IMG/VR virus record: IMGVR_UViG_3300022555_003222
Location: 32,001 to 96,000 of that record
Source of the DNA: a virus
Strand: one strand, 5' to 3'
Length of the DNA: 64,000 bases
Below the pieces are notes generated by a model. The model was not told the DNA's origin and made no database searches. It saw nothing but the letters and a program-made list of their open reading frames with translations. Numbering within the stretch: position 1 is the stretch's first letter; every line of letters begins with the position of its first letter. Both the position numbers and the translations under genes were made by a program. Of the stretch, positions 1 to 64,000 are shown in pieces.

Positions 1-204
1 GAAGTTGATCGATATATTCATCATTCGGACCTACATAGTGTATACAATATCTGTCTTTTACTTTTACGTATTGAGCAAATGGTAATGTCATGCAATCACC
101 TGAAGAAAAACAATGTTTAGAGACATGGGGTGCTTTTTTCGGACAATTTGGAGCACCAGATCCCTATACTAAGATAGTGCTTGAAGTGTTTTTTGAGGAG
201 CTAT

Positions 205-603
205 ATGGGACAAGACATCAAGAAGCTGTATCTATATCTGGCGAGACGGGACAAGAAGGGAGTGGAGATACTGACGATCTTACACGGTCCAGCAGTGCCA
301 CCAACTAGAGTAGCCGATGTAGAACGATTGGGTTTGCCTCGCAACTTAACAGAACAGTTAAAACAATCTATTCACGATGACCGTATGTATTGGGAACCTT
401 GGATAGAAGCCGCTGACTCATATGCAGATTTGGTAGCTACGTTGAAAAACAGGGGTTATTCCAATGTGCCTGTTACTTCATTTGTGAGACATTTCACTAG
501 TTCAGAGAGCACTTCACACAACATACAAGTTTCTAATGTGACTACACATTCCAGTCAAATGTTGTCTCAAAGAATTCCTCAGCGAAAGACAATGCTTAGA
601 TGA
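205..603 (+). CDS. hypothetical phage protein
   Basis: ORF 181..603; in-frame ATG at 205 preceded by GAGGAG. Confidence 0.6.
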   Translation: MGQDIKKLYLYLARRDKKGVEILTILHGPAVPPTRVADVERLGLPRNLTEQLKQSIHDDRMYWEPWIEAADSYADLVATLKNRGYSNVPVTSFVRHFTSSESTSHNIQVSNVTTHSSQMLSQRIPQRKTMLR

Positions 604-604
604 A

Positions 605-910
605 TCATGACTTCTTTACATAACAGCGATGAATGTAAAATGTACCCGTAGATACTTCTACAAGAAAGTGCTTGTTATCTACATCGATAACTGTACCACC
701 CTTTTCAGAAAAATCTTTGACCAAGGTATCCACTTCACCTTCTTCTGCTCTGATTTTTAATAGAAGTCGTTTAGCTGACAATTTTGATTCTATGACTAAT
801 CCCACGCCACTTTTGTGCCAATTGTTGCCTTGATTAAGATTGCTCTTTTCTTGAGAACGCATCCATTTCTTAAAGTTGTCTAGCGAAAGATAATCATCTG
901 AGTTATGCAT
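605..910 (-). CDS. hypothetical protein
   Basis: 101-aa ORF translationally coupled to the upstream gene (TAATG overlap). Confidence 0.65.
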   Translation of the reverse strand: MHNSDDYLSLDNFKKWMRSQEKSNLNQGNNWHKSGVGLVIESKLSAKRLLLKIRAEEGEVDTLVKDFSEKGGTVIDVDNKHFLVEVSTGTFYIHRCYVKKS

Positions 911-1779
911 TATAATTCTTCCTCTTCTGTGAAGAAGGAGTGTATTTCTGTTTCTGAAATATATCTAGCATAATTATACACAATTCCGCTAGAACAGTTT
1001 GCAATTTGTACTCCACTTTTTTCCAACCAATATAAATTACCATCAATGATACGGTGTGAAACACATTGCTGCGGATAGCACCAAAGAGTCTCATTAATGG
1101 GCACGGCTCCTGGTCGCATTCCTTCAAATAAGTTATCACAACATAGAAGTAACAGTCTTTTTACATGGAATTTATAGACTAGGCCAATAGCTGCACAAAT
1201 GGGGTTTCTATAATCATCTATAAAATATTGAGGATCGGTTTTCGGGCCAGCATAATATTCGCTCGGTGAAGGACTATATGTGGCAATATTACCTCTATAT
1301 CCATCTAAAAATTCTGGCTTTGTTCTTAAAGAAGCAATGCATTGTGGATAATAGGAATGCTGTCTTGGAAGATAGTGCAAACATTCAGTGTATGGGTTGT
1401 TCACCACATAACATGACATAATCCTACGAAGTTCGGGTGGGGTATTTTTTTGCATTAGTTTCCACTTAGCTAATGCTCCATTTACACCTATGATAACAAT
1501 ATTGTTTGGTAGGCTAGCCAATAATTTATGTTTGTTTTCAAAGTCGTAGCCATCAGAAACAATAACGGCATCATTGTATTCTAATATCTCTCCATCTATG
1601 CCAATCACATCTCGTTTGCCATTGATTAATTCATTGGACAGAAATGTATGACAATCACCATCTGAAACTAATCGATTAATATCAATAGCTTTGACATATG
1701 GCTTAGTAAAATCTCTTATCCACAATCCGTCTTCGGTTCGCAGATAGTGATTTTTGTTGGCGTGTTTATTGATGATCAT
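910..1779 (-). CDS. MptE/DUF115-like (glycosyltransferase-associated Rossmann) protein
   Basis: AVIVSDG...IIGVNGA and late AIGLVY..HVKRLLLLCCD pattern typical of Maf/DUF115-like proteins; motif partly degenerate. Confidence 0.45.
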   Translation of the reverse strand: MIINKHANKNHYLRTEDGLWIRDFTKPYVKAIDINRLVSDGDCHTFLSNELINGKRDVIGIDGEILEYNDAVIVSDGYDFENKHKLLASLPNNIVIIGVNGALAKWKLMQKNTPPELRRIMSCYVVNNPYTECLHYLPRQHSYYPQCIASLRTKPEFLDGYRGNIATYSPSPSEYYAGPKTDPQYFIDDYRNPICAAIGLVYKFHVKRLLLLCCDNLFEGMRPGAVPINETLWCYPQQCVSHRIIDGNLYWLEKSGVQIANCSSGIVYNYARYISETEIHSFFTEEEEL

Positions 1780-4325
1780 TTTCTACCGCAAGGCACTAGA
1801 GCGAAACAGTTTTCGCCGTTTTCACCTGTTATATTATCCATAGTAAGTTGGATGGGAATTGGGCTTCCTTTATAAACAAGTGGCACTTCTAGATTTTCCG
1901 GCACCATAAGTGGAATATAGCTTGGTAAATTATGTAACAATTCAATAGATTTTGGTACGCCTGTTACTTGAATCGTGGCAGGAATACCCGATGCATCTAA
2001 GAAAATGATCGATGGAAAGTGTGCTGGCACTTCTAACCTAATGGCCAAAGGAACATCGCTGGCATCCAATTTTATTGCTTTTGGAACATTGTCAGCTATT
2101 AATTCAATCGTATTAGGTAGGTTGACATCACTTTTAATTCGAATTTGTGTTGGTAATGGTTTGATCGGACCTTCAATTCTAATTGGTTTATCATGATCGG
2201 CAATTTTAATATCTGGTATTTTGGGTACTCTTAGTTTGATTTCCGTTGGTAAATCATGTACCATTTGCACGTGCGGTAAGTTAACTGGTGCAATGATTTT
2301 AATTTCTGACGGTATTCCAAGATCATTACCCTCAAAACTAGGAGATAACATGTTGTAATTAAAGCTGTCTTCGAATCGTTCATTCAGTATCGGTCCAGTA
2401 AATGGTGATGCTTGAGTGGTGGATGTGGGGCATCTGACAATTACTACGCAGCTTACGAGCGGCGGTGCGGACCATGTAACCACTACGGACGGAGGAGTGT
2501 TCCAGTTTACATCAACGGTAAAACTTGCAGTGGGTGCATTGCCCCAATTCACTGTGATTATTGATGGGATGTTGCAACAGCCAAGTATCGAAATAATCGA
2601 TGGAATCGTACAACCAACTATACTAATTGTAGTTGGTATGTTTTGAATCAATGAAATAATAGATGGCAACACTCCTATCAAACTAATTGTGTGTGGAATA
2701 TCATCTCTTACACTTATGATTGATGGCACTGTGTTTAACACGTTGATGATGGAGGGCAGTGTGCCTACTAAACTGATAATGTGCGGAATATCGTCTCTTA
2801 CACTTATGATTGACGGCACCGTGTTTATTACATCGATAATTGATGGTATAGTGCCCACCAAACTGATTATTGATGGTATGCTGCAACCCACCAAACTAAT
2901 TATTGATGGTATGCTACCCTGTAAACTAATCGTATGAGGTATGTCATCAATTACACTAATGATGGACGGTATGGTGCCAACTAAACTGATAATTGACGGT
3001 ATGGTGCCAACCAAATTAATGGTTGACGGTATTACTCCAATCAAACTAATGGTGGATGGTATGGTGCCTACCAAAGCAATAGTTGATGGTATATTACAAA
3101 CCACACTGATTAATGACGGCAAACAATTGAGCAGAGAGATAACCGATGGAATCGTAGGTTCAATTCTGATTACCGATGGAATACCCACCACACTAATAAT
3201 AGATGGAATGGCCGGAACCAATGAAATAATGCTTGGAATAGCTGGTGATAATTGTATGGAAATTACCGAGGGTATAGCAGGTTGTATTGTAATAATGCTT
3301 GGAACTTGACATCCTACCAATGAAATGTTTGCAAACGATGGTACGATCAATGAGATATTGGCTATACTAGGAACTATTAATTGTATTGTGCTTGGAACAA
3401 TTGTGATAACGCTAGGGATGTTTATGTATATTGAAATATACGGCATGCTGGGTATGTTGATATACACACTTGGGAAAGTAATGCTGGGTATATCAAGACA
3501 TGGAAATACAAATTGTGGTAATGTAAAATCTGTAGATACATTACAGTTTGCACAAGACAGTCTTGGAATTTCTGGAGTATCGCAAATAGGAATTTCAAAT
3601 GGCGGAGGAATTTCAGTTGGCGGAGGAGTTGTAGGTACTGTTCTTTCCGAAGGAGTGACTACCACCGTGCAACTATTATTGCTTACTGTAACTACCGGAT
3701 CGGGACTGGTATTAGGTGGATACGTATGACTGCCAATTAAATCGGCTGTAGTTGTACCATCTCCAAAGTCTAAAATAAAACTGTTAAACGTTCCTGTGAC
3801 AATAATTTCATATTGAATAGTCACGCCCTTTAGAGAATCTTCAGTGGTGACAATATCAAAGGATACTATTGCGCATCGATGGTCATCTGGAATGTCTGGT
3901 TCTGTTTCTAATTCTGAAAGAACCACCGCTTCTTCTAAAATATAATCTTGAGTTAATGTAATAGCATCCACTAATTGATTGTGATGTTCGGCAATGATGA
4001 ATCCTCGCACCCAAGTTTTAGCCGAATTAAATTTAGTTTGTTCTCCTCCTATGTTTCTTGCACACCTTTTTAGACGATAAACCTTTCCATCAGAATTTTT
4101 ATCTACGGCATCATAATAAAGCATTTCGCCTTCAATTGTAGCAAAGCCGTTGTCTGGCCATATTTCCGGCTCATCAGCGTTTACAGGAGTGATTTCCAAT
4201 TCTTGGGACCAAGCATTGTTATCACTGGCTAGTCGAGATTCCGTAGTATTATACACTAGAAACAGATTGCGATCTGAGTCAATTGCCCAGGGGTAAACTG
4301 GTTGTGGGGGGAATCCTATTGCCAT
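1776..4325 (-). CDS. virion protein: shared N-terminal HHN domain, PKD-like domain, long IPS(I/T)ISL repeat region
   Basis: 849 aa; AEHHNQLVDA motif; DFGDGT..HTY PKD signature; dozens of ~10-11-aa IPSIISLVG repeats. Confidence 0.65.
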   Translation of the reverse strand: MAIGFPPQPVYPWAIDSDRNLFLVYNTTESRLASDNNAWSQELEITPVNADEPEIWPDNGFATIEGEMLYYDAVDKNSDGKVYRLKRCARNIGGEQTKFNSAKTWVRGFIIAEHHNQLVDAITLTQDYILEEAVVLSELETEPDIPDDHRCAIVSFDIVTTEDSLKGVTIQYEIIVTGTFNSFILDFGDGTTTADLIGSHTYPPNTSPDPVVTVSNNSCTVVVTPSERTVPTTPPPTEIPPPFEIPICDTPEIPRLSCANCNVSTDFTLPQFVFPCLDIPSITFPSVYINIPSMPYISIYINIPSVITIVPSTIQLIVPSIANISLIVPSFANISLVGCQVPSIITIQPAIPSVISIQLSPAIPSIISLVPAIPSIISVVGIPSVIRIEPTIPSVISLLNCLPSLISVVCNIPSTIALVGTIPSTISLIGVIPSTINLVGTIPSIISLVGTIPSIISVIDDIPHTISLQGSIPSIISLVGCSIPSIISLVGTIPSIIDVINTVPSIISVRDDIPHIISLVGTLPSIINVLNTVPSIISVRDDIPHTISLIGVLPSIISLIQNIPTTISIVGCTIPSIISILGCCNIPSIITVNWGNAPTASFTVDVNWNTPPSVVVTWSAPPLVSCVVIVRCPTSTTQASPFTGPILNERFEDSFNYNMLSPSFEGNDLGIPSEIKIIAPVNLPHVQMVHDLPTEIKLRVPKIPDIKIADHDKPIRIEGPIKPLPTQIRIKSDVNLPNTIELIADNVPKAIKLDASDVPLAIRLEVPAHFPSIIFLDASGIPATIQVTGVPKSIELLHNLPSYIPLMVPENLEVPLVYKGSPIPIQLTMDNITGENGENCFALVPCGRK
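2560..3480 (-). repeat. intragenic tandem repeats encoding IPS(I/T)ISL(V/I)G(T/C) units
   Basis: Visible in both the translation and the DNA (tgatggtatg/tgacggtatg...aaactaat recurrences, ~30-33 bp period). Confidence 0.85.
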
Positions 4326-4361
4326 TTTTTCCTTATGCGTTACAAATGGGTTGCCAGTATA

Positions 4362-6638
4362 TCAATATATACCCATGACGAACTGATCTCCGGTGGGTCT
4401 GCTAACCATACTACTGAATGTTAAATTTTGACCATTGAATTTAATAAATGCATTGACACTGTAATCAAAGCTTAAATATGCTACATATCCTCCATCTGAA
4501 GCTGCAAGTAAAGTGTTAGCCGCACTATCAAATCCTACTACTGATGTATCTTGTACAGATCGATAGGCCACACTACTTAAAGATGGACCCCCTGTTTCCC
4601 AAACACCAGTTGTATCATTATATGCTGATATACTGCCCGAATTATTAAAGAAAAATACGCCATTATACAATGGCACTAACTGACCCTCAACCTTAGCAGA
4701 TCCAGCCATATCTGGCATTTTAGTAATAGACACCAATTCATCGCCTATCACGCTATTGGTTTTATAGAAATTATTTAACTGAAAATATGGATCAACTGCG
4801 CCATTTCTAATAAAATATCCAGAACCGCCCTTCCAGCATCCTCTGTATACAGCAAAATAACCATTTAGCGGCACTGTACCCAATCCATAATCAGATATGT
4901 GTTCCATGAGATCATCCGCCCCATTGATATATGTTTGATCACTATCTGTAGTATAGGTAACAGATGATTTAGGTAATACTCCAAAGTTTTGATCGGAAGG
5001 ATTATGACCAGCAGGAATAGAACCAGTAGGCATAGACCCAAACAAAAAGTAACTGATAGTTGATGAATTAAGGCAAAGCCAATTCCAATATTTAGTAGGG
5101 AAGGATACTGGCGATGTATAAGAATCTGTAAATCCTATATATTCAGCAATTCCTATTGATTGAGAACTAGCAGGATTGTTGCCGCCTTGCGACCAATACA
5201 TTCTCATTAATCCTGATTGTCCTGAAGATGTGGTTGTTTTGGGAGTCACAGCCACATTTCTGTTAAATTCTCTCTTGGCTTGAGTTTCATTATTGCTACC
5301 TGTTAAGAAACTATCATCTTGTGTAACAGCTAGTGTTCCCGGTTGTATTTTGAACGTTTCGCTAATTAAACCAAATTCATGTGCTCTTTTTGTTACGGAC
5401 GTGGATTTTGTCCATAACCACAAGTTTACATCTTCTACGATATCTATGGCATTTTGATAATGCGTAATTCTGAATGCTCCAAATTCAGTATTGGTCCGCA
5501 ATTTGATGTCATATAATCCACCAATACTATACATGGCTTTGGTGACGGAGGATTGTGAATGAGTAAGATCATCTCCCAAAGACCACACGTATTCAAGAAT
5601 CGGATCATAGGGCGTATCTGAACCATCTAACAGTTCTCCGCCATAGGATTGTGAGGGGCTCGATCCGGGTATTTTTCCAGATGGTACTTCTAATGTAATT
5701 ACTGTATTGATCGGGCTTCGTATAACAGGAATGGTGCTAATGGCTGGAACCACACCAATAATACTAATTATAGCTTCCCGTGGAGCTTCCAATCTCGGGT
5801 TAACCATATCAGTAAATATCACGCTCGCTACACCATAAGCATTTTGCACTGTTAATCCTATGTCACATTTCCCTGCATCATCATAAGTTTTTACATAAGT
5901 CTTTTTAACATAGGTTTCTGGAGATTCTATAAAATCGTATACGTTAAGGATATTCACTCCCGCAGCTACCGATATTACGCTAATGGTGGGATCAGTAATA
6001 GATATGGTTTGTATTACCGATGCCACTGATACATTTGTGTCTCCAAAATTCCACGTAAACAAAACCTCTCCTGTACCCAATCGCATACACTCGTCTTTGA
6101 ATTGAAAGTCTATGGGCACCAATCCAACAGTTGATCCCATAATTCTAAACCATGCTTTAGGCGTAAACACTAGTTTTGTTAGAAAATTAAGACGACCTGT
6201 TATTGTATCTCCAAAAGGTACAGTATCAATTTTGCCGCTTACTCCCATAAAAGTCTCAATAGCTATCAGGGCATCTTTAAGAGAATTATGGTGCTGCGCT
6301 ATTACATTAAGAGTCACATGGGTTATGTTTTTAGATTTTGCATAATCTTTTTGAGAAAATTCTGGAAGTATTATAAGTCCATCAAACGAATAATCTGTTT
6401 TGCTACTGTAAAAGAAACTTAGTGCTCGTAAATTAACATCACTACACTGCTCTGTCAGAGTGATAATTCCAGTGGATGGAAACTTACTCATCATCCCAAC
6501 CTCTCCCGTAACATAAATGCTGGTTTGACCCGGAAGATAGTCTTCTGCCAATGTGACTCGTAAAGCATCATGAACCGCATAGAGATTGGTGTCTGAATCT
6601 AAAACTGCGGGATAAGTGCTGGCTATTGGAATGGTCAT
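4362..6638 (-). CDS. virion structural protein with HHN N-terminal domain and PKD-like folds
   Basis: AQHHNSLKDAL; WNFGD and WSLGDD PKD-like strands; start at MTIPIA after AAGGA. Confidence 0.65.
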   Translation of the reverse strand: MTIPIASTYPAVLDSDTNLYAVHDALRVTLAEDYLPGQTSIYVTGEVGMMSKFPSTGIITLTEQCSDVNLRALSFFYSSKTDYSFDGLIILPEFSQKDYAKSKNITHVTLNVIAQHHNSLKDALIAIETFMGVSGKIDTVPFGDTITGRLNFLTKLVFTPKAWFRIMGSTVGLVPIDFQFKDECMRLGTGEVLFTWNFGDTNVSVASVIQTISITDPTISVISVAAGVNILNVYDFIESPETYVKKTYVKTYDDAGKCDIGLTVQNAYGVASVIFTDMVNPRLEAPREAIISIIGVVPAISTIPVIRSPINTVITLEVPSGKIPGSSPSQSYGGELLDGSDTPYDPILEYVWSLGDDLTHSQSSVTKAMYSIGGLYDIKLRTNTEFGAFRITHYQNAIDIVEDVNLWLWTKSTSVTKRAHEFGLISETFKIQPGTLAVTQDDSFLTGSNNETQAKREFNRNVAVTPKTTTSSGQSGLMRMYWSQGGNNPASSQSIGIAEYIGFTDSYTSPVSFPTKYWNWLCLNSSTISYFLFGSMPTGSIPAGHNPSDQNFGVLPKSSVTYTTDSDQTYINGADDLMEHISDYGLGTVPLNGYFAVYRGCWKGGSGYFIRNGAVDPYFQLNNFYKTNSVIGDELVSITKMPDMAGSAKVEGQLVPLYNGVFFFNNSGSISAYNDTTGVWETGGPSLSSVAYRSVQDTSVVGFDSAANTLLAASDGGYVAYLSFDYSVNAFIKFNGQNLTFSSMVSRPTGDQFVMGIY

Positions 6639-6648
6639 TGGGTTTCCT

Positions 6649-7710
6649 TTATAAAATTTCAAGAGATTTGTCGGGAGACAAGAACGATCTTTGTGTACTC
6701 TGATCTGCAAATACCAAAATCAATGTGGGAGCATACGTTCCCGGAGATGCATATGTATGCGTGGTTACATGTACGTCAGGATCTAAATCATTATCTTTAT
6801 CTCCATCTGCGAATATCCAATACCTTTCAGTAATGTTTCCATCTGTTTGATCTACAAATTGGAATTCTGTAGCTTCACATAATGGATCTACGGTGATTCT
6901 TCGCTCTGCGGCTGTTTCCTCTGAATACCACGGGCCAGTTGTGCTGGCGTTAATTGGCACAATGTAGAAAAATGGTGTAATAATATTTTCAGAAACCGTA
7001 ATATAATTATCTTTAGTGGCTGATCCTTGCCCTCCAGTAGAGGTAATAATGTTTAAGCTAACACTAAACACGCCCTCAGTAGCGTATGTGTGAATAGGAT
7101 TGGGATCGGTGTCTACTCCACCATCGCCAAAATCCCAAAAAGTACGCAAGACATCACCATCAGAAAAGCTTTGAAATCTTACTGTTAATGGTGGTTTGCC
7201 TTGTCTGGGATAAGCAAGAAACGCCGCTCTCGGTGTCAAAAATCTTACTTCTTGATTATGCAAATTATCATTAAATGACCCAATGGCAGGATTGCTTCTT
7301 GTGCCAAGATAAGTTTCCATATTCAATAGGGCATCTTTAACAGCATTGTGATGTTCTGCCATGACAGCATTGCTAACATAAGCATTAGATGCCCACTGCG
7401 TTTGAACCGAACCCGCAAATCCCCTCAATAGACTAGAAAACGTTGTCTCGGTACGGCTGCCATAATAAATCAATTCAGCATTTCCAGCTTCTCCGGGTTT
7501 GGGTCCAATTCGTAATAAGCCTTTTGGAGGAAAAGCAGATGCGTCTTCGACTGCGATTCTAGTGGCGGAAAATGGCAATCCTCTTGCCAATGTGGTTTCT
7601 GCTTTATTTCTTACTTCATAAAGAGATTCACGATCATCAACAGCATTGGGGAATACTGATATGTCACCGGACACGTATCCTGAATCCAAACTTGATATTC
7701 TATCGGCCAT
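6649..7710 (-). CDS. PKD-domain virion protein
   Basis: AEHHNAVKDAL; FWDFGDGG..NPIHTY..EGVFSVSL and a second PKD-like unit. Confidence 0.75.
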   Translation of the reverse strand: MADRISSLDSGYVSGDISVFPNAVDDRESLYEVRNKAETTLARGLPFSATRIAVEDASAFPPKGLLRIGPKPGEAGNAELIYYGSRTETTFSSLLRGFAGSVQTQWASNAYVSNAVMAEHHNAVKDALLNMETYLGTRSNPAIGSFNDNLHNQEVRFLTPRAAFLAYPRQGKPPLTVRFQSFSDGDVLRTFWDFGDGGVDTDPNPIHTYATEGVFSVSLNIITSTGGQGSATKDNYITVSENIITPFFYIVPINASTTGPWYSEETAAERRITVDPLCEATEFQFVDQTDGNITERYWIFADGDKDNDLDPDVHVTTHTYASPGTYAPTLILVFADQSTQRSFLSPDKSLEIL

Positions 7711-8392
7711 GTTCCTCCAGTGATTCGTTATATAGTTGCATTTTTTCTGGTATCTGATGCTTTACAGCTAACATCAATTGTTGTTTTTGAGCTTCCAACA
7801 TATCTAGTATTTCTTTTTTGATTGGCACATCATCTTTTATAGACAAAATCGTCTTAACCAACTCTAGTTCAAGCGGTTGATTCAAAAGTGTCCTAAGATA
7901 CACTTCTTGGGTAAGCTTCTCATTCCAATAGGCGGTTTGCGAAGGCAGGTCGTCATAAGGCTTTAACTCTTCTTCTGCTGATATTGCATTAAAAGCTTGC
8001 GCAAAAAAACTTGCTTCTTCCCTGGCATCTTTCAATTTATTGTTGATTTCAACGACTGATTGTTCAATAGACTGCTTTTGCCGTTCTTTTTTTCTCAAAT
8101 GAAGGGCTCGTTCTCTAGTATTTAGCTCATTACTATCCAATTCTATTGATTGGATTCGTTCCATTTCAATGTTCATCAACTCTATGTCGTCTGCTAAATC
8201 TTCTAGTTTAGATTGCATAGCCATAATTGATTGTTGGCGAGCCCGAAGCTCTCGAATACAACACCACATTTTACTTTGACGAGTATACTCTTTACCTACT
8301 ACAAAATATTTAAGTTGAAAATAGCTGTGTCTATTAACAATCTCCCTATCCAAAATGTGTGCTATTTGGGTATCCAAGGTTTCACTTGACAT
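7700..8392 (-). CDS. coiled-coil hypothetical protein
   Basis: 230 aa, heptad-rich central region, inside the operon. Confidence 0.65.
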   Translation of the reverse strand: MSSETLDTQIAHILDREIVNRHSYFQLKYFVVGKEYTRQSKMWCCIRELRARQQSIMAMQSKLEDLADDIELMNIEMERIQSIELDSNELNTRERALHLRKKERQKQSIEQSVVEINNKLKDAREEASFFAQAFNAISAEEELKPYDDLPSQTAYWNEKLTQEVYLRTLLNQPLELELVKTILSIKDDVPIKKEILDMLEAQKQQLMLAVKHQIPEKMQLYNESLEEHGR

Positions 8393-8447
8393 CGTGCGTC
8401 CTTTTTGTTAAAGTCTATATGATTATTAAAGTACGAGGTGTATAAAT

Positions 8448-8960
8448 ATGAGCTATTTGAATGGAAAACATTGTTATTTGGGGGGACCGATTGAGAACGA
8501 TTCCGGTCCCGATTGGCGTCCTGCTATCAAAGAAGTGCTGCTAAATCGATTTGGAATTGAGGTTTTTGATCCTGCTTGCGATCCCAAACAGCAATTTGTG
8601 CCTGAAATGTTGGCTGCAAGAAACGCTTGTGATTTCAAAACCATGCGAAAGCATGCAAAGCAATTTGTTCGTAAAGACCTATGCGTTGTTGATAGGTCCG
8701 ATTTCATTATTACACGACTTCCGAAGGGCGTTCCCACAACTGGCAGCATCCATGAAATTATTGACGCCAATGATCGTAAAAAGCCTGTTTTATTGGTGTG
8801 TCCAGAAGGCAAACAACATCTGCCGTTCTGGCTATATGGATTTGTACGGCTCAAATACATGTTTGGTTCATTTGATGAATTATATGCGTATTTGGATAAA
8901 GTACATCATGGCAAGTGTAAAAAAGATGATCGTTGGGCATTTGTATACGGACTAATCTAA
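8448..8960 (+). CDS. nucleoside 2-deoxyribosyltransferase-like protein
   Basis: YLGGPI..WR..FDP..DL..VDRSD..GSIHE..KPV family pattern. Confidence 0.7.
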   Translation: MSYLNGKHCYLGGPIENDSGPDWRPAIKEVLLNRFGIEVFDPACDPKQQFVPEMLAARNACDFKTMRKHAKQFVRKDLCVVDRSDFIITRLPKGVPTTGSIHEIIDANDRKKPVLLVCPEGKQHLPFWLYGFVRLKYMFGSFDELYAYLDKVHHGKCKKDDRWAFVYGLI

Positions 8961-9514
8961 ATCATTTTTGCGCCCAGAATTCCTTTGAATTTACAGCCTT
9001 TTTTATTAGCATCTAATGCCCACAATAACTTTTCTATTTCTAATGGGTTATCTCCAAAATTGCCCACTAGCTTAAACGCTTTTTGATGAATAAAAATGCC
9101 ATTAAGAGGAGCCTCGTCAAAAGATATGTGGAGTTTAATTGGTTTGCCGTCTCGGTCATAATCTACGACGATGGGGTAGAGTATGTCTAAATCATTTTCA
9201 ATAAATCTAGAATATTTCCATTCCATTCCTCGTCGAACAATTGTGCCTTCTACGATAATCAAATTCCATTCTTTATGACCTTTAGCCATTCCTTTGTTGA
9301 TTAAGGAGGTAAATGTAGTGCCGCCTCTAAAGGTAGGGCATATTTCATTCATCTCCTTCAAATCTTCCGTTGTGGCATCTTTACCAGTGGCACAGACGCA
9401 GGGAATGTTCAAATAGCGATTCCTAATTGAATTCATTGTTGATTTCAATCTTCCGACATCATGATCTGGAGAAAGAATCACGAACCCGAAGTTCATGGGT
9501 TTAGTTTGATACAT
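8957..9514 (-). CDS. degenerate GT-A fold (GT2-like) protein
   Basis: FVILS...LKSTMNSI, LINKG...EWNLIIVEG, F.LVGNF pattern; no intact DXD. Confidence 0.4.
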   Translation of the reverse strand: MYQTKPMNFGFVILSPDHDVGRLKSTMNSIRNRYLNIPCVCATGKDATTEDLKEMNEICPTFRGGTTFTSLINKGMAKGHKEWNLIIVEGTIVRRGMEWKYSRFIENDLDILYPIVVDYDRDGKPIKLHISFDEAPLNGIFIHQKAFKLVGNFGDNPLEIEKLLWALDANKKGCKFKGILGAKMI

Positions 9515-9525
9515 TTATTGTTCTC

Positions 9526-10356
9526 TTAACTTGCTGCAATATCGTAATCGATTCTAATTCTATCATTAGCCGAAAGCACTCTAGAAAATTGAAATTGGTT
9601 GGTGCTAGAACCGCTGGCATAACTAAATGCTGTGAGTTGCCAAGTGCCAATGCCATTATAAGGCGGGACATAAACATAAGTGCCTTTATCTGCTTCGCTA
9701 ATTTTGACACCATTCACGTAAACCTTTAGGGAGGTATCTAAGAAGGTGCCTCGTCCTGTGACATATGTTTGATAATCTGGACTAATAATACTATACGGAG
9801 TGGGATTTTCATCATAGATGTGAATATGTGCTAATTCCGGTGGGAAATTCATGTGAGCTTGCACTGTTTGATTACCTGTCGTGCCGCCCAACAACCACTG
9901 TACCGTAGAGGATGGTTCTATATTAATAGTTCCATTGTCACATATAATGCTTGTTGTAGAAATGGTGGAAATATAAGGACCAGTTGTAAAACGAAATTGT
10001 ATAAAATTGGCATCAGGTGCTATGGTGCTTAGCTTGGTACGCTCATCATATAACATACGAATATAAGAGATGCCGCCACCATCCACCCCATCATTATGCA
10101 AAGCAATGTTGTGTAATGCGGCATCTATTGATCCAGGCTGAAACGTCCCATCCTCTTGAAGAGAAATGTCTAAACGATTATCGAGTGTGTTCCAACTGCC
10201 TCTTGCGGCAGATAATTCTGATGTATTAGTATCTGTGGCATCATTGACAAGTTCTAGTTTGGAGAACAAGGATGCCAATGGTCGATTATCTACACTAACA
10301 TGATATGGATCTAATGCAGAATATTGAACGTCACTTAGGTTACCGATGTCTGGCAT
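9526..10356 (-). CDS. virion structural protein (tail/fibre associated)
   Basis: 276 aa, C-terminal SLKVYVNGVK...DRIRIDY beta domain common in jumbo-phage virion proteins; AAGGAG RBS. Confidence 0.55.
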   Translation of the reverse strand: MPDIGNLSDVQYSALDPYHVSVDNRPLASLFSKLELVNDATDTNTSELSAARGSWNTLDNRLDISLQEDGTFQPGSIDAALHNIALHNDGVDGGGISYIRMLYDERTKLSTIAPDANFIQFRFTTGPYISTISTTSIICDNGTINIEPSSTVQWLLGGTTGNQTVQAHMNFPPELAHIHIYDENPTPYSIISPDYQTYVTGRGTFLDTSLKVYVNGVKISEADKGTYVYVPPYNGIGTWQLTAFSYASGSSTNQFQFSRVLSANDRIRIDYDIAAS

Positions 10357-11402
10357 ATTGCTCCTTTGATGGTTCTACTGACAGTGGATTGATTTATTTT
10401 AAGCGTTTTTGCTATTTCTTTTTGAGTGAGTCCAACTTGAGAAAGTTCAACAATGTGTCTTTTGACCTCCTCGCCCATTCTTGGTTTTGTGGGTTTGTAT
10501 TGAATGCCGGTTATATGAGACCAGTGGCTTCCACTTAATATTAAACTAATATTGGCTTTTGCCGTTCTAAATTTTTTAGACAATTTTTCATGTGACCAAC
10601 CTTGCTTATGCAGTTGTACTAATTGTTTAATTTTACTATTTGTAAATGTTGCTTGCGAATGCGTTTCACCAATCTGTGGTTTTTTATTATATGTTTCCAT
10701 GTCTATTTTGTGTTTGAAACAATTCCATTCCACATATGGCTTTATGATATTTATGAAGTCAAAATATGATTTCAGCGGCACATATATAATTTGGTGTCCA
10801 TCTTTAGCACGCACTTTCGATGTAATATTCAAATCTAATCTTAATCTCTCAGATAAAAATTCACATTCATCCCAAGTAAATCCCTGCGTATTCAACGTAA
10901 TATTTCCATCTATTGAATTGGCATATCCATCGTCCATATGCCATACACAAAGAGTGAGTGGCGTAAGTTTTATATCGTGTGGTATGATTTTAACTCTTCG
11001 TTTGTTGCGATATGTATAATGACCATTACAATCTGTGGCATACCATTTATATGACATATCGGTTAAAATTGGATTGCGGTGTGTCGTAAATACATATCCT
11101 ACATATTGAACAAATGCAGTTCGCACATTGCATGGTTGACGTAATTTGTTGTTTATTATTTTGTATTTTGATGATTTGCAATATATTGTCATGTTGCTGT
11201 AAGGCGTTAATTTGTTTATATGCCATTGCATATAATCTATTTTGTCTATTCCAAGTATGTCGAACTTACTTTGAGATTTTATCAAACTTCCATTGTGATT
11301 TGGCTTCCCGCTGTGCCCAATGGATGCATCTCCCAATAAAGAGCCATTGATGATTTCTATTTGTTCGCAAGTAAGAGGTGGCAATATTAGATATGGTTTC
11401 AT
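10335..11402 (-). mobile_element. free-standing LAGLIDADG (LAGLIDADG_2-type) homing endonuclease with C-terminal HTH domains
   Basis: IINGSLLGDASI and LCVWHMDDG motifs, LNTQGF, C-terminal HTH (LTQKEIAKTLKINQSTVSR); sits between two intact structural genes. Confidence 0.85.
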
Positions 11403-11410
11403 ATCATTAT

Positions 11411-11439
11411 ATAGTAACATATATGCAAATATTTTGCAA
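11411..11439 (-). promoter_or_regulatory. sigma70-like promoter for the homing endonuclease
   Basis: minus strand TTGCAA-17 nt-TACTAT with TG extension, just upstream of ATG 11402. Confidence 0.4.
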
Positions 11440-11446
11440 CTTGCCA

Positions 11447-11923
11447 TTAGATGAAGCTTTGCCTCCAACTCCATGTAATTTGCATTAAGCTGGTTTTTGT
11501 TAGGGTTGGAAATGTTACCATGCTGTAAAGCTGCCCATTTGCCATTTGTAAACCCATTTCACTTAAATCATACCCGTTGGCATCTTCAAATCCCATAACA
11601 GCTACAAAAATTACTTGAGAAACTATACTGTTATCAATAACCGGACTTACGTATAATTGTGCTCTAGTATTTCCAAACAGACTAGTACGGGTGCTATCAA
11701 CAAATCGTTCGCTACCGGCATCCATGCCATTATCACCAAAGACCATAAATCGAATGTAATAATTATATCCATCTCCATATTGATTGGCCAAACTATAGGT
11801 CAATGCCATCTTGCCGCCGTCTAAAACAGTATTTCGAAAATAAGCTGTTTCTTTCGTGCCGTCTTTATATTCAATCGCTCGGATAATATTACCCTTTGTT
11901 TTAATGGGATCAATTATGTTCAT
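11447..11923 (-). CDS. baseplate/tail-fibre attachment protein
   Basis: NTVLDGG..L...MVFGD.G...LSEMGL..ANGQLYS...F..LTK....ITW pattern of tail-collar/baseplate proteins. Confidence 0.55.
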   Translation of the reverse strand: MNIIDPIKTKGNIIRAIEYKDGTKETAYFRNTVLDGGKMALTYSLANQYGDGYNYYIRFMVFGDNGMDAGSERFVDSTRTSLFGNTRAQLYVSPVIDNSIVSQVIFVAVMGFEDANGYDLSEMGLQMANGQLYSMVTFPTLTKTSLMQITWSWRQSFI

Positions 11924-14900
11924 CGCTCTCCTTCCATTGTATGGAATATGTAATATTTTCTTTCTGAGCAACCAAATTTGTAATTTGGTTTCCAGATTGA
12001 TCGTTTGTCATATTTTGCGCCCATGCCCAAAATGCCATTGGCGTACTATTTACTGTAGTTAATTCAATAAGACTCTTGCCACGCCGGTCTAATTTATCAC
12101 TTTGCCAATTGAGATCGCCAATGGGAAATTCACCAAAGGTATGTACTGGGGTTGTTATCTTATCTGGTCTGTATACACTGAATAGTTTTCTATCATATTT
12201 ATGTATGGTGAAAGAAACTGGTGTAGCGGTAGTTTTCCACGTGGATTGTGCCGGGCCTATCAATGTGATTGTGGTGCCAATAATGCTATCAATATTATAG
12301 TATTGACTGCCGATTACTATTAAGAAGTTTTCTTTGAAATTGTTGATTAAATCCTCGTACACAGGCGATCCTCCACTGCCATTATCAATAACCAAATATG
12401 ATTCATAATCAACTGTTGTTGTTAAAGTAAGACCCTGATATACAAAAAATCCAATTTCATTATCTATTAATCTTCTATAGACAGTAATGGGATTACCTGA
12501 AGCATCGCCTCCAGAATATCCACTTACATAAAATTTAAGTAAAGAATCAGACACAAATCCAATAATTGGATATTGCGTTCCGCCATAAAGGGCATAATTT
12601 CCTTCACGCATTACACTTCTCAAATCCATACCGGTGATGTCATTTTCAACACATACTATTGTTCTTCCAGTTAATTTCCAATTGCCTGTAGAAGCAGCAT
12701 ATTCTGTTGTGCCACTAGCATTATGGATTACATAAGAAATAACGGGTGCGGCAATGGTCGGAGTAGAACCATCTAATATAATCGTGCCATCTGAAAGCAT
12801 GTGATCAACAATATAAAATGGTCCACTTCCATTTAATTGAACACTCCACGCACTCCCCGATCTAATGTGTGATGGATTGTGTAAAACATCCCATTGTGTT
12901 TTAATGTTAAGGGACAGCAAGGTGTCTAAATGTGTGCTATCTAATAATCCAAACTCTTTAGTGAAAGAAGCAGTTCTGCTCTCTCCTGGATATGGATATT
13001 GTAAATTAGAAAGTCTAAATGTAAAAGGATTAGTGGGTTGTTCTATCGTTGAACCTGTCACAATAGAAATTTGTGCGTAATGGCCATCAGGATCAAGTAG
13101 GTCATATTTATTACCCGAATTGTTTCCACTCAATATTTCTAGTAGATTATTACCGGTCGGTGGACTAGGATTCATCTGAATGTTTTGCAGATTGTGACTC
13201 GGGCAAAAGAATGCAATGTGATCATAATAACCGTTACCAGAATCAATAATGGGGAATGGGGCAGTTCCATCTTCAGTGGTCAAGTCAGTTCGTTCGGCTT
13301 GTGCTGCTAATATCATATCTCGATTAATAGACATTTGACCTTCGCCAGCTATTATCATGTCTTCTTGGCCTATTTGCATAATAGCTTCAATTTGTTCTTG
13401 CGGTGGCGGAATAAAATCGTTAACAGATCCACTTAGTATCATAGCGTGTAATTGGAAGTGAAATGGAGTAAATTCTTGTAGTATCTCCATAGCTTCTATA
13501 ATTCTATGATCGCCTAAGTTTTCAATTTCTAGGTCTACTATGTAACTGCTACTCTGACAATAAGTACATGGATCTACAAAATCACAATCTATATCACATG
13601 GATTAAGTGATTCACGGGTACTACCGTTATACTCTTCCATGTTATAAATATTTTCAGAATATGGGAACTCGGTCCTAATATTACCATAAATCAATGGGCT
13701 AAAATATGGATGTCTTGTTGGTATGATCACGTCAAACATTGGATCGTCTTCTTCAATAAGTCTGACATTCCAATTATTTTTGGGACAAGATTGATTTCTC
13801 TCATCTCTCTGATCTGCAAGATCTAAAGGTTTAGTTCGAATATATGTTTCTACGTTTTGTTGGCTGCCAACCGATCTTACTTGATACACCACTCGGAAAC
13901 TGTCTCCTTCTTGCAAAGTGATGCCAGCAGAGGCTCCACTTCCAATCCATCGCAATTCTGTTGTGCCATCTCCCAAATCAACAAATTGAATATAATCTAA
14001 AGGACTGTCCAATCGTACCCATTCGTGCCTTTCATTGGGTAACGTCCCTGCGGGATCTGCATACCGATAATACAATTCTAAATTATTTCCATCAATAGGA
14101 AAAATTGCTTGTTTTTCTAAAGTAAAGGTGTTAATTAATGGATCTACCACGTTAAACAGTTCTTGCCATGTATAAGGGGAGATTACCTGCCACATCCTAG
14201 TCAGCTTTAATAGATTAATCCCAGCTAAACTCATTGCTTCTCGTAAAGCTGAAATGGTTCCTTTCTTTTTGAAAAGAGGTATGGCTCTTTTGATTTGTCC
14301 TCGCCAAAGCGTTGGATCTTCACTTTTGAGTTTGAGATTAAACAAATTACTTAAATAGGGTAGAAGTGCTTCGTGCGTACTGTTGGCATCTTGTAAATCC
14401 ACCAATTGATTAGCCATATTTTCCAAAAAGGTAAATCCTTTGGCTATTGCAGCATTTAATTCGTGCAAGACTTGTGGAGCAAGATCAGAATCCGAAAGGC
14501 TCATCTTGAAAACTTCCGGTAAATATCTTTCTAATAAAATATCATATTTATCTGGAACGGTATAATGAGATGGGATGCTGGTGGTTAACTGCGTGTTGCC
14601 GTACAGTGTAAAGTGTATATGTGCTGTTCTGGTTTCACCATTTGCTACGGGGCTCCATGTCCAACAGATGAAGTAGTCGCCCTCTCGCATTCCCAACGGT
14701 TCCCAATGAAGCTCAAAATGTCCACATTGAGTATTACCATCAACATCTTCATCAATTAAAATTAATCTGTTTTCTCCCCTCACTTTCTTTTGCGTATCAG
14801 CATCATATATGCTTGTGGGATCAAGCCAAGCAGGAGTGTTATCTGTACCTATAATTGTTACTGGAACAACTCCTCGATAATAAATAGGCGTGGTGCGGGC

Positions 14901-15194
14901 ACTTTGCGCTAATTTATCTTGTGCGCTTATAAATGCCAAAAGATCTGCTTCAGATCCAGACATGCAATATGTTGTTCTGGCCGCTTCTACATTTGCTTTA
15001 GCTGTATCATCATATATTATCTCATTGTATTCTTCGGCATTACTGCTTTCCGTATTAATTTCAGCATGATAAATGATAACCTTGCTTACTTTATATGGAT
15101 TGCTACTAAAGCAATCTTGATAATCGGGCGTGACGATATCAAAAATTGCTTTATCGGTAATGGTTGGGTTTTCATTTATTCTTTTAAGAGCCAC
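11910..15194 (-). CDS. baseplate wedge protein (P2 gpI / T4 gp7-like)
   Basis: LLPYLSNLF...WRGQIKRAIPLFKKKGTISALREA motif; follows the gp6-like gene. Confidence 0.7.
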   Translation of the reverse strand: MALKRINENPTITDKAIFDIVTPDYQDCFSSNPYKVSKVIIYHAEINTESSNAEEYNEIIYDDTAKANVEAARTTYCMSGSEADLLAFISAQDKLAQSARTTPIYYRGVVPVTIIGTDNTPAWLDPTSIYDADTQKKVRGENRLILIDEDVDGNTQCGHFELHWEPLGMREGDYFICWTWSPVANGETRTAHIHFTLYGNTQLTTSIPSHYTVPDKYDILLERYLPEVFKMSLSDSDLAPQVLHELNAAIAKGFTFLENMANQLVDLQDANSTHEALLPYLSNLFNLKLKSEDPTLWRGQIKRAIPLFKKKGTISALREAMSLAGINLLKLTRMWQVISPYTWQELFNVVDPLINTFTLEKQAIFPIDGNNLELYYRYADPAGTLPNERHEWVRLDSPLDYIQFVDLGDGTTELRWIGSGASAGITLQEGDSFRVVYQVRSVGSQQNVETYIRTKPLDLADQRDERNQSCPKNNWNVRLIEEDDPMFDVIIPTRHPYFSPLIYGNIRTEFPYSENIYNMEEYNGSTRESLNPCDIDCDFVDPCTYCQSSSYIVDLEIENLGDHRIIEAMEILQEFTPFHFQLHAMILSGSVNDFIPPPQEQIEAIMQIGQEDMIIAGEGQMSINRDMILAAQAERTDLTTEDGTAPFPIIDSGNGYYDHIAFFCPSHNLQNIQMNPSPPTGNNLLEILSGNNSGNKYDLLDPDGHYAQISIVTGSTIEQPTNPFTFRLSNLQYPYPGESRTASFTKEFGLLDSTHLDTLLSLNIKTQWDVLHNPSHIRSGSAWSVQLNGSGPFYIVDHMLSDGTIILDGSTPTIAAPVISYVIHNASGTTEYAASTGNWKLTGRTIVCVENDITGMDLRSVMREGNYALYGGTQYPIIGFVSDSLLKFYVSGYSGGDASGNPITVYRRLIDNEIGFFVYQGLTLTTTVDYESYLVIDNGSGGSPVYEDLINNFKENFLIVIGSQYYNIDSIIGTTITLIGPAQSTWKTTATPVSFTIHKYDRKLFSVYRPDKITTPVHTFGEFPIGDLNWQSDKLDRRGKSLIELTTVNSTPMAFWAWAQNMTNDQSGNQITNLVAQKENITYSIQWKESDEHN

Positions 15195-15207
15195 TTGAAC
15201 TCCTCAA

Positions 15208-16791
15208 TTACGTGTAAAACATGGTTATGACAATATTGTTTGGACGAATAATTTCATAGTATCTTGTATCCACATACGTTCCACCATTAGCTTCATCCGA
15301 TAAATTGGTAAAATTAATATTGTAACCATCTACTTGTTTCAAATCCGAAAGCGTTTTAATTAAATCTGTGTCTTTTAATGGTTTGTAATAATCCCAATTG
15401 TTTAGTGAGAAAAATTGTTTTGCCTTGGATTCTATGGATAATTTTATTTCTTCTTCAAATTTTCTATAAGACTTGTCTAATGAGGCTTCAATTGCCACAT
15501 CAACAGAAACTACTATTCCATCCCTAATACACACGAAGTCTGTCAGCATTTTTACATTATTGAGCGCAGTAGAAAATTCAGCTTTAAGTTCTGGACTTGC
15601 TGGTTCCAAATAAAGCGTGTTCCATAAGGCTAAAACATATATATCAATAACGTTTCCTGCACAACCATAATTTCTTAGTACGGCTGTGGATTTGCCAATC
15701 TGTCCATTGTAGGGTGTGACGAATTGGTCAGCAAATGTCTTGTAATCTGTACCGGATACTGCACGATTTTGAGTTCTTAAATACTTTGGAAGTTTGTTTT
15801 TGATATCTTCTAAGGTATCACCATTGTAACCATACTTCCCCTGAGTGTAATTGGTGAAAGAAACTGGAATGTTATACTCTATTCCAGGAGCTTCAGCTTG
15901 CCATTGTGCGACTGAGTAATTGGTCACGATATTACCAATTGTTCCACCGCCAATTCTATAAGTAACTTTTATGGCAGAACCACCAGATGGAATTAATCCT
16001 GCTCGATTATTCCCAAAAATGATATAAGCATACCAATTAGAATCAAATTCTATTCTATATTCCCGTCTAGGATTAGAGTCTGTAAAATAATCCACTTGTT
16101 TCCATAACACCCCATCTATTTCCACTTGTATAGAATCATAAATTACTGGGGATTGAGATAGTGGTAACGACATGGAAATGTTGCCTGTGGACACAAAAGA
16201 TTCATCAGTGGTTGTTCCTTCTAGCCCCACAACGTTTTTGCATTCTATGCTACCAGCGGGGATAACTATCGGCTGATTGAATATAGGATTGAAATTAGAA
16301 TCACATGCGAACAATTCTATGGTTAATGGAGCCCCATCTACAGCTACATCTACAGGCATTGGTGTGGGAATGCTTACATCAACAGCCAATCGATTATTGA
16401 TTGTTCCACTCCAAAGAGATTTAGCTGCAATGGGAGGCTGTGGATAAAATCCTACGAGTCTGGCTAGTCTAAAAACGTTTTCTAATTCAGCTACGGTATC
16501 AATGAAAATTTCATTGGCGATTTGGTCCATTTTGAAAGAAAGTGTATCAGCTAAAAATGCCCAATTCTCAATAAGCATAATAGCAATATCCGATTCCACA
16601 AAATCATTAAATGTATTTGGCAACATCGTACCCGTTGAACCAAATCTTTCTTGTATAAATTGAATCAAACGACTTTTCATTGACCAAAAATCTTGATTTG
16701 TATAATTCAAACTAACGATTTTAGGATTGGTAATATCCGTAGATTGTGCATATGGTGTTATGCTAACCGGACAATTTTCTTGATAATCCAT
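15208..16791 (-). CDS. baseplate wedge subunit (T4 gp6 / P2 gpJ-like)
   Basis: YTNQDFWSMKSRL, LIENWAFLAD.LSF.MD..ANE.FIDT, FGNNRAG.IP, QNRAVSGTDY. Confidence 0.85.
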   Translation of the reverse strand: MDYQENCPVSITPYAQSTDITNPKIVSLNYTNQDFWSMKSRLIQFIQERFGSTGTMLPNTFNDFVESDIAIMLIENWAFLADTLSFKMDQIANEIFIDTVAELENVFRLARLVGFYPQPPIAAKSLWSGTINNRLAVDVSIPTPMPVDVAVDGAPLTIELFACDSNFNPIFNQPIVIPAGSIECKNVVGLEGTTTDESFVSTGNISMSLPLSQSPVIYDSIQVEIDGVLWKQVDYFTDSNPRREYRIEFDSNWYAYIIFGNNRAGLIPSGGSAIKVTYRIGGGTIGNIVTNYSVAQWQAEAPGIEYNIPVSFTNYTQGKYGYNGDTLEDIKNKLPKYLRTQNRAVSGTDYKTFADQFVTPYNGQIGKSTAVLRNYGCAGNVIDIYVLALWNTLYLEPASPELKAEFSTALNNVKMLTDFVCIRDGIVVSVDVAIEASLDKSYRKFEEEIKLSIESKAKQFFSLNNWDYYKPLKDTDLIKTLSDLKQVDGYNINFTNLSDEANGGTYVDTRYYEIIRPNNIVITMFYT

Positions 16792-16792
16792 A

Positions 16793-17212
16793 TTATGAGC
16801 CTCCTAGTGGCACTTCTAATGTCAATTGTTGTATTTCATTAATTTGATCGGGATCAAAAAATGAAATTGATATTCCTAAAATATGTTCTATGTCTTCCAA
16901 GGGATCGTTTACATTAAGATCATCTATTGGTAATCCCATAGTAACGGTAATGTCGCTAATGGTAATTCTTGGTTCCCACATCCTAATAGAGGCCGCTATC
17001 ATATCTTTTGCTAAAGTTATTATTGTTTCGTCGTTAGGTTCAAACATGAGTTCTCTTAATGGCGTGCCATATTCTGGCAACATCACACGCTCACCAGGAT
17101 TGGTCAATAATAAAACCAGTAAATCTGCTTTTACTTGATCAATTCCATTCTGAGTGTGTAAAAATCCTCTTGGATGTTTAATTATTGGATATGGTGCCCC
17201 AAAAAATTTCAT
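16793..17212 (-). CDS. baseplate wedge subunit gp25-like (GPW/gp25)
   Basis: LLLTNPGERVMLPEYGT.L..LMFEP...IRMWEPRI. Confidence 0.9.
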   Translation of the reverse strand: MKFFGAPYPIIKHPRGFLHTQNGIDQVKADLLVLLLTNPGERVMLPEYGTPLRELMFEPNDETIITLAKDMIAASIRMWEPRITISDITVTMGLPIDDLNVNDPLEDIEHILGISISFFDPDQINEIQQLTLEVPLGGS

Positions 17213-17220
17213 TGGTTTCC

Positions 17221-19263
17221 TTACGTATTGGGATTATGTATAAATGGTTGTAACGCCCACACGGGTGCCGTTTGACTTTTTTGAGATGCGGATGCAATTA
17301 CTCTATCGCTAATTGTAATTCCCCAAGGCGTATAGACCAATATGGGGAATGCGCACGGTCCTAAATCTCCACTGTTCATTGATGGACAATCTTTACCAGC
17401 TAGTAAGTAAATCATTTCATCAGCTAAAAACATGTGCGTTCTAGCCTTATTGAAGTATATACCTTTCGTTACTTCCATATAATCTTTGGTGACTACGGTA
17501 ATTTTATTGGCCACCAAACCCTTGTCTTCATCACCAACTACTGTATAATGATGCCTACATGTAGAACAAATATAATTACCACCTACTCGTAAAAACACTA
17601 AAGCATTATCCGGCGTGGCTCTTTCTTGAAATCGCATTAAATGTGGACCACATGGATTGGTGTATTGAGGACAAAAGATCTGTAATGATTGTTGTTGCGT
17701 CTCTTGTTTTTGAGTAGCATTATCATCCATCATAATTTCCATTCCGTAGCCAGAACGGATTTTTACATAGGCTTTTTTGGCCTGAGGAGTGGGTACGCCC
17801 CCGTCTTTTCTCTCAGATTGCTGTTCGTTATCCCAATCGCACAAGTCTATTGTATGATTGCTGGTGCTTTGCATGTGAATGCCACGATGCTCGCCAGCTA
17901 ATTTTCCAGCAGTGGTGTGATCATTTAATTCAATTTTGTTTCCGCATGCTGATAACAATTGAATCCAATTACCCACTTTTTTGTCTTGATACCCTCGAAT
18001 CTTTGATGGCTCTTCCCAGTCATTCATTTCAATTCGATGACCGGTAGTAGAAACCCAAGCGGTCTTTCCAAGAAATCTATTAGTACATCCAAAGTCAAAA
18101 GGCTGAAGACTTCTTTCCCAATTGGGAATGCCTTGTGGTTGTTCAACTGAATCGTCCATCCACAGCGTATGTCCGCTAATAGATAAAAATTGAATTCCCG
18201 TTTGTGGCAACTCACATTTGTTATTCTGAGGTGTGCCAGGACCATTATAAGGTCTCATTTCATTAGCATGCTTAAAGTATGGATTAGCTTTCTTTACCTT
18301 GCAACCAGCGTCACAAGACGTTTGTTCAACAGGTTGTTGTCCACTTGCATCCGTACATGGACATAATTCTACACCGGTGCCGCCCCCTCCTCCCGAAGAT
18401 GGATTTGCCCATTGTGGAGTAGGATGCATGTGATCGTCTTTGAAGATTAGATGATTGCCACAACCACTTTGTATTTCTAATCGCTTCCATCTACGATTAC
18501 ACTTGGGATTGCCATCCACCATCTTCAACATATGCTTTTCTACAGTTTTGAATCCATAAATATGTGGATAACATATCTTTTTAGATGCTTCCGAATCATC
18601 ATCTAAATCTTTTATTGAAGTGAGATCAAATCCATTGTATGATTCTGTATTCCAGGGAGGAAATACCTGTGATTCATCATTGGGACCAACCAAATATCCT
18701 TTTCTATGGCCTTCATGTATTTTGTAATATTCTTCAATGGGATAATCCCACGTATGTTCTCCTGTGGGGCCACGATCTCGATGCCAAGTAGTACCATGAT
18801 AATAAGGTGTAGATCGGCTTCCACGTTCAAAGCTAATAAGCAAAGTCGATCCAGCAGGGGGCACCCAATTTAATCCATTATCATCAAATCCTCCCATTGA
18901 TGAAATGGGATAGGCCCACTCTAATTGTTTAACCTGTGTATCTGGTTTGTTCAATAGCGGACTATAAAATCTAACACGACCCTGTTTCCATATATCCAAT
19001 GTATCAATGCAAAGAGCGGTATACACCCCAAAGAAAGTCTCTGATTGCGCTTGCACTTTCCATCTCTTCTTCACTTCTGTTTGGGCCACTTGTTTCATAT
19101 CAAAGCCCATTTCATAAAACCGGTCTTCAACTGCTTTTAATCTGGCATCAAGACCTTGTACCCAATCAATAATGCTAGCGCTAGATCCACCACCACCTCT
19201 AGCTCTATTGGCTCGACTGGCTGCGGCTCTTGCAATTCCATGTGCATTTGATCCTATTGGCAT
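17221..19263 (-). CDS. baseplate central spike (gp5/VgrG-like OB fold plus beta-helix)
   Basis: GRVRFYSP..WAYP..WVPPAGSTLLISFERG..PYYHG; repeated SGH.(I/L).(M/L).D strands. Confidence 0.75.
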   Translation of the reverse strand: MPIGSNAHGIARAAASRANRARGGGGSSASIIDWVQGLDARLKAVEDRFYEMGFDMKQVAQTEVKKRWKVQAQSETFFGVYTALCIDTLDIWKQGRVRFYSPLLNKPDTQVKQLEWAYPISSMGGFDDNGLNWVPPAGSTLLISFERGSRSTPYYHGTTWHRDRGPTGEHTWDYPIEEYYKIHEGHRKGYLVGPNDESQVFPPWNTESYNGFDLTSIKDLDDDSEASKKICYPHIYGFKTVEKHMLKMVDGNPKCNRRWKRLEIQSGCGNHLIFKDDHMHPTPQWANPSSGGGGGTGVELCPCTDASGQQPVEQTSCDAGCKVKKANPYFKHANEMRPYNGPGTPQNNKCELPQTGIQFLSISGHTLWMDDSVEQPQGIPNWERSLQPFDFGCTNRFLGKTAWVSTTGHRIEMNDWEEPSKIRGYQDKKVGNWIQLLSACGNKIELNDHTTAGKLAGEHRGIHMQSTSNHTIDLCDWDNEQQSERKDGGVPTPQAKKAYVKIRSGYGMEIMMDDNATQKQETQQQSLQIFCPQYTNPCGPHLMRFQERATPDNALVFLRVGGNYICSTCRHHYTVVGDEDKGLVANKITVVTKDYMEVTKGIYFNKARTHMFLADEMIYLLAGKDCPSMNSGDLGPCAFPILVYTPWGITISDRVIASASQKSQTAPVWALQPFIHNPNT

Positions 19264-19278
19264 TATTGTTTCCTCTTA

Positions 19279-20853
19279 TTAACAAGTTGCATTTGGTGGG
19301 TTCCACGCTAAATCGTCTGCACCCAAAGGTCGGCCTGGAGCCAAGTCCAAACCAGGAACGGCTAGTTTCAACTTTAATGTAGTGATGTATGATCCCTCTT
19401 TAATCTGATGATTTACACCCATAATTTGCCAAAACCGATTGCTTAGCACCTTATTGTATTTTGTATCTGCTAAAACTTTCCAGTCATCACATCTTTCTAT
19501 GTTGTTTTCATCACTCCCGCCAAGAGAAAATGGATTAATGACCACTACTGTGGCATATGTGCCAAAGATTTTTGTTACATCCACGTATTCTACATTGGGG
19601 TTACCTTGAATTCTTAGCTCTGCTTCTATAGGCTGAATACCCTCTCGTTGATTATTAGCCTCTCGATGTGACATTTCTGATTTTTCTGATTCTTTTGATG
19701 TTTTTTTTGGCCCATGAATTTCTAAACTTTGTCTGGTGTGTTCTACGCTTCGCATAACACCCGTATTCTGTGTTTGAAATTTACAACCATTTGGTCGAAC
19801 GTTTTTAGCCTTTACACCTCCAGCATTAGCAGCACCTCCAGCATTTCCACCTGTACCAAGTGAAGCAAAAGCTGTAAACCAATTGATGTTCGGAGAAAAG
19901 CTTATAACATTAGAACATTTCCCTCCATTAACAACAAATGTGCCAATAACAGAAGCTTTACCACAAGAAGGCGTACCATGACAATCTATGCCAACATGCT
20001 CCCACATAATACAGGTGGGATCGGTGGCCGTATTATCCCAAGTGAGCACCAATCCTTTATCTTTATCTGTACGGAATGGTTGTACCCATCTAGTCATTGA
20101 TCCTAGTTTATTTTGATTATCAGTTGTCCAAGCATGTTTGGGTTCTGGAGATTTCCATTTCCATTCTCCATTTGTTTGACCATTTTCTTTTCTTTTGTAG
20201 ATGATGTTCATTTTAGGTTCATTGTCTTTCATCATCTTTTTCATGGCTTGTTTCAATTCCAGCTTGTGATTTTCTGCTCCATAAGCCTTATCTTCACGAC
20301 CAACAAATGATACTTGACCTAAATCCAATGCAGTAATGTTATATTTGATTACACCTTGATTAAAACTTACTTCCATATTGCCAATGGCAAAAGTTACAAT
20401 GGGAGACGACTCTACATTCCAGCTTCCATTGCAATTGGTGACTACCCAACCCCACTGACACTGCATGACATACTCTTTAGACACATTTTCCATACACTTG
20501 ATGAGCTTGTCGGCAAATTGCGTAAACGCTCCGCCTTCTTCATCTATTATTTCTACTTTACCTTTGTGACCATCGGTAAATCCATATTCAAAACTTTTAA
20601 TAGCGGCTCGATGTTTAACTGGCATTCCAGGAGCGGATTTGTTACCAACAGTAATCAATGCATTTAGAGTTCCTCCAGACTGTTTTCCAAACGCAACCTT
20701 AACCCACGGAGAAATATTATCACCATGAATGGGCTTGACTACATCGCCGCCAGTGCATTGTGTAAATGGAGCAATAACGCCAGATGTGCAATGATTGTCT
20801 AATTGCGTTCCTGTCGGTCTAACACTACCAAAATCTCTATCCCAAGGATTCAT
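19279..20853 (-). CDS. baseplate hub protein (gp27/gpD-like)
   Basis: C-terminal AELRIQGNP...WQIMGVNHQI..GSYITTLKL motif; gene order. Confidence 0.65.
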   Translation of the reverse strand: MNPWDRDFGSVRPTGTQLDNHCTSGVIAPFTQCTGGDVVKPIHGDNISPWVKVAFGKQSGGTLNALITVGNKSAPGMPVKHRAAIKSFEYGFTDGHKGKVEIIDEEGGAFTQFADKLIKCMENVSKEYVMQCQWGWVVTNCNGSWNVESSPIVTFAIGNMEVSFNQGVIKYNITALDLGQVSFVGREDKAYGAENHKLELKQAMKKMMKDNEPKMNIIYKRKENGQTNGEWKWKSPEPKHAWTTDNQNKLGSMTRWVQPFRTDKDKGLVLTWDNTATDPTCIMWEHVGIDCHGTPSCGKASVIGTFVVNGGKCSNVISFSPNINWFTAFASLGTGGNAGGAANAGGVKAKNVRPNGCKFQTQNTGVMRSVEHTRQSLEIHGPKKTSKESEKSEMSHREANNQREGIQPIEAELRIQGNPNVEYVDVTKIFGTYATVVVINPFSLGGSDENNIERCDDWKVLADTKYNKVLSNRFWQIMGVNHQIKEGSYITTLKLKLAVPGLDLAPGRPLGADDLAWNPPNATC

Positions 20854-20862
20854 TGTTGCTCC

Positions 20863-21195
20863 TTATATTCCATATACATTTGAAGGCAGTCTGATATTCA
20901 CCCCTGACTTGAATTGAAAAATATCTGTCATACCATTCATTTCTAAAATTCTCCACCAAAAATCCACACTTCCATACATTTCTTTAGACACAAGATCAGG
21001 TCTATATTCTAATCCTCCAGGAATGACCATAAACATGTCATTTTCACTGGGAATAATGGATTTGCGTCTATAGGTTGGGAATGTTATTTTATGCAGACTT
21101 CCATAATATATTATTGCAGAATTTGCATATCGACTAGACCCAGATACATATCCATCAATAGGTCTAATGTTAGTTGTAATAATTTGATTTGCCAT
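20863..21195 (-). CDS. baseplate wedge gp53/LysM-like (tail X) protein
   Basis: RPDLVSKEMYGSVDFWWRILEMN...G..IRLP. Confidence 0.8.
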   Translation of the reverse strand: MANQIITTNIRPIDGYVSGSSRYANSAIIYYGSLHKITFPTYRRKSIIPSENDMFMVIPGGLEYRPDLVSKEMYGSVDFWWRILEMNGMTDIFQFKSGVNIRLPSNVYGI

Positions 21196-21729
21196 TTATT
21201 TACCCCACGCCATAATTCTTTCTTGTCCTGGTAATGCTGCACTGCTGTAAACCACTTCCCAAGTAGTGTCTATATCAAACTTCCAAGGCGTGTAATCTGT
21301 GTCATCCCAAGTAACATCTGTGGGAAACTTCACAGAATACTGTTTCAATACAACGCACAAAGGAGTCGCTCCCAATAATTTACCGCACTTAATTTGACAC
21401 ACGGGAGGTGGGGCAAAAGGCGTTCCCATAGCTCCATCTTTTGGATAGGTGCAACTTTCTATTGCTCGTAAATATGCTAAATTTGTAGCTACATCATCTG
21501 GTTTAGTAACATACAAATGCACTTGCATGCTGATACTTCTATTATCAGAGTGAGAGTATGTTTTTAGAGGAAATGATCTTCCAATAATTGGTTCATCGTT
21601 ATACGCCGCTGATTTACTATCCGAAATGTCTGGCAGCGCATATAGAAGAATTGGCCCAAAAGTGGGTATGTATATCCAACAATCACGAATTACGGTTAAA
21701 GCTCCACCTTGAAGGGTTGCCTTGGGCAT
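21196..21729 (-). CDS. tail tube initiator (gp48/gp54-like, CIS tube fold)
   Basis: ISDSKSA.Y..EPIIGRS.P..TY..S..RSISM...PPPVC.I..G; directly after the tape measure gene. Confidence 0.7.
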   Translation of the reverse strand: MPKATLQGGALTVIRDCWIYIPTFGPILLYALPDISDSKSAAYNDEPIIGRSFPLKTYSHSDNRSISMQVHLYVTKPDDVATNLAYLRAIESCTYPKDGAMGTPFAPPPVCQIKCGKLLGATPLCVVLKQYSVKFPTDVTWDDTDYTPWKFDIDTTWEVVYSSAALPGQERIMAWGK

Positions 21730-21796
21730 AATAATCCTACCTTGTACTAAAGGTTCTATTCTTATATAGTTAACGCTGCGTGCATTACCCTATACA

Positions 21797-24700
21797 TTAT
21801 GAAGTGCCATCGTTCAATACTTGGCTATTAGCATTGCCGCCGTGGCGACCAAATTGCCATTTACCATAGTCGGTTGATCCGAAAGAAGATGTCTGAGGGG
21901 CCGTACTTCCGGCAAGGGGTGTCGGAGAAGCACCAGACATGCTTCCTAAATTAGGTGTGAGTAATCTTTTAATATCTTGTAAAGTTTCGTGAATATCTCC
22001 TAAATGTTCCACTTGTTTGTTGGTGGCATTATCGATAGACACTAATTCATCACTTTTTATTTGTTGTGTGCCCGCTTCCGCACCCGCCTGTTGTTGGCCC
22101 ATTCTATCATAAGCATCGCTTAGAGGTGATGATTGAATTCCACCTGCACGTGCTGCGGGAATTGTCATCGCCGCTTTATTAGCAGCAGCTTCGGCCATCG
22201 AAGCGGTTTTTGTTTCCAAATCTGGAATATTGTTTCCTGGAGTGACAGTTACTCGCTCTAAGCCTTTTTCTCCAACTGTTAGTGGTGTTGCTTGTTTGGC
22301 AACAAAACTGCCACCCTTGGCCATTCCCCAACGAGTCTTTTGCCCCCATCCGCCGCCACCACTACCACCTCCACCGCCACCGCCACCGCCACCGCCATAT
22401 TCGGCAGGAGTGTCATTGCCACTAAATTGTAATGCATCTCTAAAGCTTACTTTATCTTTTTCTCTTTGTGCTAAAGTGGCTTCCGATTCTTGCAAATCGC
22501 TCTTATAAGTTGGTATATTATTAGTAGAAGTCGCATTGTTTACCCCAGTTGCTTTGCTATTACTCCAACTGCTGGGTTTTCCCCAACCACTTCCAGCTTG
22601 CCCAGTTTGTCCCCATCCACCTTTACCAGCCGATGCAGCCGCTTCACCTGCTGCACCACCTGCTGCGGCTGCTGCCTCCACTCCACTCACTTTGTTCTTC
22701 GCTCGCTCCAGACTGGATTTAACATCGTCTACAGATTTATCAATACCACCATTAAACTCTTCCAAAGACGATTGCAATGCCTCTGTAGCCCCAGACATGT
22801 TATCCCCTACTACGCCTTCCGTTTGTTTCGCACTCTTATTTACATCTTGCGCTTGGGCCTGTACGCCTTTTTTGTAAAGCGAGTCTTTTATTTTATCTCC
22901 AGTTGTTTCCGTCTTTTTTCTGGCATCGTCAATCGATGCTTGCGCTTTTTCGGCTGATGATGGATTTAATAATCCCTTCCCTATATCTGCACCACTGGCA
23001 CCGCCACCAAACCCAAATAATCCAGTTATAGTTGACCAAAAACCTCCATCCGCAAGATTCATTGCTCTTTTACTCTTAAAGCCTTTGGCTGCATCTCCCA
23101 TTGCCTGTAATGCAGCACTCATACTCAACATGGCATCTGCAACCGCCGATAATTTGTTGGCGGCATCACGCATTTTATTCGTTTCTGGTAATTTATCAAC
23201 TTCTTCCAAGATAGAGGAATTGATGAAGTTTGCCAATTGACCGAATCCCGTTTTAATCGGTTCGGTCATCTTTTCCAAAGTAGTAAAGGGGGACTCTCGC
23301 CAGAAATTATACCATGCTGGTTCTTCAACTAATGGACCTAATTGTTTTGAAGTGGCATCTAATGCAGCCGACATACTGATAGCCATCGTTGCTACATCCT
23401 CCATGACTTGAGCAGCAGTTTTTACATCATTTGTGTTTGGGAAATTCTTAATTAACATGGCAATAATACTGTCGCCTTTACCATCTACTGGACTTCCCAA
23501 AAATGCGAAGATCTTAGACAGCCCCTCTCGCATGGTACTCATCGTTTTGTCATTCAACTGATCAAACATCGACGGTGTACTAAAAAACAATATTCCAGAT
23601 GATTGAGTTAATGGTATCAATGATTTAGCGGTTACATCAAGCGCTGTCGCTATGCCCGATGCCATCATTGCTACATCTTCCATAACTTGTCCAGCAGTTT
23701 TCACATCGCTTGTGTTTGGGAAATTCTTAATTAACATGGCAATAATACTGTCGCCTTTACCATCTACTGGACTTCCCAAAAATGCAAATACTCTAGATAG
23801 CCCATCCTTCATAATGGTTATCGTTTTTTCATTTAATTGATCAAATGTCGATGGCTTGCTAAAAAACAATATTCCAGATGATTTAGTTAGTGGTATCAAT
23901 GACTTAGCAGTTACATCAAGTGCTGTCGCTATGCCCGATGCCATCATTGCTACATCTTGCATAACTTGTCCAGCAGTTTTCACATCACTTGTGTTTGGGA
24001 AATTCTTGATTAACATGGCAATAATACTATCGCCTTTACCATCTACTGGACTTCCCAAAAACGCAAATACTCTAGACAACCCATCCTTCATATTATCTAT
24101 TGCCTTTTGATTCAATTGATCAAATGTCGATGGCGTACTAAAAAACAATATTCCAGATGATTGAGTTAATGGTATTAATGCTTTAGCAGTTACATCGAGT
24201 GCTTGTCCTATGGCTGCTGCCATTACCGCCACATCCTGCAATACTTGTCCAGCAGTTTTCACATCACTTGTGTTTGGGAAGTTTTCTATTAACATAGGAA
24301 TAATACTTCTATCCCCGGTTTCTCCCAAAAAGTCAAATAAAACAGATAATCCGTCGTATATCCCACCGCTCGCATCTTGTAATACCTGTAACGGAGATCG
24401 TGTATCCCAGAACTTCCAATAATTGGCTGCAACCATAGGCACTAAAACTTGCGTCATGGTTCCTATGGTGTTCCCCAAAGCCTCTACCATTGTGCTAATG
24501 TCTTGCATAACTTGTGTTGCTGTTTTCAATACATTAGGATTAGGAATGTTGGATCTCAATACCGATACAACCATCATGGCGATTCCTGCCGCCAATGCGG
24601 CAATTTTTGGACCAATAAACATCAGTGCTGCCGCCCCCAACAGCATGAGCCCGCCCAGTATAAGTCCTTGTGGTCCGATCAACATATAAGTGGCCGCTCC

Positions 24701-27700
24701 TGCTCCCAAGAATACCGCCGCTGCTTTACCTATTGATTGCATTATTTCATATGCACTATTTAAGATGGTTTCCACATCTTCGGCTGCTGCCTTGGCTGTT
24801 GCGCCATCAATTCCTATTGATCTCATCACGTCCATGCAGAATTTAACAACGGAGCCTGCCAAATACGCCATTACCGGTGCCATTACCATTAATGCTACGG
24901 CTCCCAAACTCATTAATTTTAATAGGATTAATCCTTGTGGGCCAACACATAAGGCCATAGCCACACCCAAAGCTAAAAACATAGCCGCTGATTTTGCGGT
25001 ACTTGACAAAATACTTGCTGCACTACCGAGAATTCCGCTAACTTCATCTGCAACTTGGGAAGCAGTTCCAGCATCTATTCCAATTGATCCCATTACTTCA
25101 TTACAAAAATTAACCACTGATGCAGATAACCCAGCCATTACTGGAGCTAACACCATCAATGCTACGGCTCCTAAACTCATTAACCTTAATAGAATAAGCC
25201 CTTGTGGTCCAATACATAAAGCCATAGCGACACCTAAAGCTAAGAACATAGCCGCTGATTTTGCAGTAGTCCATAAAATACTTGCTGCGCTACCAAGGAT
25301 GTTACTTACCTCATCTGCCACAGAAGCGGCCATTGAAGCATCGACACCAATTGCTCCCATCACCCAATCACAGAATTTAACCACTGATGTAGCTAACAAT
25401 ACCATCACTGGAGCTAAAACAAGTAAAGCTGCGGCACCAGCAGCCATTAATCCAAGAAAAACCCATCCTTGTGGACCCCACAACATAGATGCAACTGTAC
25501 CGACGCCAACTAAAACTAATGCAGCTAAAGCTGTAGCCACAAGAATCTTTCCTGCTGACATAAGTATTCCAGCCACATTGCTCGCTACTTCTTCCGCTTT
25601 TCCAGCATCAATTCCCATAACACCTAGCATGGCATCAATAAAACCAATAAGCCCAGCCGCAAACAATACCATGACAGGTGCTAAGACCGCCATGACTATT
25701 GCTCCTTTAATCATATCTGGTATTGCTTTCTTAATAGCGTCTACGTTCTTACCCACTTCTTTCATGGCTAATGCGGCAGCACCAGCGGCAGTAATGATTA
25801 ATGCTGCGCCCACTAGTATAGCCCCAATGGTTTTAGTGGTTTCTATGACTTGCCCTGAATCTATTCCCAAAGCACCCACTATCTTTACTAATATTAACAT
25901 TGCGGCACCAACAACAGCAACCGCCGCAGCTATCTTTAACATGCTTGGTCCCATCTTGGCCATATCTTTCATGGATGGAATTTCTGGAACCTTGGGCTCC
26001 GCTATAGCGCCTCCGCCTGCACCTGGAGTGGGTGCTTCTGCTGCCTCCATCGTTTTTGGTAATATCTTGGTCTTGAGTTTGGTAAGACTCTCTTTGAACA
26101 TTCCCAACATGCCTTTTTTATCATTCATGTTGGTAAACTTAGATTTTAATTTCTTAAACCCCGCTACAACTGAACTTCGTATTCCTTCTCCGATATCTCC
26201 CGGACCCGCTTTGGCAAAATCAAATGTCCCTTGCGTCTTTTCAGCGGCACCTGCTGCGACTCCACCTTTTTCAGCGGCACCTGCTCCTCCAAACATTTTA
26301 CTCCATCTATCTTTGAAACCTTTAGCAGCCTTGCCTAAAACTCCATCTTTATTGGTCATATCACCAAAACGTTTTTTGAATCCCTGTGTAGCTTTGCCCA
26401 ACATGCCATCCTTGCTAGTCATGTCATTAAATCGATCTTTGAATCCTTGTGCGGCTTTGCCCAACATGCCATCCTTGCTAGTCATGTCATTAAATCGATC
26501 TTTGAATCCTTGTGCGGCTTTACCTAGTATGCCATCCTTGCTAGTAATTTCATTAAATCTATCTCTAAATCCCTTTATCATTTTGCCAAATAGAGTATCA
26601 CCTTCTGCGGCTTTGCCTAATTTATCTCTCAGAGTATTGACCACACCAAGAGCAGTTGTTTTCGCTTCTCCTAAATATTTCTTTGCCATGTCCCCAGCGG
26701 CAGCCAAGCCGCCACCTGGACCTTTCTCCGCACCCATATCAAATAGCGTTAACTGCTTTTCTGCACCTGGACCACCTGCAACCTTTTCGCCTGGAGTTTT
26801 ACCGCCTTTAAGTTTATTAACTAGTCCTCCAATAAATCCTTTAATTCCACCGCTACCAGCAGGATCATCCATGCCTTTTACCCCATCTTCTTTGGCAAAA
26901 TGATCGCTAACAACTTTCATGCCCACTTCCATACTTCTAAGGACACTATAAGCGGATGCAAGTGTTGCACCTAAATATATCAATTTAAGTGCGAATCCAG
27001 CAAAGTATCGCACCATTGGCCCCGTGAATCCTCTAATAGATTCATTGATTAGATCTAATGTTTGCTCCATTTTAGACATTGGATCTAAAGATTTCTTTTG
27101 ATCAACATTAGCTTTACGAGATTCAGCATGCATTGCTTGAATTACCTCTCGCATTTTACCCATGTCTCCAGAAGATAAAGCCTTTTGAATGTCTTTGGTA
27201 AAATCCTTTCCACCAGCTTCTTTAATGGATTTAGCACTTAACATGGCAGCACCTTGCATGGCAGACATGTTACTTTTTAGATTGACGCCCATAGCTCCTA
27301 AATCAGAAGCCATATCTTTGTTCTTGGCAAATGTCTTATTGATGGCCTCATCCATGCTCTTAGCACCCTTGGCGGCTTCTTCAACGGCATTCAAAAATTC
27401 AAATCCCTTATCTTCAGCAAGTTTCTTTCCTTGCTTTTCCAAATTCAATCTTTCTTCTGCGGTTAGATTTTGTTCTTTAAGCTTTTTATTGATATCTGAG
27501 ATTCTTTCCGCATAGCCTTTAGAGCCATCGTCCAAAGACTTAATTAGGCGATCCACCTCTCCAGCCTGTAAACCAAAAGCAGATTGTAACCGCAAATTCA
27601 ATTGGGCTAATTCTTCTCCACCCAACTTAGAAGCGGCATCTTCTACCCAGCCCATTTGCGTCATAAGATTCTTCATGCCATCGGCCGTAGCTTTGATACC

Positions 27701-28861
27701 ATCTCTTGTCTGAAACAATGTTCCTTGTCTTAATTCATTTACTTTGCCAACTTGAGAAGCTGCCGCAAACATAAGAGATTGCGTTTCCTTGCCAGCCTTC
27801 ATAAACAATTCATATGTGTTGCTGGCCGCTCCCACAATCCTCTCCATCTGATCTCCAATACCAGATTTTTCTGCTTCAGCCATTAGACCCATTACATTTT
27901 TAGCACTTTGAGAAGTAAGGGTGCCAGCATCTCTCATGGACTTAACAAACTTTTCAGAGCTTTGTACGACCTTTATAAGGTTATCACCAGTCACGCCAGT
28001 CCATCTAGCAACTGTTTGTACATCTCTACCCAATTGAGATGCTTGATTGCTTGTTAGTCCCATTTGCATGTGCCATTTAGCAAATAAATCATTAGTGGAC
28101 TCTGCATTAGAACCGATCATGGTTGCAGTAGACAGACTTGCTTTGGTGACAGTCAACATTTCTTTTTGACTTCTTACGCCACCTTTTAGATTTTTTGTAT
28201 AAGTCTTTTGAAATTCAGACAAATTCATCCCTATTTCTGCCACCACTTTTCCAGTAGCTTGATAGGCTTCTTGCAAACCTCTTGTTTCTGCTGTGATGCC
28301 TTGAGTTTCAAAGGCAACCGCACGCATGTTTCTCATGTAATCCAATTCGTGTGTAAGTACGCCTTCAAACAAACCGCTAAACAAATCAAATTGTCGTATT
28401 ACACCAGTGATGGCAAGAGACATACCAGCGAATGCTGATCCCTTCACTAATTCGCTGTTCATGGTAGTAATAGATTTTAATGACTTTTCTATCTCTGCCA
28501 TGTTCTTAGCGCCATCTTTGCTACCTAAAGCATCTTGTGTAGCGGCCGTGGGATCTTTCTTGCTTGCAACGTTTGCTTTCCCAGTTACCGGAGTAGACTT
28601 TCCAGTGCGAGTGTCTACGATGGCTTTAACCATGTTATCGCCTACGTCTTTGAGAACTTTAATGGTTTCCTCAGAATTTTTGGTTAAATCATCAAGCTTA
28701 TCAACAAGATCTTCTAGTGATTTGTTGCCTTCCTCAGCAACTTTTTGAGTCTTTAGATCGTCTTTATTACTGAGCATTTGGCGCAGAAGGGTTCGCATTT
28801 CATCCATCGATTTTCCGATGGAATCTACTGTCCTTCCAAAAGCATCAGTTAATTCAGACAT
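21797..28861 (-). CDS. tape measure protein
   Basis: 2354 aa, Ala/Gly-rich helical, hydrophobic central repeats, upstream of tube initiator and baseplate. Confidence 0.85.
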   Translation of the reverse strand: MSELTDAFGRTVDSIGKSMDEMRTLLRQMLSNKDDLKTQKVAEEGNKSLEDLVDKLDDLTKNSEETIKVLKDVGDNMVKAIVDTRTGKSTPVTGKANVASKKDPTAATQDALGSKDGAKNMAEIEKSLKSITTMNSELVKGSAFAGMSLAITGVIRQFDLFSGLFEGVLTHELDYMRNMRAVAFETQGITAETRGLQEAYQATGKVVAEIGMNLSEFQKTYTKNLKGGVRSQKEMLTVTKASLSTATMIGSNAESTNDLFAKWHMQMGLTSNQASQLGRDVQTVARWTGVTGDNLIKVVQSSEKFVKSMRDAGTLTSQSAKNVMGLMAEAEKSGIGDQMERIVGAASNTYELFMKAGKETQSLMFAAASQVGKVNELRQGTLFQTRDGIKATADGMKNLMTQMGWVEDAASKLGGEELAQLNLRLQSAFGLQAGEVDRLIKSLDDGSKGYAERISDINKKLKEQNLTAEERLNLEKQGKKLAEDKGFEFLNAVEEAAKGAKSMDEAINKTFAKNKDMASDLGAMGVNLKSNMSAMQGAAMLSAKSIKEAGGKDFTKDIQKALSSGDMGKMREVIQAMHAESRKANVDQKKSLDPMSKMEQTLDLINESIRGFTGPMVRYFAGFALKLIYLGATLASAYSVLRSMEVGMKVVSDHFAKEDGVKGMDDPAGSGGIKGFIGGLVNKLKGGKTPGEKVAGGPGAEKQLTLFDMGAEKGPGGGLAAAGDMAKKYLGEAKTTALGVVNTLRDKLGKAAEGDTLFGKMIKGFRDRFNEITSKDGILGKAAQGFKDRFNDMTSKDGMLGKAAQGFKDRFNDMTSKDGMLGKATQGFKKRFGDMTNKDGVLGKAAKGFKDRWSKMFGGAGAAEKGGVAAGAAEKTQGTFDFAKAGPGDIGEGIRSSVVAGFKKLKSKFTNMNDKKGMLGMFKESLTKLKTKILPKTMEAAEAPTPGAGGGAIAEPKVPEIPSMKDMAKMGPSMLKIAAAVAVVGAAMLILVKIVGALGIDSGQVIETTKTIGAILVGAALIITAAGAAALAMKEVGKNVDAIKKAIPDMIKGAIVMAVLAPVMVLFAAGLIGFIDAMLGVMGIDAGKAEEVASNVAGILMSAGKILVATALAALVLVGVGTVASMLWGPQGWVFLGLMAAGAAALLVLAPVMVLLATSVVKFCDWVMGAIGVDASMAASVADEVSNILGSAASILWTTAKSAAMFLALGVAMALCIGPQGLILLRLMSLGAVALMVLAPVMAGLSASVVNFCNEVMGSIGIDAGTASQVADEVSGILGSAASILSSTAKSAAMFLALGVAMALCVGPQGLILLKLMSLGAVALMVMAPVMAYLAGSVVKFCMDVMRSIGIDGATAKAAAEDVETILNSAYEIMQSIGKAAAVFLGAGAATYMLIGPQGLILGGLMLLGAAALMFIGPKIAALAAGIAMMVVSVLRSNIPNPNVLKTATQVMQDISTMVEALGNTIGTMTQVLVPMVAANYWKFWDTRSPLQVLQDASGGIYDGLSVLFDFLGETGDRSIIPMLIENFPNTSDVKTAGQVLQDVAVMAAAIGQALDVTAKALIPLTQSSGILFFSTPSTFDQLNQKAIDNMKDGLSRVFAFLGSPVDGKGDSIIAMLIKNFPNTSDVKTAGQVMQDVAMMASGIATALDVTAKSLIPLTKSSGILFFSKPSTFDQLNEKTITIMKDGLSRVFAFLGSPVDGKGDSIIAMLIKNFPNTSDVKTAGQVMEDVAMMASGIATALDVTAKSLIPLTQSSGILFFSTPSMFDQLNDKTMSTMREGLSKIFAFLGSPVDGKGDSIIAMLIKNFPNTNDVKTAAQVMEDVATMAISMSAALDATSKQLGPLVEEPAWYNFWRESPFTTLEKMTEPIKTGFGQLANFINSSILEEVDKLPETNKMRDAANKLSAVADAMLSMSAALQAMGDAAKGFKSKRAMNLADGGFWSTITGLFGFGGGASGADIGKGLLNPSSAEKAQASIDDARKKTETTGDKIKDSLYKKGVQAQAQDVNKSAKQTEGVVGDNMSGATEALQSSLEEFNGGIDKSVDDVKSSLERAKNKVSGVEAAAAAGGAAGEAAASAGKGGWGQTGQAGSGWGKPSSWSNSKATGVNNATSTNNIPTYKSDLQESEATLAQREKDKVSFRDALQFSGNDTPAEYGGGGGGGGGGGSGGGGWGQKTRWGMAKGGSFVAKQATPLTVGEKGLERVTVTPGNNIPDLETKTASMAEAAANKAAMTIPAARAGGIQSSPLSDAYDRMGQQQAGAEAGTQQIKSDELVSIDNATNKQVEHLGDIHETLQDIKRLLTPNLGSMSGASPTPLAGSTAPQTSSFGSTDYGKWQFGRHGGNANSQVLNDGTS
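23380..24310 (-). repeat. 279-bp (93-aa) tandem repeats in the TMP
   Basis: tgtgtttgggaa anchor at 23432, 23711, 23990, 24269. Confidence 0.9.
26310..26570 (-). repeat. 63-bp (21-aa) tandem repeats in the TMP
   Basis: FKDRFNDMTSKDGMLGKAAQG units; acatgccatcc at 26401 and 26464. Confidence 0.9.
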
Positions 28862-29517
28862 TATTGATTAGTCTCCATTGAGCCCAAAGGTGCCTTTGCT
28901 GCAATTGTTGGTACATTGGGGAATGCTCCCGCCTGTTCGGATGAAGAGGGAGGTGCCTCGGGAGTATATAGTGATTTGCCTTCTTTCATTTGTTTGGCTT
29001 GAATATTTACTTGTCTCAATTGGGCTTTTATAGCGTTTCGCATTATTTGCACTTGATTAATATCAAATGTTCTAGACATGGTGATGACCTGCAATAGGAA
29101 TTGAGCATTGAATTTTTTGACTTGTCTAATTCCATCCCATTTGTATTCTCTGAACCCCAAATCTACTATAGCCCTGTCTCCTTTGATGGCTTGATAAGAA
29201 AACGCTGTTTTATCACCCCAGGCTTGAATTAATCTTCGTATGTCAAAAAATGTCAAATAATTTAAGTTAATTCCTTTTATTCTTTCTCCTTGCTTTACAC
29301 GGGTGACAATTATCATTGGATAAGGATCACGCTTTCTAAACAAGTAATTAAAGGTAATTAAACTTCCTTCTTTAACAATGGGATCAACAGGAGCACCAGG
29401 ATCGGTAGCATTGGGACTACGTTTGCCAACAGATTGAAATAAACTTTGTGCAAAAGTATTGGTAGGCGTACTAGCCGTTAATACCGGATTATTTGGACCT
29501 GTTCCTATCCTTGTCAT
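28861..29517 (-). CDS. putative DNA end-protector-like (T4 gp2-like) protein
   Basis: F.Y...DPYPMII.....GINLNYL...FREY pattern resembles the gp2 family. Confidence 0.45.
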   Translation of the reverse strand: MTRIGTGPNNPVLTASTPTNTFAQSLFQSVGKRSPNATDPGAPVDPIVKEGSLITFNYLFRKRDPYPMIIVTRVKQGERIKGINLNYLTFFDIRRLIQAWGDKTAFSYQAIKGDRAIVDLGFREYKWDGIRQVKKFNAQFLLQVITMSRTFDINQVQIMRNAIKAQLRQVNIQAKQMKEGKSLYTPEAPPSSSEQAGAFPNVPTIAAKAPLGSMETNQ

Positions 29518-29519
29518 AA

Positions 29520-30014
29520 TTAACTTCTGCTGTGAACCAAGTTAGCATAATCTGTTGCCCCACCGGATTTAACCATAACATTACCCCACGGGTCACTCTT
29601 CTTATCAAATTCCGAAGCTCGCAGATCTTTCTCTGCTTTACCACTTCGCTTAAAGAAAGCAGCCACTTCTTCGCCAATAGCTTTCATAACCTCTTTACCC
29701 GCTTTTTCTTCATGCACATTATCAGCGATGAGATCGTTATACATGCTTTCCACATCAAGCATATAAGCGGTGCCATAAGGATGGGTGCTGGCTTCTTTTT
29801 GAATTCGATAGGCCATAGTTCCAGCTATTTTATATATGCGAATACCATCGAAAGATGTTTGCCCGCCCGGATTTTTGGCAAACACATACGGATCTTCCTC
29901 TTCACAGAAATTTTGTGTGGTTACACCATGTTTCCTTAAAACCTTTTCGATAATTTTTAATTGTCGCTTAGATTCTCTGGTTTTCTTGTCAACGAATTCA
30001 CGAAATGTTTTCAT
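29520..30014 (-). CDS. hypothetical virion protein with MKTFREF N-terminus
   Basis: 164-aa ORF in operon; capsid-targeting-like N-terminus. Confidence 0.6.
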   Translation of the reverse strand: MKTFREFVDKKTRESKRQLKIIEKVLRKHGVTTQNFCEEEDPYVFAKNPGGQTSFDGIRIYKIAGTMAYRIQKEASTHPYGTAYMLDVESMYNDLIADNVHEEKAGKEVMKAIGEEVAAFFKRSGKAEKDLRASEFDKKSDPWGNVMVKSGGATDYANLVHSRS

Positions 30015-30021
30015 ATCACTC

Positions 30022-31341
30022 CTAGCATTGTTTCATCAAGATATCATGGGTTGAATACACGCATCGCTGTAACACTTTTAGATCACTGGGATTTCCTTGA
30101 TAAGGAACTTCCTTAAACACCATGCCAGTGCCCATTGCCGAAGATGCTTCTTTTAACGTAGGCAAAGCGGCTGTCAAAAACAGCATGCCGTCTCTACGCT
30201 GCATAAATTCCACTTCATCTTTTTCTGGTTGGCCATTTTCATCTTGCTGGCCGGTTTCTTTTACGAAATATATGTTTAGATCAATAAACGGAATGATCTC
30301 GCCTTCGTCCGTAATCATAGCCTCAGAATTATCCGAATGTCGTGTGCGGACCACTAATTTGCCTTGAGCGTATGCTGCTCTTAATGATGTGGCAATATCC
30401 CAACCCAATGCAAAAATAGTTCCATCTTCATCTACAGTATGAACAACATATGCTCGTTGATTAAACTTATCAGCAATAGACTCTGCTACGACTCGACGAC
30501 GAAGCACGTCTTTTTCTTCTGGACTGCCTTCACCAAGTCTCTTGAGTTCTGGCTCCTTGAGATACCTTTCGGCATCATCTTCTCTTAGGCTCCAATCGCC
30601 AATAAACACTTTGCCCCACTTAGAATTGAAACGAGTGCTTAACATGATTGAGTATTCTTTATCATTGAAAACCACGTCGGCTTTATCTGCACCACTACCC
30701 ACTTGCACACCACCCAAGAGGGCAGCGATAAATTTGCGATGCAAATCTCCCTTCAATCCTTCATAGCCATTGAGTTTAACGAATATGTTATTTAACAATG
30801 GCACCGTTTCTAACACTTGACATAAATGATTCACTACAGAAACAGCAGGATTATTACGATCAAGCTGTTCTTTAATCAATTTTCTAATTTCTTTTGATGC
30901 TTTGTCTATGTTGGCATTTAATCTAAGGGTCTGTACATTTAGATTATCATCTACAAATTTGCGTTGATACGGCAATAAGTGTCGATCACTTTCACGAATC
31001 TGTTTCAGCATATCAATTAACTTCTGTGCATCACCTTTGATAGATTCTTTGAAGTATTGTTTCTTGAATTGTTCAAAATCACCTTCATCCGGTGGTTCGG
31101 GCATATCAGGCCCTTGCGGATCTTGAGTTACATCGGGCGGCTGTTGATCTGGTTGTGGTTGATCTTGGCCGGGCTGATTTGCCACATTGGGATCAGGTGG
31201 TTGACCCTGTTGTGGTGGCGGTCCCATATTGCCTGCGGGAGAACTGCTTGGAGCACCACCAGCGGCCGGATCGGGCTGACCTCCTAAAGCTGGAGTGTCT
31301 GCTTCCATCAACCAATCATCTAAATTATATCTATTACTCAT
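30022..31341 (-). CDS. hypothetical virion protein with Pro/Gln-rich N-terminal linker
   Basis: long ORF; likely start MSNRY after AAGGGG. Confidence 0.65.
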   Translation of the reverse strand: MSNRYNLDDWLMEADTPALGGQPDPAAGGAPSSSPAGNMGPPPQQGQPPDPNVANQPGQDQPQPDQQPPDVTQDPQGPDMPEPPDEGDFEQFKKQYFKESIKGDAQKLIDMLKQIRESDRHLLPYQRKFVDDNLNVQTLRLNANIDKASKEIRKLIKEQLDRNNPAVSVVNHLCQVLETVPLLNNIFVKLNGYEGLKGDLHRKFIAALLGGVQVGSGADKADVVFNDKEYSIMLSTRFNSKWGKVFIGDWSLREDDAERYLKEPELKRLGEGSPEEKDVLRRRVVAESIADKFNQRAYVVHTVDEDGTIFALGWDIATSLRAAYAQGKLVVRTRHSDNSEAMITDEGEIIPFIDLNIYFVKETGQQDENGQPEKDEVEFMQRRDGMLFLTAALPTLKEASSAMGTGMVFKEVPYQGNPSDLKVLQRCVYSTHDILMKQC

Positions 31342-31834
31342 CTGAATTACCCCTTGCTTGTTTTCTGGCCTTTCTTTGCGCATTACTTAGATCTTGAATC
31401 AATTGCTTCTTCCCGCTATTAATATTGATGGTATTATTCTGCTTTGCCGCCAAATATCTGGGAAACGTATCTTTATCTTTCATTTTTATACGTGTCATTA
31501 ACTCGGCTATCTTTGCCATTTTATCATTGGCATCTGATCTGATTTTCAAAAAGTTTACTAATGCTTCTTTACTAGCAGAGGAGGCATCCCCACCATTAAT
31601 AACCATTTCAGCAAATTGTTCCATGAAATCACTGGCTTTTTCTCGATCATCTCTAAGATTAACTAATATTTCATTATAAGCACCCAACAAAGTCTCATCG
31701 CTAACTAGTGGATTTTCTGGTTGATCGGAGACTGCTGGCACGTTAACATTCATAGCGGGAATCAAAGATTGGATCTCTCCATCATCAGAAACTTCCTGCA
31801 CAATTGTTTCTAGCGGGTTTTTATCTTGGCTCAT
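31334..31834 (-). CDS. hypothetical helical protein
   Basis: 166-aa ORF, first gene of the leftward operon. Confidence 0.6.
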   Translation of the reverse strand: MSQDKNPLETIVQEVSDDGEIQSLIPAMNVNVPAVSDQPENPLVSDETLLGAYNEILVNLRDDREKASDFMEQFAEMVINGGDASSASKEALVNFLKIRSDANDKMAKIAELMTRIKMKDKDTFPRYLAAKQNNTININSGKKQLIQDLSNAQRKARKQARGNSDE

Positions 31835-31885
31835 GATAAATATATAGGTCAGGGAACTTAGATTCTTCCATATAATAGGAATAGC

Positions 31886-32563
31886 ATGAAGACATTCAAA
31901 GAATGGTTAATAATACAAGAAACGTCACACCTTGGATATCCATCAACATCATATGGCCAAGGCATGAGACAACAAGAACCAAATTTGTTCAAACGTGTGG
32001 CTCTCGATATGCCTTCCTATCCAGCACAGGCTATTCAAAAAACCGGTGATGCTTTCAAATCATTAATGCGACAAAGAGGCTCACCAGGATATGGATATGG
32101 ATACATAGGAGATCAAACCATTGGTCTAAAATGGGAGCATAAAATACCTAGTTCGGACCCAAATCTTTTAGATGCCGATGGACGAGTCAACCTTCTTCTG
32201 GTACAATATCGTGCGCTAGAAAGCCAAGTATATCAAGCACAGCAACAAGGCATAGATCGTGAGTTGGATTGGGATAGAACTATGATAGGAAAGCCTACCT
32301 CTATGGCTCAAGCTGGAAAATCAGTGACGTTCAAAGTATCCATAATCACTCCAGATAAAAATGCCCCACAAACAACTGAAAAGGTCGATTATATTACTCC
32401 CAAACAACTATATGAAAAAGTAATACTTATTAAAAAAGATGCATTGCCAGTAGAGCAATTACGAAGAAGACATGCATTACCCCCTGCAACGCAGGGGACA
32501 GCCGATAAGCAAGTTGATGCAGATGGATCAAATGCACAGACAAATCCTGCCGCATCGACATAA
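31886..32563 (+). CDS. hypothetical protein with MKTFKEWL..QE N-terminus
   Basis: 225-aa ORF. Confidence 0.65.
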   Translation: MKTFKEWLIIQETSHLGYPSTSYGQGMRQQEPNLFKRVALDMPSYPAQAIQKTGDAFKSLMRQRGSPGYGYGYIGDQTIGLKWEHKIPSSDPNLLDADGRVNLLLVQYRALESQVYQAQQQGIDRELDWDRTMIGKPTSMAQAGKSVTFKVSIITPDKNAPQTTEKVDYITPKQLYEKVILIKKDALPVEQLRRRHALPPATQGTADKQVDADGSNAQTNPAAST

Positions 32564-32633
32564 TGCCACTGAGTTATGAAGCGAATTTGTTAAAATCTAT
32601 GCTAGATATCTTACAGATATAGAGAGGAAAGTA

Positions 32634-34196
32634 ATGAGTTATCCAAGTTTCAAAGATTATGTAGTGTTCAAAGAAGAGGGAGAACCGTCTAATGGCGCAA
32701 GCCAAAAAGATTGGCGGAAAGAATTTCACCAATTAGAAAAAGGGTTTATTCCTCCTCCTAAGATGCGACCCATTATTGAGGCTTTCTTAGAAAGCAGCAG
32801 CATTAAGGTAATGCACGATACTAGCAAGCCAGTTACCTTGCCTAAGAAATCTTTATTCTTGGTAGGTGGTCCTGTTAGAGACTTTTTAGCTGGAAAAACA
32901 ATTAAAGATTATGATTTAGCTACAAATGCCACCCCAGAACAGGTTGCACTCATTCTCTCCGCTGGTGGTTTTCATATGGCACCAGAACGTGGCGGTAGCA
33001 CACAGGAAGGAAAAGCAGATGCGGCAGGTAAGGAACCCAAACCATTAAAACTCACTTTCCGACCCAAGCTGGCCGAAAAGGGCGATAAAAAGATTTGGTT
33101 TATTAAAGGTCGTGATAGCAGTGAAGATCGTAAGGTTTTTGTAATTAGTGCTGTTGTGGATGGTGAAGAATTTGAAATTGCCACCTTTAGACGAGATGCC
33201 AAGGTTACGGATGGTGCTGCGTCTGTTGACTTTGTTGATAATCCAACTGAAGACGCCTCCCGCCGTGATTTAACCATTAATGCTATGTATATCGAATTGA
33301 CAAAAGCAGATGGTGAAAACAGTAAATTGTATGACCCAACCGGTAAGGGATTGCATGATGCTAGAAATAAGCTAGTGCGTACTGTGGGCAAAGCTAAAGA
33401 TCGATTTAATGAAGATAAATTAAGAGTAATGCGTGCTATTCGTTTCCACTGCCGATTTGGAAGCGGAATGCGAATGGATAAAGATATCGAAGACTCCTTA
33501 GCAGATTTTGCTGATCTACGAGGTGTTGCATTGGAGCGAGTACGAGATGAATTCCTCAAGGGATTACTCCACCCCGACGTGGACATTGAGCGATACATTA
33601 AGATTTATAATCGAACAGGACTTATCAAACGAGTGTTCCCAGGCGTTCAAGTTAACATGAACATTCCATCTGAATTCACTTCCCGTAAAGATAAGCCTTT
33701 GGCACTTGCGTGGTTGCTACAAGGTAATCCAATCGAAGCTGTAGATTCAGCACTATCAGACAAGAGGGATGAACGTGGGGAGCAGACCCCCACAGGTTGG
33801 AGCACACAAGAACGTCGTGCGGTTGTATTCTTGCTAGAGTTGCTGGAATTCACTCCACAAGATCGAGCTAAGATGCTCAAGAAGATGGGAGGAACTGGTT
33901 TAACCGCAGATCAAATCAGAGAATGGATTAATATGTTCCGTAGGAACGAAGGTGGAAAGACTCTAGACAGCAGACCGACATGGGCAAATCACATGAGAAA
34001 ATTTGCTGACAATGATCGTCCTCTAGCCAAATGGGATGATGTAATGCAAGGTGGCAAAGATACTTGTGATAAATGTCGTGGTCCTGGATGTGCTTATTGC
34101 GGCGGCACTGGCAAACTTCCTATGCACATGCGTGGCAAAGCAGTTGATGAATTAGAAAACGAACGATTTGCAGACACTCTCAACAAGAGAGATTAA
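32634..34196 (+). CDS. cca: CCA tRNA nucleotidyltransferase / poly(A) polymerase family (class II)
   Basis: LVGGPVRD, KDYDLAT, EIATFR, RRDLTINA, EDKLRVMRAIRF motifs; C-terminal CxxC-CxxC. Confidence 0.85.
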   Translation: MSYPSFKDYVVFKEEGEPSNGASQKDWRKEFHQLEKGFIPPPKMRPIIEAFLESSSIKVMHDTSKPVTLPKKSLFLVGGPVRDFLAGKTIKDYDLATNATPEQVALILSAGGFHMAPERGGSTQEGKADAAGKEPKPLKLTFRPKLAEKGDKKIWFIKGRDSSEDRKVFVISAVVDGEEFEIATFRRDAKVTDGAASVDFVDNPTEDASRRDLTINAMYIELTKADGENSKLYDPTGKGLHDARNKLVRTVGKAKDRFNEDKLRVMRAIRFHCRFGSGMRMDKDIEDSLADFADLRGVALERVRDEFLKGLLHPDVDIERYIKIYNRTGLIKRVFPGVQVNMNIPSEFTSRKDKPLALAWLLQGNPIEAVDSALSDKRDERGEQTPTGWSTQERRAVVFLLELLEFTPQDRAKMLKKMGGTGLTADQIREWINMFRRNEGGKTLDSRPTWANHMRKFADNDRPLAKWDDVMQGGKDTCDKCRGPGCAYCGGTGKLPMHMRGKAVDELENERFADTLNKRD

Positions 34197-35770
34197 GATC
34201 TTCCGGTAAAGTGAGAAGCTATCGCTCCGCTACTTTTTCGTTTCATATCACCATTTGGAAGTCGTTCAAACAATAGTGGAAATCCACCTTGTATACGATT
34301 GATGATGTCTAATGCTCTACGACCCTGTTTAGCTTTTACTTTTTGTATTTGCATTTGCTCTATAGCATTCAAACTATCTTCAATGTTTTGTGTTATGGGA
34401 GCAATGGTTACATCTTTATCATACTTTTTATATGCTTCTTCGCTATACTGTTTCATTGGATGCGATCCACTCATGTCGTCAATCAATTGTTGTGATTTCA
34501 AATTTATATCAGGTGATATGTTAGCGATAATTTTAATAAATCTAGCGTCTTTTGGATCTTGCTGTACTTTTGCTACACCCACCCGCTTGCTGCTGTCTGT
34601 ATAAGATCCTGGTGGTGCATATGTTAAATGTCTGTCTATTATATGTTTTTGTTCTTGTGTAGGACGATCTCTAGAATCTCTTGGGAAGTAATCAAATGGC
34701 TGGAAGTCACCAGGATCAAATGACTCTTCATCAAACGGTCGTCCTTTCATATGAGAAGCCACTTTTGCTTCATCCATTTTCCATTTTTCTATTTGATGCA
34801 ATAGGTTAATGACTAATCCTGTTGCGATATGTTCCAACACAGGCATCCATCTAATTCGCACAACAGGAGAGCGACCGGGCGATAATCCATAAGGTTCGAC
34901 ACTAGCATATACCTCGGTTGTGTGATACATGTCTTTGCCTAAAATAGGAATCCGACCCTTGCCAGGAACATCCATTATTTTAGATTTCAAATACGTATCC
35001 AAAAAATTCTTTTTGGGCACCCTTTCTTTCATCTCTTGTATTTGTTTCATCCATCTAAACAAATCGTGATCTACAATTGCCATTTCTAATAAAGCGGCAC
35101 TATTGCTGCTAGATTTGAATTTAAGTTGCATGCCTTTTTTACCACTACCAAGCAGCGGATCGGTTATCCATGCATCAATGCCTTTTTTATCCTCCTCTAC
35201 CGTGCCTAATTGAATATTATAACCACCAACGGCATTTAATCCTTTAACGACCTCTCCTTCTATTAATTTACCCAACATCATCCTGCCAGATTTGGGCATT
35301 GTATTATATTCTTTGTTCTGCCCCTGAACATATCTAAATGAATATAAACTCGTTATGGCTGAGTATACGTCTTCTAATCTGTAAACATCACTAGAAAATT
35401 CTTGTAAATCTGGTCGGTTGCTCGCTACGGGAGTTGTAGATGCCACTCTAGCTTGAGTAATAGCGGCGGCAGCAGCCTTTTCTTTTTCTAACCAAGGGAA
35501 GAACTCTTCGACGTTTGGCTGTCCTTTGATGAGTATGGGCGGCATCTTTTTATCTGGCGGAATGGGCGTGCCATTTTTGACAGCATCTTTTTCCCGTGAT
35601 TTAGCTCGCCGGATTCGTTTCTGATCCTCAGGAGGTAGCGAAGCAATGAATTCATCTTCTGTCCAAGGCTTGCTCGGATCATGATCTTCATTGACCGGGC
35701 ATATAGTCACCATCGTGGCTAGCAAATCCACGGTTTCCTGGACTAGAAAAAATCTTGAAAAATTCAGCAT
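34193..35770 (-). CDS. hypothetical protein, possible PD-(D/E)xK-like domain
   Basis: 525 aa; E..V...GIDAW...MQLK spacing; FSRFFLVQE N-terminus. Confidence 0.5.
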   Translation of the reverse strand: MLNFSRFFLVQETVDLLATMVTICPVNEDHDPSKPWTEDEFIASLPPEDQKRIRRAKSREKDAVKNGTPIPPDKKMPPILIKGQPNVEEFFPWLEKEKAAAAAITQARVASTTPVASNRPDLQEFSSDVYRLEDVYSAITSLYSFRYVQGQNKEYNTMPKSGRMMLGKLIEGEVVKGLNAVGGYNIQLGTVEEDKKGIDAWITDPLLGSGKKGMQLKFKSSSNSAALLEMAIVDHDLFRWMKQIQEMKERVPKKNFLDTYLKSKIMDVPGKGRIPILGKDMYHTTEVYASVEPYGLSPGRSPVVRIRWMPVLEHIATGLVINLLHQIEKWKMDEAKVASHMKGRPFDEESFDPGDFQPFDYFPRDSRDRPTQEQKHIIDRHLTYAPPGSYTDSSKRVGVAKVQQDPKDARFIKIIANISPDINLKSQQLIDDMSGSHPMKQYSEEAYKKYDKDVTIAPITQNIEDSLNAIEQMQIQKVKAKQGRRALDIINRIQGGFPLLFERLPNGDMKRKSSGAIASHFTGRS

Positions 35771-35824
35771 ACACTATTTAGCGATTCTGTAGTAAAATAT
35801 ACCTGTAACGCTAGATATTGAGTA

Positions 35825-36553
35825 ATGGGAAGAAAATTTATGAAATTCAGCGAATGGCTCCAAGAGCCGCTATCTAAAGGTAAATCCAAAATTGCCGTCT
35901 TTGATTTCGACGGTACGTTGGCTAATACGCCTGCCAAACCCGAAACGCCCGAAGCAATCCGTAAATCGGGTTGGGACGGAAAGGATTGGTACGGGTCAAA
36001 CGTATCCATGCCTGAAGATACGAAATTCAATGACGAAGTGGTGGCAGCATTCAAAGCCGCCAAACAAGATTCCGATACGTATGCACTTTTGCTCACGGGT
36101 CGTCGTGGAGTCATTGCACCCAAAGTTCGTAAATTGCTTCAACAAAACGATTTGATCGGCAAAAGAAAAATTGCCAGTTCAAACGCTAATGCTTTACGAC
36201 ATCACAATGGCCAAGAACACCCAGCCGAAGATACTGACCCGCATTGCCATGATGAATATTACTGCGGCGATTTTGCCACGGAAGACGATTATCCGAAAAC
36301 GACCAGGGGTAAATCCGATGGTAGTACCCTTGCACATAAGGTATATGTTGTCAGAAAGCTCATGCACAGTGGCATTACTCAGGTTGATTTCTGGGATGAT
36401 CGTGCTGACCATATTCCACATTTTATAAAATTAGGCATGGACCTTCAAAAAGAATGGCCAGGATTGAAATCGGTCATAATGCACAGGGTCTATCCACCTC
36501 AACATCCCGGCCAGCCAGCCTGGGTACAACATATTCCTATTAAAAACAAATAA
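35825..36553 (+). CDS. HAD-superfamily phosphatase (Swiss-army-knife RNA-repair-like HAD)
   Basis: FDFDGTL..TP, LLTGR, K, WDDR..H motifs. Confidence 0.75.
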   Translation: MGRKFMKFSEWLQEPLSKGKSKIAVFDFDGTLANTPAKPETPEAIRKSGWDGKDWYGSNVSMPEDTKFNDEVVAAFKAAKQDSDTYALLLTGRRGVIAPKVRKLLQQNDLIGKRKIASSNANALRHHNGQEHPAEDTDPHCHDEYYCGDFATEDDYPKTTRGKSDGSTLAHKVYVVRKLMHSGITQVDFWDDRADHIPHFIKLGMDLQKEWPGLKSVIMHRVYPPQHPGQPAWVQHIPIKNK

Positions 36554-36571
36554 TACATACTTGGTTATTGC

Positions 36572-37405
36572 ATGGATTATATTGTTAGCATTGAAAATAC
36601 CCCGTATTATCGTTGGCAAGTAGAATTGCTGATTGAAAGTTTCAAGCTGTGTAACATGGAAGATCAATTGTTAATAGCAATTGCTTCTAGCACATCTTCA
36701 TCCACATTGTACATGAAGAACTTGGCTTCTCACGACAGAAAGTTTGTGCATGATAATTATGGCGCAGCTAGAGGACATCTGCCTCTCAATAAACTATACG
36801 CTGTTTATACAGCATTAACATCCAATCTCTTAAAACAGCCTTTTGCAATGATTCATCCCGATATGTTGCTCCTAAATCCAATTGGAGACATTGGGGATGC
36901 CAATGTGTTGATGCACATGGAGAATTTGGAGTTAAATGCTGTCGATGCATTTATTCAACCGTATTGGGATGCAGCCGCCGCTGCTAAAGGAATTATGCAA
37001 GGGCCTTCTCAACTTAGTGTTACTGGAACTATGGTATTCCAACAGGTGCCCGCCTTGTTCTTCTTGAGAACAATAGAAAAAACACAAAATATTTTAGAAT
37101 CAAATCCTGAATTAAAAGAACACGCTGTTATTGCAGCCATGCGATTTATCTTGTGTGAATATTTGGGATTGCTTCTTTATCGAGGTGCAGTAGTGGATAC
37201 CTCTTTACGATTTGAATACCAAGCTAACATGGTTCATTATCGAAATGGATTACCACCTATCTTTAGTAAAAAACATTTTCTACACAGCGATGAGACCATA
37301 CCCCTTACACTAACTTCTAGTAGTCCATTTGAAGAAATGTTACGTCTTGAATATTCGCCACAATATCCACTTATGAAAAAAGTAATAGATTCATATCAAA
37401 AATAA
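36572..37405 (+). CDS. GT-A glycosyltransferase-like protein resembling plant HPAT/serine O-galactosyltransferase
   Basis: YYRWQ..LL..SF, NK..AV, IHPDM motifs. Confidence 0.45.
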   Translation: MDYIVSIENTPYYRWQVELLIESFKLCNMEDQLLIAIASSTSSSTLYMKNLASHDRKFVHDNYGAARGHLPLNKLYAVYTALTSNLLKQPFAMIHPDMLLLNPIGDIGDANVLMHMENLELNAVDAFIQPYWDAAAAAKGIMQGPSQLSVTGTMVFQQVPALFFLRTIEKTQNILESNPELKEHAVIAAMRFILCEYLGLLLYRGAVVDTSLRFEYQANMVHYRNGLPPIFSKKHFLHSDETIPLTLTSSSPFEEMLRLEYSPQYPLMKKVIDSYQK

Positions 37406-37438
37406 AAGCACCCCGGCCAACGGCCGGGGTGCTTTTTT
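37404..37438. terminator. bidirectional intrinsic terminator
   Basis: aaaagcaccccggcc-aac-ggccggggtgctttt between convergent genes. Confidence 0.85.
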
Positions 37439-37444
37439 CAAAAA

Positions 37445-37954
37445 TTATTCCTTTTTGATTTCGATCAATCGAACTTCAGAAACGCTTGACTTTTGAGGCA
37501 ATTTCCATTTTAATATGAGCACGCCATCCTTAACAGACGCTTCGGGATCGCCTTGGTATTCCCGTAATTCATCGGGGAGTTGTACTTCCCGACTAAAAGC
37601 AGAAGATCGCAATTCCTTAACATAGTAAGATTCATCTTCGTGTCGTTCCCATTCCGCTTTACCACTGAGACGGACCCTTCCTTCGGGCAACACTTCCACT
37701 TTCAAATCTTCGGGGCTTACACCTGCGGTGGTAGCTCTGATAATGAAATGAGTGTCGTCTTTCAGGATATCCATTTTCGGATATCCCGCTTTGGCTTGAA
37801 CACTGTTGAGTAATTGCCCACCGAAAGCTTGATTCCAAATGTTATTGAAATGTTGTTCAATGGGAAAAAAGAAATCTTCCCTCATGCTGGATGGGACGCT
37901 AGATGTTTCATCCCGAAAGACATTACTCAACGCATTACGCAAATTCTTAGTCAT
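37445..37954 (-). CDS. small heat-shock protein (Hsp20 family)
   Basis: PKMDI..DD..F.I.A..AGV..EDLKVEV, F.R...LP, ASVKDGVL.L alpha-crystallin signature. Confidence 0.9.
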   Translation of the reverse strand: MTKNLRNALSNVFRDETSSVPSSMREDFFFPIEQHFNNIWNQAFGGQLLNSVQAKAGYPKMDILKDDTHFIIRATTAGVSPEDLKVEVLPEGRVRLSGKAEWERHEDESYYVKELRSSAFSREVQLPDELREYQGDPEASVKDGVLILKWKLPQKSSVSEVRLIEIKKE

Positions 37955-38146
37955 AAAGACCTCCTATTGGATTTTACCACGGCCTTATTACCTGTGGTAC
38001 TTGGCCAGCCATCAAGGTCTGGCACTATCATATATAAGTGACTTGACTTAAAATTTTTTCTGTTGTACACTGAGATAATAGGATTAAGAACTGTAAATAC
38101 GTTAGGACTTTGTTAGAATGTTGTGACACGATTAAGGGGACATTAG

Positions 38147-38812
38147 GTGAAATACATTGCAGCACTTTATGCAAACGGCAAAGTAGTCACTGGCGGTCAT
38201 CACGGAGACGCTTTTACCAAACTCACTTTAGAAGACCAGCAAGGAGAAATCACTTCTGGCTTCATTGATTCTGAAACTGGCAAATTCATTTCTGACGAAA
38301 TTGAATTCTATGCCAAAAACATAATTCTCATTCGCCACGCTCACGCTTGTGATTATTTTGATCCCGGTATTAGCGGTTTGGGATATTCTCAATGTGAGCG
38401 AGTAGTACACTTCTTACGTGAAACTCAAAACGTACAAGAATATCAAGGATTTGCGAGTTGTTGTAATCGCACTAGAGAAACGGCCGAATTTATATTCGGC
38501 CGTTTGGGTATTCATTATGAAGTAAGACCAGATTTTTGCGATCAACGCAACTGGGATTTACCTTGCTGGAGGGCGGCTAGCCAATGGTTTGAGTCGCCCT
38601 ATTCTTTTGTGGAACGGCTCCGTTATATCCTCAATACACTTCCAGCAAATTCTATCATTATTTCCCATTGCAATTTTGTTGCCAATATGGCACAATTAGC
38701 TTCTAACACTGAGGACATTACTGAATTGCCCGAATGGAGTGGTTCAATTCCTCATTGCAGTGTGACATGTGTCATAAATAACAAATTGTTATGTATTGGT
38801 AAAACAATATGA
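38147..38812 (+). CDS. histidine phosphatase (PGM/SixA-like)
   Basis: LIRHA, S...RTRETA, ISH motifs. Confidence 0.75.
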   Translation: MKYIAALYANGKVVTGGHHGDAFTKLTLEDQQGEITSGFIDSETGKFISDEIEFYAKNIILIRHAHACDYFDPGISGLGYSQCERVVHFLRETQNVQEYQGFASCCNRTRETAEFIFGRLGIHYEVRPDFCDQRNWDLPCWRAASQWFESPYSFVERLRYILNTLPANSIIISHCNFVANMAQLASNTEDITELPEWSGSIPHCSVTCVINNKLLCIGKTI

Positions 38813-39012
38813 AAGCCGTTTGGAAGATGGAGCCCGGTGATGGTACTGGATGCTCAATCGCTGATGCAATGGTTCGCAATGAAAGAGGATTGTGTTCTAT
38901 ACAGGGTTGTAACAACCCAATAACATCAGATGCAATTTCATATGGGCTATTTTGCAAGATGTGTCCAGATTGTGAAAATGAATTGACGAGAACATTTACA
39001 GAATTATTATGA
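38809..39012 (+). CDS. small Cys-rich (zinc-binding) protein
   Basis: CSIQGC...CKMCPDC; overlaps both neighbours. Confidence 0.5.
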   Translation: MKAVWKMEPGDGTGCSIADAMVRNERGLCSIQGCNNPITSDAISYGLFCKMCPDCENELTRTFTELL

Positions 39013-39617
39013 AAAAAATTTTGGATATAGATCGTCGGATCAAGGGCAAACCCATTGATCTGGTGGAAGAGCCTGTAATCATTCGAGTTCGAGACTTCAA
39101 TGAAGAGTCTGCTGAGAAGTTTTCTTTGGAAATGAACAAGGCACACAATACCGGCCAACCTGTCATCCCAATCATTGTTGACTCATTTGGCGGAATGGTG
39201 TACAGTTTAATTTCCATGATGGCAGATATTGATAATGCAAAAATTCCAGTGGCCACAATTGCAATTGGCAAAGCTATGAGTTGTGGCTGTGTGTTACTTA
39301 CATGTGGCGCAGAGGGTTATCGATTTATGGATGCCAATGCCACAGTAATGATGCATGACGTATCTTCCTGGGAGTGTGGCAAAATAGAAGAAATGAAAGC
39401 GGGGATTAAACAATCTGAAAAATTACATAAAAAGATATTTCAACGCATGGCCATTAATTGCGGTCACGCATCTGATTATTTTTTGAAAATAATGGATCAG
39501 AAGAAACACGCCGAATGGTTCTTTGATGCCAAAGAAGCGAAGAAGCATAACATCGTTAATCATGTAAGAGTACCTGAATTTAAGACCAAACTGTCTGTCG
39601 AAATAACATTTGAATAA
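39009..39617 (+). CDS. clpP: ClpP-like protease subunit
   Basis: DSFGG, IGKAMSCG (catalytic Ser), VMMHD (His), F.AKEAK..IV. Confidence 0.85.
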   Translation: MKKILDIDRRIKGKPIDLVEEPVIIRVRDFNEESAEKFSLEMNKAHNTGQPVIPIIVDSFGGMVYSLISMMADIDNAKIPVATIAIGKAMSCGCVLLTCGAEGYRFMDANATVMMHDVSSWECGKIEEMKAGIKQSEKLHKKIFQRMAINCGHASDYFLKIMDQKKHAEWFFDAKEAKKHNIVNHVRVPEFKTKLSVEITFE

Positions 39618-39631
39618 CACGGAGTTTAATT

Positions 39632-39841
39632 ATGAAGACCTGTCAAGAAGTTGAGTGGTTGACTACCGAAGAATTGATTGCTGAACTAATGAGCCGTGAA
39701 ACTTTTATGGGCATTATCATCCGTCCAGCCCAAGAAATCAAAGAAGACGAAGAAATTGCCGATACATTCACTCTTTCCAGCCGAGGTTTAGCCCAAGAAC
39801 ACCTTGTTGAAGTTCTGCATTTAGCCATAGGATCTCTTTAG
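39632..39841 (+). CDS. hypothetical protein
   Basis: 69 aa, GGAG RBS. Confidence 0.55.
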   Translation: MKTCQEVEWLTTEELIAELMSRETFMGIIIRPAQEIKEDEEIADTFTLSSRGLAQEHLVEVLHLAIGSL

Positions 39842-39852
39842 AAAGTAAGGAT

Positions 39853-40149
39853 ATGTTGCCAATAATTGGAAGAGATAAAAATGGCGGTGCTTGGTATAAA
39901 AGCGATCAGTACATTACTGACATTTCCAAAGCTACCGAATTTTATGTAAAACATCGCTGGTTCGGATTGGGAGCATATAGCGTAATTGCAGTAACTCACT
40001 GCTATAGGAAAGATAAAGAATATCCATACGTTGAACATTTTTGGACAAAACGTAGAGAAATAGGACGATTCCGCACAGCTTTGGAAGCATCTTTTGGTCT
40101 AGAAGAAGCCATGCGATTAAAAGACATTACGCCACTTCCGTCACAATAA
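39853..40149 (+). CDS. hypothetical protein
   Basis: 98 aa, AAGGA upstream. Confidence 0.5.
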   Translation: MLPIIGRDKNGGAWYKSDQYITDISKATEFYVKHRWFGLGAYSVIAVTHCYRKDKEYPYVEHFWTKRREIGRFRTALEASFGLEEAMRLKDITPLPSQ

Positions 40150-40175
40150 ATATATATAATACAGGAGGGCACATC

Positions 40176-40457
40176 ATGAATTATAAATGGTTTACTGAAA
40201 CGCTCGGAAAAGGTTTGGTTTTGTTGGTTCTTCTTGCCGCCACTGGTTGGGCTATAGAAAGTGCGTATCTTTTCTATTTGGCACCAGCTAATTTCTTTAT
40301 TGGTGTAAGTAAAATAGCTGGATTGATTTTGGTTGGCTCTATTGCTTCTTTTATCGTTGGACTTGTTATCCAAGGTTTGGAAAAATTGATTAGCAAAAAA
40401 CCTACGCCAACACCGCCTGCTGACCCAGCTACCGATACCACCATTCCCGTAGTATAA
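40176..40457 (+). CDS. two-TM membrane protein
   Basis: two hydrophobic helices; AGGAGG RBS. Confidence 0.65.
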   Translation: MNYKWFTETLGKGLVLLVLLAATGWAIESAYLFYLAPANFFIGVSKIAGLILVGSIASFIVGLVIQGLEKLISKKPTPTPPADPATDTTIPVV

Positions 40458-40481
40458 TATTGACCTACGACGAGCAATGTT

Positions 40482-40643
40482 ATGAATAAAGATGAACGCA
40501 TCAGAATCATGCAGCGAATACTTGAAGCTCTAGGTTCTGGAGAACCTAAGGTTTACAATACGGAAGATTGGTGGATCATCAATCATCTGGCATATCTGCT
40601 GAGCCTGACCATTACTCCAGATGGAGAAATTGTGTCATTATGA
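40482..40643 (+). CDS. small hypothetical protein (53 aa; not in ORF track)
   Basis: MNKDERIRIMQ...; ATGA overlap with next ORF. Confidence 0.45.
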   Translation: MNKDERIRIMQRILEALGSGEPKVYNTEDWWIINHLAYLLSLTITPDGEIVSL

Positions 40644-40768
40644 TGGAAGAAGCTATTGGTCGAATTGTCATTATTGGTCTTATTTGGATTGTAGCTGCCT
40701 CCATTGGATTCTGTGCTCCTGTAGTGGCAACTGCTGGACTCTTAACTACAGTCGTGGTACTGGTCTAA
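40640..40768 (+). CDS. small membrane protein
   Basis: MMEEAIGRIVIIGLIWIV...; GGAG RBS. Confidence 0.5.
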   Translation: MMEEAIGRIVIIGLIWIVAASIGFCAPVVATAGLLTTVVVLV

Positions 40769-40785
40769 TAGACGAAAGGATTGTC

Positions 40786-40986
40786 ATGTCATTTTGGTTT
40801 CTAATTCCGTTTTGGTGGATCTTACCACATCTACAAGAACCACAAAAAGCAGATCTGCCTCCTCCTGGTCATCAAATGATCATGTGTGTCCAAGTGGGAA
40901 ATGAAAGTCACGTTATTTTCAGAAAAGACCATCACTGGGCAGTTTATGTTAATGGCAAATTTGATTCTGAAGGCAATGACTTATGA
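40786..40986 (+). CDS. hypothetical protein
   Basis: MSFWFLIPFWW... after AAGGA. Confidence 0.45.
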   Translation: MSFWFLIPFWWILPHLQEPQKADLPPPGHQMIMCVQVGNESHVIFRKDHHWAVYVNGKFDSEGNDL

Positions 40987-41295
40987 GTATTCTTGTTCTC
41001 GGAATCGTTTCGGTAGTCGCCGCATCCCAGCCCAACTAAAATCTTCAAATACTGGCTGAATCTCAATGATTTCTTCCGATGTTTCGATGATCGATGGGAT
41101 GTCGGACGAGAGAATGATTATAGACGGTAATTCAGGAATCGCCACGGGTAGTGGCGGTTCAATTACCGATGGGACTTCAATAGGTTGTATTTCTACAACA
41201 GGTGTTGGAGTTTCAACCGGTGGTAGTATTTCAACAATCGGTGAAACTGGTATTATTGGTGAAACTGGTTCAACTCGGTCAATGTAAGTTCGCAT
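40981..41295 (-). CDS. Pro/Ile/Glu-rich low-complexity protein
   Basis: PVSPII/IPSII-type repeats like those in 1776..4325. Confidence 0.5.
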   Translation of the reverse strand: MRTYIDRVEPVSPIIPVSPIVEILPPVETPTPVVEIQPIEVPSVIEPPLPVAIPELPSIIILSSDIPSIIETSEEIIEIQPVFEDFSWAGMRRLPKRFREQEYS

Positions 41296-41327
41296 GTTCT
41301 ATTTATCATCGTAGAAAGAAAATCACA

Positions 41328-41567
41328 GTGATAAAAATACGCAGGAAAACATTTGTTCATACGGCCTTTCACGGTGAATCCTTAAAGGAAGTGAACACTC
41401 GTAATTTTGAGAACAAACTCAAAGAGTGTATGGATTTCGTGGATAGTATTGGTTATGAACGTGTGGCTAATGTTTTAGAGTATACTGCATGTCGTTATCG
41501 CCCTGGCGACGACGGTGTTACTAATTTCGTGGTGTGGTATTGGGAAGAAATCGAAGACCCTATTTAA
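41328..41567 (+). CDS. hypothetical protein
   Basis: 3' part of ORF 41202..41567, GTG start. Confidence 0.45.
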   Translation: MIKIRRKTFVHTAFHGESLKEVNTRNFENKLKECMDFVDSIGYERVANVLEYTACRYRPGDDGVTNFVVWYWEEIEDPI

Positions 41568-41581
41568 CAAGGAGCCAAATC

Positions 41582-41842
41582 ATGGCAGAAAATCCAATCA
41601 ATCTCTCAGTGTTCATCTCGCCCATTACCTATATCATTGGGTTTATGGGCTGTATTGTCTTGCTATCCATGCTTAAAAGCTTTATTGCACATGGCGTGTC
41701 TATTGCCATTACCGAATGGCTTCTCAATCATTCTAGCGATGCCGAACGCATGAAGGTGGTTCGCTGGTTTGCCAATGGCGATGATATTATGGATGCCCTC
41801 AAGCGAATTGAAAAGAATACATCTGAAGTAAAAGCAGAATAA
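41582..41842 (+). CDS. membrane protein
   Basis: MAENPINLSVFISPITYIIGF...; AAGGAG RBS. Confidence 0.55.
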   Translation: MAENPINLSVFISPITYIIGFMGCIVLLSMLKSFIAHGVSIAITEWLLNHSSDAERMKVVRWFANGDDIMDALKRIEKNTSEVKAE

Positions 41843-41844
41843 TT

Positions 41845-42108
41845 ATGCCGCATTACACAGATATACAACATTACACAGATATGAGTCGCTGCCAATGGTG
41901 CGATGCACCATTGGCAGCGACCACTAAAAGATTCTATTTTTACACATGTGGCCGAATCATCCTTCGTAAAGACCATACGGCAGGATTTACTTGTGTACAT
42001 GAAGGTCGTAAAGATAAAACTCGTTGTTCCGCTGACAATGGTCGTCGTCCCATGCGGAGTTTTCAGGAATATTTGGAAAGTCTTATTGTGATCAAAAATA
42101 ATCTTTGA
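41845..42108 (+). CDS. small Cys-rich protein
   Basis: CQWC...CG. Confidence 0.45.
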   Translation: MPHYTDIQHYTDMSRCQWCDAPLAATTKRFYFYTCGRIILRKDHTAGFTCVHEGRKDKTRCSADNGRRPMRSFQEYLESLIVIKNNL

Positions 42109-42159
42109 TATAATAAATGACATCGATAGATTGAATCCCATTACCCCAAAGGTGAAGCT

Positions 42160-42336
42160 ATGAAATCAGTCCAATTATCTGTAAGTTATGACGATCATCC
42201 TGAAGATGTGGTATTTAAGTTTGAGAGAGCCCTTAAAGAATTGGGTGTTGACATCGACATTGATTGGGGAGAGGATAGTCCCAAGTCACAAATTACCATT
42301 TCTAAACAAGAACATAGTTGTAAGGAACGAAGATAA
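42160..42336 (+). CDS. small hypothetical protein (58 aa; not in ORF track)
   Basis: MKSVQLSVSYDDHPEDV...; AGGTG RBS; TAATG coupling to next ORF. Confidence 0.5.
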   Translation: MKSVQLSVSYDDHPEDVVFKFERALKELGVDIDIDWGEDSPKSQITISKQEHSCKERR

Positions 42337-42536
42337 TGGAACGACGAAATTTTTTAGCCATGCTTAGCATGAGTGCTGTTTTACCATTCTGTGGTGAAAT
42401 CAAGCCGGTGCCACCACCGCCACCTAAACCCTTGCCACCAAGAGATTATCCAGATCCTAAAAAGGCCAACGGCCTATGCGAGAATAAAAAACATGAGCAT
42501 CCAAGAAATAGTAGTGCTGTCCAGGTCAAAGGCTAA
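42336..42536 (+). CDS. small protein with twin-arginine-like signal peptide
   Basis: MERRNFLAMLSMSAVL followed by a Pro-rich tract. Confidence 0.5.
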   Translation: MERRNFLAMLSMSAVLPFCGEIKPVPPPPPKPLPPRDYPDPKKANGLCENKKHEHPRNSSAVQVKG

Positions 42537-42927
42537 AGAGTTTACTTGCGACCGACCCTGGGCAGCTATTAGCATATCGAGTTTTGAAGGTGATTTACCG
42601 AAACTCAATATGTGTCAACGAGTAGATCTTTTGCAATTGATTTTTGAAGATACAGAATTCAACCGATCCGATTGTTTTCAACCAGAAGACGCTAAAAGAA
42701 TACTTGAATTCGTTGAGAAAGTAAAAGATAAGATAGAAGTCTTGCTTGTGCATTGTTTCGCTGGTTGGTCTAGATCACCAGCCGTAGCAGCCGCTATTGA
42801 TAAGATATTCAACAACAAAAACGAGAAAGAGAATATGCACTATTGGACTCACTATGAGCCCAATATGCTAGTGTATAAAACTATCGTAGAGACATGGAGT
42901 GCAGGCCATGAGGTGCCTCATTATTAA
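42493..42927 (+). CDS. Cys-based (tyrosine/dual-specificity) phosphatase
   Basis: HCFAGWSRS CX5R P-loop; PN..V. Confidence 0.85.
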   Translation: MSIQEIVVLSRSKAKEFTCDRPWAAISISSFEGDLPKLNMCQRVDLLQLIFEDTEFNRSDCFQPEDAKRILEFVEKVKDKIEVLLVHCFAGWSRSPAVAAAIDKIFNNKNEKENMHYWTHYEPNMLVYKTIVETWSAGHEVPHY

Positions 42928-43463
42928 AAATCTATTTCAGTGCCTTGATTAAAGTTGGTTGTAGCTAAATGATTCATGGCCTGTCCTCGATGTTCAGGCG
43001 GCAAATCCGTCCAACCATTAGCTGGTGCGCCATCTTTATAATACTCTAATCCGTTTTCAGATCTTCGATTTCCTGTTTTTACCCAACCTGTAAACTTTGG
43101 CGGAACACTATTGGGATTGGCTGGATTTTCAGGAGAGCCCATCACCGCTTGGGGCTTAGGCTGTTGTGGAGCAGCAACGGGCTGAGGTGCTGGCTGTTGT
43201 GGAGCAGCGGCGGCAGACTTGCCTTGATACAAAGCTTTATACAAATCCTGAACTCTCTGTAGTGATTTTCCACCATAATCACTATGTCCACCCATATCGA
43301 GTTTTGCAATCTCGTCTTCCATACCTTTAATCTGTTCTCGACTCCATCCACCCGCAGGCATTTCTGGAATGGGAGCATAACCGCTCCTTCCTCGCATTGC
43401 TGTCATTGGTCCTTCTAGTAACGCCGCTTTATCATTTAACCATTCGGTAAATCTTTTGAACAT
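42924..43463 (-). CDS. hypothetical protein with FTEWL N-terminus and APQQP repeats
   Basis: 179-aa ORF; GAGG RBS. Confidence 0.6.
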   Translation of the reverse strand: MFKRFTEWLNDKAALLEGPMTAMRGRSGYAPIPEMPAGGWSREQIKGMEDEIAKLDMGGHSDYGGKSLQRVQDLYKALYQGKSAAAAPQQPAPQPVAAPQQPKPQAVMGSPENPANPNSVPPKFTGWVKTGNRRSENGLEYYKDGAPANGWTDLPPEHRGQAMNHLATTNFNQGTEIDF

Positions 43464-43465
43464 TA

Positions 43466-46117
43466 TTATTCCTCTGATTTGGTTGGTTTATATCCTGGTT
43501 GTCCATCCAATTCAAGGATATGTAATTCATCTTTTGCCCTAGTGATTGCCACATATTTCATATTAGCTTCCTGTGCCAAATCCTTAGGTCGCTTTGCCTT
43601 TTTATGTGGGAACAAATCGTATCTCAAGATGTAGACACGGGAAAATTCTAATCCCTTAGACTTATGTGCTGTGGTGAGAACAATTGGATTCTCTTCTTCC
43701 ATTTGCTTACGATATTCTTTGAGATCTTTTTCATTATCTTGAACCTCAAAGGAATGTTTGCCAAGTCGGTCTTGCAACCATTGCTTGTACTGTCCAATAC
43801 TTGTTCTGGCACCCTTTTCATTAGCACAAGTTTGAATAGTCGTTAAAATGGCCTCCGTCGATTCCTTCAGATCTTGCAGATATCCTCGTTTAGTAGCATG
43901 ATTGCCAAACATTTCTGTTTGATCATCTAAGAATTCATTCATGCGTGACTCTAAATCGGAACAATCATGATCATCGGTAATTCCAAACTTTGCCATTACC
44001 TTCTTGAGATGCTTCAATAAATCGCCAGTAACATCCTTCCCTAAAATAATGAACGGTATGCCATTGCCTAACAATCTAAGAGCAGCATGCACCAAAGGTT
44101 CATTAGTACGAGCAATAAAGGCTGTTTGTTTGAATTCTCCCTTAGTATCTTTCTGCTTGAGGGCACCACTGGCATTATCTTGCTTAATGGTGCCGAAAGC
44201 ATCATCATAAGCAATCTCTTGATTGGTAACCGTACCTTCCTCTCCCTCTTTCCATTTTTTGCCAGACTTCAAATCTTTCACGTGTGTTTCGCCCTCTGAA
44301 AATTCAAGAATCTTCGGACGAGATCGGAAGTTCTTACTGATGCTATGCACAACATTATCCTTGTCGTGAGAAACATCTGTTAGCATCTTGGCAAGATTGT
44401 TAAAAGCATCTGCATCGGCACCTATAAATCGATAAATAGCTTGATTCGGATCACCGACAGCAATAACTTTAGCACCAGCTTCGGCCAACTTCTTCAGCAT
44501 GATCTTACGAGCTTCGTTAAAATCTTGAACTTCGTCAGCCATCACAATATCATATTTTGGCCAATGAATTTCATCAGCGTGAATAGCCGGGAACCAAGCG
44601 TCGTCTACAAAGTCACGCATTTCACCTAAATTGTAATCACGCTCTCTATGTTTGTATTTCTCATCTGTTCCGCCCGGCATTGTTTTGTTCATCATCCAAG
44701 TGGCTGCCGTTTTAATTTCTTCTTTGAAATCTTTGGCCATAAAGTTGTATCCAAGGATTTGAGCAAGATCGTGTACAATGTCATCTTTGAAATAACCACT
44801 GTATTTGTTAATTCGCTCCTTAATCTCAGAAAGCGAAGTGTCAATGGTATCGTAATCATCTAACAACGCTTCAAGACCCTCTTTTAACTTATCTGGCTTG
44901 CGAGGATCAAGAGCATATGCCTTAGCCAAACCCACTACAGTAAGAGTTGCTTCTTTGAAATTATATGTAATCGATTTAAGCAAACTCATAAGCGACACAC
45001 CTGTTCGCTCATACATCTCTGAACGACAGGCATTACAGTACGTAATGTTATATCGACCACTCTTCTTTTTAGCTAATGCACCATGACAGTGTGGGCAATC
45101 TAGTTTGTCTACTAGCCCAACGGACTTCATCACCTTGGCAAAACCACTACCGTCTGCCATAATTCTAGATTTGTCCAACTTGCCATTCCCCTCACCGCCT
45201 TGTAATCGCTGATTAATTCTGTCGGTCTGACCAATCTTGGCAAGATTTGGTTGCTCTTTGAGCAAGTCTCCTAAAAAGGCATTGGTTGTCTTGACTTCCA
45301 CCCATTCACGGGGAAACGACTCTTCGGCTTCAACTCTGTTCTTAGTATTAAAGACTAAATACAACCACTTTTGTCCAGGTTTGCCATACTTCCACGCTAA
45401 ATGTTTTAACATCGTAGTCTTGCCCGTACCCGCAAGAGCGTTAATCATCATGTGTGATGCGTTTGATTCCGACATCATACGCTCAAAACGTTCGTCAATC
45501 TTCTTCTGTTCTTCACTCATATCTTCCCGATTAAGAGTTTGAGCCTTCTGGGGAGCCGCCTGTTGCTGATAATCCGGCACCTTATCTTTTAATCCCTCTG
45601 GACTGTTGGCTGTTATATACTCATCTCCATTCTTTACAGCCTGAACTAATTGTGTCACTTCTTCTTTACTGAAAATTCCATTCTTGACGCCATTGGATTG
45701 GCCACTCAATACAACAAAATCAGAACGACCATCATCTCGTTTCGCCAAAGCAATATATTGATCTGTTTTCATCTCGCCACCATCACGAATGATCTTAGCG
45801 AAAAACCAACGACGAACAACATCAGTTGGTGCGGCAGGAGCATTGGGAACAGCGGGAGCAGCAGGTCTATTTGCACGACCACCACGGGATCTACGATTTT
45901 CCAATTCTTGTTCTAACTCCCTTCGGAATGCAGGAGGAATAAGACGATTGTTATTAATATTCTCTAAAGCCCATTGAATGTACGGAGCAGGAATACTTCG
46001 ATCAGTGTGATCTTTGCCATTGTGTTTACCAAAAGTAAATCGAGTTTCCTGTAGATTCAAACACCCTCTGAGAATAGTTTGTGCCAACCATGCTGGAAAC
46101 GTTATCTGATCACTCAT
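43466..46117 (-). CDS. UvrD/Rep-like SF1 helicase with N-terminal FGKH domain and Zn-ribbon insert
   Basis: AGTGKTT, DEVQD, VGDPNQAIYRF, NFRS, TAHKSKGLEF, YVAITRAK; CPHC..CNAC insert. Confidence 0.9.
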   Translation of the reverse strand: MSDQITFPAWLAQTILRGCLNLQETRFTFGKHNGKDHTDRSIPAPYIQWALENINNNRLIPPAFRRELEQELENRRSRGGRANRPAAPAVPNAPAAPTDVVRRWFFAKIIRDGGEMKTDQYIALAKRDDGRSDFVVLSGQSNGVKNGIFSKEEVTQLVQAVKNGDEYITANSPEGLKDKVPDYQQQAAPQKAQTLNREDMSEEQKKIDERFERMMSESNASHMMINALAGTGKTTMLKHLAWKYGKPGQKWLYLVFNTKNRVEAEESFPREWVEVKTTNAFLGDLLKEQPNLAKIGQTDRINQRLQGGEGNGKLDKSRIMADGSGFAKVMKSVGLVDKLDCPHCHGALAKKKSGRYNITYCNACRSEMYERTGVSLMSLLKSITYNFKEATLTVVGLAKAYALDPRKPDKLKEGLEALLDDYDTIDTSLSEIKERINKYSGYFKDDIVHDLAQILGYNFMAKDFKEEIKTAATWMMNKTMPGGTDEKYKHRERDYNLGEMRDFVDDAWFPAIHADEIHWPKYDIVMADEVQDFNEARKIMLKKLAEAGAKVIAVGDPNQAIYRFIGADADAFNNLAKMLTDVSHDKDNVVHSISKNFRSRPKILEFSEGETHVKDLKSGKKWKEGEEGTVTNQEIAYDDAFGTIKQDNASGALKQKDTKGEFKQTAFIARTNEPLVHAALRLLGNGIPFIILGKDVTGDLLKHLKKVMAKFGITDDHDCSDLESRMNEFLDDQTEMFGNHATKRGYLQDLKESTEAILTTIQTCANEKGARTSIGQYKQWLQDRLGKHSFEVQDNEKDLKEYRKQMEEENPIVLTTAHKSKGLEFSRVYILRYDLFPHKKAKRPKDLAQEANMKYVAITRAKDELHILELDGQPGYKPTKSEE

Positions 46118-46153
46118 TATATTTCACCCATTATTGCTTGTAAACTTATTTAT

Positions 46154-47062
46154 CTATCGCTGCTGCATTTTGGCCAACCGTATCCTTTGATTAATAAAAT
46201 ATTCCATCAATCTATGGAATTGTTCATATCCAGATTTCAATCTCTGCTCATAAGGCTGCATGTCTAAATCTTGATTGCCTTCTTTCCAATATTTAGCCCC
46301 AATACCCACCGGATCACTCATCCCCCATATAAATCTAGGTAACTTCCCCGCCCTATCATTAATTTTGCCTATTTTGTTAATGTCAAAAGACTCCCCAGGA
46401 AATCGCACAGAATACATGGCCGCATATTGCTTCGCATGCGCCCGCATCTCCCCAGGATCAAGATAGTAATCCACTATCCCAGAAGTATATTGGGCCAACT
46501 TGGCGGCATCGCCGCCAAGTTGGCCTATTTTATTACTTAAATAGAACTTCATCGGTCTAGTAAAATTAACCTGTGAAGAATGAGTGTGTGTCATCTCATG
46601 ATTAATCTGAATACGCAACCTCTTGAGCATTAATTGCACCTTATCATCATTAAAATCAGATGATTGAACCAAAGGCATTGTATTCAATTTAATTTCAAGA
46701 ATATATCCATGATTTAATTGAGCACCAGTAATTTCTTGGGTGGCTGGTGTCAATTGAATGACTATTCCATTCTTGGCAGTGGCATTTGGATGTAGTTGCG
46801 TGTGTCCTAACTGTTTGGGAATATCAATATTCAATCGTTTGTCAGGAGTGGATGTTGTACCAATATTTACCACTTCTGCATTTCCACCGGCTAATTCCAA
46901 CACACAATTGGTAAATTTCTTTTGTTGTCCCTGTTGTTTGTATTCAAAAAACTTTTTGACAGCATTGGTCAATAGATCAATGGCCCAATCTGATGCCATT
47001 GTTTCATAGTCATCGGATTCGTGTTGTAGGTCTACGGCTTCTAACCAATATCTAAAGTGCAT
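46154..47062 (-). CDS. HEXXH zinc metallopeptidase-like protein
   Basis: NHEMTH followed by YY..P.E..AH. Confidence 0.6.
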   Translation of the reverse strand: MHFRYWLEAVDLQHESDDYETMASDWAIDLLTNAVKKFFEYKQQGQQKKFTNCVLELAGGNAEVVNIGTTSTPDKRLNIDIPKQLGHTQLHPNATAKNGIVIQLTPATQEITGAQLNHGYILEIKLNTMPLVQSSDFNDDKVQLMLKRLRIQINHEMTHTHSSQVNFTRPMKFYLSNKIGQLGGDAAKLAQYTSGIVDYYLDPGEMRAHAKQYAAMYSVRFPGESFDINKIGKINDRAGKLPRFIWGMSDPVGIGAKYWKEGNQDLDMQPYEQRLKSGYEQFHRLMEYFINQRIRLAKMQQR

Positions 47063-47107
47063 ATGGTATCTATTGCCATTTCAAGCAAAACATGCTAGAC
47101 TACAGAC

Positions 47108-47521
47108 ATGAATCTTACAACATATACAGATCGAGAACTTGACGATCTCATCCGTGAGATCCAACAAGAAAAAGACAATCGCTGGTGGGCCAGAGTTTTG
47201 GCCGCTGCCAAGCAAGCTAAGGAAATACAAGAAGATTATTTCCAAACCGTGGCAAATGCCATGTTTTATCAATGTAGCAAATCCAGCACGCCGTCTGCGC
47301 AGGAAGCTAAAGAATTAATGCCAAAGGATGATACTGTTCGAGACATAGCTTATCATTTGGCTGAAATCGCATATGCAAAACATCAAAAACTACGTGATCA
47401 AAACGAAGAAACCCTTGCAGTTTATAGAAAACTCAAGAGTTTCTTTGATGAAGGTAACTTCGTGTTCCAACATACGCATTATGAATATTGCGATAATGGA
47501 CACTATTACAGAATGAGTTAA
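47108..47521 (+). CDS. hypothetical protein
   Basis: 137-aa ORF. Confidence 0.55.
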   Translation: MNLTTYTDRELDDLIREIQQEKDNRWWARVLAAAKQAKEIQEDYFQTVANAMFYQCSKSSTPSAQEAKELMPKDDTVRDIAYHLAEIAYAKHQKLRDQNEETLAVYRKLKSFFDEGNFVFQHTHYEYCDNGHYYRMS

Positions 47522-47820
47522 ACTTTGCCTAAGCTGGAAAAGTCAAACTTTTTCTTCTTGATCGGTGGAGGTGGCTCATCGCCATCTTTATCGCCATCTT
47601 CATCACCCATATCATCGCCTTCATCGCCATCTGGCTCATCTTCTTCATCGGGCGCATCTGCGTCAATATCATCATCGCCTTCTTCGCCATCTTCATCATC
47701 ACCCATGTCGTCTTCTGGTGGCACGTCATCACTGGGTTTGCGATGTAATCGAGATAGGGGCTTTTTATCTACGTTTATATCCATCCCCATCTCTGTTAAC
47801 CATTCATTAAATGTCTTCAT
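47518..47820 (-). CDS. highly acidic low-complexity protein with MKTFNEWLTE N-terminus
   Basis: Asp/Glu tract, basic KKKK tail; AAGGAG RBS. Confidence 0.65.
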   Translation of the reverse strand: MKTFNEWLTEMGMDINVDKKPLSRLHRKPSDDVPPEDDMGDDEDGEEGDDDIDADAPDEEDEPDGDEGDDMGDEDGDKDGDEPPPPIKKKKFDFSSLGKV

Positions 47821-47878
47821 AATGCAAATTCTCCTTCTAAGGAATTATAGTATCTAGACGTAAAAGTTAATTTTTTCC

Positions 47879-49324
47879 TTAGCTTTTACTTTTTTGCATC
47901 CTACGAAGATGCTTGGCAAGTGCCCTTTTATGTTGTTGAAATGCAGCCGGTAATGTTGGAATTACCTCTATTGGGGTTGCCTGCGTTACAGGGGTTGGTA
48001 ATTCGGCATGTGTTTTATTTTGATATTTTTCAATTTCTCTCTGTCTTCGTAATATCGGTGGATGCAATGACCTTTCTTTTGATTGATACAAAGCGGCTTG
48101 CGGTTCTTCTATCATCTCCGTAATTACACAATCAGGTCGTACCTTCTCTAAATATGCCTCAATGGATTTCTGTTTTCTAAATGTAGGCCAATGTGTGGAC
48201 TTTTCTGGTTGAGATAAAACCGTTACTTGCGGCTCCTCTATCATTTCTGTAACTACACAATCAGGTCGTACCTTCTCTAAATATGCCTCAATGGATTTCT
48301 GTTTTCTAAATGTAGGCCAATGTGTGGACTTTTCTGATTGAGATAAAGCCACCACTTGAGGCTCCTCTATCATTTCTGTAACCACACAATCAGGTCGTAC
48401 CTTCTCTAAATATGCCTCAATGGATTTCTGCTTCCTCAACATCGGTTTTTGCCACGACGCCTCTTCTACAGGTTCTATAACTTCCACTTCTTGCTCAACG
48501 TGCTCTGATGTTCGTGGTGTCGTTACACCCAACATATGGTTTCGATATATGCTTGTTAAATTTCTTCGTAAACTCTTTACAGGATCTTGTATCTGTAACG
48601 ACACTATCTCTTCTGGCAATTCTTCTACCTCTACCATGCTTGTCTCTGGTAATATCTCAACAATACGACTGCCAAGCATTTTGGTACGATAAATATTACG
48701 AATGTGCCTTTGCTTCGCATCCTCATACGACATGTGTCGTACTTGTGATTGCATGAAAGATAACTGTTGCACTTGTTCTTGTTCTGTTAATGCTGCAACT
48801 TCGACTATTTCTGTTTCATCTTGTGCTAAAATTGTTGGCACAACACAAGATTGCATATTGATTTGACGACGATCTCCCAAACTACGTTGTTGTAGTTTTT
48901 GTGGTGATACTTCTAACACCTGAGCCTTTAACTGAATAGCCTCCCGTGTTAATAATTGCTTCGACACATCTAGTTGCTGTAATAAATTAAACGACTGCAT
49001 TGTTGTGTCGTCTTGAGGTTCGGCAAGAGTGAAAATGTATTGTTGACTTCTATATTTGTCAATGAGCACTTGCTGTTGACAAAGAGTGGCTCCCGCTACC
49101 ATCGCACCATTAATAATAATTAATGGAAGATTGCCAGTCATATCCGGTTCATCTCTACCAGGACGATGAACAACTTTACATCTAAATCCCCTAGCAACAA
49201 ATCGTAATGACTCAATAAATTCTGGAGAAAACGCATCTAAAGGCATTTCACTCCAATCGTCGGCCGTAGTGTTTACCGTCCAAAGATCTAAATCAATTTC
49301 TCTCCACACTTCAGTTAAAGCCAT
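47879..49324 (-). CDS. hypothetical protein with internal 43-aa repeats
   Basis: 481 aa; RKQKSIEAYLEKVRPDCV..EMIEEPQ x3. Confidence 0.65.
   Translation of the reverse strand: MALTEVWREIDLDLWTVNTTADDWSEMPLDAFSPEFIESLRFVARGFRCKVVHRPGRDEPDMTGNLPLIIINGAMVAGATLCQQQVLIDKYRSQQYIFTLAEPQDDTTMQSFNLLQQLDVSKQLLTREAIQLKAQVLEVSPQKLQQRSLGDRRQINMQSCVVPTILAQDETEIVEVAALTEQEQVQQLSFMQSQVRHMSYEDAKQRHIRNIYRTKMLGSRIVEILPETSMVEVEELPEEIVSLQIQDPVKSLRRNLTSIYRNHMLGVTTPRTSEHVEQEVEVIEPVEEASWQKPMLRKQKSIEAYLEKVRPDCVVTEMIEEPQVVALSQSEKSTHWPTFRKQKSIEAYLEKVRPDCVVTEMIEEPQVTVLSQPEKSTHWPTFRKQKSIEAYLEKVRPDCVITEMIEEPQAALYQSKERSLHPPILRRQREIEKYQNKTHAELPTPVTQATPIEVIPTLPAAFQQHKRALAKHLRRMQKSKS
48098..48436. repeat. 129-bp near-identical tandem repeat (about 2.6 copies)
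   Basis: caatcaggtcgtaccttctctaaatatgcctcaatggatttctg at 48129, 48258, 48387. Confidence 0.9.
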
Positions 49325-49333
49325 AACTGCTCC

Positions 49334-49579
49334 TTAATATTGCTGATCCCTTCGAGTCATGTGTCCTTCATAATACAATCGACGAGCGGGATAGAAATGA
49401 ACTTCAGGCCATTCCCTGAAACTGCGCACGGGATCTGCCAGTATTTCGCCACCATTAAAATCCATTTCGGCAGGGCCTTCAAGCCCATCATTCAATAATA
49501 TAGTTGTCCACCACGGATCGGTGGTAAATGTGTAAGAACTCCACTGTCCAACTGTTTTATCAATCCATCCATTAGCCAT
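49334..49579 (-). CDS. hypothetical protein
   Basis: MANGWIDK..., 81 aa. Confidence 0.5.
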   Translation of the reverse strand: MANGWIDKTVGQWSSYTFTTDPWWTTILLNDGLEGPAEMDFNGGEILADPVRSFREWPEVHFYPARRLYYEGHMTRRDQQY

Positions 49580-49604
49580 GTAATTATATACGATTCGTAA
49601 ATAG

Positions 49605-49637
49605 AAAAAGCCCACTCGGCAAAGCCGAGTGGGCTTT
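49605..49637 (-). terminator. intrinsic terminator
   Basis: aaagcccactcggc-aaa-gccgagtgggcttt after the RRF gene. Confidence 0.8.
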
Positions 49638-49647
49638 ATTTTAGACG

Positions 49648-50151
49648 CTATAGTGTATTTAATTTCTTTTGCACAATCACATCCACTTCCTTAATGGCAG
49701 CATCCGTTGCTTTTTGCAAAGCCTTTTCATCCACATCATCTTTCTTGGCTTTTTTGCGAATATTACGAATCGCTACCCTCGCATCTTCCGCCGAACGACG
49801 GATGTGTGATGAGACTTCTTCTTTCTGACCATACTTCTGTGTGCTAACCACAACCCTGTCTTTGGAAAAAACATAAGCCGTGAAACCAGCACCAGAAATA
49901 GCTTTCGCAATCCGGCCCATAATGCCAGGATCTTCTTTGAGAATAAATGGATCAAAAAGAGAAACGGAAACTTGATCTTTAATCGCTTCCGTATTTGTCA
50001 GATGTTCCAAAGGAATCATTTGGCCTTTGAAACTGACTTTGATAGATGAAATCAGATTTGGACTAATCTGACTTCCACGAATTCCTCGCAATTGCTGCGA
50101 TAATACATCGACACTTTGGGACATCTTGTTGATGGCCTCTACTAAATTCAT
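49648..50151 (-). CDS. frr: ribosome recycling factor homolog
   Basis: KM..SV..L...L..IR....P.L...IKV...G...PL; AEDARVAIRNIR; LQKATD..I..VD....KK. Confidence 0.8.
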   Translation of the reverse strand: MNLVEAINKMSQSVDVLSQQLRGIRGSQISPNLISSIKVSFKGQMIPLEHLTNTEAIKDQVSVSLFDPFILKEDPGIMGRIAKAISGAGFTAYVFSKDRVVVSTQKYGQKEEVSSHIRRSAEDARVAIRNIRKKAKKDDVDEKALQKATDAAIKEVDVIVQKKLNTL

Positions 50152-50219
50152 TTTCTCATCTTACTTCTCCTGTAAAAAGGTGTGTCCTTATTGTAGTACA
50201 GAAGTAAGAAGATGTAAAG

Positions 50220-51269
50220 CTATCGGCTCAATTTTTCTTTGCCAAACATCCCAGCAGATATTTTTTGTAAATCTCTCATTTTTTCACCATCAGGAGCTAA
50301 CATCGTATTTTCTCCCGGCTGCCCTTGGCGATCTACCTTGTCGGTTACAATTGCCTCTAAATCATTGTCATATCCTATGTTAAACCCTACCACTCTACCC
50401 CGATGCCAATATCTACCACTTTGAGATTGAACCATGTCTCCAATGCCAATCTTTGCTGGATTGTGCCGTGGATCAGTAATCATTATCATGATTTGACGTT
50501 GACGTTCACTTTCTCTTTGACGACGAGCCTCGTCTTCTGCCCGTTGAGCGGCTGCCTGTTCGGCCGATTGTCTCTGCCTTCGTGCTACCTCTTCCGGTGA
50601 AGATGCAATTCGTCTGCGTTCGTCTTCGGCTGCCCTCGCAGCTAGTCTTTCCTGCTGCTCTTTAGCCCAATGTGTTTGGAAGGCTATTGAAATGCTGGTA
50701 AACAAATCGTTTTTCCTCTCTCCAGCATCAATCGCAGGTAACCCTTGTGGTACATACTTTTTATCATACGACTCTCTGCTTATCCACCACGTTGGATAGT
50801 CTGGATTCGCTGGATCACAAGGAACGTAATGATCAGGGAACATATTCTTCTTCATCCATAAAGCATAAACCTTCTTGCGAGCATCTTTGTTTCTATCTGT
50901 GTTCTGTTTTATTGTGGGAGCCCAAGATAATTGCTTTGGCTTGTGCTGACTAATGTAATCGCTCAAAGCATACACAACGCCATTGCCTACCTGCTTTTCT
51001 ACATTCGCTCCAGTAGCTTGATAAGCATCATATGATTTGTAATTTGGCTTAAATGCTACACTTACCGTATCACCCTGGTTTTGAAACGACACTTGATAAC
51101 AACGCCCACCAGTAGAATCCTTAGAAGCATCACACGCAGGATCTTCAGGTATGTTAAAATAGAAATACTTGTATGGACCACCATCTACCCATTGACCATC
51201 TTGCGGTGGAGTACCAGTTGAAAACAATTCATTTAATTCTTGTTGCTCTAAATATTCCCGAAAATTCAT
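50220..51269 (-). CDS. hypothetical protein with MNFREYLE N-terminus
   Basis: ~350 aa, charged coiled-coil linker, SH3-like C-terminus. Confidence 0.6.
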   Translation of the reverse strand: MNFREYLEQQELNELFSTGTPPQDGQWVDGGPYKYFYFNIPEDPACDASKDSTGGRCYQVSFQNQGDTVSVAFKPNYKSYDAYQATGANVEKQVGNGVVYALSDYISQHKPKQLSWAPTIKQNTDRNKDARKKVYALWMKKNMFPDHYVPCDPANPDYPTWWISRESYDKKYVPQGLPAIDAGERKNDLFTSISIAFQTHWAKEQQERLAARAAEDERRRIASSPEEVARRQRQSAEQAAAQRAEDEARRQRESERQRQIMIMITDPRHNPAKIGIGDMVQSQSGRYWHRGRVVGFNIGYDNDLEAIVTDKVDRQGQPGENTMLAPDGEKMRDLQKISAGMFGKEKLSR

Positions 51270-51329
51270 AATGACCATCCCCGAATTTTCATATCCCGGT
51301 TTTTATTCTATAGAAGTCCTAAATGAAAT

Positions 51330-51358
51330 AGACCCACCCGGCGAAGCCGGGTGGGTCT
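51330..51358. terminator. hairpin/terminator with GCGAAGC loop
   Basis: agacccacccggc-gaa-gccgggtgggtct. Confidence 0.7.
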
Positions 51359-51399
51359 TATCAATCTGCTTAAAGGGATATAACCTATCCCCCTACGCA

Positions 51400-51987
51400 C
51401 TACTTGCCCTTGCCCAAATCTCCTAACGACTTCTTCAACCCCGCTATCGCCGCCTCGTTACTCTCAAATCGCTTGATCCAATAACGACCGCCCTCTTCTA
51501 TCTCCTTCATGTGAATCTTAAAAGCACCATCGCCCTCTTGAATCTTGTCATCCATATTGTTCAAAGTCATCCGTAAAGCCACTAACCTCTGCCGATTCAC
51601 CTCCATCTCCTGCTTCAATGACTCCCGATCCTCATCTATCCCTTTCTGAATAATCAGCATTTGCAAATCCATCTTCTTTTGAACAGTTAATAACTCTAAC
51701 TCCAGTTTTAACTCTTTACGAAGAATCTCTATTGTCTTTTGCTGATTATCACAGATCTGTTTTAATATATCTTCGTTTAGTTTATTTTGTAATGTTTTAA
51801 GCTCTGAACTACGCTCTACACATATCTGAGCCTCCTGCTCTTGATTTAATTGCATTTGATCAATTCTATGGCTTAATTTGGATATACGGACACCATCTAT
51901 GATCGACATCGTAAGAAAACCAACCATTAACCCAATAATGAGTGTGATTTGCCACCAATGAACCCTCATAATACGTATTTGTTCCAT
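51400..51987 (-). CDS. single-TM coiled-coil protein
   Basis: N-terminal hydrophobic helix then long heptad repeat; GGGAG RBS. Confidence 0.6.
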   Translation of the reverse strand: MEQIRIMRVHWWQITLIIGLMVGFLTMSIIDGVRISKLSHRIDQMQLNQEQEAQICVERSSELKTLQNKLNEDILKQICDNQQKTIEILRKELKLELELLTVQKKMDLQMLIIQKGIDEDRESLKQEMEVNRQRLVALRMTLNNMDDKIQEGDGAFKIHMKEIEEGGRYWIKRFESNEAAIAGLKKSLGDLGKGK

Positions 51988-51995
51988 AACTCCCC

Positions 51996-52160
51996 CTATT
52001 TGCTGGCCACAACCTTGATCTCTCGACTGTTCCTCTTGGCCCACTCTATCGTAGCCTCCATCATCGTAGTTTCCTCTGGCATCTCCTGCCAAACCACCTC
52101 TACAGCATCATAGTTCTCCGATGCCAATGTAATTATATCAAAAATTGTCATCTCTTCCAT
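51996..52160 (-). CDS. small acidic protein (54 aa; not in ORF track)
   Basis: MEEMTIFDIITLASENY...; AAGGAG RBS. Confidence 0.5.
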   Translation of the reverse strand: MEEMTIFDIITLASENYDAVEVVWQEMPEETTMMEATIEWAKRNSREIKVVASK

Positions 52161-52176
52161 AGGGTCTCCTTATTTG

Positions 52177-52635
52177 TTAAAATGGTGACGATGGAGCCTG
52201 TTGCTTCACCAATACTCTTTTTTCTTTTAGATACTGAGCAAGCTTAATCACATGCTTGCATACCCCGCCTCTGGCTTTCGCTCTAATAAATTGAATACAA
52301 GTACAACTTGGTTCCACATCCGTATCACGATAACCCAATCTTTCAAAATGATATTCTTTGCCGTCCGGTCCCTGGAGATGATAATCATTAGGTGACCACA
52401 TGCCAGTCATATAGGAGATGTTGCGAAACAAAAGTTTCGTGACATACATGTCTCCCTGACTACCTCGAATACGACCAGTAAACAATAAGGTCTTCGCCTG
52501 GGGATCAGGACGAGTTACTACATTGTCAACCTCTATGTTCCCAATCCTATTCAGAATGTCCGCTTGATTCTGCTGCGTCTTTTGAAAAAATCCAGCTAAA
52601 TCAGTTTCAGAAAGTAACCACTGCTTGAAATTCAT
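52177..52635 (-). CDS. SWIM zinc-finger protein
   Basis: CTC..F.......CKH; MNFKQWLLSE N-terminus. Confidence 0.7.
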   Translation of the reverse strand: MNFKQWLLSETDLAGFFQKTQQNQADILNRIGNIEVDNVVTRPDPQAKTLLFTGRIRGSQGDMYVTKLLFRNISYMTGMWSPNDYHLQGPDGKEYHFERLGYRDTDVEPSCTCIQFIRAKARGGVCKHVIKLAQYLKEKRVLVKQQAPSSPF

Positions 52636-52687
52636 TTTTACCCCTCTTCAGGTTCATGTTATTATCTATGAATCGATATATAATTCC

Positions 52688-53209
52688 ATGAAAACTTTTA
52701 CACAATGGATAGAAGCAATTTCGGCTCCCAACATGAGTAATTACGATGATATCAGAATTACCAAATCTGAAAAGCCTGTTTTGGATAAAGTGAAAGCCGT
52801 GCTCTCTCATTTGAATACCGTCAAGTACGAAATCCTTGGTCACGGCATCCGAAGTGTAGCAGATCTACCAGCAATATACAAAAATGGATTATTGTTTCCA
52901 GTAGGAAGAGCAGAAAATCCAGTACCACATATAGATGGGTTTATGGGAACTACACGAACAATATTTGAGGCTGGAATTCCAATTGAAGAACAAGCAGATA
53001 AACACTTCGATGGATTACTCCAATGGAGCTACGCACATAGAAAACAAATCCTGCTCATCCAAGCCCCACCAAACGATCCACTTTCCATTATTGTAAACAA
53101 TCCCCAAGAACGAACGGCAACGCATTGGAGATGGTCGCCCTATATCATTGATCCTAAATCAATGCTGGGCTATTTTGATGCTGAACAAATTAAATTCTTT
53201 CCCAAATGA
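52688..53209 (+). CDS. hypothetical protein, possible ADP-ribosyltransferase-like fold
   Basis: MKTFTQWIE start; GHG....L..IYKNGL resembles the ART HGT..I...GL strand. Confidence 0.5.
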   Translation: MKTFTQWIEAISAPNMSNYDDIRITKSEKPVLDKVKAVLSHLNTVKYEILGHGIRSVADLPAIYKNGLLFPVGRAENPVPHIDGFMGTTRTIFEAGIPIEEQADKHFDGLLQWSYAHRKQILLIQAPPNDPLSIIVNNPQERTATHWRWSPYIIDPKSMLGYFDAEQIKFFPK

Positions 53210-53241
53210 AAAACCCACTCCCGCAAAGCGGGAGTGGGTTT
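53209..53241. terminator. bidirectional terminator
   Basis: aaacccactcccgc-aaa-gcgggagtgggttt between convergent genes. Confidence 0.85.
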
Positions 53242-53250
53242 ATTAAACAA

Positions 53251-53445
53251 TTACTCTTCGTCTATCTGCTTGGCCGCATTTCTGCTGTTCTCAGGTGTGT
53301 TCTTCTTGTAAGGTGGCTTCTTGCTGTCCCTGTATCTTGGATTCCCACCCACATAACCACTCTTTCCATGATTCTGATCATTAACGTGCTTCCCTTGATA
53401 AGAATCCCGATCCTTGCCCTCCATCCACTGTGTAAATGTAATCAT
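53251..53445 (-). CDS. small protein with MITFTQWME N-terminus
   Basis: 64 aa; AAGGAGG RBS. Confidence 0.6.
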   Translation of the reverse strand: MITFTQWMEGKDRDSYQGKHVNDQNHGKSGYVGGNPRYRDSKKPPYKKNTPENSRNAAKQIDEE

Positions 53446-53484
53446 GTTGCCTCCTTAACTATATATAATTAGAAGGAGAACAAA

Positions 53485-53829
53485 ATGAATATACTATGCG
53501 TGATGACAATACTGATTACCTTAGGTGCTGACCCCGCTCCCGCCTACAAAGGCACCCTCAATCAACAAATACAACAAGCCTACCGAGATCAAGGTGGCCC
53601 AGCTAGATTGCCAGCCACCAATGTCCAATTGCCCACATTTAATAACGTAGGCTACGCTCCCGTAATTGTAGTGTTGCCAGAAGGTGTCAATATGGGAGCT
53701 TCTGTATCCGTTTCAGCAGATAGAAGATATATAAGATTCAGTACAGCACCCACCATCATGTTCTCCACAATTCCACAATGGAGTACGTACAATATACAAA
53801 CAGGACAAACTATTACTCATAGACGATGA
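53485..53829 (+). CDS. secreted protein with planctomycete-type VSADRRY motif
   Basis: signal peptide; VGYAPVIVVLPEG...VSADRRYIRF; AAGGAG RBS. Confidence 0.55.
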   Translation: MNILCVMTILITLGADPAPAYKGTLNQQIQQAYRDQGGPARLPATNVQLPTFNNVGYAPVIVVLPEGVNMGASVSVSADRRYIRFSTAPTIMFSTIPQWSTYNIQTGQTITHRR

Positions 53830-54212
53830 AGTATGGATATGCCAGAAAAATCTAGAATCGTATCAGAGCCAGGAGCCATTGTCACATTACATACTTTGAT
53901 AGTACCACCCTCTCCATTCTTTCTTGTTAATTTCCAATCTTCTTCTAAAGCTAAAAGCAAATCTTGTGGCATTTTCTTTTCTAGGTAAATACTGCCAAAC
54001 CAAAAACTGTACCGATCTCCTCTATACGATAACACCTCTGCTTGACAACTCACTTCTTTTTCTTGAACCGTTAATGTCACAGGCTCTAAATCCGAAGATA
54101 ATGTTTGCAACATCGTCCGTACCAAGGGAACCAAATCCGCCCCTCTCTTGTCAGATATGCCTTTCCACTTCAGAAAAAGCTTGTCGTCCATCGCTATGTT
54201 TAATTGCTTCAT
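53817..54212 (-). CDS. hypothetical protein, possible N-terminal ribbon-helix-helix
   Basis: MKQLNIAMDDKLF..WK...KRG..L..LVR. Confidence 0.5.
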   Translation of the reverse strand: MKQLNIAMDDKLFLKWKGISDKRGADLVPLVRTMLQTLSSDLEPVTLTVQEKEVSCQAEVLSYRGDRYSFWFGSIYLEKKMPQDLLLALEEDWKLTRKNGEGGTIKVCNVTMAPGSDTILDFSGISILHRL

Positions 54213-54233
54213 TGGTTATTCCTTTCTAAAAAT

Positions 54234-54262
54234 AAACCCACCCGCCATCGGCGGGTGGGTTT
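54234..54262 (-). terminator. intrinsic terminator
   Basis: aaacccacccgcc-atc-ggcgggtgggttt. Confidence 0.8.
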
Positions 54263-54267
54263 CTCAA

Positions 54268-54531
54268 TTATTGCTTGAACATGGCTAGCCTTGGGGCAAA
54301 ACCCATCGCCTCCATCTTCTCGCCATGACCTAAAGCCACAGCCTGCTTTAATCCAGCATCGCCAAGCTGTTGCAATACCTGTAACATCGCCTGCTCAATG
54401 CCTATCACGCCGTCGTAACCCATGTTAGGATAGTTTACCGTCGAATTGAAAAAGTCAACCGCTGACCCATCCGTCGTAACTTCCTTGACATCCAGTACAA
54501 CGCTCACACTAAATCTCTGATTCTTATCCAT
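54268..54531 (-). CDS. hypothetical protein
   Basis: 87 aa; AAGGAG RBS. Confidence 0.6.
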   Translation of the reverse strand: MDKNQRFSVSVVLDVKEVTTDGSAVDFFNSTVNYPNMGYDGVIGIEQAMLQVLQQLGDAGLKQAVALGHGEKMEAMGFAPRLAMFKQ

Positions 54532-54813
54532 AACATCTCCTTAATAAGAAGGTCTAGAGATTATATAAGCACTAGAGAAAATATTTTATACTCAATAAGT
54601 TGCACATCAATAAACCCCTTATAAGAAAGGAGTAGGAGTCCCTAGAAGTTTTTTAGCCTTTTAGCCCCCAAACAAAAGTTCCCCTATTTCAAATTTTGAA
54701 ACATCCTTTGAAAAGAAAGAACCGCCGTACTAGCTTACCCAGCCGGTGGGTGGGGAACCAAAAATAAAAACTTTTTCAAAAAATTTTTTCTATTCTTTTT
54801 TTTGTAACACGGT

Positions 54814-54896
54814 TGAGTGCAGATGTATAGGGGGCCAGAAGGCCGACAGGCACAGCCCACGGCTACGCCGTGGGCTGTGCTATACATCTGCACTCA
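54814..54896. repeat. 17-bp perfect inverted pair of the array motif flanking a 14-bp-stem hairpin
   Basis: tgagtgcagatgtatag (54814-54830) / ctatacatctgcactca (54880-54896); gcacagcccacggc-tac-gccgtgggctgtgc between them. Confidence 0.9.
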
Positions 54897-55005
54897 GTAT
54901 GCTAGCGTGTGGTGTACTCCTGTACTGCACAGTGTACTAGCGTATGGTGTACGCCTACACAGTATAGCATACATGGTGTATGCTATACTGTAGTGTACGC
55001 ATGGG

Positions 55006-55269
55006 CTACATGCAGTCGTAGCCATAGTCGTGCCCGAACGATGGGCAGGCCACTGGTGGCCGTGGCCGCTCGGCCTCGGGCCGCACACACTTCATCAGTG
55101 TGTGGGTCGAACAGCCAGTAGCAAGCCGTGTCGCATGGTCGGCCTCGACCTCGACGAACAGATACCGATAGCCCTCGTCTATCAGGCCCATCAGTACGTC
55201 CATCCAGTTGGCCGGGGTGCAGGGGTAGGCCATGTCGTCGCCGCAACGGGAAGCAGATCGGATGTGCAT
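55006..55269 (-). CDS. array hypothetical protein
   Basis: downstream of motif 55313; AAGGA RBS. Confidence 0.55.
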   Translation of the reverse strand: MHIRSASRCGDDMAYPCTPANWMDVLMGLIDEGYRYLFVEVEADHATRLATGCSTHTLMKCVRPEAERPRPPVACPSFGHDYGYDCM

Positions 55270-55391
55270 TGTCGTGTCCTTGTGTTGGTTGTGTTGTCTC
55301 GTTACACCACCAGTTATACATCTGCACTAAGCAGGTGTTTCTCGTCGGGGCAAGAGCCACCGGCCAGAGGCCGGTGGCTCATTCGTTAGCC

Positions 55392-55646
55392 CTATCGCTT
55401 GGGCATCCGTACACCATTCATGGCTCTGGTCAGCATGGACTGGATACGCTCCAGACTCCAGCCCGTGTGCCGTAGGCTGTCGGTGTATCGGTTCAGTTCA
55501 GGCCAATGGCCGGTGCTGAACATCTGCCGCATCGTCGCCACTTCCTCGCCCTCGACGATCTCGTTATCCATCAGTCGCTCGTCCATGCTGGCCGTGGCCG
55601 TTCGGCTCTCGTCACCCGCTTGCTGTCCTTGGTATCTTGCTCGCAT
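55392..55646 (-). CDS. array hypothetical protein
   Basis: downstream of motif 55687. Confidence 0.6.
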   Translation of the reverse strand: MRARYQGQQAGDESRTATASMDERLMDNEIVEGEEVATMRQMFSTGHWPELNRYTDSLRHTGWSLERIQSMLTRAMNGVRMPKR

Positions 55647-55739
55647 GATCGTGTCCCTTGTGGTGGTTGTTCTCGTTACACCGGCAGTTATACACCTGCA
55701 CTAAGCAGGTGTTTCTCGTCGTAGTCCGGGCTGCATAAC

Positions 55740-56012
55740 CTACTCGTTCCAGCCGTTATAGTCCTCGTCCATGCCATGACCGGCAGACGACATGCCGCTG
55801 TCGAAGTCGCCGTCCATGCTCTCGTCGCAGTCGTCGAAGTCCTCGTCGTCGTCGTCCTCGTCATAGTCGTCGAAGTCGTCCATGTCCTCGTTGTCCTCCG
55901 GGCCGTACATCTGCTCGTACCGCTGGCTGGCCTGCTCCTCAAGCCAGACTTCGCAGCAGCAGCAGTCCTCGCCGCCGCAACCGTTGCAACGTGGTGAACC
56001 GTGGTAAGGCAT
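55740..56012 (-). CDS. extremely acidic small protein with Cys cluster
   Basis: MPYHGSPRCNGC..CCCC then Asp/Glu tract; GGAG RBS; motif 56055. Confidence 0.65.
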   Translation of the reverse strand: MPYHGSPRCNGCGGEDCCCCEVWLEEQASQRYEQMYGPEDNEDMDDFDDYDEDDDDEDFDDCDESMDGDFDSGMSSAGHGMDEDYNGWNE

Positions 56013-56117
56013 GATAGTCTCCGTTAGTGGTTGTGATTGGTGGTCGTGCCAACAGTTATACAACTGCACTTGCTGCAATAAAAAGACAGCACCGGCCTGG
56101 GCCGGTGCATAGGTTTC

Positions 56118-56222
56118 TTAACCTAACAGACGACGACTGAACCGAACCGCCCTCGAATGTGCATAGTAGGCACGTTTCGCAGGGTCAGAACTGAAACGAC
56201 GCTTCCTCGTTCCATCCGGCAT
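56118..56222 (-). CDS. small basic protein (34 aa; not in ORF track)
   Basis: AAGGAGG then MPDGTRKRRFSSDPAKRAYYAHSRAVRFSRRLLG; motif 56283; hairpin 56089-56108 after the stop. Confidence 0.55.
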   Translation of the reverse strand: MPDGTRKRRFSSDPAKRAYYAHSRAVRFSRRLLG

Positions 56223-56276
56223 GGTCATTCCTCCTTGGACAAACTAAGGGGCAGTCGGCGGAAGTCGCTGACTGCC

Positions 56277-56449
56277 CCCTCAGTTATACAACTGCACTCG
56301 ACACTTAAAACTTCATGTTAGCCTCCATAGGTATAGACCCTCAGCCTTGCACCCTCAGTTATACATCTGCACTCACATTCAAACCTTCATAGTTGCCTCC
56401 ATCGGTGTAGAGTGTTAGCCTTGTGCCCTCAGTTATACAACTGCACTCT
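56277..56449 (-). repeat. tandem ~75-bp promoter-RBS-minigene units
   Basis: ccctcagttataca.ctgcactc at 75/74-bp spacing; GGAGG-5 nt-ATG AAG GTT TGA and ATG AAG TTT TAA. Confidence 0.8.
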
Positions 56450-56559
56450 CCCTTAGTGCGATCATAGTTGCTAGTGCATAGACTGATAGCTAGATCACCT
56501 AGACTACTAGACTGCGTAAAGCCCTACCCTGCTTCGCAGGGTAGGGCCGACCGGCCTAA

Positions 56560-56847
56560 TCAGGCCGCTTGTTTGACCTTGTGGACCTTGGCCTTGGGCA
56601 CGGTGACCCGGACGATGGGCCGACCGGGGAACTTGGTATGGGCCACGGCCTCGGCATGGGCCACCTTCTCGTACTTACGGGGCAGCAAGATGACGACGCC
56701 GTTGCCGGTCGTGTTTCTCGCACCGATGCTGTAACGTCGCCCGTCACTGACGATAGCCAGGGCATAGACGCCGTTCAGGACGGCACGCCACGCTTGCTTA
56801 CGGACGTTGTGAATGGCATTGGTCTGGATGTAGGGGGTGCTGGTCAT
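56560..56847 (-). CDS. array basic protein ending -QAA
   Basis: motif 56893; hairpin 56521-56547 downstream. Confidence 0.65.
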   Translation of the reverse strand: MTSTPYIQTNAIHNVRKQAWRAVLNGVYALAIVSDGRRYSIGARNTTGNGVVILLPRKYEKVAHAEAVAHTKFPGRPIVRVTVPKAKVHKVKQAA

Positions 56848-56906
56848 GGTTTCGATTCCTTTGGGTTATGATTGGTTCTTGTTACACTGTTGGTTATACA
56901 CCTGGA

Positions 56907-57089
56907 CTAAGGTAGACTTCTCACGAATTCATACCCAACGTCGTTGATGACCAGGGTATAGCTGGGGTTGTCGTCGTGCTTGAACCACACTTCCCACTTG
57001 CCGGTGTCGATGTTTTCGACAATGGCTTCGTCGTTGTGGATACTGACTAGACGATAGCCAGCTTGTTCCAATGTTTCTCGTAATGGCAT
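56907..57089 (-). CDS. array hypothetical protein
   Basis: motif 57112, GGAG RBS; stop overlaps next motif. Confidence 0.65.
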   Translation of the reverse strand: MPLRETLEQAGYRLVSIHNDEAIVENIDTGKWEVWFKHDDNPSYTLVINDVGYEFVRSLP

Positions 57090-57174
57090 GGTTGGTTCTC
57101 CTGTGCCCTCAGTTATACATCTGGACTTGGGAGGAAAGACCTTCCCCTGCGAAGCAGGGGAAGGTCTATAGGTA

Positions 57175-57498
57175 TCAGACTCGGGCAGGTAGGCCCAGTT
57201 CGATCAGGGCTTCGGCATCCCAATTCTCGGGCATCTCGTTCTCGCACCGATAGGCATAGTCTTGGGCTGCTTCGTCGTTATCGTCGTAATAGCAAGCCAC
57301 TTCGACATACGTTCCAAAGTCGTGGCTATTGCTCTTGATCTTCAATTGGGCCAAATCTGGCTCGGGGCCGAACTCACGCCGTAACTGGTTGATGAAGGCC
57401 CGGCACTCGGCCCTGGCCCGCTGGGGGTCATAGCTCGGTCCAAGCTGTTCGCAGTCCTCGGCTGCCGGGGTGCAACTCAGTTCCATGTAATCTCGCAT
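57175..57498 (-). CDS. array hypothetical protein
   Basis: motif 57543; GGAG RBS; HDFGTY motif. Confidence 0.65.
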   Translation of the reverse strand: MRDYMELSCTPAAEDCEQLGPSYDPQRARAECRAFINQLRREFGPEPDLAQLKIKSNSHDFGTYVEVACYYDDNDEAAQDYAYRCENEMPENWDAEALIELGLPARV

Positions 57499-57605
57499 GA
57501 TCGTTCTCCGTTGTGGTTGGGTGTTGTCTCGTTACACTAGCACTTATACACCTGAACTGAAGATATATCCTGGTCTAGCATATATCCTCTGGCATGTATC
57601 CTGGT

Positions 57606-57788
57606 CTAGCAAGCTCCCATGATAAGCACTTCTTCGGCACCGTATACCTTATTGGCACCGCAAGCCTCGCACTCATAGCCACGGGCATCGGGTTCCACGC
57701 CTTGGGCTTCGGCACCGCAAGCCAAGCAAAAACCTACGTTATCATCGCTCTCGACCGCTTCCATCACACGCTCGATATTCAGTTTCAT
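57606..57788 (-). CDS. zinc-ribbon protein
   Basis: GFCLACG...YECEACG. Confidence 0.65.
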   Translation of the reverse strand: MKLNIERVMEAVESDDNVGFCLACGAEAQGVEPDARGYECEACGANKVYGAEEVLIMGAC

Positions 57789-57919
57789 TGTTTCGTTCCT
57801 TGTGGTTAATGACAAAGAGGACGCAGCTTGTACTTCGCTGCTTCACAACAAGGAAGATTGGGAGGGCTTGCCTCTTACTCTATTGTTGTGTCCTTGATGC
57901 TATTGGTTATACAACCGGA

Positions 57920-58174
57920 CTAAGCCGCTTTTGCAAGCTGGGGCTTAGGCTGTCGCTGATGGTTCTTCAGCAGTATCGCTCGTATAGCTTGCTGCTCCAA
58001 GACGATATGCTTCAGGACGCTCTCGACTCGGCCTGTTGCTACGGAAGTTCGCAGCAATTCTTTCAACTCGGCCAAGGTCACGATCTCGTTGTCGTACTGA
58101 CGGGCTGCCAGTTCATCATCGCTATCGAACAGTTTGCCATCCGATGCTTTGATCTTAGATATACGCTGAATCAT
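57920..58174 (-). CDS. array hypothetical protein ending -KAA
   Basis: AAGGAG RBS; stop overlaps motif 57906. Confidence 0.65.
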   Translation of the reverse strand: MIQRISKIKASDGKLFDSDDELAARQYDNEIVTLAELKELLRTSVATGRVESVLKHIVLEQQAIRAILLKNHQRQPKPQLAKAA

Positions 58175-58176
58175 CT

Positions 58177-58335
58177 TTACTCCTTATGGGTCATTGCCTT
58201 AGCTGTTTGCTCGGCATCGGTCTTACTATTGGTAAAGTAATCGGCTTCTGGCATACGCTTACCATTAGCATCGTATGCTCTGACAATATATTCACCATCG
58301 TGCTTCTTGATGGTGGTACTCGTTATGTTTGTCAT
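58177..58335 (-). CDS. array small protein (52 aa; not in ORF track)
   Basis: MTNITSTTIKKHDGEYIVRAY...; 22 nt after motif 58358. Confidence 0.6.
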   Translation of the reverse strand: MTNITSTTIKKHDGEYIVRAYDANGKRMPEADYFTNSKTDAEQTAKAMTHKE

Positions 58336-58371
58336 GGTTGGTTTCCTTGTGCCGGTAGTTATACACCTGCA

Positions 58372-58617
58372 CTAGAACGGTATTTCATCGGTGTTCGGTT
58401 TGGTCGGCTTGCCCGGAACGTCGTGTTCTAGGGACAGTTCCAGATCAGCCGTATCGTTTACATCTTCGGGATGGGGTACAGCAGGGCCGTTATAAAACGG
58501 GTTCCGTTCCCATGTATCGTAATCCGTCAGAATCCAGGCTCGATCAGGATGATCGGCTCCAACATTGGCCGCATACTCACGGCAGGCATCAGCAGGGGTA
58601 GCAAGTTGATCGTACAT
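58372..58617 (-). CDS. array protein ending in SSB-tail-like DEIPF
   Basis: motif 58640; GGAG RBS. Confidence 0.65.
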   Translation of the reverse strand: MYDQLATPADACREYAANVGADHPDRAWILTDYDTWERNPFYNGPAVPHPEDVNDTADLELSLEHDVPGKPTKPNTDEIPF

Positions 58618-58640
58618 GATTGGTTCTCCTATGCCACTAC

Positions 58641-58769
58641 TTATACACCTGCACTTGCCGTCTTTTTCCCAAGTCGTCGTGTGCTTTTGTTGGCAACACG
58701 CTTGCCATAGGGCTTCAAGTGCTTGGCATAGCTTCGTGCCTTCGTGCTGGTTTCGGGGTGCTTACGCAT
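58641..58769 (-). CDS. small Lys/Arg-rich protein reading through the motif
   Basis: MRKHPETSTKARSYAKHLKPYGKR...SAGV; the last four codons and stop are the motif. Confidence 0.5.
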   Translation of the reverse strand: MRKHPETSTKARSYAKHLKPYGKRVANKSTRRLGKKTASAGV

Positions 58770-58782
58770 TGGTTTACTCGCT

Positions 58783-59019
58783 CTAGTGCTGGTCGTATTG
58801 GGACACACAAGCAGGACAATGGTAATAAGTGCCATATCCTGCCCACCCAACGGGGAAATGGGTGCCGATAGGAATGTTCATGGCATCAGGTAAGTCGTCA
58901 ACTTGCAGATGCTCGACTTCGATCTTGATGTTCTCAGTTCGTCCTCGGCATTTACACTTCGCACAAACGATGGGCAAGTTGACGATCATCGTTGCTTTCC
59001 GAATCATAATGTCTTTCAT
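58783..59019 (-). CDS. zinc-finger-like protein
   Basis: CAKC...GW....HCPAC; degenerate motif at 59041. Confidence 0.6.
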   Translation of the reverse strand: MKDIMIRKATMIVNLPIVCAKCKCRGRTENIKIEVEHLQVDDLPDAMNIPIGTHFPVGWAGYGTYYHCPACVSQYDQH

Positions 59020-59063
59020 CGTGGTTCTCCTGTGCCATTACCTATACATCGGGACCAAGCACA

Positions 59064-59315
59064 TTAGCCCTGAATACGCTTTGTATAGTTCTTGATCGGT
59101 TCGGCCAAGGCATCGGCAAGGTCGCTGACATGAATCAACACTTCCTCATATCCCGCACTATGCCCATGCTCCCAAGCATTGTAAGCTATGGCCGAATGAA
59201 ACTCTTTAGGAAGATCGGCCAGCAGTTCAGTCTGCTTGGCCTCGAACTGCTCTTGGGTTAGTCGGGCCGGTGGTGTTGGTGTTGGCCGATCACTAAAAGG
59301 ATAAATTTTATTCAT
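59064..59315 (-). CDS. array hypothetical protein
   Basis: AWEHGHSAGYEEV; start uncertain, first ATG abuts motif 59316. Confidence 0.6.
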   Translation of the reverse strand: MNKIYPFSDRPTPTPPARLTQEQFEAKQTELLADLPKEFHSAIAYNAWEHGHSAGYEEVLIHVSDLADALAEPIKNYTKRIQG

Positions 59316-59374
59316 CTTATACAACTGGACTTGAGAGAATAAGCGTCAGGCCGGTTCCCGGCCTGACGCAATAA

Positions 59375-59542
59375 TTATTTGTTCACCTTGCATAAGCAAG
59401 GCGGGCCTTTGTTCTTTATTTCAATAGGGCCGTTTACTTCGTTAGTGCTAGATGGGCAGTCGTCGCTGCCCTCGTTGCTGGTCTGTTGACTTGGCTCGGC
59501 CACCGTCAACATCACCAGTATCATGCCTAGTAGTCCGATCAT
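59375..59542 (-). CDS. small putative exported protein (55 aa; not in ORF track)
   Basis: MIGLLGMILVMLTVAE...; ATGA overlap with upstream stop; GAGG RBS. Confidence 0.5.
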   Translation of the reverse strand: MIGLLGMILVMLTVAEPSQQTSNEGSDDCPSSTNEVNGPIEIKNKGPPCLCKVNK

Positions 59543-59772
59543 AGTTCCTCGGGGGCCTTGGCCAGCCGCTCCTCGTATTGGTCTAGGTCGAAGGGTTGCA
59601 TAATCAGGGCAATCGCACCGCCATCACTACGTTCCAATTTGATTGCGCTGACTGTTTGATACTCGATGCCGGGGATGCACACGCACAGGACCGTTTCATC
59701 ACCCAAAGAACTGGTTGCTGCAATCTCTCGCAGTTGCTTCATGGCCTCGCTGACCGTAAGTTCGTTGCTCAT
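59539..59772 (-). CDS. array hypothetical protein
   Basis: ATGA-coupled to upstream gene. Confidence 0.6.
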   Translation of the reverse strand: MSNELTVSEAMKQLREIAATSSLGDETVLCVCIPGIEYQTVSAIKLERSDGGAIALIMQPFDLDQYEERLAKAPEEL

Positions 59773-59897
59773 TTCGTGGTTGCCTTTCGTTTGATTTTAC
59801 GGCTGAACTGCATACCACAGTGACGACATCTTAGCCACTTTAACAGGCCAAGAACGCCAAGTAACATTAGTTCGCCACCGCATAGTTTACATTGCAT
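59769..59897 (-). CDS. small zinc-finger protein (42 aa)
   Basis: MQCKLCGG...RCRHCG; 22 nt after motif 59920. Confidence 0.6.
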   Translation of the reverse strand: MQCKLCGGELMLLGVLGLLKWLRCRHCGMQFSRKIKRKATTK

Positions 59898-59937
59898 GGT
59901 TGGTTTCCTTCTGCTGTTGGTTATACAACTGGACTCA

Positions 59938-60192
59938 CTAGCCATTCCAGGCCGCAGTCTCATTCAGCACGACTGACTTGCTGTAGGGCTTGTGCCCTAT
60001 CATTCGCAAGTCGCTGCCTACGTTGCAGCCATAGTCGTATAACAGACGTTTAGCCACTTCCAAACCGCCACGGTGGGCTACACACGCACCGTTGACATAG
60101 ATAATCCAGGGCAAGACCGAATCCCAATCAGGTTGATAGGTTGCTCGACCGTTGCCACACTTGGTTCGATAGGTTTCACCGATCTGGGGCAT
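59938..60192 (-). CDS. array hypothetical protein
   Basis: 21 nt after motif 60214. Confidence 0.6.
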   Translation of the reverse strand: MPQIGETYRTKCGNGRATYQPDWDSVLPWIIYVNGACVAHRGGLEVAKRLLYDYGCNVGSDLRMIGHKPYSKSVVLNETAAWNG

Positions 60193-60272
60193 TGTGGTTT
60201 CCTTCTGCCATTGGTTATACAACCGGACTGCTGCGAATTAGCCCCACCCTGCTTCGCAGGGTGGGGCATGTA

Positions 60273-60773
60273 TCACCTTAGCCAAAGGTCGTCGGCCCAG
60301 GCATATTCTTCTGCTTCGTCGCCATCGACCACAAATGCCTTCTTCGGGGCATCGTGCCAAATGGGGTCAAACCCTTCCGGCAAGGCCGCAGCACCAACAT
60401 AAAGCATTTTCGGTGGCTCCACAAAATACTTCAACAGGGCAGGGCATAGCCAGCCAGCCATTGGCTTGTCGGCAACCATGCCGCCGTACCAGTTGCCGAT
60501 CAGCACACTATGCTCTTTGCCATCCTTGGACTTGAAGGACAGATTGCCCTCTTGTAGCCAATGCAAAGTAACATCAGCACCATCGAATGGCTCGGCCCCG
60601 AACGTCATGGTGAAGCCCTTGTCGGTATCCGGCAAGGCTTTCGTTTCGATGATCTTGTCGATCATTTCACTCATGCCACAGACGAACGCTTCGGCCTTCA
60701 ACTCGGTTGTCGGGTCGTCAAACACCCAACACTTGCTATTGGGTTCCTTGTAAGGAAATAGTTTCATATTCAT
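60273..60773 (-). CDS. array hypothetical protein (WVFDD...WLCPAL family)
   Basis: motif 60818; GAGG RBS. Confidence 0.65.
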   Translation of the reverse strand: MNMKLFPYKEPNSKCWVFDDPTTELKAEAFVCGMSEMIDKIIETKALPDTDKGFTMTFGAEPFDGADVTLHWLQEGNLSFKSKDGKEHSVLIGNWYGGMVADKPMAGWLCPALLKYFVEPPKMLYVGAAALPEGFDPIWHDAPKKAFVVDGDEAEEYAWADDLWLR

Positions 60774-60841
60774 GTTTGGTTATCCTCATGTTGATTGTCC
60801 TTTGTTGGACGTTGTTGGTTATACAACTGCACCAGATTGCT

Positions 60842-61174
60842 TTAGGTCACAATCTCATGCACCAGTACGTTGGGCATATCAAAGGTCGTCCAGCCCTTTT
60901 CTTCGACCAGCCAATCAAGAAACTGGCTGTCGCTGTCTGGATGCTCGACCGCTTCCTGCCACTCGGCCCACAATTCATCAAGGGCATCAGCAACGTGCAT
61001 CGGCTCGTTGCTGCCCTTCGTTCTCACCCCTCGGTAGGTGTCATCAGCCTGATAAACAGGGATGCCATTGACCTTCGGTGGTTCGACTGTACCAAGGGTA
61101 TAAGTCTCTTGGTCGCTGCCACTGTCTTGTCGGACATTGATCGTGACAGGACGTTGAATGTTTCGCTTACTCAT
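60842..61174 (-). CDS. array hypothetical protein
   Basis: 22 nt after motif 61197. Confidence 0.65.
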   Translation of the reverse strand: MSKRNIQRPVTINVRQDSGSDQETYTLGTVEPPKVNGIPVYQADDTYRGVRTKGSNEPMHVADALDELWAEWQEAVEHPDSDSQFLDWLVEEKGWTTFDMPNVLVHEIVT

Positions 61175-61272
61175 TTTGTGGTTCTCCATGCTTGCAGTTA
61201 TACAACTGCACTTAAAACATTTAGCGAAAAGACTGCCACGGCGAAGCCGTGGCAGTCCACCCTTCCCACAAC

Positions 61273-61929
61273 TTAGGCCGCAATCGCTTCGGCCTTTGTT
61301 TCCGCATAGGGGGCCAACTCGTTGACGATGTAGACCTCGCCACCGGCTCGGACTTCGACAACGTGATCCGTTCGGTACTCCTTGTAAAAGAAGTCCACCG
61401 GGTCGCTATCGCTAACCCGCTTCGGCTTGACCCACGGGGCAAGGTCAGTCTTGCTGACTTCGTTGCCCTGCTCGTCGAAGTAGGACGTTTCGACGATGGT
61501 TTTCGCTGGCCCTTCCTTCTGCATACGCATTTCCAGATACAGTTGCCCCTTGTGTCGGATGAGGGGGGTGTTCTGGATACGCTCGCCCCACTTACGGGGT
61601 TGCAGATCGTGCTTGATCGGCCCAGCCGTTTCCAAGGCCAGGGCAGCCGCTTCATCACCAGTGGCACGGGCCGCTTCGATGGCCGCACCCCAATGACGGG
61701 CATTTTCGTTGTCTCGGCTCCGAACGTAGCTGAAACAGGTCATGGCCCGCTTGACCAAGGCCCGCTTCTGAATGTTCTGGAACGGGCACTTGACACCGGC
61801 CTTCCGGTCGCCACCTGCATTAACGTACAGGTCGGCATCGGTCAGGGCAACGATGCCCAGGGTTTCGACCGTGGCAACCCGCAACAGGATGCCTTCAAGT
61901 TCGTTCTGGCTGACATAGTGGATGGTCAT
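61273..61929 (-). CDS. array hypothetical protein ending -IAA
   Basis: 218 aa; motif 61972. Confidence 0.7.
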   Translation of the reverse strand: MTIHYVSQNELEGILLRVATVETLGIVALTDADLYVNAGGDRKAGVKCPFQNIQKRALVKRAMTCFSYVRSRDNENARHWGAAIEAARATGDEAAALALETAGPIKHDLQPRKWGERIQNTPLIRHKGQLYLEMRMQKEGPAKTIVETSYFDEQGNEVSKTDLAPWVKPKRVSDSDPVDFFYKEYRTDHVVEVRAGGEVYIVNELAPYAETKAEAIAA

Positions 61930-61994
61930 GGTTTCGTTCCTTGTGGTTGGGTTGTTTCGTTGACGCTGCTAGTTATACACCTGGACTCGACTGC

Positions 61995-62072
61995 TTACTC
62001 GGTTGCCAACACTAGCAGACCTAACATGGTTACAATTACGGTATACAATTCGATAATGTTGACCGCTTCCAC
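61995..62072 (-). CDS. 25-aa single-helix membrane peptide (not in ORF track)
   Basis: AAGGGG-7 nt-GTG; MEAVNIIELYTVIVTMLGLLVLATE. Confidence 0.4.
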   Translation of the reverse strand: MEAVNIIELYTVIVTMLGLLVLATE

Positions 62073-62085
62073 TGATACACCCCTT

Positions 62086-62388
62086 CTAGGCCACGAATAC
62101 GTGGCCTCCAATATGGTCCCCCGAATGGGGTTGTGCTGCCTTGGCCGCTTCGATGACTTCGGTGGGTACAACTATCTCAGTTGCCCCCAGCATCGGCATC
62201 AGGTCGATGTTGCAAGCATAATTAGCTTTGTGCTTGCTAATCATGCCCTTGCCGGTCACCTTGTCGAACCGACAAATCCGATGGTCAGATTGAATCTGGA
62301 AGAATGAACCGTCGCCCATATCAGGGTATACGGTCCACTCGACCGCTGAACGCATATTGCCTAGACGAGCTACAATTGAAAATCTCAT
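62086..62388 (-). CDS. array hypothetical protein
   Basis: motif 62427. Confidence 0.65.
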   Translation of the reverse strand: MRFSIVARLGNMRSAVEWTVYPDMGDGSFFQIQSDHRICRFDKVTGKGMISKHKANYACNIDLMPMLGATEIVVPTEVIEAAKAAQPHSGDHIGGHVFVA

Positions 62389-62489
62389 GGTTTCATTCCT
62401 TGTGATTGGTTATCGTTACGCTCCTTGTTATACATCTGGACTAGAGAAGATAGCCCCACCCTGCTTCGCAGGGTGGGGCTTGTATAGAA

Positions 62490-62858
62490 CTAGGCCGGGT
62501 GTCTCCGGGCCTTGTAGTTGGCCGGTGGCTTGTACGCTTGGACGTAGACCTGGAACTGACCGGATTCGACGATGGCATAGCCATAGCCCTTGTCCAAGTC
62601 ATGGGTCAACTTCATCTTGAACCGCTGCACACTCAGGGCCGGTTCATCATCGGCTCCGAAACCGCTGGAATCGACCATGAAGGCATCGCCCACCGCCGTC
62701 CACCCTTGGGGTGCATAGTCACCCATAAAAGGCATCGGGAATGGGGGCATACGATCAATCTCGGCTTGATCGTATGGGACATAAGGGACACGCCGCTGAC
62801 CAGCAGCACGACGGGTGGCACGATCACTGGCAGACCGGATAGCTTCCAAAGACATCAT
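62490..62858 (-). CDS. array hypothetical protein
   Basis: motif 62904; VDSSGFG..DEPAL, GQFQVY motifs. Confidence 0.65.
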   Translation of the reverse strand: MMSLEAIRSASDRATRRAAGQRRVPYVPYDQAEIDRMPPFPMPFMGDYAPQGWTAVGDAFMVDSSGFGADDEPALSVQRFKMKLTHDLDKGYGYAIVESGQFQVYVQAYKPPANYKARRHPA

Positions 62859-62931
62859 AACTAGGGTTCCTTGTGGTTGGGATAGTAACTGCGAACGGAG
62901 CCAGTTATACAACTGGACTTACCCGATATAT

Positions 62932-63216
62932 TTAGGCCGCACGGGCAAGGGTAGCCACTGATCGACTAGCCTCGAACGAAATGCCGCCCATACGCCGCTG
63001 GTAAGTAGGGATATATCCCTTGACTTCCAGTTCGACCAGCATAGGTGTCAAACGATACAGATAGTCGTCGGCCTTGTCGTCGTGTTCCTTGGGCCATTCC
63101 ACTTCGGCAAGGTAACAATCGACTTTGCCATTCAGGGTAATCGTGGACGTTGCCACAACGACCGGCACACCCTGAACATCCATCACTTGCACACGCTCGG
63201 CAACATTGACTTGCAT
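62932..63216 (-). CDS. array hypothetical protein ending -RAA
   Basis: GAGG RBS before MQVNVAE. Confidence 0.6.
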   Translation of the reverse strand: MQVNVAERVQVMDVQGVPVVVATSTITLNGKVDCYLAEVEWPKEHDDKADDYLYRLTPMLVELEVKGYIPTYQRRMGGISFEASRSVATLARAA

Positions 63217-63302
63217 ATAGACCTCGTTGGTTGGAAAGTAAAAGCGTTGGCTCGCCCCGGCAGGGGTGAGCATTACACCCACCCCTGCCGGTTTGATTCG
63301 TA

Positions 63303-63656
63303 TTAGGCCGCTTTCGCAGCCTTGTATTGGGCCAGAACTTCGGCCTTACGGCTGGCCTTGTTCTTGACAGCCTCAACCGCTGCCCCATATTGGGCCAGCA
63401 CTTCCAGGTCTGTGCCCTGGTAGCCGTAGCACGACCGGCTGTTCTTCACGAACCGATTCGCTTGCACCAAAATGGTGGCATCGGCTCCTACGACGTTGAA
63501 CAAGGCACGATATGCCTTCGCCAGTTCCCGCTGGGCAACCAAGGCCGCACAACGTCGCTGATACGCTTCGACGTTGGCCTGGGCCTTGGCAATCTGTGCC
63601 GGGGTCTTGGCCTTCTTCGCCTTCTCCGACACAACCTTCACTCCACCCTTCGCCAT
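63303..63656 (-). CDS. Ala/Lys-rich basic protein ending -KAA
   Basis: motif 63696; AAGGAG RBS. Confidence 0.65.
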   Translation of the reverse strand: MAKGGVKVVSEKAKKAKTPAQIAKAQANVEAYQRRCAALVAQRELAKAYRALFNVVGADATILVQANRFVKNSRSCYGYQGTDLEVLAQYGAAVEAVKNKASRKAEVLAQYKAAKAA

Positions 63657-63709
63657 GTTCATTCTCCTTGATGATGTTGACTGTTGTTGATTGAAGTTAT
63701 ACACCTGGA

Positions 63710-63904
63710 CTAAGCTGCTTTTGCAAGGGCCAAAGCAACTTTATTGTCGAACCCGCAGGCCGTATAAAATCGGCTTCGGTCGAATCGGGGGTTGTCATAG
63801 CAAGCCACGATCATGTCGTAGCAAGCCTGGGCTTGAACACGCTGGCCGCAGTTGACCAACTCACGGATATGCCGTGCAAACTCGACAAAGTATTTCTTAC
63901 TCAT
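63710..63904 (-). CDS. array protein (NPRFD..RF..AC motif) ending -KAA
   Basis: 22 nt after motif 63927; stop overlaps motif 63696. Confidence 0.65.
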   Translation of the reverse strand: MSKKYFVEFARHIRELVNCGQRVQAQACYDMIVACYDNPRFDRSRFYTACGFDNKVALALAKAA

Positions 63905-63940
63905 GGTTGATTTCCTTTCACTTGCAGTTATACACCGGCA

Positions 63941-64000
63941 CTATGCCGCTTTAACTGCCGATGGTTGCCCGTATCGCAGCCAGTTGGCCGCTTCGTCACG
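63941..64000 (-). CDS. 3' end of an array gene (truncated by the window) ending -KAA
   Basis: ...RDEAANWLRYGQPSAVKAA-TAG, stop overlapping motif 63927. Confidence 0.5.
   Translation of the reverse strand, partial: RDEAANWLRYGQPSAVKAA

Follow-up and report, generated by a model that had tools for sequence, protein, structure and literature searches.

The question raised by this locus is what role a 16-nt motif plays at the head of each unit in a long array of small genes. The stretch of DNA analyzed (the window, 64 kb) belongs to a record of 130,808 bp, which represents only ~26% of the genome. The phage is an uncultured freshwater giant (megaphage) with a T4-type capsid, and the genomes of its closest relatives range from roughly 0.25 to 0.67 Mb.

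An earlier note, made from the letters of the window, had reported 24 copies of the motif in about 9 kb, and a scan with AGTSCAGDTGTATAAS bore this out: at ≤2 mismatches, 24 matches were found in the window (23 on the minus strand and 1 on the plus strand) versus 0.31 expected. Exact matches numbered 17, every one on the minus strand, versus 0 across 100 shuffles. A degenerate 25th copy with three mismatches (59042-59057), listed in the note at 59041, is followed by an ATG 21 nt further on. The array also runs on past the window, as had been claimed. In the whole record, 61 copies (60 reverse and 1 forward) were found at ≤1 mismatch and 67, including 66 on the gene strand, at ≤2 mismatches; the reversed pattern, used as a control in the scan at ≤1 mismatch, gave 0 matches in either orientation. 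All copies were confined to one 33-kb block (record positions 86,816-119,787), and the remaining 97 kb of the record had none.

This block is GC-richer than either flank: G+C content jumps from ~0.40–0.44 to 0.50–0.60 at 54.8 kb, where the note had seen it rise, and falls back to ~0.40 past record position 120 kb. The suspicion that a chimeric assembly was joined at this jump was refuted by a contig from another study, which spans it without a difference. A crude map gives ~30 genes in the window part of the array, the figure of 28 given before being approximate; the whole block comprises ~66 short units with ~100 small genes on one strand, almost all of them ORFans. Main features of the window part are given below; X10 denotes a divergent strain, named after its run.

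54814-64000, minus strand: window part of the array (record 86,816-119,787); small gene units, with the 16-nt motif in front of each.
54814-54896, minus: array-end hairpin; the last motif, 54879-54894 (minus), pairs with an inverted copy, 54816-54831 (plus); inner 12-bp stem 54852-54878.
55313-55328, minus: motif AGTGCAGATGTATAAC; ATG of ORF 55006-55269 at 43 nt.
55687-55702, minus: motif AGTGCAGGTGTATAAC; ATG of ORF 55392-55646 at 40 nt; upstream ORF stops at the TAA of the motif.
56055-56070, minus: motif AGTGCAGTTGTATAAC; terminator-like hairpin 56089-56108 upstream.
56273-56448, minus: 74-nt tandem repeat, 2.4 copies, with three motifs (56283-56298, 56358-56373, 56432-56447), an RBS with a 3-codon mini-ORF after two of them, a 5'-leader hairpin (56246-56280) after the last.
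56893-56908, minus: motif AGTCCAGGTGTATAAC; AG common to the TAG of the upstream gene; edge of an X10 strain difference.
57112-57127, minus: motif AGTCCAGATGTATAAC; ATG at 22 nt; hairpin 57137-57167 upstream; edge of an X10 strain difference.
57543-57558, minus: motif AGTTCAGGTGTATAAG, 1 mismatch; ATG of 57175-57498 at 44 nt.
57906-57921, minus: motif AGTCCGGTTGTATAAC, 1 mismatch; TAG common to the upstream gene 57920-58174; an X10 contig piece restarts at 57917.
58358-58373, minus: motif AGTGCAGGTGTATAAC; ATG of 58177-58335 at 22 nt; TAG common to 58372-58617.
58640-58655, minus: motif AGTGCAGGTGTATAAG; ATG of 58372-58617 at 22 nt.
59042-59057, minus: degenerate motif GGTCCCGATGTATAGG, 3 mismatches; ATG of 58783-59019 at 21 nt; an X10 contig departs from the reference at 59048.
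59316-59331, minus: motif AGTCCAGTTGTATAAG; terminator-like hairpin 59343-59369 upstream.
59920-59935, minus: motif AGTCCAGTTGTATAAC; ATG of 59769-59897 at 22 nt; left end of the X10 324-nt deletion.
60214-60229, minus: motif AGTCCGGTTGTATAAC, 1 mismatch; ATG of 59938-60192 at 21 nt; hairpin 60241-60267 upstream; missing in X10.
60273-60773, minus: gene for a 166-aa DUF6717 protein, the sole one above the Pfam cut-off among 20 array proteins scanned.
60818-60833, minus: motif GGTGCAGTTGTATAAC, 1 mismatch; ATG of 60273-60773 (DUF6717) at 44 nt; missing in X10.
61197-61212, minus: motif AGTGCAGTTGTATAAC; ATG of 60842-61174 at 22 nt; hairpin 61231-61257 upstream.
61273-61929, minus: largest array gene of the window, 218 aa, an ORFan with no Pfam match; 7 homologues in 5.8 billion clusters (59–96% identity), none named.
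61972-61987, minus: motif AGTCCAGGTGTATAAC; ATG of 61273-61929 at 42 nt.
62427-62442, minus: motif AGTCCAGATGTATAAC; ATG of 62086-62388 at 38 nt; terminator-like hairpin 62452-62480 upstream; motif and hairpin (55 nt) doubled in X10.
62904-62919, minus: motif AGTCCAGTTGTATAAC; ATG of 62490-62858 at 45 nt.
63696-63711, minus: motif AGTCCAGGTGTATAAC; TAG common to 63710-63904; in X10, a 37-nt hairpin insertion immediately upstream, at 63711.
63927-63942, minus: motif AGTGCCGGTGTATAAC, 1 mismatch; ATG of 63710-63904 at 22 nt; TAG common to a gene starting outside the window.

The motif core is the 16-mer AGT-S-C-N-G-N-TGTATAAC, 13 of the 16 positions being near-invariant among the record copies. 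Copy-to-copy similarity ends at the motif edges (median shared length of 17 nt in 2,145 pairs), and the -35 zone is without information: no column between -40 and -14 relative to the motif start exceeds 0.1 bit, in agreement with the earlier observation. Downstream, the motif is followed by W, A, n, n, R, G and then by Y at +7 (60/66) and R at +8 (62/66), a pyrimidine/purine step typical of the start sites of multisubunit RNA polymerases. An RBS-preceded start codon was callable for 50 of the 66 copies and the two distance classes proposed before were recovered, with 28 starts at 16–26 nt (mode 21–23), 20 at 33–54 nt, and 2 at longer distances. In 37/66 copies, the stop codon of the upstream ORF overlaps the motif with no terminator in between, so that stop sharing is wider than the five cases of a common TAG seen at first. 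These stops comprise 13 of the type t+AG, 10 tg+A, 3 TAA ending on the first A of the motif, and 11 read-through ORFs, which stop at the TAA within TGTATAA and acquire the C-terminus SPGV or SAGV. Since 37 upstream genes end on the motif without a terminator, many units must also be transcribed from upstream.

Judging from the sequence, the motif is probably the core of a lineage-private promoter that lacks a -35 element and serves the hyperplastic ORFan region, with units remaining expressible when shuffled. The dedicated promoter class suggested in the note is thus upheld as far as orientation, geometry, the -10-like TATAAC, the Y/R step and the lack of a -35 element are concerned, its function being predicted from them. 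The enzyme directed to this single element would be a multisubunit RNA polymerase of the bacterial type, probably the host core. Within the element, TGTATAAC would serve as the melting, -10-like part and AGTSCAG as an upstream extension recognized by a specificity factor. Transcription is predicted to start at a purine ~5–8 nt past the motif, which would give leaders of only ~15–18 nt (short class) or 28–50 nt (long class) with a strong Shine–Dalgarno sequence. The factor would most likely be a sigma, either phage-encoded or phage-modified, and encoded elsewhere than in the available 130 kb. As for timing, we infer that these predicted promoters are early.

That the holoenzyme of the host primary sigma alone reads the motif as an ordinary early promoter is an unlikely alternative; such a promoter would be of the extended -10 type, which needs no -35 element (cf. 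the strong early promoters of T4 and T5), and the conservation of AGTSCAG would reflect gene conversion or a spacer preference of the host. The key A at -11 is present in TATAAC, with an invariant TG just upstream and the Y/R step at a normal distance; Pfam searches of the record and its relatives revealed no polymerase of the clade's own, and the promoter-early stem-loops (PeSLs) of T4-type phages are read by host sigma-70 (PMC2839356). However, position -7 is C in 57/66 copies and T in only 2, while -7T is one of two bases held in a pocket by the primary sigma (PMC7598289). The TG abuts TATAAC directly (not TGnTATAAT), one base nearer than a TGn element needs; because of this and the C at -7, the element fits no characterized sigma. 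Seven more upstream positions are invariant in all 66 copies and in five related contigs, and a host sigma has no such need; moreover, 67/67 copies lie in the array and 0 in the other 97 kb. Canonical sigma-70 sites were not enriched (10 found versus 7.8 ± 2.8 expected), and 0 coincided with a motif.

Regarding the factor that would read the motif, neither a sigma (PF04542) nor a gp36 homologue, a T7-like polymerase, a beta/beta' domain or an integrase was found in the 130-kb record. Tyrosine recombinase (PF00589) gave 0 matches there, with the control positive in 14/14 genomes. The sigma, RNA polymerase or recombinase to which the note had pointed was therefore not found in these 130 kb; as the record covers only ~26% of the genome, such negative searches are weak. 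The lone Sigma70_r4 match was rejected as the HTH of a LAGLIDADG endonuclease. A gp36 homologue was found by tblastn and phmmer neither in the record nor in a complete relative of 532.7 kb. Each of 5 large relatives (5/5) carries a gp55-like small sigma, and Pfam domains of beta or beta' were detected in none of 5 records of the clade, the complete 532.7-kb genome included; on these grounds, the transcription of the clade is of the T4 style.

T4 late promoters (TATAAATA) consist of a -10-only element, read on the host core by gp55, a minimal phage sigma. The array motif resembles them in being confined to the -10 region, and the clade encodes gp55-like proteins, but the array motif is absent at structural genes, which have TATATA(A/G)-like words upstream; the motif therefore forms a class apart from the likely late promoters. 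A parallel in form is offered by the phiEco32 promoters that the phage sigma gp36 reads, described in PMC8948821 and PMC12276001 as a single element, tAATGTAtA, with no -35 and a start 6–8 bp downstream. They share with the motif one conserved element near -10, the lack of a -35 and the core TGTATA (six letters only), and their start spacing falls on conserved purine positions here. They differ in the upstream half (tAA versus AGTSCAGn), they form a middle/late class of six promoters versus an array of 66, and phiEco32 is a podovirus unrelated to this T4-capsid megaphage.

Quite improbable is a role as promoter for an RNA polymerase of the phage itself (of the single-subunit or the phiKZ-like multisubunit type, and possibly packaged in the virion), by which the array would be transcribed independently of the host enzyme. 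Long invariant promoters are typical for phage polymerases, and jumbo phages with their own polymerase likewise have a highly conserved motif near -10, identifiable by computation, before presumed early operons (PMC7598289). Their motifs, however, are AT-rich and of ~10 nt, and are served by a virion multisubunit polymerase, whose genes were detected neither here nor in relatives: PF00940, PF00623 and PF00562 had no match in the record, the complete 532.7-kb relative, or four or five partial relatives, the search with PF00940 having run without a positive control and phiKZ-type subunits being very divergent. In addition, the gp55-like sigma of 5/5 relatives works with the host core.

Hairpins accompany part of the copies. 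Within 45 nt, a strong hairpin was found upstream of 14/66 copies and downstream of 9/66, versus ~3 expected under a 5% control threshold; in total, 22/66 copies (one third) have a strong terminator or 5'-leader hairpin. Several of the terminator-like hairpins upstream of the motif have T-rich tails, and in 4 leader hairpins pairing is maintained across a C-G to T-A change. The array-end hairpin (dG of -62.9 kcal/mol, z of -10.6) is followed by an A/T run, and the GC content falls at the same place. In the proposed promoter, such hairpins would be accessory parts in a third of the copies, comparable to the PeSL modules of T4-type phages. It is very improbable that the motif works in RNA, being cut or bound by a sequence-specific endoribonuclease or RNA-binding protein that splits polycistronic transcripts into stable or translatable units. 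The motif does fall inside a transcript in those 37/66 copies on which the upstream gene ends, and the distance between motif and RBS is fixed; but 14/66 copies directly follow strong terminator-like hairpins and therefore require a new start. Furthermore, the 3' half of the motif resembles a DNA-melting element, an Rfam search of 50000-64000 gave no match, and no nuclease candidate was identified.

Five related metagenome contigs contain 15 occurrences of the motif followed by a leader, RBS and ATG, with the invariant positions also kept. There it precedes homologues of array genes, non-homologous genes, and an ArdC-like anti-restriction gene, and homologous gene units are ordered differently. 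In contig L024, the left flank of record position 103.7 kb abuts the gene that comes after the motif at 109.66 kb in this phage, and the second junction of this contig does not coincide with a motif; L040 is without 4 genes and 2 motifs, and in L052 and L092 homologues of genes 8 to 21 kb apart in this phage are adjacent. The differences in strain X10 comprise deletions, a replacement, a duplication, and an inserted hairpin, with ends at or beside the motif: of the 8 ends of four long-sided joints, 5 lie ≤7 nt from a motif edge and 3 in the adjoining hairpin or leader. The replacement (201 nt for 204 nt) may be an orthologue that has diverged fast. In ten relatives with a capsid protein 77–80% identical, the motif is absent. 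In related phages, units have thus been acquired, lost, duplicated, and moved, the junctions lying at the motif or beside it, which supports the cassette idea of the note; this pattern is read directly from the contigs, and the mechanism we infer. Such breakpoints fall short of proving the motif to be a crossover substrate, because whole-gene swaps put alignment breaks at any conserved intergenic word.

Integron cassettes have attC sites and are mostly promoterless. That the motif mainly serves site-specific recombination on an integron-like cassette platform, with expression coming from elsewhere, is hardly credible: as in integron arrays, small, mostly unknown cassettes with a repeat between them lie on one strand, and their content and order vary among relatives with junctions at the repeat, but the record has no integrase (0 matches to PF00589), the promoter-like repeat is not an imperfect palindrome of the attC kind, hairpins accompany only a third of the copies and have perfect stems, the second L024 junction is not at a motif, and the fixed RBS/ATG geometry would be left unexplained.

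For the proposed single-element promoter, the comparison with T4-type PeSLs made in the note holds for layout and shuffling. In RB49/phi1, T4/PST, and KVP40/nt-1 (PMC2839356; PMC4122927), PeSLs also occur in tens of copies per genome, clustered in hyperplastic regions right before ORFans, in the order of stop codon, promoter, Shine–Dalgarno, and ATG, with stem-loops before or after the promoter, and they bound indels and replacements among close relatives. Strict identity was rejected, since PeSLs carry, by the same account (PMC2839356), the full E. coli sigma-70 consensus (-35, -10, and AT-rich upstream), whereas here the -35 is lacking and the hexamer ends in C. The array further differs from PeSLs as described there in 8–10 additional invariant upstream positions, in the strong hairpin present in only 22/66 copies, in its density (66 in 33 kb versus ~50 per 170-kb genome), and in a block far GC-richer than the rest.

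The complete 532.7-kb relative has another repeat upstream of small genes, AGTTTCCGAACCT-N14-GGTCTTCC, in 36 plus-strand copies, and encodes a 322-aa sigma with regions 2 and 4; this distinct repeat and sigma suggest that the clade has lineage-private promoter classes. Since the same signal is carried by each unit of the present array, units would be expressible wherever they are inserted.

The degenerate 16-mer heading the small minus-strand gene units (AGT-S-C-N-G-N-TGTATAAC type) had 17 exact matches in the window, all on the minus strand, and none in shuffled sequences. At two mismatches or fewer there were 24 copies where 0.31 would be expected; all but one, the plus-strand copy at 54816, were on the minus strand, which bears out the earlier note's claim of many copies of one 16-bp motif on minus-strand modules; an extra copy with three mismatches is located at 59042–59057, 21 nt 5' of an ATG. 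The array was also said to run on beyond the window, and it does: the whole 130,808-bp IMG/VR record, of which the window makes up positions 32,001–96,000, contained 61 copies at one mismatch or fewer (60 reverse and one forward; none for a reversed-pattern control) and 67 copies at two or fewer, all between record positions 86,816 and 119,787. The array is real and striking, and its limits are now set over the full 33 kb. The record itself is 26% complete by CheckV, with about three quarters of the genome missing.

The G+C content was 0.45–0.54 within the block versus approximately 0.40 on either flank, returning to 0.40 after record position 120 kb; thus, the block is an island inside one molecule rather than an assembly end. 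The contig of metagenome run X3, from another study, spans 53996–55354 with no differences, and a contig of run X10, which contains a divergent strain, spans 54635–55340. Since both contigs bridge the G+C boundary and the G+C content falls again past the array, the chimeric assembly at 54.8 kb feared earlier is excluded.

Sixty-six minus-strand copies of the motif were aligned. Little or no variation was seen at 13 of the 16 positions (A G T. C. G. T G T A T A A C), the variable ones being 4, 6, and 8; TGTATA was present in all 66 copies, and the last base was C in 57. The sequence upstream of the motif was weakly biased, toward A/T at −10 to −8 and toward T at −2 (the latter largely due to stop codons of upstream ORFs), and the −35 zone showed no conservation across the 66 copies, as the first reading had stated. 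A scan for canonical sigma-70 promoters gave 10 sites versus 7.8 ± 2.8 expected, none of them at a motif. Downstream, the motif was followed by W, A, two variable positions, R, G, and then Y at +7 (60/66) and R at +8 (62/66). Pairwise similarity stopped at the motif edges, with a median shared stretch of 17 nt over 2,145 pairs and at least 30 nt shared by 26 pairs, which indicates that the word itself is under selection and is not a trace of recent duplications. Motif variants were significantly clustered along the array at position 4 only, where 40 of 65 neighbor pairs were alike versus 27.8 expected (3 of 5,000 shuffles reached 40).

For 50 of the 66 copies, a start codon preceded by an RBS was identified downstream, at a distance of 16–26 nt in 28, 33–54 nt in 20, and farther in 2; the two distance classes proposed earlier are therefore confirmed. 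The upstream ORF stopped on the motif in 37 of 66 copies, as t+AG (13), tg+A (10), TAA ending on the first A (3), or the TAA of TGTATAA (11), the last group giving proteins with C-terminal SPGV or SAGV. Sharing of an upstream TAG with the AG of the motif, earlier reported for five cases, is thus correct as such and wider in extent. A 74-nt tandem repeat (2.4 copies) at window positions 56273–56448 contained three motif copies, two of them followed by an RBS and a three-codon mini-ORF (M-K-V/F-stop). A cluster of short GTACAC-containing repeats and palindromes was found at 54900–55010, just before the last motif copy.

Hairpins were scored against a threshold set at 5% of 600 control windows from the array, by which about three copies would be expected on each side. 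A strong hairpin was found within 45 nt upstream in 14 of 66 copies and within 45 nt downstream in 9 (22 distinct copies); a stable stem-loop is not the rule for each motif copy, though its occurrence is above the 5% control rate. The motif-linked hairpins had perfect stems of 12–15 bp and 3-nt loops. Those upstream were followed by T-rich tails and resembled terminators, as in the following cases.

Terminator-like hairpins upstream of motif copies (window positions)
62452–62480, hairpin upstream of the motif, with a T-rich tail
59343–59369, hairpin upstream of the motif, with a T-rich tail
56089–56108, hairpin upstream of the motif, with a T-rich tail

The downstream hairpins sit in the 5' leader, and four of them form one family, in which pairing was kept through a C-G to T-A change. 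At the end of the array, exactly at the G+C boundary, an 83-nt hairpin (54814–54896; −62.9 kcal/mol, z = −10.6) pairs the last motif copy with the single plus-strand copy and has an A/T run behind it; this structure may be a two-way terminator or insulator. Terminator-like hairpins with perfect 12–15-bp stems and 3-nt loops also occurred throughout the phage record, for example upstream of window position 50.2 kb, and the identical stem GCCCCACCCTGC gaa GCAGGGTGGGGC was found before three motif copies. There were no Rfam matches at E ≤ 0.1 in window positions 50000–64000, and nothing in the record matched the shared leader in antisense.

By a crude map, the block contained about 100 small genes, all on the minus strand. 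In a Pfam scan of 20 array proteins, 19 had nothing above the cut-off, the exception being a DUF6717 protein. The largest array gene in the window, coding for a 218-aa protein, had seven homologues in 5.8 billion clusters, none of them named. The GC3 of the array genes (window positions 54880–87800) rose toward the 3' end, being 0.49, 0.54, and 0.62 by thirds of the block, compared with 0.33 in 14 large genes of the phage backbone outside the array and 0.37 in small backbone ORFs; single array genes ranged from 0.35 to 0.80. This excess might stem from units imported from relatives of higher G+C content. Short-period tandem repeats (9, 15, and 21 nt) were located inside an array ORF at 55811–55891; loose ends at 55839 and 55872 in several runs indicate that this stretch varies between strains.

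Head and packaging proteins encoded in the record were a major capsid protein of the T4 gp23 family (PHROG 138), a portal, and a large terminase; genes for baseplate wedge proteins, tail proteins, and a helicase were also present. The capsid protein had thousands of relatives (precomputed PF07068 domain), the best being 76–90% identical and encoded on contigs of up to 673,178 bp. The 14 runs listed as containing the stretch came from eight studies of freshwater, lake, and sediment metagenomes, and no RNA run was among them. No close relative was found in the phage GenBank collection, and no IMG/VR relatives were found for the helicase, the 481-aa neighbor of the array, or, searched as an alignment, the 218-aa array protein. 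Two further genes of the window were a LAGLIDADG homing endonuclease with a C-terminal HTH amid structural genes (10335–11474, minus strand) and a protein of the CCA-adding or poly(A) polymerase family with a PolyA_pol head and RNA-binding domains (32634–34196, plus strand).

The motif was absent from ten IMG/VR relatives whose capsid proteins were 77–80% identical, including the complete 532,729-bp genome G001; the exact 16-mer gave ten single matches in IMG/VR, which were taken as chance. A metagenome scan with one form of the 16-mer returned 115 stretches, nearly all of them single chance matches. Five of the 115, namely L024, L040, L052, L077, and L092, were true relatives, as judged by tblastx or blastp matches to array genes. 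Their 15 motif copies in all kept the invariant positions, as well as the layout of leader, RBS, and ATG. A motif copy headed an ArdC-like anti-restriction gene in L052 and L077; an ArdC-like gene was also present in L092, and L052 additionally encoded primase/helicase-like and RuvB-like proteins. Judged by its predicted functions, the gene content of these three contigs fits a pre-late class.

Gene order in the relatives and breakpoints at the motif had been proposed as a check on the cassette role, and both speak for it. The order differs in four contigs: L024 carries homologues of two genes that are neighbors in this phage (record position 103.9 kb), a motif, a homologue of the gene after the 109.66-kb motif, and then the 103.1-kb gene; in L040, the interval between two homologous genes is shorter by four genes and two motifs; in L052 and L092, homologues of genes 8 to 21 kb apart in this phage stand side by side. 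For strains, Logan contigs of four runs were compared over 52000–64000. The X10 strain was approximately 90–95% identical to this phage and differed from it as follows.

Changes in the X10 strain (window positions)
56909 to 57114, replacement of 204 nt by 201 other letters
59935 to 60260, deletion of 324 nt
60789 to 61190, deletion of 400 nt
62426 to 62480, duplication of 55 nt
63711, insertion of a 37-nt hairpin

Four joints with sides of 113–255 nt were used, all from X10. The other 11 of 15 joints, with sides of 22–58 nt, were left out, because at least some of them reflect cross-mapping of promoter and leader copies elsewhere in the genome; a loose end at 59895, for example, has the sequence of the gene that follows the motif at window position 67715. 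Five of the eight ends of the four joints were within 7 nt of a motif edge, where about 8% of the stretch is that close, and the other three were in the adjoining hairpin or leader; as breakpoint evidence this count is limited by the conserved word, which anchors alignments whenever flanking genes swap or diverge. Two breaks of the X10 contig pieces, at 57917 and 59048, also fell within motif copies. In the 201-for-204 replacement, the new letters may represent an orthologue that has diverged.

No sigma factor (PF04542) and no tyrosine recombinase (PF00589) were matched in the record, which covers about 26% of the genome. RNAP beta and beta' domains (PF00623, PF00562) were not found in the record, in complete G001, or in three partial relatives, with positive controls in all 14 genomes; a Pfam search could miss subunits that have diverged strongly. 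A T7-like polymerase (PF00940) gave no match in the record or in the relatives scanned, in a search run without a positive control. Five of five large relatives tested (G001–G005, loci L248–L252) each encoded a small protein, about 180 aa long, that contains sigma region 2 and resembles T4 gp55. With these sigmas and no RNAP domains matched, the clade appears, as judged from gene content, to combine sigmas of its own with the core enzyme of the host in the T4 style. The word TATATAGATA preceded the gp55-like sigma gene in three of the five relatives (L248, L249, and L251) and may be the late promoter word of the clade. As a strict late word, TATAGATA was rare in the record (4 copies), and late-type words 5' of structural genes were only loosely TATATA(A/G).

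Genome G001 had a repeat of its own. Of its 36 copies on the plus strand, about 20 were crowded into 17 kb, and every copy was followed by a leader, an RBS, and a small gene.

Repeat of G001
G001:C1:95,000–390,000 (L225–L240), dense at 213–230 kb, plus strand, AGTTTCCGAACCT-N14-GGTCTTCC

This repeat resembles −35/−10 pairs of the ECF type. A 322-aa sigma with regions 2 and 4 was encoded at 90.7 kb, 5 kb before the first copy, and the two are a candidate sigma–promoter pair. With its own repeat and its own sigma, G001 indicates that lineage-private promoter words for small-gene arrays are a feature of the clade, the words differing by lineage.

In layout and evolution, the array appears closest to the promoter-early stem-loop (PeSL) cassettes of T4-type phages (PMC2839356), minus their sigma-70 consensus. 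As in PeSLs, all 67 copies lie in one 33-kb hyperplastic block before ORFans (19 of 20 without Pfam assignment), and the elements delimit indels and replacements that distinguish relatives, as seen in the X10 joints and the reordered contigs. Each PeSL includes a stable stem-loop; here, strong hairpins accompany 22 of the 66 copies. In PeSL phages, exchange between neighboring elements also yields mini-circles. In contrast, the sigma-70 consensus that defines PeSLs (−35, −10, and AT-rich upstream sequence) is lacking, with no −35 and only a weak A/T signal 8–10 nt upstream. The likeness to PeSL cassettes suggested earlier thus holds for the hyperplastic location and the element-bounded indels and fails for the sigma-70 consensus.

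In form, the closest published promoter seems to be that of phiEco32, described as a single element, tAATGTAtA, that lacks a −35 and has its start 6–8 bp downstream; it is recognized by gp36, a phage sigma devoid of region 4 (PMC8948821, PMC12276001). On that description, the array motif likewise is a single TGTA-containing element near −10 with no −35, and the conserved R at +5/+6 and Y-R at +7/+8 would be compatible with such a start. The likeness is one of form and not of membership, because tblastn and phmmer detected no gp36 homologue below E 0.1 in the record (about 26% of the genome) or in G001. The early promoter system of the jumbo-phage virion RNAP differs by its split beta/beta'-like subunits, none of which were matched in the record, in G001, or in the three partial relatives. 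Nor does the array resemble an integron, which has IntI and imperfect attC palindromes: PF00589 was not matched in the record, the motif is non-palindromic, and perfect hairpins accompany a minority of copies. A literature search for TGTATAA or GTGTATAAC and for work on huge-phage sigmas and promoters gave, among the papers listed, none that describes the word as a promoter. The array probably belongs with phage-specific promoters and PeSL-like modules and is not a new category.

Taken from sequence, the array is most likely a lineage-private promoter class with units shuffled between phages. A promoter would be the simplest account of all motif features. It would explain the strand bias, the constant spacing to the start codon, a 3' half that looks made for melting, and a Y/R step placed where a start would be expected. 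It would also provide the new start needed behind terminator hairpins and account for a word kept across phages before unrelated genes. It would not be a standard primary-sigma promoter, since there is no −35, TG directly adjoins the hexamer, 57 of 66 copies end in C at a position for which the primary sigma requires T, and seven further upstream bases are fixed. Its reading factor, start site, and timing are those we infer from the DNA.

A fuller mechanism can be outlined, which we consider rather unlikely to hold as a whole. The 16-mer would be the word of a factor not yet described, either a phage sigma-like protein or an RNAP modifier, possibly delivered with the phage DNA. This factor would be private to one megaphage lineage with a T4-type capsid, sister lineages having swapped both factor and word, as G001 might have done with its bipartite GAAC/GTC-type word and own sigma. 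The common word would double as an adaptor allowing small anti-host gene units to pass between phages of very different base composition. Such an adaptor would explain the GC3 of 0.49–0.62 in a genome with a GC3 of 0.33, as well as the G+C content of 51–61% found in the contigs sharing the word.

Nearly all that is known of huge phages comes from metagenomes, and little is understood of their transcription. Here, sequence by itself would yield a sharp, high-information promoter word marking a class of about 100 unknown genes, and the complete relative G001, with a different word and its own sigma, offers a comparison case. The word would be a direct handle for annotating pre-late genes in the clade and poses a pairing problem for it, namely, which factor reads which word. 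If the word is orthogonal to host promoters, it would provide a compact new promoter–factor pair for engineering. The array would also be a natural example of promoter-bounded unit exchange, extending the PeSL idea beyond sigma-70 promoters and cultured relatives of T4.
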